This document shows positions 1-64,000 of a DNA stretch of 64,000 nucleotides, piece by piece. The stretch is from Lingula anatina. Taxonomy: Eukaryota; Animalia; Brachiopoda. Each line of letters starts with the position of its first letter. Positions within the stretch are counted from its first letter, which is position 1. Location of the stretch: positions 3,968,001-4,032,000 of the forward strand of contig JBPQGU010000016.1 of NCBI GenBank assembly GCA_051362555.1. The letters run 5' to 3'. The notes under the pieces were generated by a model, which was not told the origin of the DNA, made no database searches, and was given only the letters and a program-made list of their open reading frames with translations. The translations under genes were made by a program, and so were the position numbers.

Positions 1-3000
1 CCCCCCCCCCTCTCAGATTCTGTTCTCAGAGCTTATTTTTGGATCATCTTTAAAGCTAGAATTGGGGGCCTTGATGAAGTGACCAGGGCGCGTTTCCACA
101 TTTTTTATGAATGACAGGTGTGGTAGATTGATTTTCGTCACTTTTTGGAAAAATCGGAGACTGGTCGATTTTTGGTGATTTTGAGTGATTTTGAACAGTG
201 CCGGCACTGTGAGATTTCTTCAATTTTGGCCAGGTAGGGATGAAAATTTTTTTTCTTCATTATAGTGTCAGGTAGGTGTGTTCGGTCATTTGTAGTAAGA
301 ATAAAGTGCTGGAAGAGTGGTGGTGTCAACATTAAGGAAGAAAAAGAGCAAAAACTCTCTCTCCCCCCCCCCTCTCAGATTCTGTTCTCAGAGCTTATTT
401 TTGGATCATCTTTAAAAAGCTAGAATTGGGGGCCTTGATGAAGTGACCCGGGCGCGTTTCCACATTTTTTATGAATGACAGGTGTGGTAGATTGATTTTC
501 GTCACTTTTTGGAAAAATCGGAGACGGGTCGATTTTTGGTGATTTTGAGTGATTTTGAACAGTGCCGGCACTGTGTGATTTCTTCAATTTTGGCCAGGTA
601 GGGATGAAAATTTTTTTTCTTCATTATAGTGTCAGGTAGGTGTGTTCGGTCATTTGTAGTAAGAATAAAGTGCTGGAAGAGTGGTGGTGTCAACATTAAG
701 GAAGAAATAGAGCAAAAACTCTCTCTCCCCCCCCCCCTCTCAGATTCTGTTCTCAGAGCTTATTTTTGGATCATCTTTAAAAAGCTTGAATTGGGGGCCT
801 TGATGAAGTGACCCGGGCGCGTTTCCACATTTTTTATGAATGACAGGTGTGGTAGATTGATTTTCGTCACTTTTTGGAAAAATCGGAGACGGGTCGATTT
901 TTGGTGATTTTGAGTGATTTTGAACAGTGCCGACACTGTGAGATTTCTTCAATTTTGGCCAGGTAGGGATGAAAATTTTTTTTCTTCATTATAGTGTCAG
1001 GTAGGTGTGTTCGGTCATTTGTAGTAAGAATAAAGTGCTGGAAGAGTGGTGGTGTCAACATTAAGGAAGAAATAGAGCAAAAACTCTCTCTCCCCCCCCC
1101 CCTCTCAGATTCTGTTCTCAGAGCTTATTTTTGGATCATCTTTAAAAAGCTAGAATTGGGGGCCTTGATGAAGTGACCCGGGCGCGTTTCCACATTTTTT
1201 ATGAATGACAGGTGTGGTAGATTGATTTTCGTCACTTTTTGGAAAAATCGGAGACGGGTCGATTTTTGGTGATTTTGAGTGATTTTGAACAGTGCCGGCA
1301 CTGTGAGATTTCTTCAATTTTGGCCAGGTAGGGATGAAAATTTTTTTCTTCATTATAGTGTCAGGTAGGTGTGTTCGGTCATTTGTAGTAAGAATAAAGT
1401 GCTGGAAGAGTGGTGGTGTCAACATTAAGGAAGAAATAGAGCAAAAACTCTCTCTCCCCCCCACCTCTCAGATTCTGTTCTCAGAGCTTATTTTTGGATC
1501 ATCTTTAAAGCTAGAATTGGGGGCCTTGATGAAGTGACCAGGGCGCGTTTCCACATTTTTTATGAATGACAGGTGTGGTAGATTGATTTTCGTCACTTTT
1601 TGGAAAAATCGGAGACTGGTCGATTTTTGGTGATTTTGAGTGATTTTGAACAGTGCCGGCACTGTGAGATTTCTTCAATTTTGGCCAGGTAGGGATGAAA
1701 ATTTTTTTTCTTCATTATAGTGTCAGGTAGGTGTGTTCGGTCATTTGTAGTAAGAATAAAGTGCTGGAAGAGTGGTGGTGTCAACATTAAGGAAGAAAAA
1801 GAGCAAAAACTCTCTCTCCCCCCCCCTCTCAGATTCTGTTCTCAGAGCTTATTTTTGGATCATCTTTAAAAAGCTAGAATTGGGGGCCTTGATGAAGTGA
1901 CCCGGGCGCGTTTCCACATTTTTTATGAATGACAGGTGTGGTAGATTGATTTTCGTCACTTTTTGGAAAAATCGGAGACGGGTCGATTTTTGGTGATTTT
2001 GAGTGATTTTGAACAGTGCCGGCACTGTGAAATTTCTTCAATTTTGGCCAGGTAGGGATGAAAATTTTTTTTCTTCATTATAGTGTCAGGTAGGTGTGTT
2101 CGGTCATTTGTAGTAAGAATAAAGTGCTGGAAGAGTGGTGGTGTCAACATTAAGGAAGAAATAGAGCAAAAACTCTCTCTCCCCCCCCCTCCTCTCAGAT
2201 TCTGTTCTCAGAGCTTATTTTTGGATCATCTTTAAAGCTAGAATTGGGGGCCTTGATGAAGTGACCCGGGCGCGTTTCCACATTTTTTATGAATGACAGG
2301 TGTGGTAGATTGATTTTCGTCACTTTTTGGAAAAATCGGAGATGGGTCGATTTTTGGTGATTTTGAGTGATTTTGAACAGTGCCGGCACTGTGAGATTTC
2401 TTCAATTTTGGCCAGGTAGGGATGAAAATTTTTTTTCTTCATTATAGTGTCAGGTAGGTGTGTTCGGTCATTTGTAGTAAGAATAAAGTGCTGGAAGAGT
2501 GGTGGTGTCAACATTAAGGAAGAAATAGAGCAAAAACTCTCTCTCCCCCCCCCCTCTCAGATTCTGTTCTCAGAGCTTATTTTTGGATCATCTTTAAAGC
2601 TAGAATTGGGGGCCTTGATGAAGTGACCCGGGCGCGTTTCCACATTTTTTATGAATGACAGGTGTGGTAGATTGATTTTCGTCACTTTTTGGAAAAATCG
2701 GAGACGGGTCGATTTTTGGTGATTTTGAGTAATTTTGAACAGTGCCGGCACTGTGAGATTTCTTCAATTTTGGCCAGGTAGGGATGAAAATTTTTTTTCT
2801 TCATTATAGTGTCAGGTAGGTGTGTTCGGTCATTTGTAGTAAGAATAAAGTGCTGGAAGAGTGGTGGTGTCAACATTAAGGAAGAAATAGAGCAAAAAAC
2901 TCTCTCTCCCCCCCTCCCCCCTCTCAGATTCTGTTCTCAGAGCTTATTTTTGGATCATCTTTAAAGCTAGAATTGGGGGCCTTGATGAAGTGACCCGGGC

Positions 3001-6000
3001 ACGTTTCCACATTTTTTATGAATGACAGGTGTGGTAGATTGATTTTCGTCACTTTTTGGAAGAATCGGAGACGGGTCGATTTTTGGTGATTTTGAGTGAT
3101 TTTGAACAGTGCCGGCACTGTGTGATTTCTTCAATTTTGGCCAGGTAGGGATGAAAATTTTTTTTCTTCATTATAGTGTCAGGTAGGTGTGTTCGGTCAT
3201 TTGTAGTAAGAATAAAGTGCTGGATAAGTGGTGGTGTCTACATTAAGGAAGAAATAGAGCAAAAACTCTCTCTCCCCCCCTCCCCCCTCTCAGATTCTGT
3301 TCTCAGAGCTTATTTTTGGATCATCTTTAAAGCTAGAATTGGGGGCCTTGATGAAGTGACCCAGGCGCGTTTCCACATTTTTTATGAATGACAGGTGTGG
3401 TAGATTGATTTTCGTCACTTTTTGGAAAAATCGGAGACGGGTCGATTTTTGGTGATTTTGAGTGATTTTGAACAGTGCCGGCACTGTGAGATTTCTTCAA
3501 TTTTGGCCAGGTAGGGATAGAAAATTTTTTTTCTTCATTATAGTGTCAGGTAGGTGTGTTCGGTCATTTGTAGTAAGAATAAAGTGCTGGAAGAGTGGTG
3601 GTGTCAACATTAAGGAAGAAATAGAGCAAAAAACTCTCTCTCCCCCCCTCCCCCCTCTCAGATTCTGTTCTCAGAGCTTATTTTTGGATCATCTTTAAAG
3701 CTAGAATTGGGGGCCTTGATGAAGTGACCCGGGCGCGTTTCCACATTTTTTATGAATGACAGGTGTGGTAGATTGATTTTCGTCACTTTTTGGAAGAATC
3801 GGAGACGGGTCGATTTTTGTTGATTTTGAGTGATTTTGAACAGTGCCGGCACTGTGTGATTTCTTCAATTTTGGCCAGGTAGGGATGAAAATTTTTTTTC
3901 TTCATTATAGTGTCAGGTAGGTGTGTTCGGTCATTTGTAGTAAGAATAAAGTGCTGGAAGAGTGGTGGTGTCAACATTAAGGAAGAAATAGAGCAAAAAC
4001 TCTCTCTCCCCCCCTCCCCCCTCTCAGATTCTGTTCTCAGAGCTTATTTTTGGATCATCTTTAAAGCTAGAATTGGGGGCCTTGATGAAGTGACCCAGGC
4101 GCGTTTCCACATTTTTTATGAATGACAGGTGTGGTAGATTGATTTTCGTCACTTTTTGGAAAAATCGGAGACGGGTCGATTTTTGGTGATTTTGAGTGAT
4201 TTTGAACAGTGCCGGCACTGAGATTTCTTCAATTTTGGCCAGGTACGGATGAAAATTTTTTTTTCATTATAGTGTCAGGTAGGTGTGTTCGGTCATTTGT
4301 AGTAAGAATAAAGTGCTGGAAGAGTGGTGGTGTCAACATCAAGGAAGAAATAGAGCAAAAACTCTCTCTCCCCCCCCCCCCCTCTCAGATTCTGTTCTCA
4401 GAGCTTATTTTTGGATCATCTTTAAAGCTAGAATTGGGGGCCTTGATGAAGTGACCCGGGCGCGTTTCCACATTTTTTATGAATGACAGGTGTGGTAGAT
4501 TGATTTTCGTCACTTTTTGGAAAAATCGGAGATGGGTCGATTTTTGGTGATTTTGAGTGATTTTGAACAGTGCCGGCACTGTGAGATTTCTTCAATTTTG
4601 GCCAGGTAGGGATGAAAATTTTTTTTCTTCATTATAGTGTCAGGTAGGTGTGTTCGGTCATTTGTAGTAAGAATAAAGTGCTGGAAGAGTGGTGGTGTCA
4701 ACATTAAGGAAGAAATAGAGCAAAAACTCTCTCTCCCCCCCCCTCTCAGATTCTGTTCTCAGAGCTTATTTTTGGATCATCTTTAAAGCTAGAATTGGGG
4801 GCCTTGATGAAGTGACCCGGGCGCGTTTCCACATTTTTTATGAATGACAGGTGTGGTAGATTGATTTTCGTCACTTTTTGGAAAAATCGGAGACGGGTCG
4901 ATTTTTGGTGATTTTGAGTGATTTTGAACAGTGCCGGCACTGTGAGATTTCTTCAATTTTGGCCAGGTAGGGATGAAAATTTTTTTTCTTCATTATAGTG
5001 TCAGGTAGGTGTGTTCGGTCATTTGTAGTAAGAATAAAGTGCTGGAAGAGTGGTGGTGTCAACATTAAGGAAGAAATAGAGCAAAAAACTCTCTCTCCCC
5101 CCCTCCCCCCTCTCAGATTCTGTTCTCAGAGCTTATTTTTGGATCATCTTTAAAGCTAGAATTGGGGGCCTTGATGAAGTGACCCGGGCGCGTTTCCACA
5201 TTTTTTATGAATGACAGGTGTGGTAGATTGATTTTCGTCACTTTTTGGAAGAATCGGAGACGGGTCGATTTTTGGTGATTTTGAGTGATTTTGAACAGTG
5301 CCGGCACTGTGTGATTTCTTCAATTTTGGCCAGGTAGGAATGAAAATTTTTTTTCTTCATTATAGTGTCAGGTAGGTGTGTTCGGTCATTTGTAGTAAGA
5401 ATAAAGTGCTGGAAGAGTGGTGGTGTCAACATTAAGGAAGAAATAGAGCAAAAACTCTCTCTCCCCCCCTCCCCCCTCTCAGATTCTGTTCTCAGAGCTT
5501 ATTTTTGGATCATCTTTAAAGCTAGAATTGGGGGCCTTCATGAAGTGACCCAGGCGCGTTTCCACATTTTTTATGAATGACAGGTGTGGTAGATTGATTT
5601 TCGTCACTTTTTGGAAAAATCGGAGACGGGTCGATTTTTGGTGATTTTGAGTGATTTTGAACAGTGCCGGCACTGTGAGATTTCTTCAATTTTGGCCAGG
5701 TAGGGATGAAAATTTTTTTTTTCATTATAGTGTCAGGTAGGTGTGTTCGGTCATTTGTAGTAAGAATAAAGTGCTGGAAGAGTGGTGGTGTCAACATCAA
5801 GGAAGAAATAGAGCAAAAACTCTCTCTCCCCCCCCCCCCCCTCTCAGATTCTGTTCTCAGAGCTTATTTTTGGATCATCTTTAAAGCTAGAATTGGGGGC
5901 CTTGATGAAGTGACCCGGGCGCGTTTCCACATTTTTTATGAATGACAGGTGTGGTAGATTGATTTTCGTCACTTTTTGGAAAAATCGGAGACGGGTCGAT

Positions 6001-8510
6001 TTTTGGTGATTTTGAGTGATTTTGAACAGTGCCGGCACTGTGAGATTTCTTCAATTTTGGCCAGGTAGGGATAGAAAATTTTTTTTCTTCATTATAGTGT
6101 CAGGTAGGTGTGTTCGGTCATTTGTAGTAAGAATAAAGTGCTGGAAGAGTGGTGGTGTCAACATTAAGGAAGAAATAGAGCAAAAAACTCTCTCTCCCCC
6201 CCTCCCCCCTCTCAGATTCTGTTCTCAGAGCTTATTTTTGGATCATCTTTAAAGCTAGAATTGGGGGCCTTGATGAAGTGACCCGGGCGCGTTTCCACAT
6301 TTTTTATGAATGACAGGTGTGGTAGATTGATTTTCGTCACTTTTTGGAAGAATCGGAGACGGGTCGATTTTTGGTGATTTTGAGTGATTTTGAACAGTGC
6401 CGGCACTGTGTGATTTCTTCAATTTTGGCCAGGTAGGGATGAAAATTTTTTTTCTTCATTATAGTGTCAGGTAGGTGTGTTCGGTCATTTGTAGTAAGAA
6501 TAAAGTGCTGGAAGAGTGGTGGTGTCAACATTAAGGAAGAAATAGAGCAAAAACTCACTCTCCCCCCCTCCCCCCTCTCAGATTCTGTTCTCAGAGCTTA
6601 TTTTTGGATCATCTTTAAAGCTAGAATTGGGGGCCTTGATGAAGTGACCCAGGCGCGTTTCCACATTTTTTATGAATGACAGGTGTGGTAGATTGATTTT
6701 CGTCACTTTTTGGAAAAATCGGAGACGGGTCGATTTTTGGTGATTTTGAGTGATTTTGAACAGTGCCGGCACTGTGAGATTTCTTCAATTTTGGCCAGGT
6801 AGGGATGAAAATTTTTTTTTTCATTATAGTGTCAGGTAGGTGTGTTCGGTCATTTGTAGTAAGAATAAAGTGCTGGAAGAGTGGTGGTGTCAACATCAAG
6901 GAAGAAATAGAGCAAAAACTCTCTCTCCCCCCCCCCTCTCAGATTCTGTTCTCAGAGCTTATTTTTGGATCATCTTTAAAGCTAGAATTGGGGGCCTTGA
7001 TGAAGTGACCCGGGCGCGTTTCCACATTTTTTATGAATGACAGGTGTGGTAGATTGATTTTCGTCACTTTTTGGAAAAATCGGAGACGGGTCGATTTTTG
7101 GTGATTTTGAGTGATTTTGAACAGTACCGGCACTGTGAGATTTCTTCAATTTTGGCCAGGTAGGGATAGAAAATTTTTTTTCTTCATTATAGTGTCAGGT
7201 AGGTGTGTTCGGTCATTTGTAGTAAGAATAAAGTGCTGGAAGAGTGGTGGTGTCAACATTAACGAAGAAATAGAGCAAAAACTCTCTCTCCCCCCCCCCT
7301 CTCAGATTCTGTTCTCAGAGCTTATTTTTGGATCATCTTTAAAGCTAGAATTGGGGGCCTTGATGAAGTGACCTGGGCGCGTTTCCACATTTTTTATGAA
7401 TGACAGGTGTGGTAGGTTGATTTTCGTCACTTTTTGGAAAAATCGGAGACGGGTCGATTTTTGGTGATTTTGAGTGATTTTGAACAGTGCCGGCACTGTG
7501 AGATTTCTTCAATTTTGGCCAGGTAGGGATGAAAAATTTTTTTCTTCATTATAGTGTCAGGTAGGTGTGTTCGGTCATTTGTAGTAAGAATAAAGTGCTG
7601 GAAGAGTGGTGGTGTCAACATTAAGGAAGAAATAGAGCAAAAACTCTCTCTCCCCCCCCCCTCTCAGATTCTGTTCTCAGAGCTTATTTTTGGATCATCT
7701 TTAAAGCTAGAATTGGGGGCCTTGATGAAGTGACCCGGGCGCGTTTCCACATTTTTTATGAATGACAGGTGTGGTAGGTTGATTTTCGTCACTTTTTGGA
7801 AAAATCGGAGACGGGTCGATTTTTGGTGATTTTGAGTGATTTTGAACAGTGCCGGCACTGTGAGATTTCTTTAATTTTGGCCAGGTAGGGATGAAAATTT
7901 TTTTTCTTCATTATAGTGTCAGGTAATTGTGTTCGGTCATTTGTAGTAAGAATAAAGTGCTGGAAGAGTGGTGGTGTCAACATCAAGGAAGAAATAAAGC
8001 AAAAACTCTCTCTCCCCCCCCCCCCCCTCAGATTCTGTTCTCAGAGCTTATTTTTGGATCATCTTTAAAGCTAGAATTGGGGGCCTTGATGTAGTGACCC
8101 GGGCGTGTTTCCACATTTTTTATGAATGACAGGTGTGGTAGATTGATTTTCGTCACTTTTTGGAAAAATCGGAGACGGGTCGATTTTTGGTGATTTTGAG
8201 TGATTTTGAACAGTGCTGGCAATGTGAGATTTCTTCAATTTTGGCCAGGTAGGGATGAAATGTTTTTTTTCTTCATTATAGTGTCAGGAAGGTGTGTTCG
8301 GTCAGTTGTATTAAGAATAAAGTGCTGGAAGAGTGGTGGTGTCAATATTAAGGAAGAAATAGAGCAAGAACAAGTCCTACCTGGAACAATAGAGCAAGTT
8401 TCCACATTTTTTATGAATGACAGGTGTGGTAGATTGATTTTCGTCACTTTTTGGAAAAATCGGAGACGGGTCGATTTTTGGTGATTTTGAGTGATTTTGA
8501 ACAGTGCCGG
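1..8510. repeat. Satellite DNA array (left), ~362-366-bp monomer, ~23 copies, runs off window start
   Basis: Tandem recurrence of the same unit (poly-C, CTCTCAGATTCTGTTCTCAGAGC...ACAGTGCCGGCACTGT...GAAATAGAGCAAAAACTCTCTCT). Monomers read TTTTCGTCAC and carry scattered shared variants. Confidence 0.99.
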
Positions 8511-8549
8511 TGTAGCGTGCCGTAGAGTCCGGCCCTTTCAGAGTCCGGC

Positions 8550-8608
8550 GGACCCTATGTTTTAAAACTGAGTGTCCGGCAGACACTCAGTTTTAAAACA
8601 TAGGGTCC
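8550..8608. repeat. Perfect inverted repeat (27-bp stem, 5-nt loop) in left end of Ginger element
   Basis: GGACCCTATGTTTTAAAACTGAGTGTC-cggca-GACACTCAGTTTTAAAACATAGGGTCC. Confidence 0.95.
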
Positions 8609-9162
8609 ACGGATACTAAGTTTTAAATCTGAAAGTCCGGGGGACTTCATATATTAAAACGCACAGTCCGCAGACTTTTAGATTTAAAATGGACAGTCCG
8701 CTTTGAATCGGAGGGCCCCCCTAATTGTGGCATTTTAGGCAATAGAAAATGGAGTTTAATCCGTACTAATACGGCTATATTCCTTATTTTTTTGCAATAT
8801 GTACGCTTTATACATTTCATTGAAGTAATAGTTATATTGGTGCAATATAATTGTAACCAATTATCAATAAAAAATAAAATTTATTGAATTAAAAAGACAA
8901 GAATACAGAAAGCCTGGGTGTTTATTGTTTACAATCTTTGTTTTACAAAATACTCATTTGTGTCATTCTTTTATATTTAATTGGTTTCAGCTTCGCCTTC
9001 AGCTCTGAAATACAGAAAAATCAACGTGCTGTAAATGCCGTCCAAATTGGTAATGAAAACGCAATGACAATATATATAAAGTTGATGTTTCAATAGCTAA
9101 CATTGTTTTTATAGATTAGATAAAAGATGTTTTTTACATTTTATAATTTTTAAAAAGAAAAA

Positions 9163-9809
9163 TCACCTATTTTCTCTGTACTGCTTTAGTTGACCAGCAC
9201 CCACAGCCCTCTTAAACTTTTTCCCTTCTAAATTTTGCAGAATATACGTGCCGTTTGGCTTCTTCGCCACTATTGTGTATGGTCCCATGTACCTTGGGGC
9301 AGCTTTGCCTCCCTTTCTATCTTCCCTTCTGAGGTTTTTCTTTAAAACTTTACTTCCAACCTGAAAGTCCTTCGTGAAAAATATTTAAAATGGTATGTAT
9401 TATCGATGGTAAAAAAGAATATATGCCACACACCATTGATACTACGTACCTTAAAGGAAATTACACAATGTCAATATATTTGATAAAGATATTGATTTTC
9501 TGTGAAAATAAGACATTACTTAAGTTTTTAATCCTTAGTATATCATTAACAAGAAATTAATTCCTACTTCACTCTGGTGTCTCAGGTCGTAATATTTTTT
9601 TTGCTTTTCTTGGGCAGTACGGATGTTCCTTTGTGCTGCTTGTCTGACAATATTGTTAAGGTGGTTAATGGTTTCTACCCTGGAATGCACATCTTCCACA
9701 ATTTCACCAACTTCTTCATCAGTTTGAAGACTTGGTTCCCTGAAATTAAGTGTATTGGCAGTTATTATTCAAAATGTCGTTGGCATTAGATCTGTCATAT
9801 TGTCAGCAC

Positions 9810-9853
<44 letters not shown>

Positions 9854-11826
9854 TCATCTATCAGTTAATGTACATAGAAATAAAAATAATTATTTACAAC
9901 TGCAACTTTTAATAAAAGTGAATCTCTAATTTTTTCTTTTATTGATTTATAAGAGTATATTTCAATTTGATGCGATTAAAATACATACACTCCAAACATC
10001 AAGAAATAGGGACTCATCTTGGTGGAATCTTGTATTGCTGTGTTGTAGGCAAATACACAGCCAGCTAGGGTATCGTCCCACCTTTTTGGGTCGTCGTATG
10101 ACTTTGCCATACTATTTTGAATGGTCTGATTGAATCTCTCTGTGTTTGAAGAGCAATAAAGTAAAATAGCATCATCAATGCCAATAGAAATCAGTATAGA
10201 ACGTGAGGTACTATAAGGTGAGGTACTATAAACCTTATAGAGTAAAATAAAAAACACTGTAAAGGCGTTTAAAAAAAAGCGAATTAGAAAAAATTATGTA
10301 ACATTTACTATGTGTTTGCGTTAAAATTTCGAACTGGCACTAATAGGGAAAGTTCTAAATTTATTAAATAATAAAAAGATCGCCGATTTAGTTAGTATGA
10401 AGCAGATCGACTCACCAGTTAAGCCGTTTGACTGTGGGTGATATGGAGAGGTTATTTGTCTTCTTGTTTTAGTTGTTTTACAAATCTCATCAATGAGGTG
10501 GTTGTTGAATTCCCGACCCTGGTCAGAGATGATCACACTCGGGAATCCAAATCTAAATCAGGTAATCGATAGCATTAATAAATAAAATATAAGATAACAT
10601 GAGTTTAATATATTATCTCAATATGTTATTTAATAATGACGAGATGCATAGATGATTCACAGGCAAAATGAAGAAGTTTTAGCACTATAGAATAAAACAC
10701 TCACATCATCATGAGTTCAAGGAGGTATGAAGCTACTTCAGTGGCACATTTGCTCTTAAAAGGTTTTGCCGAAGCATGTTTTGTCAAATAGCACAACACT
10801 GAACAGAAGTACTTGTTTCCGTTGTACGATTCCTCCATTGCCACAAGGTCAATTCCAATCTGTAATAGATATTTTATAATAACATGAATATAAAGTAATA
10901 TCTGTGTTAAAGGAAAAAGGCATTGCGGGTGTGTTACATTTTGGCCTGTCATGTATAATAATTGATGGATAACAATTTCGTAATCTTTATTAAGCTTTTT
11001 TCTATATTTTAATGTGTAATTATTAAAAAGGGGTAACTACCTGGCTCCATGGCTTACAACTAGACACTGGTACTGGGTGGAGAGGAGGGGTGGTGTTCTT
11101 AGCTTTTGGATTTTGCATTTGACATCTATGGCACCTAGCTATGTATTTTTTTACATCATCTGACATGCGATGCCAAAAGAAACGTTGCTGCACTTTGAGG
11201 AGAGTCTTTGTGACTCCCATGTGACCACCTACATTAAAACATTAAAAGAGACATTAAAGATAATGCAAAATACTAAAAGCATATAATGCCAACCAAATAA
11301 TTTAAAAATATAATAAGTCTGAACATAAGTTGCGTCCTTACTTTCGTCATGTAATTGCTTTATTATTGTGTGCTTCTCCTCAGAATTTTCCACAACTTTC
11401 CTCCATTTTCCGTTAGTGACCGTGGTTCCTCCATCCTCAACATTATTGATTTTCTTTTCAGTTCTGTACAATAGTATTCCATCTTGTAGCTAGAAAAAAA
11501 GGGAAATTAAGAAATACGCTATGCGCGCTCCATGAGGTAGAGACGAAAATGTTGATACGAAATTAAAAAATGCTTGTGTTATCATGCAGTTACAGCGTCT
11601 TTGTATACACCCAATGAACACTTTTTTACAATGCTTCTTGCATTATGTAATTATATGACAACCTGCAAATTGACAGTCTGAAACAGTGTTAAATATACGC
11701 AGCTAGTATTTTGTTTACCTTGTAATGTTTTTTAGCGGTGCGTCTCAAACATCTTTTAGCGTTCAACGTTGCGCCAGCTTGGTACTTTCCCTCTAATAAA
11801 TACAACCGCACCGCTTTAGGATCCAT
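9163..11826 (-). CDS. Spliced Ginger1/GIN1-like transposase (H2C2 zinc finger + DDE core + GPY/F), ~421 aa (429 aa if terminal exon 8977-9004 is used)
   Basis: Manual GT-AG exon model (minus strand): 11826-11719, 11489-11342, 11228-11041, 10859-10705, 10552-10416, 10139-9989, 9739-9568, 9369-9163 (TGA); total 1266 nt, in frame, no internal stop. Motifs: MDPKAVRLYLLEGKY..KRCLRR; LHDESGHMG..RFFW..CHRCQ; IGID; ISDQGREF; SPYHPQSNGLTERFNQT; FAYNT..SPYFLMFG; AQEKQKKYYD; YMGPYTIV. Optional splice 9167 to 9004 adds AEGEAETN*; AATAAA (minus) at 8921-8926. Confidence 0.9.
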
Positions 11827-12476
11827 CGTGAGTTGACTGCGAGTAAGATGAACCCTCCATAAATATATAGGTCTCGTGTGTGAAGAGTTATAATTCCCTG
11901 AGGCGTACCCATTAATACACGGGTGTATATCTTTAGATGGGTTTAGCTTTTACGTTGGTTTATCTAGTGAATGCAGTAAAATACACCCAGCGTAAAATGA
12001 GATTACCCATCGAAAAGTATTCACCAAATATTATGATAAAATAAAAAATAACATTGGTATAACGATAAAAAGGACCAATTATAGTTTAGGAATATGTTTA
12101 TATAAATACTCTGAAATGGGGCTCCTGTGTGATACGAACCTGTTTACTCACCATATCCATATCATCTGCTGGATAGCCTCTATTCCATCTCTGCATCTCT
12201 GCCACTGTACCACGAAGGAAGCTGTGCCGAAAACCCGAAACACGGTAACTCTTATTGTCAACGCCTTTTCGTGTTCAGTAGTAATACAATACGAATATTG
12301 ATTTCTATTCTTATGAACACTTAATACATGTATAAATATTTAAATTAGAGGACAAGCACGGACTCTGAGTTTTGCTATAGTTGTAACGTGACAGAAAGTC
12401 CGTGTAATAGAGAGTCCGGGGGACCCTATATTACACGGACTCTCTGTCACACTAGAGGGACCCTATATTTTAATGA

Positions 12477-12537
12477 GGACTCCCGGTTTCAGAAACCAGG
12501 GGTCCGTAGGACCCCTGGTTTCTGAAACCGGGAGTCC
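12477..12537. repeat. Perfect inverted repeat (29-bp stem, 3-nt loop) in right end of Ginger element
   Basis: GGACTCCCGGTTTCAGAAACCAGGGGTCC-gta-GGACCCCTGGTTTCTGAAACCGGGAGTCC. Confidence 0.95.
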
Positions 12538-12576
12538 GCGGTCTCTATGTTTCGACGGACTCTGTGTCACGTTACA

Positions 12577-13060
12577 CCGGCACTGTGAGATTTCTTCAAT
12601 TGGTAGGGATGAAAATTTCTTTTCTTCATTATAGTGTCAGGTAGGTGTGTTCGGTCATTTGTAGTAAGAATAAAGTGCTGGAAGAGTGGTGGTGTCAACA
12701 TTAAGGAAGACATAGAACAAAAACTCTGTCTCCCCCCATCTCCGATTCTGATCTCGGAGCTTATTTCTGGATCATCTTTAAAGCTAGAATTGGGGGCCTT
12801 GATGAAGTGACCCGGGCGTATTTCCACATTTTTTATTAATGATAGGTGTGATAGATTGATTTTCATGACATTTTTTTTTATTTTGAGTGATTTTCATAAG
12901 TGCCAGCCATGTGAGATTTCTTCAATTTTGGCCAGGTAGGAATGAAAATGTTTTTTTCATTATAGTGTCAGGTTGGTGTGTTTGGTCATTTGTAGTAAGC
13001 ATAAAATGCTTGAAGAGTGGTGGTGTCAACATTATTGAAGAAATAAAGCAAAAACTATGT
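12577..13060. repeat. Degenerate terminal ~1.4 monomers of left satellite array
   Basis: Satellite resumes in register after the TSD, with increasing substitutions and deletions, and ends near AAATAAAGCAAAAACT (~13056). Confidence 0.95.
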
Positions 13061-14439
13061 ATACAGATTCCTGCTATATTATTATTTTATCTTTAATTTA
13101 TCGAATTTTATGATGCCTTTCCTATATACATAGTCCTTTTTTAAAATAATTACCGTATCAGATTTTTAAAACCTAGAACAAAAGTTTTCAGTTTGTCTGT
13201 CTTTTTTATTCCAACAATTTCAGCAGCCATTACTGTTCCCGAGACACCTTGCCTGTGCTATCAAACGAATCCTGTTACTTACAGCACAGGAGCACCAAAG
13301 AGTTTGAAGAGTGCTTTACAAGTCATCAGTCAAATTAAGCAGAAATGGTCTTAGCTTTGCAAACCGGTGTCAAAGGGTCAAATCAAGTATTCCAAGCCTT
13401 CCAAGGACTAGTATGATGTAAGTCAGTATGGACAATATATTAAAGGTCCAAAAGCATCAAAGTCTTTAAGGTACTCGCCCCACGCCGCAGCATGTCATCG
13501 AAGAAATGACCCCTTGATGATAGGGATATGGATTGCAAGTGTTCTGGAGGCTCCAAGACAACTGTCTATAGCAGGTTCTGGTACTTGCATAGTGGGTCTT
13601 CAAACCCTTGGTATAGAAAGTACAAACCAGCAGCTTAATCTGGAAGTTAAAAAGAAAAAACAGCCATAAGTCCATGCATTAAAATCATGTTGAAATCTCT
13701 TTTTGGAAATTAGAAAAACGACTATTGCAATTATTAGAGAAGGCTTAATTAACTTTGAGTGTGCATTTTTTATGAACTGATACTTCCTTGTGAACAAAAA
13801 CTCTGAAAAGATTTCAACATTTTGTATTTTTGGCAATAATGAGAAATGAATGAACATTCATTGATTAATTATTATCATTATTTATTTATTTATTTATTTT
13901 TTTGCTATTTCCACTTGAGGGTGCTTACGCAAATTTGGCAGATTTCCCAAGTTTTGGGTTAAAAGCACAATGTTGTTATTTTGGGTCTTTATGAGGTAAT
14001 GTGATTTTGTCAGCATATTAGTTAAATGAACAACTTTGTCTGGATGCCCCACTCCTGCCTCAAATGAGATTTTAAAAGCAAACATCAATATCTATAAAGA
14101 CAAGTTTTAATGCTTATTTTTGAACACATTTCACATAAATCACATTTCACATGATGATCTGGGCTGATTTTGTCAAAGTTAAAGAAACCCCATTTTGAAC
14201 ACTGATGACAATTTAAGTAAAACCATGTTACTCATGGATCTCAATCTTACAGAAAAGGTAAATTGGACTGAAATACAGCTTGAGTTAGAAAACTGAACTG
14301 TTTGCATTCTTTTTCTGAGAGTTATTTATTTATTTAATTATCATTATTATTATTATTATTTATTATTATTATTTTCAAAATAATTTTTTTTCACATATTA
14401 GCATTTTCTTCGTGAGACTTGGAACTCCCACGGGATGAA

Positions 14440-14700
14440 ATTCCAGCTCCCACTCTCAAGCCCCTGGGGAGCTTTTTGAAATAATATAAAGATGAAATTT
14501 GGGTTTTTTAAAATAATTAAAATAATGATGTCAGGAAGGCGTGTTTTGTTTTTTCTAGCCATCCACAGGTAAATTTTTTTTTTTCAATATTTCTTGTGAA
14601 TTAAAAAAATATTTTTCCATCCCCCTCCCCAACCTCAAACCCCTGAGGAGCTTTTTGAAGTACTATAAAGATGCAATTTGGGGATTTAATGATGAGATGT
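14440..14700. repeat. Diverged ~179-bp-period repeat related to the satellite
   Basis: CCCCTG(G/A)GGAGCTTTTTGAA..TATAAAGATG.AATTTGGG occurs with GAGCT at 14469 and 14648; TGTCAGGAAGGCGTGTT (~14529) matches satellite TGTCAGGTAGGTGTGTT at 15/17. Confidence 0.6.
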
Positions 14701-15371
14701 TGATATGTTTAGACAATTATTGTGAATGATCCCTTTCCGTCTCAGCACTGATACTCCTCCGCACCATTACTCCCTCGCACCGATAGGCCTATACTACCCC
14801 TTACACTCCATCGACCTCACCCGCATCTTAAAGCTCCTGCAACGATACTCTCTCACAGCCTTTGCAATTGGTTAAAACTGCTACCAACAAAACACAATGA
14901 TTGATCTAAAAACTCTCGAAATACTATTTTTCCGAAAGTGCACCACCCTCTTGGGACCCAAAAGTGACACATTTCATTAGAAATATTGTGGAAAAATAAG
15001 GGAATTACTAAAGTTGGTCTGCTTAGTAACAAAGTACATAGTCGATCTAATATGTATGCAGCTCGGCTTTGTGATTATTAAGAAATATCTGTATACTTCA
15101 CTTCGTTCTTCAACAGTGGTTACTGTATACAATATGTGCATCTTCTTCTTGATTTGTTAATTAATTATTTTACTAAAAGTATCTTTTTAACAGAAGATAG
15201 CAAAGACGACATAATCTTTTCTTCAGGGGCCACTCTATTCGTAAAAGAAATTGAAACAACAACAACAAAAAAAAAAAAACATTGTTTAAGCGAGAAATTG
15301 CCGCCTTTGTCCTCCTGGAAATGTGAGATTCTACAATTTAAGCTGTCCTTGGGCGATTGTAGGAACCACTG

Positions 15372-15539
15372 CAGGGGCGGATCCAGAGCTATATACTGAC
15401 AGTCTTCCAAATTATCTTTGTTGATTCATCCTCCAATTTTGACCGTCTTCCAACATTAAAAATTGGATACCCGTCAATGTAAACTTGAAAATCTGACCGT
15501 CTTCTGGAAGACCCAGAAGACGGCCTAAATCCGCCCCTG
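15372..15539. mobile_element. MITE, CAGGGGCGGATCCAG-type TIR, 5-bp TSD
   Basis: CAGGGGCGGATCCAG ... CTAAATCCGCCCCTG flanked by CACTG on both sides (15367-15371, 15540-15544). Confidence 0.85.
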
Positions 15540-16669
15540 CACTGAACACCTACAGTATAATGCGCTTAAATTACTGTTTTTTCTTTACGGTTCTGTTTGT
15601 AATAGAAATCTAGGACAGAAAAAATTACAAGTTGAATGTAACATCATAAATCCTTAAAAATAGATAACAAATCCGATTGTGTTTATTGCCAGTATGCAGC
15701 AAGATCGTTATTAAGAAATCAATAACGAACAGCTCTCAGGGGCGAATCCAGGATTTCGAAGACTAGGTGGTTAGTTTTTATTGACCCCGCTTCTACGTGG
15801 ACGGAACGGTTCATTTTTAACATTGAATAAATTAATTGAATTAATATTCATTAAAATTAAATCAAATAAAATAACGATGCATGATGATTAGTAATGCAAG
15901 ATTTATGCCGCAAAGTCGCTTGTCAGACTACATCTAAGATGATCTCACGACATACTTGGGTATGGCTGTTTAGATGTAGGGGGTAGAGGCACTATTTGAA
16001 GGCAGCTGAAGGAAAAATCGAAAGGAGTTCGATGGCATTTAGCATTACATGGTCCATTTCTCAGTAAAGAATACTAAATAAAGAAATTATACATACTTCA
16101 GGATGGCTCACTGCGGTTTTCGTCCACACATAGGCAACCAGTAATTCGGACTCTACTAGCGATAATGTAAACACACCTTGAATGCCCATTTATGTATTTG
16201 CTTTTCTAGTTAAACTTAGCAATGTGTATTAATTTTGTTCGAAAAAAAAAAAGCATTCCACTGTAATTTGCGACCGCGTCCATGTGCACCAATGCAGGCC
16301 TATTCTATTTATGGAGATGGTCACATAATCAGCAAAACGGAAACTTAACTGGTACATGTACAAGTTTCGAAATAAAATGTTTGTCAAACCTTTATAATAT
16401 CTAGAGCTTTTGTTGTTTGAAACATGTTTAACTAAAATGTAAGAAAAACGAAAAAAGTAAGCAGCAAGCTGGTAGGCAGTAAGTGAAAGCCTGGTCTGAA
16501 CACTGAATTTCTAGGTAAGCATGTATTTTTCACACCCCCTAATTTCATTTCCACAACGATCCGTGAATGAGGTTAAAAAGCAATAACATACTTGTGTGAC
16601 AGGACAAAATGCTTTGTTTATTACGCCACTTTATCTTGTCAAATGAAGCATGAATTTGAAAAACCATGA

Positions 16670-17060
16670 AAACTAGAGGATCAGAGAGGTGATACCGCCT
16701 GAGGGTATTGTACCACCAGCTGGAGTAAGCTCATTCGTATAGAAAAGTGAAAAAAGGGACACCACCTCCAGTGTTGTGCTGGACAAGCTCTACATGCAGT
16801 AAGCAAAAGTTCTAAATAGTTTTGTTGAAAATTACCATTTAAAACAAAATCATGAGGAAAAGTAAAAGTTTAAATTCAAATTTGTGAAGTGCAGTTCATG
16901 GCAAAAAGTAGGTCAAAGCTCAATTTCAAGAACACAGATTGTCAGCATATGACTGCCTATTCAAGTTCAATAGTGATTATGGGCATATCTCTGCTAGTTT
17001 TGGAGATAGAAAAGTTGCAAAGTTGCGCGGCTCATTATAAAATCGCCACCTTTTAAAATT
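16670..17060 (+). mobile_element. Helentron/HINE-like non-autonomous element fragment
   Basis: Starts AAACTAGAG; contains ATATGACTGCCTATTCAAGTTCAATAGTGATTATGGGCATATCTCTGCTAGTTTTGGAGATA, resembling core repeats I recall from invertebrate Helentron-associated elements. Recognition only. Confidence 0.4.
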
Positions 17061-17233
17061 TCCAGTTGTACTAAGTGCACGTGGTTTGCAGATTAATTTT
17101 AGCCATTAAGAGCGTTAGATTGAAACCTTTTGCCGCTACAAATACAACAACTTGATTGTTATCTTACGCGATTATCAAAAACAGACAATAGCAAGAATCA
17201 CTTACCTGCTGTAGGTTACAAGGGCGACCAACC

Positions 17234-17448
17234 CAGGGGCGGGACCAGGATTATTTGAAGGGGGGTCCACGGATGCAAAACCGACCCTTATCTTAGAGGG
17301 CGAACGGTGCTATTTGGTACTTTTTAGAACTATGATTCGGCTAGAGAAAATACTTATTTCATAAGGGGACCATCGGTGTGATTATTTTTAGAAACTGAAG
17401 GGGAGGAGGTCAGGACCCCCTGACCCCCCCCCTCCCAATCCGCCACTG
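17234..17448. mobile_element. MITE, CAGGGGCGG-type TIR, 5-bp TSD
   Basis: CAGGGGCGGGACCAGG ... AATCCGCCACTG; flanks CAACC/CAACT (4/5). Confidence 0.8.
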
Positions 17449-18039
17449 CAACTACCAATGGACCTCGGTGGACACAGGTTAATTACATATCTGGCATTTG
17501 TGTCATAGGTTGTGCATTTAAGCTTTAAACTTAAGTTTTATAAATATTAAAGTACCTACCCTTTAACGCGAAGTAAGAATCACGGTCAGCCACCTTTGTT
17601 TATGAGACAGTAATCAGTGTTACGCCGACGACCATCACCTGATCTATTGAATTAAACGAGTGGAGTAGTAACGAACCCTTGGAACGAATTTGAGAAATAA
17701 GCAAACCTGACTTTATCGAGTGTAGGGGAGTTCGATTTTCTAAAAAAAAAAAAAATGTACATTATATTTATAAAAATTCAGTCGGGGTCAAAACTCCCCC
17801 CCCCCCCCCGCCCCTCCTAAATCCACCACTGGCACAAATCTTTTGTCCTGTACCATCTAAACTGCGTCACGTACAGCTCGATGTAGCGAGTCAATATAAA
17901 TATAATTTCAATCGGTTGACGAGAGGAATTAAAGTGAAATTAATTTCTCTCTGGTTATGACACGCCAGAAGAGGGCGGGATTGGTGTAGGGGAGTTTTCG
18001 TGTCATTTAGGCGATTGACACGGTACTGTTAACACGCTT

Positions 18040-20650
18040 ATGATTACGACTCCGTAGACGACATGGTTGATGAGTCCAGTGGAAGCGAACACTTTACCTT
18101 GGCTGATGTAATGAAAAAAATGGAAAGTAAAAAGAAAGAGACGAAAGACTATTTCGACCATAGACTGTCTACTTTTAATGCCGAAGCCGGTAAAACCTGA
18201 AAGTCGACAATATTTATCTTGGAAAATAGAAGGTAATCACCAGCAATTTGACTCAACAGTATTTGAAAATAAGATTATTGTGGTGAACAAACTGACAGTG
18301 CCTTACAGTCTTGGCAAGAGAAACAAACTTATCAGAATTGCTGACACTTTCGACACTGTTAAGGAACATACTGTTAATCCTCTTGCTTGTGATTCTGAGA
18401 GCGAGAGAGCTACAAAGAAAATAAAAGAAAACAAAAAGGGAGCCAAAAAAATAAGGTTATATCAGCAGACCGACCGATAGGTGTGGTGGGCGATACTTCT
18501 CAGCGGAGAAGTCTTTATCGCAGCAGCGGGTCGTGACTTTGCTTAGCTTGTTGAGGAAAGGGCCATTTCATGCTTGAGTGACCAACTTACAGAGGGGAAA
18601 GTTATTCTACCAGAGTCCAACCCCAGAGATAAAGGAACATCTGGAATGGGATAGAAGGCGGAAGCATTGAAAAATAGATAAGTACCCGGTACATGTATGA
18701 GTGCGTTAGTTTCAATCAAGAGTTGCATAATTATGAACATGAGCAAAATCAGAAATTCATACCCGTGAAAAGTAGGTTAAGAACCAATTTAAGTTTTTGG
18801 GAAGAAGTAGGGTATTCATTTTTTATTCTAGACTTGATAAAAATGGTTATAAATTTCCGTTTATAGCAACACCCTGTGGGATGAGGAAAGATAACAGCTT
18901 TCACCATTGAAAAATAAGTTTTTTGTTAAAAAGCTATTCTTGAATTGAAAAAGATGCGTTTGATTAAAAGGTGTAGCAAACAACCAATTGTTGATAACCC
19001 TTAAACAGAAGCAGTGCATAGCAGTGAAAAAAATAGATTGATTTTAGATGTACGAGAAGTAAACAAACATGTCTGTAAGCAGTCTGGTAGTTACGGACAT
19101 TTGAGAACGGCTCTTATGTTTATGAAACTGTGTGGTTGGTTGATTAAATTTGATTCAGCTAATCAACATCTAGATATCTATTATCCTCATACGGATTATT
19201 GAGGTTTTTCATGGAAAATTCAAGATCAGCAGATTTATTTTTGATTCTTAGTTCTTCCATTTGGGTTATCATTAGCACTTAATATTTTTTTTCAAAATTG
19301 ACTTGGCAATTAATCAAAGAATGGTTCGATGTTATTGGATGACGGTCTGTGGTACTGCAGTAACATAGATAGATTGGAGCATCAGGGTGCTGAGATCAAA
19401 GATGATATTGCTAAGTCAGGTTTTATGTAAATATATGAGAATACTATTTGGTCGTAGGTACAGAGTCTGGCATTTATAGGCATCGAAATAGATATTAGTA
19501 TTGGGGAAATCAAAGTTCTTGATATTAGATTAGCAAGTGCTAAGAGATCTGACATTATATTCGCACGAAAGTGAGCAGAGGTCTGGCTATGTCGGTCGGA
19601 TTATACTATGTCTCATGTGTTGGGAAGTGTAAAACAACTAATGACAAATTATATTAGCATGGTTATTTCAAGTGCTTTTTCTTAGAATCAGAAAATGTGT
19701 GTGAAAGCATGCAGTCAAATTAGACCTTGGTGTAGTAAATCAGAATTTTACAGTTTTCACCTCAGTGCAATAAGGTAGTTTATTCTGATGCTAGTAGTAC
19801 TGGGTTTGGAGGATATTGTGTGGAGACACCTAAAAGGGTGTGTTGCGGGGAATGGTCAGCTGACGAAGCGACGGAGAGCTCTACTTACAGAGAACTGATA
19901 GCTGTTTTCAGGGTCCTGTTCTCCATGGCAAACACGTTGAGTGTTTTGAGATTGAAGTGGTTTTCTGATAGCAAAGATGTTGTAAACATTAAAGAAAAAA
20001 GTAGCATGAGGAGTAAATTACAACCTATTATTTTTGATGTTTTTCTTCTAATGGAGTTATTCAATAGAAATGAAAGGATACTGAGAGAAGAGAATACCCA
20101 TGCAGATTATATAAGTAGAAGTGTGGATGTTGACAATTGGGGTATTTCTAAAGAATTATTCTCACATTTTGATAAGATATGGGGTCCTCATGAAGTGGAT
20201 TGGTTAACGTCCTGCTACAATGCTAAAGTACATAGGCCTATTTTTACTCTAGATTTTAGAATTCAGGAACAGTGAATGGGACACGCGTCATTTACGGATC
20301 TATCCTGGTCCTCAGATCAAATTCAGTCTCTTATTTCTACCAATGAGTTACAACAGACTCCTTGTTTCTATATTGTTTCCGACAGACTGTTCTGGTCCTT
20401 CGCCTGTAAATATCCATCATGACGTAATCAAATGTGGCACCGAAACGTGCCCTTGGCTGACTCTGTTATGGTCTCAAAATTTTTGAAGCTTTAAGCTTTT
20501 AGATGCTACCTAGTTTCTTATTGAAAAGTCGAGATATAGAGGTGGCAATTGGCTTTTGATAAATCGGGTTAAATCGTATTTATGCCCAGTAAAAGTTCTT
20601 GAAAATATTTAGATTTCATTGGTAGGCCTCGATCCTAGCTACAGCTTTTC
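18040..20650 (+). mobile_element. Degenerate DIRS-type (tyrosine recombinase) retrotransposon: gag, RT, RNase H, methyltransferase-like and YR remnants
   Basis: gag-like KRNKLIRIAD..NPLACDSE (18178-18480); RT RLILDVREVN, IKFD, GFSW, VLPFGLS, LDDG (~19030-19350); RNase H YSDASSTGFGGY, WSADEATESSTYRELIAV, REENTHADYISR (19781-20130); DNW..WGPHEVDW; YR fragment IEKS..YRGGNW..LCPVKVL (~20515-20610). Many stops and frameshifts. Confidence 0.88.
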
Positions 20651-20863
20651 AAATTTACATGGCCTATTTTAAATATAATATCGTTGAGTTACAATGACAG
20701 TTATGTATGAAAATTGTATAACGACGAGGGGGAGTATCGGTGCGCGTACAACAGTAATTTATGAATACATTTTACAGTATTATGGAATATACATGTATAT
20801 TAGCGCCCGTGGTCTTATTGATCAATTAATGTGTGAATGAATAAGTCAAATCCACATGTACAT

Positions 20864-21137
20864 CTGGGGCGGATCCAGAATTTTTTGGAAGGGCGGTGGT
20901 GTTTTTTTTACGGATTGACAAGGCCTCGGAGTGCAAGGCCGACCCTCACCCCTTTGGAGTTATGTTTGGGGCACGCTCGAGGGCCACGAAAAAGGGTGTT
21001 TTAGAGGGAAAATATCTCCATTTGATACGGTTTATAACTATTATTCAGCTATAGATTTTGGGTGTAATTTTTTTATCAGAAATCGAAGGGAGGAGGGGGT
21101 CTGGATCCCCCCTGACACCCCCTCTTTATCCGCCATG
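20864..21137. mobile_element. MITE, same family, 5-bp TSD
   Basis: CTGGGGCGGATCCAG ... TATCCGCCATG flanked by TACAT on both sides (20859-20863, 21138-21142). Confidence 0.8.
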
Positions 21138-22797
21138 TACATGTATTAGACCGTGAACATTCGTGAACAGTTTCAACCACAGTCCCTCGCCTGAAATGAG
21201 CCATGCCTGTCTGTAATTTGCATAACAATTACTTGCTCATCGTAGTGCGAGCTGTATTTCCGAATGCTCAGTAGGCAGTAGGACACAGCTAGGTGAAGAC
21301 GCAATGTTCAACGTGCGGGTGCAGTCGCAACGCAGTCTATGAGGCGTAGAAGCAAATGCATGTTTCGTAAGTAGCACTTTTTCTTCAGTATCGTATGTCA
21401 GTTGATAGAAAGAGAGTAGAAAAATGCAAAGAAATTTGCGACGAGTATTTACGGGTATGTTACTACTCTTTGTTGTCGCTGTCGCCTGTCGTTTCTGTTA
21501 TGCCACTCAAAATATTATTTAGCAAATTAGTAAATGGGCATATTACCACAAAGATCACGGACATATTTACATGATGGTACCGTACTTGTCACAGTTCCGA
21601 GCTTTTGATCCTAAGACAATGAACGATAGTCAGTTTTAGTAGGTTTGTTAATTTCATTATACATGTACCTGTAAAATGCTTGTAAGCAGTGTTGAAACAC
21701 GGGGAAATGATTTATTCTAAAGCGAAATATGGTTCCCAAACGCGTGATGCAAAGCGATTTTAGATATTACAACTTTATATAGTAGGTAAAATAAATAAAT
21801 AGTGATAACCTACACAAACTAGAGGAGTGTTTTCAATATTTTTTTTTTTTCAAAGCAAGATATCTGAAATATCTTTATTACTAACTTCAGGTCTTAAATG
21901 TGGCGTTAGGCAACATAGAATCGATTGCTTTTTTGGGGTGCTATCTGAGCCTGAACTATGGACAAGTCAGATATTGTTAACATTACCTTCTTATTTCAGA
22001 AGTCCACTGAGATACTGAGAACTGCACGGCACCTGGCTGCTAGCAACCAAGCCTGTCATTCACCCTCTGGAACCCTACGCACATCCATGCATCTTTTGTT
22101 TTAAAATTGAATAAATACGTTTGTCATTCCTTGTGTTCTTATTCACTTCCATATGAAATGATGATAAAATATTAATAATAATAATAATAATAATAGAGGG
22201 TTAGGGGTAAAATTGTAAAGATATTATTGTTTGAGCACTTTCAAATTAAATCTGCTAAAACTGATCTGTAAGCATTGTGTTTGGGATTGATGATTTCTCC
22301 AGTAACAGAGGATGTCGTAAATCGAAAGGATTAAAAGTTTTGTTAATATGCCCAGTATTTTGTAAATAATTGAGAGCATTTTAAGAATACATCTACAGGA
22401 TTTCCAACAGCCCACATTTATAAATGCAATTTGTATGAATTTACGATATTGCTTTTTTAAAAATCTGTCCTACATTTTTTATAGTGAGACGGGTTTTTTA
22501 ATATCTATTTATAAATTAGTTCATCCTCCCAGATAAAATTTTCTTAATTTAATATAAGTCCATATTCTAAGGGTTTTGGTTTGCTAGAGAAAATTGTTTC
22601 AAATTTCACGACCTTCTCATCAAACGAACGCTTCAATTTTAAATTAAAACGGAAATATAAGAGATCTTGACACACTTTTGAAATGGGAACAATGAAATTT
22701 GCTCCTCCACCCAAAACTTAGAACTGCATATTCTGATATGTTTGAAAATGTCTCATTTAAATCATAATTAAAATAAATTGATCCTTTTATATAAAGA

Positions 22798-23290
22798 AAT
22801 GGACTCGCCCCACCTGTCACCCCTCAAATCGAATGGACTTGTCCCACCTGTCACCCCTCAGATGAAATGGACTCGCCCCACCTGTCACCCCTCAAATCGA
22901 ATGGACTCGTCCCACCTGTCACCCCTCAAATGGAATGGACTCACCCCACCTGTCACCCCTCAAATCGAATGGACTCGCCCCACCTGTCACCCCTCAAATG
23001 GAATGGACTCGTCCCACCTGTCACCCCTCAGATGGAATGGACTCGCCCCACCTGTCACCCCTCAGATGAAATGGACTCGCCCCACCTGTCACCCCTAAGA
23101 TGAAATGGACTCGCCCCACCTGTCACCCCTAAGATGAAATGGACTCGCCCCACCTGTCACCCCTCAGATGAAATGGACTCGCCCCACCTGTCACCCCTAA
23201 GATGAAATGGACTCGCCCCACCTGTCACCCCTCAAATGGAATGGACTCGTCCCACCTGTCACCCCTCAAATCGAATGGACTCGACCCACT
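22798..23290. repeat. 34-bp minisatellite, ~14.5 copies
   Basis: Unit AATGGACTCGCCCCACCTGTCACCCCTCA(A/G)AT(C/G)(G/A); GGACT at 22801, 22835 and onward. Confidence 0.97.
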
Positions 23291-23310
23291 TGAAAACTTT
23301 CAATGCAGGT

Positions 23311-25623
23311 CAGTGGTGGGTGGAAGGGTATCACGTGATTTTCGGGAGCCAATGAAATAAGCAGGAATTTTACACTCCGTTATAGGTAAACAAAATGGCA
23401 CGTTCGACGCACCAGGAGGATTGTTTATTTAGGAGGCATGCACATAAATTTGGTGGGTATTTTAAAAGCATTTTACTATTTACAACGATCAGTACCATCT
23501 CAACTTAACTCATGTGAAGTGATTTTCAAGTGTTTGGTCTGTTTATGTTTTTATGACAATTTAAATTAGGCATAGCTTCATATGTAGTTTGACAATTGTA
23601 AACTGAAGTTTTCACACCACAAGCCTTCTTTCAAGTGAAATATCTCGAAAAGCACTGGGACGATTTTTTTCCAACTTTTCAGTAATGTTGCTCATTTATT
23701 TGTTGACAAAAAGTGCCGATGGCACCCGATGGCACCCCTGGATCTTTGGAGTTATAGACGGTATAATCCTTCATACCCAATTACGACCATTTTTGTAGGA
23801 ATGCGTCTTTATAATGTTAAACTCCCTCATTAAAAAGCATATATCTGAAAAAGTAAACGGTAGATTTTTTCCAAATCTTAATCTGACGTTTTTCGTGTAC
23901 CTTTTTACATAATATGTAGCCTGCAACTGACAGCACCCCTGGGTCTTGGGATATATAGACAATGCAGTGCCATGGCAAATTACGGCCATTTTTGTTTGAG
24001 TGAATTTTGGATCACGCAGACCCCGTCTTTCAAATCAAATATCTGAAAAAGCAATCGGACAATTATTTTCAAAATTGTCAGAAATGTTGCTTAGATATTG
24101 GTTAGCAAAAAGAGCCTATGGCACCCAATGGCACCCCAGGATCTTGAGAATTATAGGCTGTATATAGTGCATGCCAAAGTACTGTTTTGGTTATCCCACG
24201 GCCAGCATTTATAACAACAGCATAATTGCACTTGTATATCACTTACATGCTTGTCTGTATTTTAAAGCATAATGTGCAATCTGATCACTATACAAGCACA
24301 TTCCTACAACTGTTGAAGGGCTAGTCATGGTATTAGTCAGTTACAACTACTTGTCATTCACTGTGTATGATGTACAAGAGCCTATTATATCTCAACTGTA
24401 GCTCCATATAATAGCACTCTTTTATGCCACATACAGTAATTGGCTCAAGTACATATCAAATAAACATTTTTTTTTAAATACTGATGATAGTCTCATATCT
24501 TTTTCAGCATGGACTACAATTTTTATTTTTGAAATGCTGTGCACTATAAAGGTGAGAAGTAATTCATCGGAATGCCATAGTTGTAAACTTGTGACTTATG
24601 TTTCCATTGCTCATCTATTTCGTTAACATTGACAAAAACATGTTCTGTGTTTGTTTTGCCTAAACTTTCATTTTAATCTTACTATCATAAAAATTGAAAT
24701 CATATTTAAGTATAATGGTAACAGGTTACCTAAAAAGTTGAAGCCTTATCCAGTTAAATAATAATAATATCAAATATAAAACATTTACTGCTTTTTAATT
24801 TCAGGGAATGGAAACAGCTTTTAACCTCATAATAGGATACCGCCTATGGATTGTAGCTGAAATTAGAGACTTGAGATAACAGGAATGATGTTTGTTATTT
24901 CCAAAATCTGTGCCTTCATGGAGTGTGACATTGTAATAAACATGATTGCTTTTTAATTACTCAGTCATCAAATGTTAAATTAGTAGTTTGTCACAATATC
25001 AAATATTGTATTATCTGCATAGAGAATTCCCCTCATCTTTTGTAAGTTAAGTTTTGATTAATTAAGTAAAGTGAGTAGTAAGTCTCATGAACTTGGAGAA
25101 AATTAAATACTGCAGATCTTGAAAAAACTTCGTTTATTGTGATTTCTGTCAGGTATGAGGATTTGTAAATGTTGATAATACATTACATTTTCTGTCTCTT
25201 ATTATATGCATTTACCATGATTTCTCACTCTGAGTAATGTTCGCATCTGGCAAACTAACTTGAAATTCAAGGCATATTTTATAGTTTTAAAAAAGTGATA
25301 TTAAAATCTGACCAATACGAATTTAAAGTAATCTGAATTCTATCAGGATTTCAGTCTTGCCTGTGCTATGTATGTATTTGTAGGTTGTCACCCTTTTAAA
25401 TCATTTAAAAAGTATTATTATATTATTTCAATATTTTGTGAATATTTAAATGAGTTATAAAATTTATAAGAAAAATGTAAGAAATAAAATATACTGTTAA
25501 TTATGTTTTTATGAAATATGTGAAATAAAAAGTTTATAATCATATCAAAGTTCTTCCATTTGTTTATGATAATTTTGTCATTTTACATTTTCTTTGCCTT
25601 AAACTTTGGTCAAGCTTACTTTC

Positions 25624-25668
<45 letters not shown>

Positions 25669-26226
25669 TTGTCACATGCCCTTTCTTATAGTTATCTGAA
25701 TTATCAACTTGTCATAATTTACTATTTTAATTTCTAGAGTTAATTATTATTCTTATTCAAACAAGAAATTATCAATTATACACAGAAAAATTAAAGTCAA
25801 TAACAAATCAACACTGCCAGCAAATTTTACTCTGCCCAAGCTACAGTCACTATATATAGGATAGTAGGCCTACACACTGACAGAGATGTGATACCTATGC
25901 CACGGTGACATTTTACAACTCTACTCGTCGGTTTGTTGATCATAAATTGCACATTTTTTCAAGTGTTTCATTATTAGTTTGTAGCATCCATATTTATATT
26001 TATATACATTTATACATAATGAAACAAAGTCGGCGTAACGTTACGCAAATGCCCCAATAAACAATGCATCGCACACAGTTGCGCCAACGCTTTACTGGAC
26101 GAAGACGCAGGAAGACGTCGCCGGGAGCTCACTTTCGATGTTCACTCTTCGACGGCAAAACGTCAAATGACTGACGTGCGTGCGCATCTTTTGACGTATC
26201 ACGTGATACCCTTCCAACCACCACTG
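23311..26226. mobile_element. Non-autonomous TIR DNA transposon, 2916 bp, 29-bp TIR, 9-bp TSD (Mutator- or AcademH-like; unresolved)
   Basis: CAGTGGTGGGTGGAAGGGTATCACGTGAT at 23311 vs ATCACGTGATACCCTTCCAACCACCACTG ending 26226 (28/29 inverted). Perfect TSD AATGCAGGT at 23302-23310 and 26227-26235. No long ORF. Confidence 0.92.
23625..24170. repeat. Three diverged ~200-bp tandem units inside the TIR element
   Basis: ATATCT(C)GAAAA(A)G ... GCACCCC(T/A)GG(A/G)TCTT ... TATAG recurs at ~23640, ~23840 and ~24040. Confidence 0.75.
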
Positions 26227-27029
26227 AATGCAGGTCGTCTTCTTACAGGGTCTAGCTATCCAGTGACCAACCAGGAGCATAGCTTGCACTGCGATGCGCG
26301 ACTTTTTCTTATGCAAATTACAACTGGTACAGTGCATGGCACATTTGAGGAGTTGCTGTGGAAATTGGTCTCAAAGAACGGCGAAATTATGGAAATTATT
26401 TTACTATTGTGACAAGGCTATTACCCGCGTAGACCTATTTGTCACCATACATAATATTTTTCTAGGACAACTAGTTTATATTAAATCAAAAACTAAAAAT
26501 AGCAATGAAGATAGGTATAACAAGTAAATGATGATGCTCATACATTCGGGGAGTAGCTTTGCGTAGGATGAAATATATTGTATTGTACGCCCCCCTGGCT
26601 GTCGATTGTAAGTAATAGACATAAACTGGCCCGCTCGAAGATTCTGCGGGTCCGTGGTCAAAGTTAAATAAAAATAACCATGATTAAGGGAAGTTATTGA
26701 AGTTATCAATTTAAGATTTTAGAGATACTAATAAATTTACCTTTTTTAACACTGGTCGTATTCACAAAAGATCGTAAACATTACAGAGAGAAGGAAAAGT
26801 ACCCAAGAGAAGGGAGGTGGGGGGGGGGGGTGTGAAGGAGCGCAATGTGAAACAAATTAATATTATGTTCTTATTTATCTATTCAATTTCATAAATAATT
26901 TGTAAACTCTTCACTCTTGATTCAAATAAATAAAAAGCAACAATTAAAACTTGTAGTACTTGCCACAGAAGCCAAACTGAAGTAAAACATTTGAAATAGC
27001 ATAAAAAGAGGAAGACAAGTAAAAAAAAT

Positions 27030-28930
27030 TAAATTCTCAAATTTTTAGAAACTAATAATCTTTCTTCGACAGTATCCTTAACATAACCGTCTTTTGTGTT
27101 TTCAGATCGCCATCTACCGTGTTTCTTAAACAGTCTGTCTTTAGTCCCTGCATTAGAATCCAGCATATGAAATCAAACAAACGGAAAGTACTCGGAGATC
27201 CTTCAAAGTGACTTCAGAACTCATAAAATTAGTAACCAATTTAGAAATGTGCTTAGCAGTTACAGGTTCCTTTTTTGTTACTCTATGATCTTTCCGTCTC
27301 TGAGATGCTTCCTTCACTGCAATAACGAATTTTGACTCGCAATTTCGGATTTTTCTTACAGTTGGCTGTACCATGAAACCATTTTAAAGTGTAAAAAGAT
27401 GTCTAAACCGCAGCAGAATAATTACAAGTTTGTGACAAATTTTGAAGATAAAAAGCAACAATCGAGTCTTTCGCTGTAAAGAAAGAGGTCACACCGATCG
27501 TATTACACCGTTCAAGCCATTTTTGGAAGCCGTAAGAATATTTTCTCACTGTGTTGTCTGCTCTTGACTTCAAAATGACATCTGGTAATGAATCTGCTAA
27601 AGCCTTCAAACTTTTATTGCTTGTAACCTTCACGTCTTGGAGGATAGCATTATCAAGAAAACATGAAAAAGGAAAAAAAGAAAATTTTTGAAAACAAAAC
27701 TCTAGCAATCGTTCCCATAATCTCTGTTCATTCTGGACAATAATCATGTCCATGTTAACTGTTATTGATCAATAATTGTGATCCTAATGGCCATTTCTTC
27801 CATTCCTTCCTTCAATGTTGCAGAACTCCATTACAGCATGTTGTATCGATAACCCATTGGTAACTAGAGCGCAGACCTCCGCCAAGGCAGCGATTTTTTA
27901 TTATTATTGATTTTTGATTGATTATTGATCCGGATCACCACCAAAAAATAATCATCTCTTCCTTGGCCCACTTCGTGCAGTTCCTGAAAAATTCATCAAA
28001 ATCGGTCTAAGAAATACATAAACAAAGCCATCTCCATTATATCAATGATCCAGTGATCGTCTGTTTATCTCTCCTTCGAAGAAAGTGAGTTTTAAATTCT
28101 ATAAACAGATGACCAATTATTCATCTACTTTAAATCCCTTTAAATATGAAAAACTTATTCGTATTTAAAACAAATGGTCCCAAACCGGGTTTTCTGGCAT
28201 CTGAATAGACCGTTTTTAACTTACTAGGCAAGCTTTGTACACGTAGACTTTTCTCATTTAAAAAAAAAAAAAAAGAAAACTAAATTGTCTTTCCAAAAAT
28301 TAATTCTTTAATGCAAGACATTCGTCTTTAATATTAATATTAAAATCCCAATGCTTCCTCTAGTTATTTATCTAGATACATTTCCAATCAATGGAGACAT
28401 AATAATAAAACAGAAATAATTTTACCTGTAACCCTGGCCAATTTTATAGCTGTTATATACGGTAAATCTGAAACCAATTCGTGTAAAAGACACAGAGCAT
28501 TACTAGTACATGTAGAAAGCCTTCTTTCGGGAATAAACAATCCCCTTACTTCCATGTCCCAAATAATCCCCAACCATTCCAATTTGTTGACTGGTTCTAA
28601 TTTACTTTTTTCAGCGTTTAAAACAAAATCTGCTTTAAACAGATCCATTTTAATTTTTTAGAATGTAGTTTTAAATGTAATATATTTTTCTAGGGAATTT
28701 TCAGACACAATACCGTCATCTAAATAAACAACAATGGGGATTCCATTTTTCTCCAATACCCAACTAAACGTCTAAGTATTTTAGTAAAAATAAACGGTGC
28801 TGAAGAAAGGCCAAACGAAAGTACCAAAAAAAAAAAAAAAAAAAAAAAAATTCTTTCCGTTGATTTAAAAAAGTTTGAGATGCCGGAGCAATATCTAAAT
28901 GGTGAATAAATAAATAAACACAACACTTAA
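27030..28930 (-). mobile_element. Second degenerate DIRS-type retrotransposon (RT and tyrosine recombinase remnants), internally deleted
   Basis: RT: VLSFGLSSAPFIFTKILRRLVGYWR, IVVYLDDGI, LEWLGIIWD (28388-28930). YR: SRADNTVRKYSYGFQKW, KKEPVT, LRVLSVCLISYAGF (27153-27660) and C-terminus RLFKKHGRWRSENTKDGYVKD (~27075-27140). Confidence 0.9.
27861..28010 (+). mobile_element. Helentron/HINE-like fragment inserted in the DIRS remnant
   Basis: AACTAGAGCGCAGACCTCCGCCAAGGC...GATCCGGATCACCACCAAAA...AAATTCATCAAAATCGGT, motifs I recognise from non-autonomous Helentron-type repeats. Recognition only. Confidence 0.5.
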
Positions 28931-28944
28931 CTGCAGAATTATCT

Positions 28945-29810
28945 CAACAAATATTATCTGTGGTCTTGCTCACATTCCCAAAAGTGAGAGTGTAATATGC
29001 CTTTGGTCCATGCAACCAGATCTCTTGTCCTCCTTGTCTGTTCAGCCTAAAATATAAAATTGCAAGACAGCTATTTAATTCTTAATGCATAACTCTATTA
29101 AAAAGGAAAATGTCCATGATGGAAAAAAACTCATTTATTTTTTCTACCTGAAGATATGGAAAATGGTGCAATAGTTTGTGTTGTTCTCATGCATATCTAC
29201 TCACAGTGATTTTTGCCCCATGCCAAATGTCCCACGAATGTTTTATCCCGATTCATTTTTTTTTTTCTGAAATAAGAAAAATTTAGCTAAATATATAGAG
29301 AGATATAACAAAAAAATAGCAAGAATTGCAACTAAATAATCACATACATGTAGATACATTTCACATACTAAATTTGCTTTCTAATTATTATAGTAAGACC
29401 TAAACAGCACTTTGTACTTAAGTGTGCAACAAGGGCATCTTTGACCACTTCTGTTGCACTGATTCCTTTTTTTTTTTTTCAGGAAATCCATAGCCCTGAC
29501 AAACCCTTCCTTCTCCATTACAGAGCTACTCAGCTTGGTTTCTTTCTTCCTTACAACTTCTGCTTCCAACACATCCCCTGTTTCATAGTCAACAATAATG
29601 CTCGCGCAATATTGTGCACTATGTTCTGGGCTGTCCATTCTGCCATCAACTATGAATAAATGGGATATATCGAAACACGGACATCATAAATATGTGGTGC
29701 GACAATTCCTAAAACAACACTTGGTGGGATTTAGGACACATTCCTATAGACACCACAGGTCTACATTGATCGACCAGACTTGGCATGGATTTTCACTGCT
29801 ATCAGCTGAA
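28945..29810 (-). pseudogene. Decayed, intron-containing Kolobok-like DDE transposase
   Basis: VDGRMDSPEHSAQYC..VDYETGDVL..KKET..SSVMEKEGFVRAMDFL (29470-29650); separate exon-like blocks IKHSWDIWHGAK (~29210-29250) and DLVAWTKGI..HFWEC (~28970-29045), matching the DGRxDSPG..AKY / H..DxWH / W..NHFW pattern I associate with Kolobok transposases. Frameshifted and 3'-truncated. Confidence 0.75.
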
Positions 29811-29860
29811 TAGGTAACCCCCCCCCCTCTAAGAAATAAAATTGTTCATGTTCCTTTTGT

Positions 29861-29862
<2 letters not shown>

Positions 29863-29935
<73 letters not shown>
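29863..29935. repeat. (AT)n microsatellite
   Basis: ~36 AT units with one AC interruption. Confidence 0.98.
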
Positions 29936-30713
29936 ATTTCCAAAGGAATAGAGGGTAATAAGTCATACTCAAATTATATTTTAGGATGCCAACCCATGTT
30001 ATTTTCATCTTATTCCTTCTCAAAGTGTGTCTTGCCGTTAAATGTAAAGCTCTATGTTATTTAATGAAAGACAATATAAGTTCCATCTGTTTAGAGATGT
30101 ATGTCGGTCTGCTTTATAGCAATTAAGTCCCTGCTGTGGTTTAGGCCTACTGGTCACAACCAGAACATCAGAACCACTGCTTCCATCCACCGCTTCTACT
30201 TGTGGACATGGGTACACTTGATATAGAAACAAAACACGCATTTAGTTAAAATTTTAGATTAATCCATTTAATCCATAAAGTTTAAATAACACATTTGCAA
30301 TAAAGTTTTTGATTAAGTTTTTTATCAAAATTAAAATAGATTATTGTAATAATGTTATTAAAGTATGTGCCCTTTTTCAAATGCAAAGAATGCAAAGCAA
30401 CCCTTATATATACATGTACCTGTATATAAATATGTTTGATAAGATCTCTTGGAGATATTTAAGCACATTTAAAAGACACTCACTCAGAAACAGAGTTTTC
30501 AATATCGCTTAATTTGGGATCAGGAATGGACTTAGCAGTGGTCCTCACCCTCGCCTGAACAAAGAAGCTCAAACAAATCAAGAACAAATCAATATCCGAA
30601 TAACGACGGTGATATGGCCCTGCTGGCGCATATTAATTTCGTGATCTGTAAACACAGGGAATCAGCAGTTGTAAACATTCTCTTATAGTATATTTTGAAC
30701 AAGCTGTCTGTAC

Positions 30714-30774
30714 AGGGAGGGGGGGGGGGGCGGGGTCGGCCCGCCCCCTTAAAATATTCCTGGATCCGCCCCTG
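30714..30774 (-). mobile_element. Truncated end of CAGGGGCGGATCCAG MITE family
   Basis: CCTGGATCCGCCCCTG ending 30774 is the reverse complement of the family TIR; partner end not found. Confidence 0.6.
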
Positions 30775-32148
30775 GATCCGCCACATGGTACCTATCTGTA
30801 TCTTAAAAAAAAAAAAAAAATGCTGGTATATGATAGACGGGAAGAGGGAGCGCATGGGAAATGACGGTGTAGGCCGGATCTAAAGCCTTCCACAGTTTCA
30901 GCAGTAACTTGTTGGTCACTTCGTTCATTCCACTCGGTGACTGTTCTGGTAAAGAAAGAGTTTCAAACTGGTGTGTCGCAGTGTGATTCTTGCACTTAAA
31001 GTTTGTTTTAAATCCTAATATTAGCACATAAATGTAATTTATTCTAAAATGTGAGGCCTAATTATAAGGAGCTACGGGCAAATTTCTTCAACAATCAGTT
31101 TCTTTTTCAAACTGATTGTTTGACACATCATGATAACAACGGAAACCACCAAACTTCAATTAAGATAATTAATTGTATTTATGTAGCAAATGGGTTGTTT
31201 TAGTGGTGGTATTAACTTTTTGGTAATACATCAACGTTTTGTTTATAGGAAATTAGTCTGGTTAGTTAGTAGTAGGTAGTAGGATGGTAGTTTGGGTCTT
31301 GTGTCTGCACATTTTTACCTTAAGTAGTTGACCAAGGCAAGGTGATAACAGATGTCCCGGGTTAAGGAATTTCTTAGCTGCTGTGTATCTAGGCACACAC
31401 ATTTGCACCCCCACCTTTAATAATTATATATTTCTTTTTAGTTACCCGCACGAAAATGCAGTAGTATCGAAGTAGCAAAGCGGCGGGAGCATATTTGCAT
31501 AATAGCCTACTGCAATTCTACTCCAAAAAGTACATAGGTTTGTACAGAGAGGAGCATAAATGCATAATTTTTTTAATTCCCATGACAAAACACCCCGGTG
31601 ACTCCCTTCGCCACATAAGTTTTCATGTAATTATTAAACAGAGCAAAAAATCTCCCTATTTCTGTAGAATTATAAATTTTATGAAAGATGTTTTTGGGAC
31701 TAATTCTATTGAGCTGCATTCAGTGAGAAGTCATTCAGCTTTGTAGCTGCGGAGATATTGACGGCCGCACTAAAAAATTCCTGCAAAACTGCATGAACAG
31801 AATATTTTGGTGAAACATTTCCTATTCTCATAGACAGCAGACTCACTGACGTAACTCCCAATGCCACAAAAAGTTACTTTTCATACCGGCAGTACTGTAA
31901 TTGAACATGTGCATTCTCTTGTTTGTAAACAAACCACTGCACTGCTCACAGTTGTAAGCTCCCTCCGCCAGATGTCCGAAACTGTATAGCACTGAGCCAG
32001 GTCTCGCCAAAAATAAGAAGCAATTTAGGCCCAAACCTGCTACTTGACACCAAATTAACCACTAGCAACACACAAAAAAGGCAGGAAAAAAACTGGAAAC
32101 AATCACTAATTTTTCAAGCAGAACTTCATTCGTTATAAAAGTCCGTGA

Positions 32149-35100
32149 TTGGCCAGGTAGGGATGAAAATTTTTTTTCTTCATTATAGTGTCAGGTAGGT
32201 GTGTTCGGTCATTTGTAGTAAGAATAAAGTGCTGGAAGAGTGGTGGTGTCAACATTAAGGAAGAAATAGAGCAAAAACTCTCTCTCCCCCCCCCTCTCAG
32301 ATTCTGTTCTCAGAGCTTATTTTTGGATCATCTTTAAAGCTAGAATTGGGGGCCTTGATGAAGTGACCCGGGCGCGTTTCCACATTTTTTATGAATGACA
32401 GGTGTGGTAGATTGATTTTCCTCACTTTTTGGAAAAATCGGAGACGGGTCGATTTTTGGTGATTTTGAGTGATTTTGAACAGTGCCGGCACTGTGAGATT
32501 TCTTCAATTTTGGCCAGGTAGGGATGAAAATTTTTTTTCTTCATTATAGTGTCAGGTAGGTGTGTTCGGTCATTTGTAGTAAGAATAAAGTGCTGGAAGA
32601 GTGGTGGTGTCAACATTAAGGAAGAAATAGAGCAAAAACTCTCTCTCCCCCCCCCCTCTCAGATTCTGTTCTCAGAGCTTATTTTTGGATCATCTTTAAA
32701 GCTAGAATTGGGGGCCTTGATGAAGTGACCCGGGCGCGTTTCCACATTTTTTATGAATGACAGGTGTGGTAGATTGATTTTCCTCACTTTTTGGAAAAAT
32801 CGGAGACGGGTCGATTTTTGGTGATTTTGAGTGATTTTGAACAGTGCCGGCACTGTGAGATTTCTTCAATTTTGGCCAGGTAGGGATGAAAATTTTTTTT
32901 CTTCATTATAGTGTCAGGTAGGTGTGTTCGGTCATTTGTAGTAAGAATAAAGTGCTGGAAGAGTGGTGGTGTCAACATTAAGGAAGAAATAGAGCAAAAA
33001 CTCTCTCTCCCCCCCCCTCTCAGATTCTGTTCTCAGAGCTTATTTTTGGATCATCTTTAAAGCTAGAATTGGGGGCCTTGATGAAGTGACCCGGGCGCGT
33101 TTCCACATTTTTTATGAATGACAGGTGTGGTAGATTGATTTTCCTCACTTTTTGGAAAAATCGGAGACGGGTCGATTTTTGGTGATTTTGAGTGATTTTG
33201 AACAGTGCCGGCACTGTGAGATTTCTTCAATTTTGGCCAGGTAGGGATGAAAATTTTTTTTCTTCATTATAGTGTCAGGTAGGTGTGTTCGGTCATTTGT
33301 AGTAAGAATAAAGTGCTGGAAGAGTGGTGGTGTCAACATTAAGGAAGAAATAGAGCAAAAACTCTCTCTCCCCCCCCCTCTCAGATTCTGTTCTCAGAGC
33401 TTATTTTTGGATCATCTTTAAAGCTAGAATTGGGGGCCTTGATGAAGTGACCCGGGCGCGTTTCCACATTTTTTATGAATGACAGGTGTGGTAGATTGAT
33501 TTTCCTCACTTTTTGGAAAAATCGGAGACGGGTCGATTTTTGGTGATTTTGAGTGATTTTGAACAGTGCCGGCACTGTGAGATTTCTTCAATTTTGGCCA
33601 GGTAGGGATGAAAATTTTTTTTCTTCATTATAGTGTCAGGTAGGTGTGTTCGGTCATTTGTAGTAAGAATAAAGTGCTGGAAGAGTGGTGGTGTCAACAT
33701 TAAGGAAGAAATAGAGCAAAAACTCTCTCTCCCCCCCCCCTCTCAGATTCTGTTCTCAGAGCTTATTTTTGGATCATCTTTAAAGCTAGAATTGGGGGCC
33801 TTGATGAAGTGACCCGGGCGCGTTTCCACATTTTTTATGAATGACAGGTGTGGTAGATTGATTTTCCTCACTTTTTGGAAAAATCGGAGACGGGTCGATT
33901 TTTGGTGATTTTGAGTGATTTTGAACAGTGCCGGCACTGTGAGATTTCTTCAATTTTGGCCAGGTAGGGATGAAAATTTTTTTTCTTCATTATAGTGTCA
34001 GGTAGGTGTGTTCGGTCATTTGTAGTAAGAATAAAGTGCTGGAAGAGTGGTGGTGTCAACATTAAGGAAGAAATAGAGCAAAAACTCTCTCTCCCCCCCC
34101 CTCTCAGATTCTGTTCTCAGAGCTTATTTTTGGATCATCTTTAAAGCTAGAATTGGGGGCCTTGATGAAGTGACCCGGGCGCGTTTCCACATTTTTTATG
34201 AATGACAGGTGTGGTAGATTGATTTTCCTCACTTTTTGGAAAAATCGGAGACGGGTCGATTTTTGGTGATTTTGAGTGATTTTGAACAGTGCCGGCACTG
34301 TGAGATTTCTTCAATTTTGGCCAGGTAGGGATGAAAATTTTTTTTCTTCATTATAGTGTCAGGTAGGTGTGTTCGGTCATTTGTAGTAAGAATAAAGTGC
34401 TGGAAGAGTGGTGGTGTCAACATTAAGGAAGAAATAGAGCAAAAACTCTCTCTCCCCCCCCCCTCTCAGATTCTGTTCTCAGAGCTTATTTTTGGATCAT
34501 CTTTAAAGCTAGAATTGGGGGCCTTGATGAAGTGACCCGGGCGCGTTTCCACATTTTTTATGAATGACAGGTGTGGTAGATTGATTTTCCTCACTTTTTG
34601 GAAAAATCGGAGACGGGTCGATTTTTGGTGATTTTGAGTGATTTTGAACAGTGCCGGCACTGTGAGATTTCTTCAATTTTGGCCAGGTAGGGATGAAAAT
34701 TTTTTTTCTTCATTATAGTGTCAGGTAGGTGTGTTCGGTCATTTGTAGTAAGAATAAAGTGCTGGAAGAGTGGTGGTGTCAACATTAAGGAAGAAATAGA
34801 GCAAAAACTCTCTCTCCCCCCCCCCCTCTCAGATTCTGTTCTCAGAGCTTATTTTTGGATCATCTTTAAAGCTAGAATTGGGGGCCTTGATGAAGTGACC
34901 CGGGCGCGTTTCCACATTTTTTATGAATGACAGGTGTGGTAGATTGATTTTCCTCACTTTTTGGAAAAATCGGAGACGGGTCGATTTTTGGTGATTTTGA
35001 GTGATTTTGAACAGTGCCGGCACTGTAAGATTTCTTCAATTTTGGCCAGGTAGGGATGAAAATTTTTTTTCTTCATTATAGTGTCAGGTAGGTGTGTTCG

Positions 35101-38100
35101 GTCATTTGTAGTAAGAATAAAGTGCTGGAAGAGTGGTGGTGTCAACATTAAGGAAGAAATAGAGCAAAAACTCTCTCTCCCCCCCCCCTCTCAGATTCTG
35201 TTCTCAGAGCTTATTTTTGGATCATCTTTAAAGCTAGAATTGGGGGCCTTGATGAAGTGACCCGGGCGCGTTTCCACATTTTTTATGAATGACAGGTGTG
35301 GTAGATTGATTTTCCTCACTTTTTGGAAAAATCGGAGACGGGTCGATTTTTGGTGATTTTGAGTGATTTTGAACAGTGCCGGCACTGTGAGATTTCTTCA
35401 ATTTTGGCCAGGTAGGGATGAAAATTTTTTTTCTTCATTATAGTGTCAGGTAGGTGTGTTCGGTCATTTGTAGTAAGAATAAAGTGCTGGAAGAGTGGTG
35501 GTGTCAACATTAAGGAAGAAATAGAGCAAAAACTCTCTCTCCCCCCCCCTCTCAGATTCTGTTCTCAGAGCTTATTTTTGGATCATCTTTAAAGCTAGAA
35601 TTGGGGGCCTTGATGAAGTGACCCGGGCGCGTTTCCACATTTTTTATGAATGACAGGTGTGGTAGATTGATTTTCCTCACTTTTTGGAAAAATCGGAGAC
35701 GGGTCGATTTTTGGTGATTTTGAGTGATTTTGAACAGTGCCGGCACTGTGAGATTTCTTCAATTTTGGCCAGGTAGGGATGAAAATTTTTTTTCTTCATT
35801 ATAGTGTCAGGTAGGTGTGTTCGGTCATTTGTAGTAAGAATAAAGTGCTGGAAGAGTGGTGGTGTCAACATTAAGGAAGAAATAGAGCAAAAACTCTCTC
35901 TCCCCCCCCCCTCTCAGATTCTGTTCTCAGAGCTTATTTTTGGATCATCTTTAAAGCTAGAATTGGGGGCCTTGATGAAGTGACCCGGGCGCGTTTCCAC
36001 ATTTTTTATGAATGACAGGTGTGGTAGATTGATTTTCCTCACTTTTTGGAAAAATCGGAGACGGGTCGATTTTTGGTGATTTTGAGTGATTTTGAACAGT
36101 GCCGGCACTGTGAGATTTCTTCAATTTTGGCCAGGTAGGGATGAAAATTTTTTTTCTTCATTATAGTGTCAGGTAGGTGTGTTCGGTCATTTGTAGTAAG
36201 AATAAAGTGCTGGAAGAGTGGTGGTGTCAACATTAAGGAAGAAATAGAGCAAAAACTCTCTCTCCCCCCCCCCCCTCTCAGATTCTGTTCTCAGAGCTTA
36301 TTTTTGGATCATCTTTAAAGCTAGAATTGGGGGCCTTGATGAAGTGACCCGGGCGCGTTTCCACATTTTTTATGAATGACAGGTGTGGTAGATTGATTTT
36401 CCTCACTTTTTGGAAAAATCGGAGACGGGTCGATTTTTGGTGATTTTGAGTGATTTTGAACAGTGCCGGCACTGTAAGATTTCTTCAATTTTGGCCAGGT
36501 AGGGATGAAAATTTTTTTTCTTCATTATAGTGTCAGGTAGGTGTGTTCGGTCATTTGTAGTAAGAATAAAGTGCTGGAAGAGTGGTGGTGTCAACATTAA
36601 GGAAGAAATAGAGCAAAAACTCTCTCTCCCCCCCCCCTCTCAGATTCTGTTCTCAGAGCTTATTTTTGGATCATCTTTAAAGCTAGAATTGGGGGCCTTG
36701 ATGAAGTGACCCGGGCGCGTTTCCACATTTTTTATGAATGACAGGTGTGGTAGATTGATTTTCCTCACTTTTTTGGAAAAATCGGAGACGGGTCGATTTT
36801 TGGTGATTTTGAGTGATTTTGAACAGTGCCGGCACTGTGAGATTTCTTCAATTTTGGCCAGGTAGGGATGAAAATTTTTTTTCTTCATTATAGTGTCAGG
36901 TAGGTGTGTTCGGTCATTTGTAGTAAGAATAAAGTGCTGGAAGAGTGGTGGTGTCAACATTAAGGAAGAAATAGAGCAAAAACTCTCTCTCCCCCCCCCC
37001 TCTCAGATTCTGTTCTCAGAGCTTATTTTTGGATCATCTTTAAAGCTAGAATTGGGGGCCTTGATGAAGTGACCCGGGCGCGTTTCCACATTTTTTATGA
37101 ATGACAGGTGTGGTAGATTGATTTTCCTCACTTTTTGGAAAAATCGGAGACGGGTCGATTTTTGGTGATTTTGAGTGATTTTGAACAGTGCCGGCACTGT
37201 GAGATTTCTTCAATTTTGGCCAGGTAGGGATGAAAATTTTTTTTCTTCATTATAGTGTCAGGTAGGTGTGTTCGGTCATTTGTAGTAAGAATAAAGTGCT
37301 GGAAGAGTGGTGGTGTCAACATTAAGGAAGAAATAGAGCAAAAACTCTCTCTCCCCCCCCCCTCTCAGATTCTGTTCTCAGAGCTTATTTTTGGATCATC
37401 TTTAAAGCTAGAATTGGGGGCCTTGATGAAGTGACCCGGGCGCGTTTCCACATTTTTTATGAATGACAGGTGTGGTAGATTGATTTTCCTCACTTTTTGG
37501 AAAAATCGGAGACGGGTCGATTTTTGGTGATTTTGAGTGATTTTGAACAGTGCCGGCACTGTGAGATTTCTTCAATTTTGGCCAGGTAGGGATGAAAATT
37601 TTTTTTCTTCATTATAGTGTCAGGTAGGTGTGTTCGGTCATTTGTAGTAAGAATAAAGTGCTGGAAGAGTGGTGGTGTCAACATTAAGGAAGAAATAGAG
37701 CAAAAACTCTCTCTCCCCCCCCCCTCTCAGATTCTGTTCTCAGAGCTTATTTTTGGATCATCTTTAAAGCTAGAATTGGGGGCCTTGATGAAGTGACCCG
37801 GGCGCGTTTCCACATTTTTTATGAATGACAGGTGTGGTAGATTGATTTTCCTCACTTTTTGGAAAAATCGGAGACGGGTCGATTTTTGGTGATTTTGAGT
37901 GATTTTGAACAGTGCCGGCACTGTGAGATTTCTTCAATTTTGGCCAGGTAGGGATGAAAATTTTTTTTCTTCATTATAGTGTCAGGTAGGTGTGTTCGGT
38001 CATTTGTAGTAAGAATAAAGTGCTGGAAGAGTGGTGGTGTCAACATTAAGGAAGAAATAGAGCAAAAACTCTCTCTCCCCCCCCCCTCTCAGATTCTGTT

Positions 38101-41100
38101 CTCAGAGCTTATTTTTGGATCATCTTTAAAGCTAGAATTGGGGGCCTTGATGAAGTGACCCGGGCGCGTTTCCACATTTTTTATGAATGACAGGTGTGGT
38201 AGATTGATTTTCCTCACTTTTTGGAAAAATCGGAGACGGGTCGATTTTTGGTGATTTTGAGTGATTTTGAACAGTGCCGGCACTGTGAGATTTCTTCAAT
38301 TTTGGCCAGGTAGGGATGAAAATTTTTTTTCTTCATTATAGTGTCAGGTAGGTGTGTTCGGTCATTTGTAGTAAGAATAAAGTGCTGGAAGAGTGGTGGT
38401 GTCAACATTAAGGAAGAAATAGAGCAAAAACTCTCTCTCCCCCCCCCCTCTCAGATTCTGTTCTCAGAGCTTATTTTTGGATCATCTTTAAAGCTAGAAT
38501 TGGGGGCCTTGATGAAGTGACCCGGGCGCGTTTCCACATTTTTTATGAATGACAGGTGTGGTAGATTGATTTTCCTCACTTTTTGGAAAAATCGGAGACG
38601 GGTCGATTTTTGGTGATTTTGAGTGATTTTGAACAGTGCCGGCACTGTGAGATTTCTTCAATTTTGGCCAGGTAGGGATGAAAATTTTTTTTCTTCATTA
38701 TAGTGTCAGGTAGGTGTGTTCGGTCATTTGTAGTAAGAATAAAGTGCTGGAAGAGTGGTGGTGTCAACATTAAGGAAGAAATAGAGCAAAAACTCTCTCT
38801 CCCCCCCCCCTCTCAGATTCTGTTCTCAGAGCTTATTTTTGGATCATCTTTAAAGCTAGAATTGGGGGCCTTGATGAAGTGACCCGGGCGCGTTTCCACA
38901 TTTTTTATGAATGACAGGTGTGGTAGATTGATTTTCCTCACTTTTTGGAAAAATCGGAGACGGGTCGATTTTTGGTGATTTTGAGTGATTTTGAACAGTG
39001 CCGGCACTGTGAGATTTCTTCAATTTTGGCCAGGTAGGGATGAAAATTTTTTTTCTTCATTATAGTGTCAGGTAGGTGTGTTCGGTCATTTGTAGTAAGA
39101 ATAAAGTGCTGGAAGAGTGGTGGTGTCAACATTAAGGAAGAAATAGAGCAAAAACTCTCTCTCCCCCCCCCCTCTCAGATTCTGTTCTCAGAGCTTATTT
39201 TTGGATCATCTTTAAAGCTAGAATTGGGGGCCTTGATGAAGTGACCCGGGCGCGTTTCCACATTTTTTATGAATGACAGGTGTGGTAGATTGATTTTCCT
39301 CACTTTTTGGAAAAATCGGAGACGGGTCGATTTTTGGTGATTTTGAGTGATTTTGAACAGTGCCGGCACTGTGAGATTTCTTCAATTTTGGCCAGGTAGG
39401 GATGAAAATTTTTTTTCTTCATTATAGTGTCAGGTAGGTGTGTTCGGTCATTTGTAGTAAGAATAAAGTGCTGGAAGAGTGGTGGTGTCAACATTAAGGA
39501 AGAAATAGAGCAAAAACTCTCTCTCCCCCCCCCCTCTCAGATTCTGTTCTCAGAGCTTATTTTTGGATCATCTTTAAAGCTAGAATTGGGGGCCTTGATG
39601 AAGTGACCCGGGCGCGTTTCCACATTTTTTATGAATGACAGGTGTGGTAGATTGATTTTCCTCACTTTTTGGAAAAATCGGAGACGGGTCGATTTTTGGT
39701 GATTTTGAGTGATTTTGAACAGTGCCGGCACTGTGAGATTTCTTCAATTTTGGCCAGGTAGGGATGAAAATTTTTTTTCTTCATTATAGTGTCAGGTAGG
39801 TGTGTTCGGTCATTTGTAGTAAGAATAAAGTGCTGGAAGAGTGGTGGTGTCAACATTAAGGAAGAAATAGAGCAAAAACTCTCTCTCCCCCCCCCCTCTC
39901 AGATTCTGTTCTCAGAGCTTATTTTTGGATCATCTTTAAAGCTAGAATTGGGGGCCTTGATGAAGTGACCCGGGCGCGTTTCCACATTTTTTATGAATGA
40001 CAGGTGTGGTAGATTGATTTTCCTCACTTTTTGGAAAAATCGGAGACGGGTCGATTTTTGGTGATTTTGAGTGATTTTGAACAGTGCCGGCACTGTAAGA
40101 TTTCTTCAATTTTGGCCAGGTAGGGATGAAAATTTTTTTTCTTCATTATAGTGTCAGGTAGGTGTGTTCGGTCATTTGTAGTAAGAATAAAGTGCTGGAA
40201 GAGTGGTGGTGTCAACATTAAGGAAGAAATAGAGCAAAAACTCTCTCTCCCCCCCCCCCTCTCAGATTCTGTTCTCAGAGCTTATTTTTGGATCATCTTT
40301 AAAGCTAGAATTGGGGGCCTTGATGAAGTGACCCGGGCGCGTTTCCACATTTTTTATGAATGACAGGTGTGGTAGATTGATTTTCCTCACTTTTTGGAAA
40401 AATCGGAGACGGGTCGATTTTTGGTGATTTTGAGTGATTTTGAACAGTGCCGGCACTGTGAGATTTCTTCAATTTTGGCCAGGTAGGGATGAAAATTTTT
40501 TTTCTTCATTATAGTGTCAGGTAGGTGTGTTCGGTCATTTGTAGTAAGAATAAAGTGCTGGAAGAGTGGTGGTGTCAACATTAAGGAAGAAATAGAGCAA
40601 AAACTCTCTCTCCCCCCCCCCTCTCAGATTCTGTTCTCAGAGCTTATTTTTGGATCATCTTTAAAGCTAGAATTGGGGGCCTTGATGAAGTGACCCGGGC
40701 GCGTTTCCACATTTTTTATGAATGACAGGTGTGGTAGATTGATTTTCCTCACTTTTTGGAAAAATCGGAGACGGGTCGATTTTTGGTGATTTTGAGTGAT
40801 TTTGAACAGTGCCGGCACTGTGAGATTTCTTCAATTTTGGCCAGGTAGGGATGAAAATTTTTTTTCTTCATTATAGTGTCAGGTAGGTGTGTTCGGTCAT
40901 TTGTAGTAAGAATAAAGTGCTGGAAGAGTGGTGGTGTCAACATTAAGGAAGAAATAGAGCAAAAACTCTCTCTCCCCCCCCCCTCTCAGATTCTGTTCTC
41001 AGAGCTTATTTTTGGATCATCTTTAAAGCTAGAATTGGGGGCCTTGATGAAGTGACCCGGGCGCGTTTCCACATTTTTTATGAATGACAGGTGTGGTAGA

Positions 41101-44100
41101 TTGATTTTCCTCACTTTTTGGAAAAATCGGAGACGGGTCGATTTTTGGTGATTTTGAGTGATTTTGAACAGTGCCGGCACTGTGAGATTTCTTCAATTTT
41201 GGCCAGGTAGGGATGAAAATTTTTTTTCTTCATTATAGTGTCAGGTAGGTGTGTTCGGTCATTTGTAGTAAGAATAAAGTGCTGGAAGAGTGGTGGTGTC
41301 AACATTAAGGAAGAAATAGAGCAAAAACTCTCTCTCCCCCCCCCCTCTCAGATTCTGTTCTCAGAGCTTATTTTTGGATCATCTTTAAAGCTAGAATTGG
41401 GGGCCTTGATGAAGTGACCCGGGCGCGTTTCCACATTTTTTATGAATGACAGGTGTGGTAGATTGATTTTCCTCACTTTTTGGAAAAATCGGAGACGGGT
41501 CGATTTTTGGTGATTTTGAGTGATTTTGAACAGTGCCGGCACTGTGAGATTTCTTCAATTTTGGCCAGGTAGGGATGAAAATTTTTTTTCTTCATTATAG
41601 TGTCAGGTAGGTGTGTTCGGTCATTTGTAGTAAGAATAAAGTGCTGGAAGAGTGGTGGTGTCAACATTAAGGAAGAAATAGAGCAAAAACTCTCTCTCCC
41701 CCCCCCCTCTCAGATTCTGTTCTCAGAGCTTATTTTTGGATCATCTTTAAAGCTAGAATTGGGGGCCTTGATGAAGTGACCCGGGCGCGTTTCCACATTT
41801 TTTATGAATGACAGGTGTGGTAGATTGATTTTCCTCACTTTTTGGAAAAATCGGAGACGGGTCGATTTTTGGTGATTTTGAGTGATTTTGAACAGTGCCG
41901 GCACTGTGAGATTTCTTCAATTTTGGCCAGGTAGGGATGAAAATTTTTTTTCTTCATTATAGTGTCAGGTAGGTGTGTTCGGTCATTTGTAGTAAGAATA
42001 AAGTGCTGGAAGAGTGGTGGTGTCAACATTAAGGAAGAAATAGAGCAAAAACTCTCTCTCCCCCCCCCCTCTCAGATTCTGTTCTCAGAGCTTATTTTTG
42101 GATCATCTTTAAAGCTAGAATTGGGGGCCTTGATGAAGTGACCCGGGCGCGTTTCCACATTTTTTATGAATGACAGGTGTGGTAGATTGATTTTCCTCAC
42201 TTTTTGGAAAAATCGGAGACGGGTCGATTTTTGGTGATTTTGAGTGATTTTGAACAGTGCCGGCACTGTGAGATTTCTTCAATTTTGGCCAGGTAGGGAT
42301 GAAAATTTTTTTTCTTCATTATAGTGTCAGGTAGGTGTGTTCGGTCATTTGTAGTAAGAATAAAGTGCTGGAAGAGTGGTGGTGTCAACATTAAGGAAGA
42401 AATAGAGCAAAAACTCTCTCTCCCCCCCCCCTCTCAGATTCTGTTCTCAGAGCTTATTTTTGGATCATCTTTAAAGCTAGAATTGGGGGCCTTGATGAAG
42501 TGACCCGGGCGCGTTTCCACATTTTTTATGAATGACAGGTGTGGTAGATTGATTTTCCTCACTTTTTGGAAAAATCGGAGACGGGTCGATTTTTGGTGAT
42601 TTTGAGTGATTTTGAACAGTGCCGGCACTGTGAGATTTCTTCAATTTTGGCCAGGTAGGGATGAAAATTTTTTTTCTTCATTATAGTGTCAGGTAGGTGT
42701 GTTCGGTCATTTGTAGTAAGAATAAAGTGCTGGAAGAGTGGTGGTGTCAACATTAAGGAAGAAATAGAGCAAAAACTCTCTCTCCCCCCCCCCTCTCAGA
42801 TTCTGTTCTCAGAGCTTATTTTTGGATCATCTTTAAAGCTAGAATTGGGGGCCTTGATGAAGTGACCCGGGCGCGTTTCCACATTTTTTATGAATGACAG
42901 GTGTGGTAGATTGATTTTCCTCACTTTTTGGAAAAATCGGAGACGGGTCGATTTTTGGTGATTTTGAGTGATTTTGAACAGTGCCGGCACTGTGAGATTT
43001 CTTCAATTTTGGCCAGGTAGGGATGAAAATTTTTTTTCTTCATTATAGTGTCAGGTAGGTGTGTTCGGTCATTTGTAGTAAGAATAAAGTGCTGGAAGAG
43101 TGGTGGTGTCAACATTAAGGAAGAAATAGAGCAAAAACTCTCTCTCCCCCCCCCCTCTCAGATTCTGTTCTCAGAGCTTATTTTTGGATCATCTTTAAAG
43201 CTAGAATTGGGGGCCTTGATGAAGTGACCCGGGCGCGTTTCCACATTTTTTATGAATGACAGGTGTGGTAGATTGATTTTCCTCACTTTTTGGAAAAATC
43301 GGAGACGGGTCGATTTTTGGTGATTTTGAGTGATTTTGAACAGTGCCGGCACTGTAAGATTTCTTCAATTTTGGCCAGGTAGGGATGAAAATTTTTTTTC
43401 TTCATTATAGTGTCAGGTAGGTGTGTTCGGTCATTTGTAGTAAGAATAAAGTGCTGGAAGAGTGGTGGTGTCAACATTAAGGAAGAAATAGAGCAAAAAC
43501 TCTCTCTCCCCCCCCCCTCTCAGATTCTGTTCTCAGAGCTTATTTTTGGATCATCTTTAAAGCTAGAATTGGGGGCCTTGATGAAGTGACCCGGGCGCGT
43601 TTCCACATTTTTTATGAATGACAGGTGTGGTAGATTGATTTTCCTCACTTTTTGGAAAAATCGGAGACGGGTCGATTTTTGGTGATTTTGAGTGATTTTG
43701 AACAGTGCCGGCACTGTGAGATTTCTTCAATTTTGGCCAGGTAGGGATGAAAATTTTTTTTCTTCATTATAGTGTCAGGTAGGTGTGTTCGGTCATTTGT
43801 AGTAAGAATAAAGTGCTGGAAGAGTGGTGGTGTCAACATTAAGGAAGAAATAGAGCAAAAACTCTCTCTCCCCCCCCCCTCTCAGATTCTGTTCTCAGAG
43901 CTTATTTTTGGATCATCTTTAAAGCTAGAATTGGGGGCCTTGATGAAGTGACCCGGGCGCGTTTCCACATTTTTTATGAATGACAGGTGTGGTAGATTGA
44001 TTTTCCTCACTTTTTGGAAAAATCGGAGACGGGTCGATTTTTGGTGATTTTGAGTGATTTTGAACAGTGCCGGCACTGTGAGATTTCTTCAATTTTGGCC

Positions 44101-47100
44101 AGGTAGGGATGAAAATTTTTTTTCTTCATTATAGTGTCAGGTAGGTGTGTTCGGTCATTTGTAGTAAGAATAAAGTGCTGGAAGAGTGGTGGTGTCAACA
44201 TTAAGGAAGAAATAGAGCAAAAACTCTCTCTCCCCCCCCCCTCTCAGATTCTGTTCTCAGAGCTTATTTTTGGATCATCTTTAAAGCTAGAATTGGGGGC
44301 CTTGATGAAGTGACCCGGGCGCGTTTCCACATTTTTTATGAATGACAGGTGTGGTAGATTGATTTTCCTCACTTTTTGGAAAAATCGGAGACGGGTCGAT
44401 TTTTGGTGATTTTGAGTGATTTTGAACAGTGCCGGCACTGTGAGATTTCTTCAATTTTGGCCAGGTAGGGATGAAAATTTTTTTTCTTCATTATAGTGTC
44501 AGGTAGGTGTGTTCGGTCATTTGTAGTAAGAATAAAGTGCTGGAAGAGTGGTGGTGTCAACATTAAGGAAGAAATAGAGCAAAAACTCTCTCTCCCCCCC
44601 CCCTCTCAGATTCTGTTCTCAGAGCTTATTTTTGGATCATCTTTAAAGCTAGAATTGGGGGCCTTGATGAAGTGACCCGGGCGCGTTTCCACATTTTTTA
44701 TGAATGACAGGTGTGGTAGATTGATTTTCCTCACTTTTTGGAAAAATCGGAGACGGGTCGATTTTTGGTGATTTTGAGTGATTTTGAACAGTGCCGGCAC
44801 TGTAAGATTTCTTCAATTTTGGCCAGGTAGGGATGAAAATTTTTTTTCTTCATTATAGTGTCAGGTAGGTGTGTTCGGTCATTTGTAGTAAGAATAAAGT
44901 GCTGGAAGAGTGGTGGTGTCAACATTAAGGAAGAAATAGAGCAAAAACTCTCTCTCCCCCCCCCCTCTCAGATTCTGTTCTCAGAGCTTATTTTTGGATC
45001 ATCTTTAAAGCTAGAATTGGGGGCCTTGATGAAGTGACCCGGGCGCGTTTCCACATTTTTTATGAATGACAGGTGTGGTAGATTGATTTTCCTCACTTTT
45101 TGGAAAAATCGGAGACGGGTCGATTTTTGGTGATTTTGAGTGATTTTGAACAGTGCCGGCACTGTGAGATTTCTTCAATTTTGGCCAGGTAGGGATGAAA
45201 ATTTTTTTTCTTCATTATAGTGTCAGGTAGGTGTGTTCGGTCATTTGTAGTAAGAATAAAGTGCTGGAAGAGTGGTGGTGTCAACATTAAGGAAGAAATA
45301 GAGCAAAAACTCTCTCTCCCCCCCCCCTCTCAGATTCTGTTCTCAGAGCTTATTTTTGGATCATCTTTAAAGCTAGAATTGGGGGCCTTGATGAAGTGAC
45401 CCGGGCGCGTTTCCACATTTTTTATGAATGACAGGTGTGGTAGATTGATTTTCCTCACTTTTTGGAAAAATCGGAGACGGGTCGATTTTTGGTGATTTTG
45501 AGTGATTTTGAACAGTGCCGGCACTGTGAGATTTCTTCAATTTTGGCCAGGTAGGGATGAAAATTTTTTTTCTTCATTATAGTGTCAGGTAGGTGTGTTC
45601 GGTCATTTGTAGTAAGAATAAAGTGCTGGAAGAGTGGTGGTGTCAACATTAAGGAAGAAATAGAGCAAAAACTCTCTCTCCCCCCCCCCTCTCAGATTCT
45701 GTTCTCAGAGCTTATTTTTGGATCATCTTTAAAGCTAGAATTGGGGGCCTTGATGAAGTGACCCGGGCGCGTTTCCACATTTTTTATGAATGACAGGTGT
45801 GGTAGATTGATTTTCCTCACTTTTTGGAAAAATCGGAGACGGGTCGATTTTTGGTGATTTTGAGTGATTTTGAACAGTGCCGGCACTGTGAGATTTCTTC
45901 AATTTTGGCCAGGTAGGGATGAAAATTTTTTTTCTTCATTATAGTGTCAGGTAGGTGTGTTCGGTCATTTGTAGTAAGAATAAAGTGCTGGAAGAGTGGT
46001 GGTGTCAACATTAAGGAAGAAATAGAGCAAAAACTCTCTCTCCCCCCCCCCCTCTCAGATTCTGTTCTCAGAGCTTATTTTTGGATCATCTTTAAAGCTA
46101 GAATTGGGGGCCTTGATGAAGTGACCCGGGCGCGTTTCCACATTTTTTATGAATGACAGGTGTGGTAGATTGATTTTCCTCACTTTTTGGAAAAATCGGA
46201 GACGGGTCGATTTTTGGTGATTTTGAGTGATTTTGAACAGTGCCGGCACTGTGAGATTTCTTCAATTTTGGCCAGGTAGGGATGAAAATTTTTTTTCTTC
46301 ATTATAGTGTCAGGTAGGTGTGTTCGGTCATTTGTAGTAAGAATAAAGTGCTGGAAGAGTGGTGGTGTCAACATTAAGGAAGAAATAGAGCAAAAACTCT
46401 CTCTCCCCCCCCCCTCTCAGATTCTGTTCTCAGAGCTTATTTTTGGATCATCTTTAAAGCTAGAATTGGGGGCCTTGATGAAGTGACCCGGGCGCGTTTC
46501 CACATTTTTTATGAATGACAGGTGTGGTAGATTGATTTTCCTCACTTTTTGGAAAAATCGGAGACGGGTCGATTTTTGGTGATTTTGAGTGATTTTGAAC
46601 AGTGCCGGCACTGTGAGATTTCTTCAATTTTGGCCAGGTAGGGATGAAAATTTTTTTTCTTCATTATAGTGTCAGGTAGGTGTGTTCGGTCATTTGTAGT
46701 AAGAATAAAGTGCTGGAAGAGTGGTGGTGTCAACATTAAGGAAGAAATAGAGCAAAAACTCTCTCTCCCCCCCCCCTCTCAGATTCTGTTCTCAGAGCTT
46801 ATTTTTGGATCATCTTTAAAGCTAGAATTGGGGGCCTTGATGAAGTGACCCGGGCGCGTTTCCACATTTTTTATGAATGACAGGTGTGGTAGATTGATTT
46901 TCCTCACTTTTTGGAAAAATCGGAGACGGGTCGATTTTTGGTGATTTTGAGTGATTTTGAACAGTGCCGGCACTGTGAGATTTCTTCAATTTTGGCCAGG
47001 TAGGGATGAAAATTTTTTTTCTTCATTATAGTGTCAGGTAGGTGTGTTCGGTCATTTGTAGTAAGAATAAAGTGCTGGAAGAGTGGTGGTGTCAACATTA

Positions 47101-50100
47101 AGGAAGAAATAGAGCAAAAACTCTCTCTCCCCCCCCCCTCTCAGATTCTGTTCTCAGAGCTTATTTTTGGATCATCTTTAAAGCTAGAATTGGGGGCCTT
47201 GATGAAGTGGGCGCGTTTCCACATTTTTTATGAATGACAGGTGTGGTAGATTGATTTTCCTCACTTTTTGGAAAAATCGGAGACGGGTCGATTTTTGGTG
47301 ATTTTGAGTGATTTTGAACAGTGCCGGCACTGTGAGATTTCTTCAATTTTGGCCAGGTAGGGATGAAAATTTTTTTTCTTCATTATAGTGTCAGGTAGGT
47401 GTGTTCGGTCATTTGTAGTAAGAATAAAGTGCTGGAAGAGTGGTGGTGTCAACATTAAGGAAGAAATAGAGCAAAAACTCTCTCTCCCCCCCCCCCTCTC
47501 AGATTCTGTTCTCAGAGCTTATTTTTGGATCATCTTTAAAGCTAGAATTGGGGGCCTTGATGAAGTGACCCGGGCGCGTTTCCACATTTTTTATGAATGA
47601 CAGGTGTGGTAGATTGATTTTCCTCACTTTTTGGAAAAATCGGAGACGGGTCGATTTTTGGTGATTTTGAGTGATTTTGAACAGTGCCGGCACTGTGAGA
47701 TTTCTTCAATTTTGGCCAGGTAGGGATGAAAATTTTTTTTCTTCATTATAGTGTCAGGTAGGTGTGTTCGGTCATTTGTAGTAAGAATAAAGTGCTGGAA
47801 GAGTGGTGGTGTCAACATTAAGGAAGAAATAGAGCAAAAACTCTCTCTCCCCCCCCCCTCTCAGATTCTGTTCTCAGAGCTTATTTTTGGATCATCTTTA
47901 AAGCTAGAATTGGGGGCCTTGATGAAGTGACCCGGGCGCGTTTCCACATTTTTTATGAATGACAGGTGTGGTAGATTGATTTTCCTCACTTTTTGGAAAA
48001 ATCGGAGACGGGTCGATTTTTGGTGATTTTGAGTGATTTTGAACAGTGCCGGCACTGTGAGATTTCTTCAATTTTGGCCAGGTAGGGATGAAAATTTTTT
48101 TTCTTCATTATAGTGTCAGGTAGGTGTGTTCGGTCATTTGTAGTAAGAATAAAGTGCTGGAAGAGTGGTGGTGTCAACATTAAGGAAGAAATAGAGCAAA
48201 AACTCTCTCTCCCCCCCCCCCTCTCAGATTCTGTTCTCAGAGCTTATTTTTGGATCATCTTTAAAGCTAGAATTGGGGGCCTTGATGAAGTGACCCGGGC
48301 GCGTTTCCACATTTTTTATGAATGACAGGTGTGGTAGATTGATTTTCCTCACTTTTTGGAAAAATCGGAGACGGGTCGATTTTTGGTGATTTTGAGTGAT
48401 TTTGAACAGTGCCGGCACTGTGAGATTTCTTCAATTTTGGCCAGGTAGGGATGAAAATTTTTTTTCTTCATTATAGTGTCAGGTAGGTGTGTTCGGTCAT
48501 TTGTAGTAAGAATAAAGTGCTGGAAGAGTGGTGGTGTCAACATTAAGGAAGAAATAGAGCAAAAACTCTCTCTCCCCCCCCCCCTCTCAGATTCTGTTCT
48601 CAGAGCTTATTTTTGGATCATCTTTAAAGCTAGAATTGGGGGCCTTGATGAAGTGACCCGGGCGCGTTTCCACATTTTTTATGAATGACAGGTGTGGTAG
48701 ATTGATTTTCCTCACTTTTTGGAAAAATCGGAGACGGGTCGATTTTTGGTGATTTTGAGTGATTTTGAACAGTGCCGGCACTGTGAGATTTCTTCAATTT
48801 TGGCCAGGTAGGGATGAAAATTTTTTTTCTTCATTATAGTGTCAGGTAGGTGTGTTCGGTCATTTGTAGTAAGAATAAAGTGCTGGAAGAGTGGTGGTGT
48901 CAACATTAAGGAAGAAATAGAGCAAAAACTCTCTCTCCCCCCCCCCCTCTCAGATTCTGTTCTCAGAGCTTATTTTTGGATCATCTTTAAAGCTAGAATT
49001 GGGGGCCTTGATGAAGTGACCCGGGCGCGTTTCCACATTTTTTATGAATGACAGGTGTGGTAGATTGATTTTCCTCACTTTTTGGAAAAATCGGAGACGG
49101 GTCGATTTTTGGTGATTTTGAGTGATTTTGAACAGTGCCGGCACTGTGAGATTTCTTCAATTTTGGCCAGGTAGGGATGAAAATTTTTTTTCTTCATTAT
49201 AGTGTCAGGTAGGTGTGTTCGGTCATTTGTAGTAAGAATAAAGTGCTGGAAGAGTGGTGGTGTCAACATTAAGGAAGAAATAGAGCAAAAACTCTCTCTC
49301 CCCCCCCCCCTCTCAGATTCTGTTCTCAGAGCTTATTTTTGGATCATCTTTAAAGCTAGAATTGGGGGCCTTGATGAAGTGACCCGGGCGCGTTTCCACA
49401 TTTTTTATGAATGACAGGTGTGGTAGATTGATTTTCCTCACTTTTTGGAAAAATCGGAGACGGGTCGATTTTTGGTGATTTTGAGTGATTTTGAACAGTG
49501 CCGGCACTGTGAGATTTCTTCAATTTTGGCCAGGTAGGGATGAAAATTTTTTTTCTTCATTATAGTGTCAGGTAGGTGTGTTCGGTCATTTGTAGTAAGA
49601 ATAAAGTGCTGGAAGAGTGGTGGTGTCAACATTAAGGAAGAAATAGAGCAAAAACTCTCTCTCCCCCCCCCCCTCTCAGATTCTGTTCTCAGAGCTTATT
49701 TTTGGATCATCTTTAAAGCTAGAATTGGGGGCCTTGATGAAGTGACCCGGGCGCGTTTCCACATTTTTTATGAATGACAGGTGTGGTAGATTGATTTTCC
49801 TCACTTTTTGGAAAAATCGGAGACGGGTCGATTTTTGGTGATTTTGAGTGATTTTGAACAGTGCCGGCACTGTGAGATTTCTTCAATTTTGGCCAGGTAG
49901 GGATGAAAATTTTTTTTCTTCATTATAGTGTCAGGTAGGTGTGTTCGGTCATTTGTAGTAAGAATAAAGTGCTGGAAGAGTGGTGGTGTCAACATTAAGG
50001 AAGAAATAGAGCAAAAACTCTCTCTCCCCCCCCCCCTCTCAGATTCTGTTCTCAGAGCTTATTTTTGGATCATCTTTAAAGCTAGAATTGGGGGCCTTGA

Positions 50101-53100
50101 TGAAGTGACCCGGGCGCGTTTCCACATTTTTTATGAATGACAGGTGTGGTAGATTGATTTTCCTCACTTTTTGGAAAAATCGGAGACGGGTCGATTTTTG
50201 GTGATTTTGAGTGATTTTGAACAGTGCCGGCACTGTGAGATTTCTTCAATTTTGGCCAGGTAGGGATGAAAATTTTTTTTCTTCATTATAGTGTCAGGTA
50301 GGTGTGTTCGGTCATTTGTAGTAAGAATAAAGTGCTGGAAGAGTGGTGGTGTCAACATTAAGGAAGAAATAGAGCAAAAACTCTCTCTCCCCCCCCCCCT
50401 CTCAGATTCTGTTCTCAGAGCTTATTTTTGGATCATCTTTAAAGCTAGAATTGGGGGCCTTGATGAAGTGACCCGGGCGCGTTTCCACATTTTTTATGAA
50501 TGACAGGTGTGGTAGATTGATTTTCCTCACTTTTTGGAAAAATCGGAGACGGGTCGATTTTTGGTGATTTTGAGTGATTTTGAACAGTGCCGGCACTGTG
50601 AGATTTCTTCAATTTTGGCCAGGTAGGGATGAAAATTTTTTTTCTTCATTATAGTGTCAGGTAGGTGTGTTCGGTCATTTGTAGTAAGAATAAAGTGCTG
50701 GAAGAGTGGTGGTGTCAACATTAAGGAAGAAATAGAGCAAAAACTCTCTCTCCCCCCCCCCCTCTCAGATTCTGTTCTCAGAGCTTATTTTTGGATCATC
50801 TTTAAAGCTAGAATTGGGGGCCTTGATGAAGTGACCCGGGCGCGTTTCCACATTTTTTATGAATGACAGGTGTGGTAGATTGATTTTCCTCACTTTTTGG
50901 AAAAATCGGAGACGGGTCGATTTTTGGTGATTTTGAGTGATTTTGAACAGTGCCGGCACTGTGAGATTTCTTCAATTTTGGCCAGGTAGGGATGAAAATT
51001 TTTTTTCTTCATTATAGTGTCAGGTAGGTGTGTTCGGTCATTTGTAGTAAGAATAAAGTGCTGGAAGAGTGGTGGTGTCAACATTAAGGAAGAAATAGAG
51101 CAAAAACTCTCTCTCCCCCCCCCCCTCTCAGATTCTGTTCTCAGAGCTTATTTTTGGATCATCTTTAAAGCTAGAATTGGGGGCCTTGATGAAGTGACCC
51201 GGGCGCGTTTCCACATTTTTTATGAATGACAGGTGTGGTAGATTGATTTTCCTCACTTTTTGGAAAAATCGGAGACGGGTCGATTTTTGGTGATTTTGAG
51301 TGATTTTGAACAGTGCCGGCACTGTGAGATTTCTTCAATTTTGGCCAGGTAGGGATGAAAATTTTTTTTCTTCATTATAGTGTCAGGTAGGTGTGTTCGG
51401 TCATTTGTAGTAAGAATAAAGTGCTGGAAGAGTGGTGGTGTCAACATTAAGGAAGAAATAGAGCAAAAACTCTCTCTCCCCCCCCCCCTCTCAGATTCTG
51501 TTCTCAGAGCTTATTTTTGGATCATCTTTAAAGCTAGAATTGGGGGCCTTGATGAAGTGACCCGGGCGCGTTTCCACATTTTTTATGAATGACAGGTGTG
51601 GTAGATTGATTTTCCTCACTTTTTGGAAAAATCGGAGACGGGTCGATTTTTGGTGATTTTGAGTGATTTTGAACAGTGCCGGCACTGTGAGATTTCTTCA
51701 ATTTTGGCCAGGTAGGGATGAAAATTTTTTTTCTTCATTATAGTGTCAGGTAGGTGTGTTCGGTCATTTGTAGTAAGAATAAAGTGCTGGAAGAGTGGTG
51801 GTGTCAACATTAAGGAAGAAATAGAGCAAAAACTCTCTCTCCCCCCCCCCCTCTCAGATTCTGTTCTCAGAGCTTATTTTTGGATCATCTTTAAAGCTAG
51901 AATTGGGGGCCTTGATGAAGTGACCCGGGCGCGTTTCCACATTTTTTATGAATGACAGGTGTGGTAGATTGATTTTCCTCACTTTTTGGAAAAATCGGAG
52001 ACGGGTCGATTTTTGGTGATTTTGAGTGATTTTGAACAGTGCCGGCACTGTGAGATTTCTTCAATTTTGGCCAGGTAGGGATGAAAATTTTTTTTCTTCA
52101 TTATAGTGTCAGGTAGGTGTGTTCGGTCATTTGTAGTAAGAATAAAGTGCTGGAAGAGTGGTGGTGTCAACATTAAGGAAGAAATAGAGCAAAAACTCTC
52201 TCTCCCCCCCCCCCTCTCAGATTCTGTTCTCAGAGCTTATTTTTGGATCATCTTTAAAGCTAGAATTGGGGGCCTTGATGAAGTGACCCGGGCGCGTTTC
52301 CACATTTTTTATGAATGACAGGTGTGGTAGATTGATTTTCCTCACTTTTTGGAAAAATCGGAGACGGGTCGATTTTTGGTGATTTTGAGTGATTTTGAAC
52401 AGTGCCGGCACTGTGAGATTTCTTCAATTTTGGCCAGGTAGGGATGAAAATTTTTTTTCTTCATTATAGTGTCAGGTAGGTGTGTTCGGTCATTTGTAGT
52501 AAGAATAAAGTGCTGGAAGAGTGGTGGTGTCAACATTAAGGAAGAAATAGAGCAAAAACTCTCTCTCCCCCCCCCCCTCTCAGATTCTGTTCTCAGAGCT
52601 TATTTTTGGATCATCTTTAAAGCTAGAATTGGGGGCCTTGATGAAGTGACCCGGGCGCGTTTCCACATTTTTTATGAATGACAGGTGTGGTAGATTGATT
52701 TTCCTCACTTTTTGGAAAAATCGGAGACGGGTCGATTTTTGGTGATTTTGAGTGATTTTGAACAGTGCCGGCACTGTGAGATTTCTTCAATTTTGGCCAG
52801 GTAGGGATGAAAATTTTTTTTCTTCATTATAGTGTCAGGTAGGTGTGTTCGGTCATTTGTAGTAAGAATAAAGTGCTGGAAGAGTGGTGGTGTCAACATT
52901 AAGGAAGAAATAGAGCAAAAACTCTCTCTCCCCCCCCCCCCTCTCAGATTCTGTTCTCAGAGCTTATTTTTGGATCATCTTTAAAGCTAGAATTGGGGGC
53001 CTTGATGAAGTGACCCGGGCGCGTTTCCACATTTTTTATGAATGACAGGTGTGGTAGATTGATTTTCCTCACTTTTTGGAAAAATCGGAGACGGGTCGAT

Positions 53101-56100
53101 TTTTGGTGATTTTGAGTGATTTTGAACAGTGCCGGCACTGTGAGATTTCTTCAATTTTGGCCAGGTAGGGATGAAAATTTTTTTTCTTCATTATAGTGTC
53201 AGGTAGGTGTGTTCGGTCATTTGTAGTAAGAATAAAGTGCTGGAAGAGTGGTGGTGTCAACATTAAGGAAGAAATAGAGCAAAAACTCTCTCTCCCCCCC
53301 CCCCTCTCAGATTCTGTTCTCAGAGCTTATTTTTGGATCATCTTTAAAGCTAGAATTGGGGGCCTTGATGAAGTGACCCGGGCGCGTTTCCACATTTTTT
53401 ATGAATGACAGGTGTGGTAGATTGATTTTCCTCACTTTTTGGAAAAATCGGAGACGGGTCGATTTTTGGTGATTTTGAGTGATTTTGAACAGTGCCGGCA
53501 CTGTGAGATTTCTTCAATTTTGGCCAGGTAGGGATGAAAATTTTTTTTCTTCATTATAGTGTCAGGTAGGTGTGTTCGGTCATTTGTAGTAAGAATAAAG
53601 TGCTGGAAGAGTGGTGGTGTCAACATTAAGGAAGAAATAGAGCAAAAACTCTCTCTCCCCCCCCCCCTCTCAGATTCTGTTCTCAGAGCTTATTTTTGGA
53701 TCATCTTTAAAGCTAGAATTGGGGGCCTTGATGAAGTGACCCGGGCGCGTTTCCACATTTTTTATGAATGACAGGTGTGGTAGATTGATTTTCCTCACTT
53801 TTTGGAAAAATCGGAGACGGGTCGATTTTTGGTGATTTTGAGTGATTTTGAACAGTGCCGGCACTGTGAGATTTCTTCAATTTTGGCCAGGTAGGGATGA
53901 AAATTTTTTTTCTTCATTATAGTGTCAGGTAGGTGTGTTCGGTCATTTGTAGTAAGAATAAAGTGCTGGAAGAGTGGTGGTGTCAACATTAAGGAAGAAA
54001 TAGAGCAAAAACTCTCTCTCCCCCCCCCCCTCTCAGATTCTGTTCTCAGAGCTTATTTTTGGATCATCTTTAAAGCTAGAATTGGGGGCCTTGATGAAGT
54101 GACCCGGGCGCGTTTCCACATTTTTTATGAATGACAGGTGTGGTAGATTGATTTTCCTCACTTTTTGGAAAAATCGGAGACGGGTCGATTTTTGGTGATT
54201 TTGAGTGATTTTGAACAGTGCCGGCACTGTGAGATTTCTTCAATTTTGGCCAGGTAGGGATGAAAATTTTTTTTCTTCATTATAGTGTCAGGTAGGTGTG
54301 TTCGGTCATTTGTAGTAAGAATAAAGTGCTGGAAGAGTGGTGGTGTCAACATTAAGGAAGAAATAGAGCAAAAACTCTCTCTCCCCCCCCCCCTCTCAGA
54401 TTCTGTTCTCAGAGCTTATTTTTGGATCATCTTTAAAGCTAGAATTGGGGGCCTTGATGAAGTGACCCGGGCGCGTTTCCACATTTTTTATGAATGACAG
54501 GTGTGGTAGATTGATTTTCCTCACTTTTTGGAAAAATCGGAGACGGGTCGATTTTTGGTGATTTTGAGTGATTTTGAACAGTGCCGGCACTGTGAGATTT
54601 CTTCAATTTTGGCCAGGTAGGGATGAAAATTTTTTTTCTTCATTATAGTGTCAGGTAGGTGTGTTCGGTCATTTGTAGTAAGAATAAAGTGCTGGAAGAG
54701 TGGTGGTGTCAACATTAAGGAAGAAATAGAGCAAAAACTCTCTCTCCCCCCCCCCCTCTCAGATTCTGTTCTCAGAGCTTATTTTTGGATCATCTTTAAA
54801 GCTAGAATTGGGGGCCTTGATGAAGTGACCCGGGCGCGTTTCCACATTTTTTATGAATGACAGGTGTGGTAGATTGATTTTCCTCACTTTTTGGAAAAAT
54901 CGGAGACGGGTCGATTTTTGGTGATTTTGAGTGATTTTGAACAGTGCCGGCACTGTGAGATTTCTTCAATTTTGGCCAGGTAGGGATGAAAATTTTTTTT
55001 CTTCATTATAGTGTCAGGTAGGTGTGTTCGGTCATTTGTAGTAAGAATAAAGTGCTGGAAGAGTGGTGGTGTCAACATTAAGGAAGAAATAGAGCAAAAA
55101 CTCTCTCTCCCCCCCCCCCTCTCAGATTCTGTTCTCAGAGCTTATTTTTGGATCATCTTTAAAGCTAGAATTGGGGGCCTTGATGAAGTGACCCGGGCGC
55201 GTTTCCACATTTTTTATGAATGACAGGTGTGGTAGATTGATTTTCCTCACTTTTTGGAAAAATCGGAGACGGGTCGATTTTTGGTGATTTTGAGTGATTT
55301 TGAACAGTGCCGGCACTGTGAGATTTCTTCAATTTTGGCCAGGTAGGGATGAAAATTTTTTTTCTTCATTATAGTGTCAGGTAGGTGTGTTCGGTCATTT
55401 GTAGTAAGAATAAAGTGCTGGAAGAGTGGTGGTGTCAACATTAAGGAAGAAATAGAGCAAAAACTCTCTCTCCCCCCCCCCCTCTCAGATTCTGTTCTCA
55501 GAGCTTATTTTTGGATCATCTTTAAAGCTAGAATTGGGGGCCTTGATGAAGTGACCCGGGCGCGTTTCCACATTTTTTATGAATGACAGGTGTGGTAGAT
55601 TGATTTTCCTCACTTTTTGGAAAAATCGGAGACGGGTCGATTTTTGGTGATTTTGAGTGATTTTGAACAGTGCCGGCACTGTGAGATTTCTTCAATTTTG
55701 GCCAGGTAGGGATGAAAATTTTTTTTCTTCATTATAGTGTCAGGTAGGTGTGTTCGGTCATTTGTAGTAAGAATAAAGTGCTGGAAGAGTGGTGGTGTCA
55801 ACATTAAGGAAGAAATAGAGCAAAAACTCTCTCTCCCCCCCCCCCTCTCAGATTCTGTTCTCAGAGCTTATTTTTGGATCATCTTTAAAGCTAGAATTGG
55901 GGGCCTTGATGAAGTGACCCGGGCGCGTTTCCACATTTTTTATGAATGACAGGTGTGGTAGATTGATTTTCCTCACTTTTTGGAAAAATCGGAGACGGGT
56001 CGATTTTTGGTGATTTTGAGTGATTTTGAACAGTGCCGGCACTGTGAGATTTCTTCAATTTTGGCCAGGTAGGGATGAAAATTTTTTTTCTTCATTATAG

Positions 56101-59100
56101 TGTCAGGTAGGTGTGTTCGGTCATTTGTAGTAAGAATAAAGTGCTGGAAGAGTGGTGGTGTCATAAGGAAGAAATAGAGCAAAAACTCTCTCTCCCCCCC
56201 CCCCCCTCTCAGATTCTGTTCTCAGAGCTTATTTTTGGATCATCTTTAAAGCTAGAATTGGGGGCCTTGATGAAGTGACCCGGGCGCGTTTCCACATTTT
56301 TTATGAATGACAGGTGTGGTAGATTGATTTTCCTCACTTTTTGGAAAAATCGGAGACGGGTCGATTTTTGGTGATTTTGAGTGATTTTGAACAGTGCCGG
56401 CACTGTGAGATTTCTTCAATTTTGGCCAGGTAGGGATGAAAATTTTTTTTCTTCATTATAGTGTCAGGTAGGTGTGTTCGGTCATTTGTAGTAAGAATAA
56501 AGTGCTGGAAGAGTGGTGGTGTCAACATTAAGGAAGAAATAGAGCAAAAACTCTCTCTCCCCCCCCCCCCTCTCAGATTCTGTTCTCAGAGCTTATTTTT
56601 GGATCATCTTTAAAGCTAGAATTGGGGGCCTTGATGAAGTGACCCGGGCGCGTTTCCACATTTTTTATGAATGACAGGTGTGGTAGATTGATTTTCCTCA
56701 CTTTTTGGAAAAATCGGAGACGGGTCGATTTTTGGTGATTTTGAGTGATTTTGAACAGTGCCGGCACTGTGAGATTTCTTCAATTTTGGCCAGGTAGGGA
56801 TGAAAATTTTTTTTCTTCATTATAGTGTCAGGTAGGTGTGTTCGGTCATTTGTAGTAAGAATAAAGTGCTGGAAGAGTGGTGGTGTCAACATTAAGGAAG
56901 AAATAGAGCAAAAACTCTCTCTCCCCCCCCCCCCTCTCAGATTCTGTTCTCAGAGCTTATTTTTGGATCATCTTTAAAGCTAGAATTGGGGGCCTTGATG
57001 AAGTGACCCGGGCGCGTTTCCACATTTTTTATGAATGACAGGTGTGGTAGATTGATTTTCCTCACTTTTTGGAAAAATCGGAGACGGGTCGATTTTTGGT
57101 GATTTTGAGTGATTTTGAACAGTGCCGGCACTGTGAGATTTCTTCAATTTTGGCCAGGTAGGGATGAAAATTTTTTTTCTTCATTATAGTGTCAGGTAGG
57201 TGTGTTCGGTCATTTGTAGTAAGAATAAAGTGCTGGAAGAGTGGTGGTGTCAACATTAAGGAAGAAATAGAGCAAAAACTCTCTCTCCCCCCCCCCCTCT
57301 CAGATTCTGTTCTCAGAGCTTATTTTTGGATCATCTTTAAAGCTAGAATTGGGGGCCTTGATGAAGTGACCCGGGCGCGTTTCCACATTTTTTATGAATG
57401 ACAGGTGTGGTAGATTGATTTTCCTCACTTTTTGGAAAAATCGGAGACGGGTCGATTTTTGGTGATTTTGAGTGATTTTGAACAGTGCCGGCACTGTGAG
57501 ATTTCTTCAATTTTGGCCAGGTAGGGATGAAAATTTTTTTTCTTCATTATAGTGTCAGGTAGGTGTGTTCGGTCATTTGTAGTAAGAATAAAGTGCTGGA
57601 AGAGTGGTGGTGTCAACATTAAGGAAGAAATAGAGCAAAAACTCTCTCTCCCCCCCCCCCTCTCAGATTCTGTTCTCAGAGCTTATTTTTGGATCATCTT
57701 TAAAGCTAGAATTGGGGGCCTTGATGAAGTGACCCGGGCGCGTTTCCACATTTTTTATGAATGACAGGTGTGGTAGATTGATTTTCCTCACTTTTTGGAA
57801 AAATCGGAGACGGGTCGATTTTTGGTGATTTTGAGTGATTTTGAACAGTGCCGGCACTGTGAGATTTCTTCAATTTTGGCCAGGTAGGGATGAAAATTTT
57901 TTTTCTTCATTATAGTGTCAGGTAGGTGTGTTCGGTCATTTGTAGTAAGAATAAAGTGCTGGAAGAGTGGTGGTGTCAACATTAAGGAAGAAATAGAGCA
58001 AAAACTCTCTCTCCCCCCCCCCTCTCAGATTCTGTTCTCAGAGCTTATTTTTGGATCATCTTTAAAGCTAGAATTGGGGGCCTTGATGAAGTGACCCGGG
58101 CGCGTTTCCACATTTTTTATGAATGACAGGTGTGGTAGATTGATTTTCCTCACTTTTTGGAAAAATCGGAGACGGGTCGATTTTTGGTGATTTTGAGTGA
58201 TTTTGAACAGTGCCGGCACTGTGAGATTTCTTCAATTTTGGCCAGGTAGGGATGAAAATTTTTTTTCTTCATTATAGTGTCAGGTAGGTGTGTTCGGTCA
58301 TTTGTAGTAAGAATAAAGTGCTGGAAGAGTGGTGGTGTCAACATTAAGGAAGAAATAGAGCAAAAACTCTCTCTCCCCCCCCCCCTCTCAGATTCTGTTC
58401 TCAGAGCTTATTTTTGGATCATCTTTAAAGCTAGAATTGGGGGCCTTGATGAAGTGACCCGGGCGCGTTTCCACATTTTTTATGAATGACAGGTGTGGTA
58501 GATTGATTTTCCTCACTTTTTGGAAAAATCGGAGACGGGTCGATTTTTGGTGATTTTGAGTGATTTTGAACAGTGCCGGCACTGTGAGATTTCTTCAATT
58601 TTGGCCAGGTAGGGATGAAAATTTTTTTTCTTCATTATAGTGTCAGGTAGGTGTGTTCGGTCATTTGTAGTAAGAATAAAGTGCTGGAAGAGTGGTGGTG
58701 TCAACATTAAGGAAGAAATAGAGCAAAAACTCTCTCTCCCCCCCCCCCTCTCAGATTCTGTTCTCAGAGCTTATTTTTGGATCATCTTTAAAGCTAGAAT
58801 TGGGGGCCTTGATGAAGTGACCCGGGCGCGTTTCCACATTTTTTATGAATGACAGGTGTGGTAGATTGATTTTCCTCACTTTTTGGAAAAATCGGAGACG
58901 GGTCGATTTTTGGTGATTTTGAGTGATTTTGAACAGTGCCGGCACTGTGAGATTTCTTCAATTTTGGCCAGGTAGGGATGAAAATTTTTTTTCTTCATTA
59001 TAGTGTCAGGTAGGTGTGTTCGGTCATTTGTAGTAAGAATAAAGTGCTGGAAGAGTGGTGGTGTCAACATTAAGGAAGAAATAGAGCAAAAACTCTCTCT

Positions 59101-62100
59101 CCCCCCCCCCTCTCAGATTCTGTTCTCAGAGCTTATTTTTGGATCATCTTTAAAGCTAGAATTGGGGGCCTTGATGAAGTGACCCGGGCGCGTTTCCACA
59201 TTTTTTATGAATGACAGGTGTGGTAGATTGATTTTCCTCACTTTTTGGAAAAATTGGAGACGGGTCGATTTTTGGTGATTTTGAGTGATTTTGAACAGTG
59301 CCGGCACTGTGAGATTTCTTCAATTTTGGCCAGGTAGGGATGAAAATTTTTTTTCTTCATTATAGTGTCAGGTAGGTGTGTTCGGTCATTTGTAGTAAGA
59401 ATAAAGTGCTGGAAGAGTGGTGGTGTCAACATTAAGGAAGAAATAGAGCAAAAACTCTCTCTCCCCCCCCCCCTCTCAGATTCTGTTCTCAGAGCTTATT
59501 TTTGGATCATCTTTAAAGCTAGAATTGGGGGCCTTGATGAAGTGACCCGGGCGCGTTTCCACATTTTTTATGAATGACAGGTGTGGTAGATTGATTTTCC
59601 TCACTTTTTGGAAAAATCGGAGACGGGTCGATTTTTGGTGATTTTGAGTGATTTTGAACAGTGCCGGCACTGTGAGATTTCTTCAATTTTGGCCAGGTAG
59701 GGATGAAAATTTTTTTTCTTCATTATAGTGTCAGGTAGGTGTGTTCGGTCATTTGTAGTAAGAATAAAGTGCTGGAAGAGTGGTGGTGTCAACATTAAGG
59801 AAGAAATAGAGCAAAAACTCTCTCTCCCCCCCCCCCTCTCAGATTCTGTTCTCAGAGCTTATTTTTGGATCATCTTTAAAGCTAGAATTGGGGGCCTTGA
59901 TGAAGTGACCCGGGCGCGTTTCCACATTTTTTATGAATGACAGGTGTGGTAGATTGATTTTCCTCACTTTTTGGAAAAATCGGAGACGGGTCGATTTTTG
60001 GTGATTTTGAGTGATTTTGAACAGTGCCGGCACTGTGAGATTTCTTCAATTTTGGCCAGGTAGGGATGAAAATTTTTTTTCTTCATTATAGTGTCAGGTA
60101 GGTGTGTTCGGTCATTTGTAGTAAGAATAAAGTGCTGGAAGAGTGGTGGTGTCAACATTAAGGAAGAAATAGAGCAAAAACTCTCTCTCCCCCCCCCCTC
60201 TCAGATTCTGTTCTCAGAGCTTATTTTTGGATCATCTTTAAAGCTAGAATTGGGGGCCTTGATGAAGTGACCCGGGCGCGTTTCCACATTTTTTATGAAT
60301 GACAGGTGTGGTAGATTGATTTTCCTCACTTTTTGGAAAAATCGGAGACGGGTCGATTTTTGGTGATTTTGAGTGATTTTGAACAGTGCCGGCACTGTGA
60401 GATTTCTTCAATTTTGGCCAGGTAGGGATGAAAATTTTTTTTCTTCATTATAGTGTCAGGTAGGTGTGTTCGGTCATTTGTAGTAAGAATAAAGTGCTGG
60501 AAGAGTGGTGGTGTCAACATTAAGGAAGAAATAGAGCAAAAACTCTCTCTCCCCCCCCCCTCTCAGATTCTGTTCTCAGAGCTTCTTTTTGGATCATCTT
60601 TAAAGCTAGAATTGGGGGCCTTGATGAAGTGACCCGGGCGCGTTTCCACATTTTTTATGAATGACAGGTGTGGTAGATTGATTTTCCTCACTTTTTGGAA
60701 AAATCGGAGACGGGTCGATTTTTGGTGATTTTGAGTGATTTTGAACAGTGCCGGCACTGTGAGATTTCTTCAATTTTGGCCAGGTAGGGATGAAAATTTT
60801 TTTTCTTCATTATAGTGTCAGGTAGGTGTGTTCGGTCATTTGTAGTAAGAATAAAGTGCTGGAAGAGTGGTGGTGTCAACATTAAGGAAGAAATAGAGCA
60901 AAAACTCTCTCTCCCCCCCCCCTCTCAGATTCTGTTCTCAGAGCTTATTTTTGGATCATCTTTAAAGCTAGAATTGGGGGCCTTGATGAAGTGACCCGGG
61001 CGCGTTTCCACATTTTTTATGAATGACAGGTGTGGTAGATTGATTTTCCTCACTTTTTGGAAAAATCGGAGACGGGTCGATTTTTGGTGATTTTGAGTGA
61101 TTTTGAACAGTGCCGGCACTGTGAGATTTCTTCAATTTTGGCCAGGTAGGGATGAAAATTTTTTTTCTTCATTATAGTGTCAGGTAGGTGTGTTCGGTCA
61201 TTTGTAGTAAGAATAAAGTGCTGGAAGAGTGGTGGTGTCAACATTAAGGAAGAAATAGAGCAAAAACTCTCTCTCCCCCCCCCCCTCTCAGATTCTGTTC
61301 TCAGAGCTTCTTTTTGGATCATCTTTAAAGCTAGAATTGGGGGCCTTGATGAAGTGACCCGGGCGCGTTTCCACATTTTTTATGAATGACAGGTGTGGTA
61401 GATTGATTTTCCTCACTTTTTGGAAAAATCGGAGACGGGTCGATTTTTGGTGATTTTGAGTGATTTTGAACAGTGCCGGCACTGTGAGATTTCTTCAATT
61501 TTGGCCAGGTAGGGATGAAAATTTTTTTTCTTCATTATCGTGTCAGGTAGGTGTGTTCGGTCATTTGTAGTAAGAATAAAGTGCTGGAAGAGTGGTGGTG
61601 TCAACATTAAGGAAGAAATAGAGCAAAAACTCTCTCTCCCCCCCCCCTCTCAGATTCTGTTCTCAGAGCTTATTTTTGGATCATCTTTAAAGCTAGAATT
61701 GGGGGCCTTGATGAAGTGACCCGGGCGCGTTTCCACATTTTTTATGAATGACAGGTGTGGTAGATTGATTTTCCTCACTTTTTGGAAAAATCGGAGACGG
61801 GTCGATTTTTGGTGATTTTGAGTGATTTTGAACAGTGCCGGCACTGTGAGATTTCTTCAATTTTGGCCAGGTAGGGATGAAAATTTTTTTTCTTCATTAT
61901 AGTGTCAGGTAGGTGTGTTCGGTCATTTGTAGTAAGAATAAAGTGCTGGAAGAGTGGTGGTGTCAACATTAAGGAAGAAATAGAGCAAAAACTCTCTCTC
62001 CCCCCCCCCTCTCAGATTCTGTTCTCAGAGCTTCTTTTTGGATCATCTTTAAAGCTAGAATTGGGGGCCTTGATGAAGTGACCCGGGCGCGTTTCCACAT

Positions 62101-64000
62101 TTTTTATGAATGACAGGTGTGGTAGATTGATTTTCCTCACTTTTTGGAAAAATCGGAGACGGGTCGATTTTTGGTGATTTTGAGTGATTTTGAACAGTGC
62201 CGGCACTGTGAGATTTCTTCAATTTTGGCCAGGTAGGGATGAAAATTTTTTTTCTTCATTATAGTGTCAGGTAGGTGTGTTCGGTCATTTGTAGTAAGAA
62301 TAAAGTGCTGGAAGAGTGGTGGTGTCAACATTAAGGAAGAAATAGAGCAAAAACTCTCTCTCCCCCCCCCCTCTCAGATTCTGTTCTCAGAGCTTCTTTT
62401 TGGATCATCTTTAAAGCTAGAATTGGGGGCCTTGATGAAGTGACCCGGGCGCGTTTCCCCATTTTTTATGAATGACAGGTGTGGTAGATTGATTTTCCTC
62501 ACTTTTTGGAAAAATCGGAGACGGGTCGATTTTTGGTGATTTTGAGTGATTTTGAACAGTGCCGGCACTGTGAGATTTCTTCAATTTTGGCCAGGTAGGG
62601 ATGAAAATTTTTTTTCTTCATTATAGTGTCAGGTAGGTGTGTTCGGTCATTTGTAGTAAGAATAAAGTGCTGGAAGAGTGGTGGTGTCAACATTAAGGAA
62701 GAAATAGAGCAAAAACTCTCTCTCCCCCCCCCCTCTCAGATTCTGTTCTCAGAGCTTATTTTTGGATCATCTTTAAAGCTAGAATTGGGGGCCTTGATGA
62801 AGTGACCCGGGCGCGTTTCCACATTTTTTATGAATGACAGGTGTGGTAGATTGATTTTCCTCACTTTTTGGAAAAATCGGAGACGGGTCGATTTTTGGTG
62901 ATTTTGAGTGATTTTGAACAGTGCCGGCACTGTGAGATTTCTTCAATTTTGGCCAGGTAGGGATGAAAATTTTTTTTCTTCATTATAGTGTCAGGTAGGT
63001 GTGTTCGGTCATTTGTAGTAAGAATAAAGTGCTGGAAGAGTGGTGGTGTCAACATTAAGGAAGAAATAGAGCAAAAACTCTCTCTCCCCCCCCCCCTCTC
63101 AGATTCTGTTCTCAGAGCTTATTTTTGGATCATCTTTAAAGCTAGAATTGGGGGCCTTGATGAAGTGACCCGGGCGCGTTTCCACATTTTTTATGAATGA
63201 CAGGTGTGGTAGATTGATTTTCCTCACTTTTTGGAAAAATCGGAGACGGGTCGATTTTTGGTGATTTTGAGTGATTTTGAACAGTGCCGGCACTGTGAGA
63301 TTTCTTCAATTTTGGCCAGGTAGGGATGAAAATTTTTTTTCTTCATTATAGTGTCAGGTAGGTGTGTTCGGTCATTTGTAGTAAGAATAAAGTGCTGGAA
63401 GAGTGGTGGTGTCAACATTAAGGAAGAAATAGAGCAAAAACTCTCTCTCCCCCCCCCCCCTCTCAGATTCTGTTCTCAGAGCTTATTTTTGGATCATCTT
63501 TAAAGCTAGAATTGGGGGCCTTGATGAAGTGACCCGGGCGCGTTTCCACATTTTTTATGAATGACAGGTGTGGTAGATTGATTTTCCTCACTTTTTGGAA
63601 AAATCGGAGACGGGTCGATTTTTGGTGATTTTGAGTGATTTTGAACAGTGCCGGCACTGTGAGATTTCTTCAATTTTGGCCAGGTAGGGATGAAAATTTT
63701 TTTTCTTCATTATAGTGTCAGGTAGGTGTGTTCGGTCATTTGTAGTAAGAATAAAGTGCTGGAAGAGTGGTGGTGTCAACATTAAGGAAGAAATAGAGCA
63801 AAAACTCTCTCTCCCCCCCCCCCCTCTCAGATTCTGTTCTCAGAGCTTATTTTTGGATCATCTTTAAAGCTAGAATTGGGGGCCTTGATGAAGTGACCCG
63901 GGCGCGTTTCCACATTTTTTATGAATGACAGGTGTGGTAGATTGATTTTCCTCACTTTTTGGAAAAATCGGAGACGGGTCGATTTTTGGTGATTTTGAGT
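32149..64000. repeat. Satellite DNA array (right), 361-364-bp monomer, ~88 near-identical copies, runs off window end
   Basis: Same family and orientation as the left array; monomers read TTTTCCTCAC; length variation is almost all in the poly-C tract. Confidence 0.99.

Follow-up and report, generated by a model that had tools for sequence, protein, structure and literature searches.

A probable Ginger1-type DNA transposon with an intron-rich predicted transposase gene in a satellite palindrome of Lingula anatina

The 64,000-nucleotide stretch of Lingula anatina DNA analysed here (hereafter the window) holds, at positions 8511–12576, an integrase-like sequence broken into short minus-strand open reading frames, and the question it raises is whether these pieces belong to a complete DNA transposon, a host gene or the remains of a retrotransposon. 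The explanation preferred, with high confidence, is a complete Ginger1-type DNA transposon that was inserted with duplication of CCGG into a satellite palindrome, keeps an unbroken frame over 7–8 predicted coding introns and likely moves as DNA by cut-and-paste. The earlier note on this locus had proposed such an element with an intact spliced integrase-like transposase, an assignment that the target-site duplication (TSD), empty site, protein motifs, full-length homology and a 98/95 tree branch apart from RT-linked rows all support. The kind of element itself is already known: Ginger1 elements are described with TGTnR termini, a 4-bp CCGG (or CCGT/ACGG) TSD and a length of 2.6–7 kb (PMC2836005).

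The complete element measures 4,066 bp, starts with TGTAG and ends with TTACA (TGTnR type, i.e., TGTAG and TGTAA), and is the only copy in the window as well as the only CCGG|TGTnR...YnACA|CCGG pair found there. A further CCGG|TGTnR at 13364 was rejected as a second element end, having neither partner nor terminal repeats. The features of the two ends are the following:

8507–8510, no strand: left CCGG TSD copy (empty site in sister monomers)
8511–8531, plus strand: 3' terminal inverted repeat (TIR; TGTAG...), 17/21 match with the other end
8540–8700, no strand: 3' subterminal array of ~31-bp GTCC/GGAC subrepeats with two palindromes (DNA fold z −11.2)
12382–12576, no strand: 5' end cassette, 195 bp (DNA fold z −12.6)
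12577–12580, no strand: right CCGG TSD copy (empty site in sister monomers)

Joining the flanks with a single CCGG restores a satellite palindrome, located at one margin of a 364-bp satellite array. The 113 anchor matches comprise 107 with an intact palindrome core, 3 variants, the insertion itself and 2 non-satellite sequences, so that, of 110 satellite monomers, about 107 have the empty-site palindrome in full. The claim that both ends and the TSD are intact is thereby confirmed, with CCGG on each side, TGTnR termini and an empty site in sister monomers. A probable reason for the hit on the satellite is its supply of CCGG sites, which are about ninefold denser there than in unique DNA nearby (4.4–5.5/kb vs. 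0.58/kb); satellite targeting as a proven property was set aside, given the single insertion, and a literature search on satellite insertion of such elements returned nothing relevant beyond the papers cited here. The TIR covers about 21 bp (17/21 matching; ungapped extension, 22/40 and 50/100), and the best gapped local match of the two ends scores 29 vs. a shuffled maximum of 26. The 3' array contains palindromes at 8550–8608 (perfect 27-bp arms) and 8621–8689, and the 195-bp cassette at 12388–12450 and 12477–12537 (perfect 29-bp arms). The cassette is delimited by two inverted copies of the terminus (12382–12403 and 12555–12576), and no CCGG occurs at its inner end.

Between these ends, 8 or 9 minus-strand coding exons join through introns that are all GT-AG into a protein of 421 or 429 amino acids without internal stop, as had been claimed for the fragmentary reading frames. 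Together with the upstream exon and leader intron discussed below, the gene is laid out as follows:

12152–12318, minus strand: upstream exon, likely non-coding (in-frame TAA at 11952–11950 after splicing)
11964–12151, minus strand: leader intron, 188 nt, GT-AG, its splicing seen in 6 reads (2 runs) from a related copy
11719–11963, minus strand: whole exon 1 including leader 11963–11827, its boundary at 11963 from RNA reads of the related copy
11826–11719, minus strand: coding part of exon 1 from the ATG, with a degenerate YPYY motif
11342–11489, minus strand: coding exon 2, first His of HHCC; acceptor used in related-copy reads
11041–11228, minus strand: coding exon 3, second His and both Cys of HHCC; Integrase_H2C2 (E 3e-16)
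10705–10859, minus strand: coding exon 4, Asp152 (IGID)
10416–10552, minus strand: coding exon 5, Asp210 (SDQG), YHPQSNG and the initial G of the Glu246 codon; rve (E 6e-4, below cutoff)
9989–10139, minus strand: coding exon 6, opening with the AG of the catalytic Glu246 codon
9568–9739, minus strand: coding exon 7, linker/helix
9163–9369, minus strand: coding exon 8, RKGGK and GPY motifs, SH3-like C-terminal domain; PF24626 (E 9e-4, below cutoff)
8978–9004, minus strand: optional last coding exon of the 429-aa form, predicted, without read support
8880–8926, minus strand: two AATAAA hexamers, candidate polyadenylation signals

Exon 8 either ends the frame at the stop at 9165–9163 (421 aa) or uses a donor at 9166, which joins 9369–9167 to 9004–8978 (429 aa). 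The introns follow residues 36, 86, 148, 200, 246, 296, 353 and 421, in phases 0, 1, 0, 2, 1, 2, 0 and 2, respectively, and the split of the catalytic Glu codon as G|AG across 10416/10139 is exactly as previously noted. GC content is 42% in exons vs. 27% in introns. The longest stop-to-stop frame within the element has at most 111 codons and two single-exon word-index searches (exon 8 alone and exon 3 alone) gave no match; intron-packed elements of this kind are therefore easily missed, in agreement with the earlier remark that the gene is invisible to ORF-only annotation. The possibility of an overlooked exon between exons 6 and 7 was considered and rejected, as the junction fits the motif of homologues by eye and 104 of 143 alignments are gap-free there. 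Of 2000 simulations with 5% random substitution, 0.75% left the frame intact; on the basis of the intact frame only, this copy is probably young, with less than about 5% neutral divergence.

The joined protein carries all the motifs previously reported for it, i.e., the HHCC zinc finger (H83, H88, C118, C121), a DD35E triad (D152, D210, E246) and GPY at 382. Upstream of the zinc finger the YPYY motif is degenerate: its three Tyr columns align with homologues, and the Pro column has Gln in the element protein and Glu in P0188, a sponge protein with Ulp1 and PHD domains. The proposed Pfam check succeeded for Integrase_H2C2 and left rve below the cutoff. A natural homologue aligns over residues 4–424 (E 1e-90), and the junction at the split Glu is gap-free in 142 of the 142 alignments spanning it, which argues that the exons are not joined by chance; gap-free alignments are few at the junctions after residues 86 (13/66) and 353 (33/143), both of which are regions of variable length. 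Ulp1/PHD-bearing Ginger1-type proteins align end to end with 36–37% identity, the best core identity to any relative is 47%, and the top score is 284 bits (P0188) vs. 214 bits for the best RT-linked locus. No match in the window was obtained for OTU, Ulp1 or PHD (tblastn with six queries, E<1), RT/RNase H (E<1) or protease, and the space between the gene and the 3' end arrays is only about 270 bp. An atlas search with exon 8 gave only SH3/integrase C-terminal domains as leads, and one with P0188 was non-discriminating, with GIN1-named and gag-pol-named clusters tied in score. The viral contigs searched held no relative; among 80 metagenome loci 52 are RT-linked and none has CCGG-flanked TIRs, and looser inspection of 12 of the 28 non-RT loci revealed one long-TIR element (L071).

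In phylogenetic analysis, the query, 28 OTU/Ulp1/PHD-bearing rows and 3 rows without C-terminal domain make up one side of a 98/95 branch, a group defined by domain content with no named Ginger1 sequence among the rows. None of the 53 RT-linked rows falls on that side, and the ends are inverted; the grouping inside LTR Gypsy that had been named as a refutation was thus not seen. Its closest neighbours in the tree are proteins bearing Ulp1/PHD and, likewise without a C-terminal domain, P0197; an AU test does not reject (p 0.485) a position of the query outside the other 31 non-RT rows, so that the query may not nest within Ginger1. By eye, the DQGREFxN and YHPQxNG..ER segments of the core match animal Ginger1 entries of PMC10045372 Data S3 and are unlike the SDNG/RHPQSQG pattern of most Ginger2 entries there.

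Expression was examined in seven of nine same-species RNA runs, of which about 6–30% each was read. At 90% likeness, four runs yielded 10, 0, 2 and 0 reads without splice joints; only 3 of 114 reads were at least 95% like the element, and the related reads are 80–95% alike and broken. The joints seen in a related copy are 12152–11963 and 11790–11489, and in the read pairs of both the first mate lies on the plus strand, which, for a library of the usual strandedness, indicates RNA from the minus strand. These reads support an upstream exon, likely untranslated, whose 5' limit at 12318 is approximate and taken from read depth; of the junction proposed earlier the donor at 12151 is used, and the acceptor at 11837 is not, since reads pass through it unspliced and the donor is joined to 11963. 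The predicted exon-1 donor at 11718 is absent from the joints, the related copy joining 11790 to 11489 instead. The splice check suggested in the earlier note was thus positive, in the related copy, for the leader intron and the exon-2 acceptor; introns 2–8 have no joint in the reads of the seven runs, with depth near zero there, so that six or seven coding junctions are without read support. The relative that is transcribed no longer has the ATG, and from 11377 it continues as other sequence. At the 16 coding positions displayed, 8 synonymous and 7 non-synonymous codons separate it from the element, which suggests past selection on the protein. In one run, 20 RNA reads have a related terminus after CCGG with a different flank. 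The description of a recently active family is not demonstrated, in view of the 3 of 114 closely matching reads and the broken relative.

Compared with known systems, the element shares with Ginger1 its termini, CCGG TSD, length, GT-AG introns and the combination of YPYY-like, HHCC, DDE and GPY motifs in one transposase. It differs from the Ginger1 elements of PMC2836005 in having 7–8 coding introns plus one leader intron (0–4 in Table 1 of that paper, so that the predicted number is about twice the highest tabulated), a TIR of about 21 bp (40–270 bp in the 13 families with a TIR value in that table), a protein of 421–429 aa (about 500–800 aa) and no OTU, Ulp1 or PHD (all described transposases but Ginger1-1_BF carry C-terminal OTU or Ulp1); subterminal palindromic arrays find no mention for Ginger1 in the available text of the same source. 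A search of published papers for a higher intron count gave nothing relevant beyond those cited here. Ginger1-1_BF of lancelet has 4,068 bp and no C-terminal domain, like the element, but 0 introns and a 77-bp TIR, and Ginger1-9_HM of hydra, whose Ulp1+PHD layout is that of P0188, the best database match, has 2 introns and a 120-bp TIR (PMC2836005, Table 1); the cores of both (PMC10045372 Data S3) resemble that of the element, as compared by eye only. Ginger2/Tdd and GingerRoot/IS3EU likewise have an integrase-like DDE transposase between TIRs (PMC2836005; PMC6839031; PMC10045372), but Ginger2, in which GPY and YPYY are absent, prefers AT-rich RTATAY targets, and GingerRoot has 6-bp TSDs and mostly TA ends and lacks HHCC and GPY (PMC6839031; PMC10045372). 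Intron-bearing Ginger1 is already known; what sets this element apart is the intron number, the short TIRs with strong subterminal palindromes and the lack of OTU/Ulp1.

These differences leave some room for a distinct sister lineage of Ginger1, of which this would be the first member, with CCGG target, short TIRs with cruciform-forming palindromes and never any protease domain. This reading, which we regard as rather unlikely, draws on the basal position that the AU test allows, the core identity of only 47%, the intron excess over the 0–4 of PMC2836005 and the short TIR with two palindromes per end and no C-terminal protease; against it, the element agrees with Ginger1 in TSD, termini and all four protein motifs, the nearest rows are Ulp1/PHD-bearing proteins together with the similarly domain-less P0197, and an element without C-terminal domain, Ginger1-1_BF, is already described (PMC2836005). 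A slightly better but still minor chance is given to a structurally intact, non-autonomous copy, either an OTU/Ulp1-deletion derivative or silenced, last moved by the transposase of another element. OTU or Ulp1 is present on most described Ginger1 transposases, whether Ginger1-1_BF is a deletion is left open by PMC2836005, closely matching reads are almost absent from the seven runs, and two upstream ATG frames in the leader (11963–11827) overlap the main ATG at 11826. Yet the catalytic residues and splice dinucleotides are all kept, a clean stop followed by AATAAA signals ends the frame, no protease remnant was found in the window, and the 8:7 codon differences suggest past selection.

A domesticated, immobile host gene of GIN1/GIN2/Imagin type with introns gained after domestication is very improbable. 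The intron number does equal that of GIN genes (6–8, with three conserved intron positions, PMC2836005; eight coding exons in GIN2, PMC3424704), and those genes are likewise multi-exon Ginger1-type integrases; they are, however, fixed single-copy genes without TIRs or TSD and often catalytically dead, and Imagin has lost the DDE motif and inverted repeats (PMC12863088), whereas the element keeps both along with its termini, exact TSD and empty site in sister monomers, and the related reads, 80–95% alike and broken, are those expected of a repeat family. Least probable of all is a remnant of a Gypsy LTR retrotransposon: the integrase is Gypsy-like, being 30% identical to a Pol protein and reaching 214 bits with RT-linked loci, but such elements have RT/RNase H, direct LTRs and a pol free of spliceosomal introns, and here the termini are inverted, spliceosomal introns are present, no RT match was found and the tree position lies away from the 53 RT-linked rows.

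For the preferred Ginger1-type transposon, a minus-strand transcript would start near 12300 and be processed by the host spliceosome to give the 421/429-aa protein, whose translation the upstream ATG frames may damp. Binding of the transposase to the GTCC/GGAC subterminal repeats of both termini would offset the short, imperfect TIR. The enzyme would cleave at the TG...CA ends and insert these into target DNA at CCGG, with strand joins staggered by 4 bp. Introns would be copied along and could accumulate because the mobile form is DNA; the earlier argument from introns against an RNA intermediate is supported by the predicted GT-AG introns throughout the coding frame. Judged from its sequence, the element is likely still usable for cut-and-paste. 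More tentatively, and with the odds against it, the locus may represent a still mobile Ginger1 sublineage with 8–9 introns packed into a gene of 1.3 kb, among them the one within the catalytic Glu codon, in which the protease domain was dropped and long TIRs were replaced by hairpin-forming end arrays, one of them a self-contained 195-bp mini-element. If so, target preference would be wider than CCGG, a GTGCCGGCAC-type palindrome, the element would offer a minimal natural set of enzyme and ends to test a retroviral-type integrase excising a DNA transposon, and many introns of GIN-type host genes could be gained while the element still jumps.

The enzymatic mechanism of Ginger1 excision is stated as unknown in PMC2836005, and for an excision assay this element would be simple starting material, having an intact, protease-free predicted transposase of 421 aa, defined ends and a target site that is known. 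Whether the introns of GIN1/GIN2 came from the transposon or arose after domestication was left open by PMC3424704; an element with 7–8 predicted coding introns indicates that such numbers can exist before domestication.

The element is inserted at the right edge of a satellite array, in deletion-bearing monomers that show 92–94% likeness to the array. Most of the window consists of this satellite, with a monomer of 361–366 bp that in each copy contains a perfect 16-bp palindrome.

Satellite stretches and the 5′ end of the element (window coordinates)
1–8371: first satellite array, 23 copies, neighboring monomers 98.1% alike
12382–12576: 5′ end of the element (gene on the minus strand), each border formed by one of two inverted terminus copies
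12577–13100: further satellite stretch
32149–64000: second satellite array, 88 copies, neighboring monomers 99.8% alike

The element (8511–12576) begins with TGTAG, ends with TTACA and is flanked on both sides by CCGG. Taking it out together with one CCGG leaves exactly the common satellite form, so the duplication is a true 4-bp TSD, intact as the earlier note had claimed; 107 of the 113 satellite anchor matches lead to the intact palindrome ACAGTGCCGGCACTG (the others comprise three variants, the element insertion itself and two non-satellite matches). Since CCGG is far denser in the satellite (two in each monomer, with counts of 87 and 87 across the second array; 4.4–5.5 per kb) than in unique DNA (0.58 per kb), its richness is enough to account for the insertion site and targeting is not needed.

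The terminal inverted repeat is short (17/21 identical, dropping to 22/40). Behind each terminus GTCC/GGAC subrepeats (10 per terminal 200 bp vs. 9 in the whole 3,666-bp interior) form two palindromes per end (DNA folding z-scores −12.6 and −11.2; none of 200 shuffles equally stable), which might be extruded as cruciforms. These subrepeats are candidate transposase binding sites. The inner terminus copy of the 5′ end resembles the far end at 37 of 51 bases and has no CCGG adjoining it.

The window also contains a 34-bp minisatellite (22798–23289; 14.5 copies, 93% matches) and a 30-bp inverted repeat pair (23310–26227; 97%, 2.9 kb apart) that is probably another non-autonomous DNA element. ORF fragments at 19739–20275 (weak RVT_3 match, E 0.0015) and 27403–27768 (no Pfam match) are presumably, by their motifs, DIRS-type RNase H and recombinase remnants, and a minus-strand fragment without Pfam match at 29381–29683 has motifs that we take to recall a Kolobok-type transposase.

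The transposase gene comprises eight minus-strand exons from an ATG at 11826, joined across seven predicted GT-AG introns (113–276 nt) into 421 codons; a donor at 9166 gives a ninth exon and a 429-codon form. The catalytic triad is D152-D210-E246 (spacing D-35-E), and the Glu246 codon is divided by an intron, as had been proposed. Intron 6 contains a run of 35 A (9815–9849; T on the coding strand); beyond it on that strand lies a possible extra acceptor, from which the reading frame quickly meets a stop. Exon boundaries of human GIN1 are not known to coincide with those of the element. Pfam searches with single exons gave a match to Integrase_H2C2 (E 3e-16), matches to rve and SH3_Tf2-1 fell below the cutoff, and five of the eight exons gave no integrase-family match. 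The joined protein aligns nearly throughout with database proteins P0188 (sponge, Ulp1+PHD; residues 4–424, 36%, E 1e-90) and P0187 (residues 9–423, 37%), and several homologs start within about 10 residues of its Met. Alignments are gap-free at the eight junctions, in order, in 22/32, 13/66, 98/114, 130/136, 142/142, 104/143, 33/143, and 16/22 cases, the two weak ones (13/66, 33/143) falling in variable-length regions. RT, OTU, and Ulp1/PHD queries had no match in the window at E < 1.

Reads of seven out of nine same-species RNA runs were placed at 90% likeness (12 reads in four runs, without joints) or 80% (114 reads in four runs). Because just 3 of the 114 are at least 95% alike (two at ≥99%, one at 95–99%), most stem from other copies. 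A GT-AG joint at 12152–11963 (six reads, two runs) bears on the upstream exon suggested earlier (donor 12151, acceptor 11837): the donor is used, and the reads take an acceptor 127 nt further upstream than the one proposed. An in-frame TAA at 11952–11950 makes this exon probably non-coding in the element copy, and after this splicing two upstream ATG frames overlap the main start. The joint 11790–11489 (15 reads, three runs) confirms the exon-2 acceptor; its start point reads GA in the window, from which we infer a copy-specific donor of a related copy. That copy has ATC in place of the start ATG and enters foreign sequence at 11377 (13 reads; runs X1 and X3), GC-rich at first and probably belonging to another element that landed in exon 2; it is thus broken. 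Among 16 coding differences listed for it, eight codons are synonymous and seven are not. Of the proposed coding splice sites, the exon-2 acceptor was seen, in reads of the related copy; the remaining junctions were absent from the reads, whose depth there was close to zero. Run X8 has 20 reads in which a related terminus follows a different flank, ending GTGCCGG. This suggests that a related element has inserted at a second site, again flanked by CCGG; three more bases of this flank are common with the target of the element, a single case noticed post hoc.

A first tree by quick search (110 rows, i.e., 122 hits minus 12 cluster duplicates, one RT-bearing) placed the query, on a long branch, within a 24-row set of OTU, Ulp1, and PHD proteins (support 99). 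A second tree contrasted 52 RT-linked loci (of 80 from a metagenome scan, the other 28 excluded) with 24 of 34 OTU-labeled proteins, four Ulp1/PHD proteins and four without such domains; these non-RT rows are biased toward the element because they were gathered with queries seeded from it. In the quick version the query and every one of the 28 domain-bearing rows formed one group (94), and P0055, a database protein, was placed among the RT-linked rows. In the careful version, run after removal of P0055, the 32-row side with the query was supported at 98/95 and held no RT-linked row. A position of the query as sister to the other 31 rows was not rejected (AU test, p 0.485). The nearest row, P0197 (a 380-aa Ginger1-type protein, metagenome gene call), stops just past the GPY domain, as does the window protein. 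The metagenome locus L071:4764–8661, with an integrase and no RT match, has nested inverted matches, from which its TIRs would measure several hundred bases, and is possibly another Ginger-like element.

In simulations (2000 trials, random substitutions only) the frame stayed intact, along with the ATG and the splice dinucleotides, in 36, 15, 0.75, and 0.05% of trials at 1, 2, 5, and 10% divergence. The copy is probably young, and youth is no proof of activity.

PMC2836005 defines Ginger1 by TIRs of 40–270 bp, TSD CCGG/CCGT, TGTNR ends, and YPYY/HHCC/DDE/GPY motifs with OTU or Ulp1 tails; it reports 0–4 introns, one tailless family and 6–8 introns in GIN host genes, and states the excision mechanism as unknown. 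Ginger1 is termed multiexon in PMC12863088, and PMC3424704 does not settle where the GIN introns came from. No Ginger1 with more than four introns or palindromic ends was found in the literature searched; Marin 2010 and Repbase, outside this search, may contain cases. By eye, the core motifs are like the animal Ginger1 entries and unlike Ginger2 in PMC10045372 (Data S3). The element shares TSD, terminus and protein-motif features with Ginger1, whereas it is short of the stated TIR length and without the usual tail, and for these two reasons is filed as a variant.

What was observed directly of the mechanism is the anatomy of the element, together with its TSD and two splice sites. By analogy with the DDE integrase family, and following PMC2836005, the spliced transposase would bind both ends, cut at the TG…CA termini and insert the element at CCGG with a 4-bp stagger; with a DNA intermediate, the introns could persist. 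The element is judged to work like Ginger1 and is filed as a Ginger1-type variant, not as a standard member.
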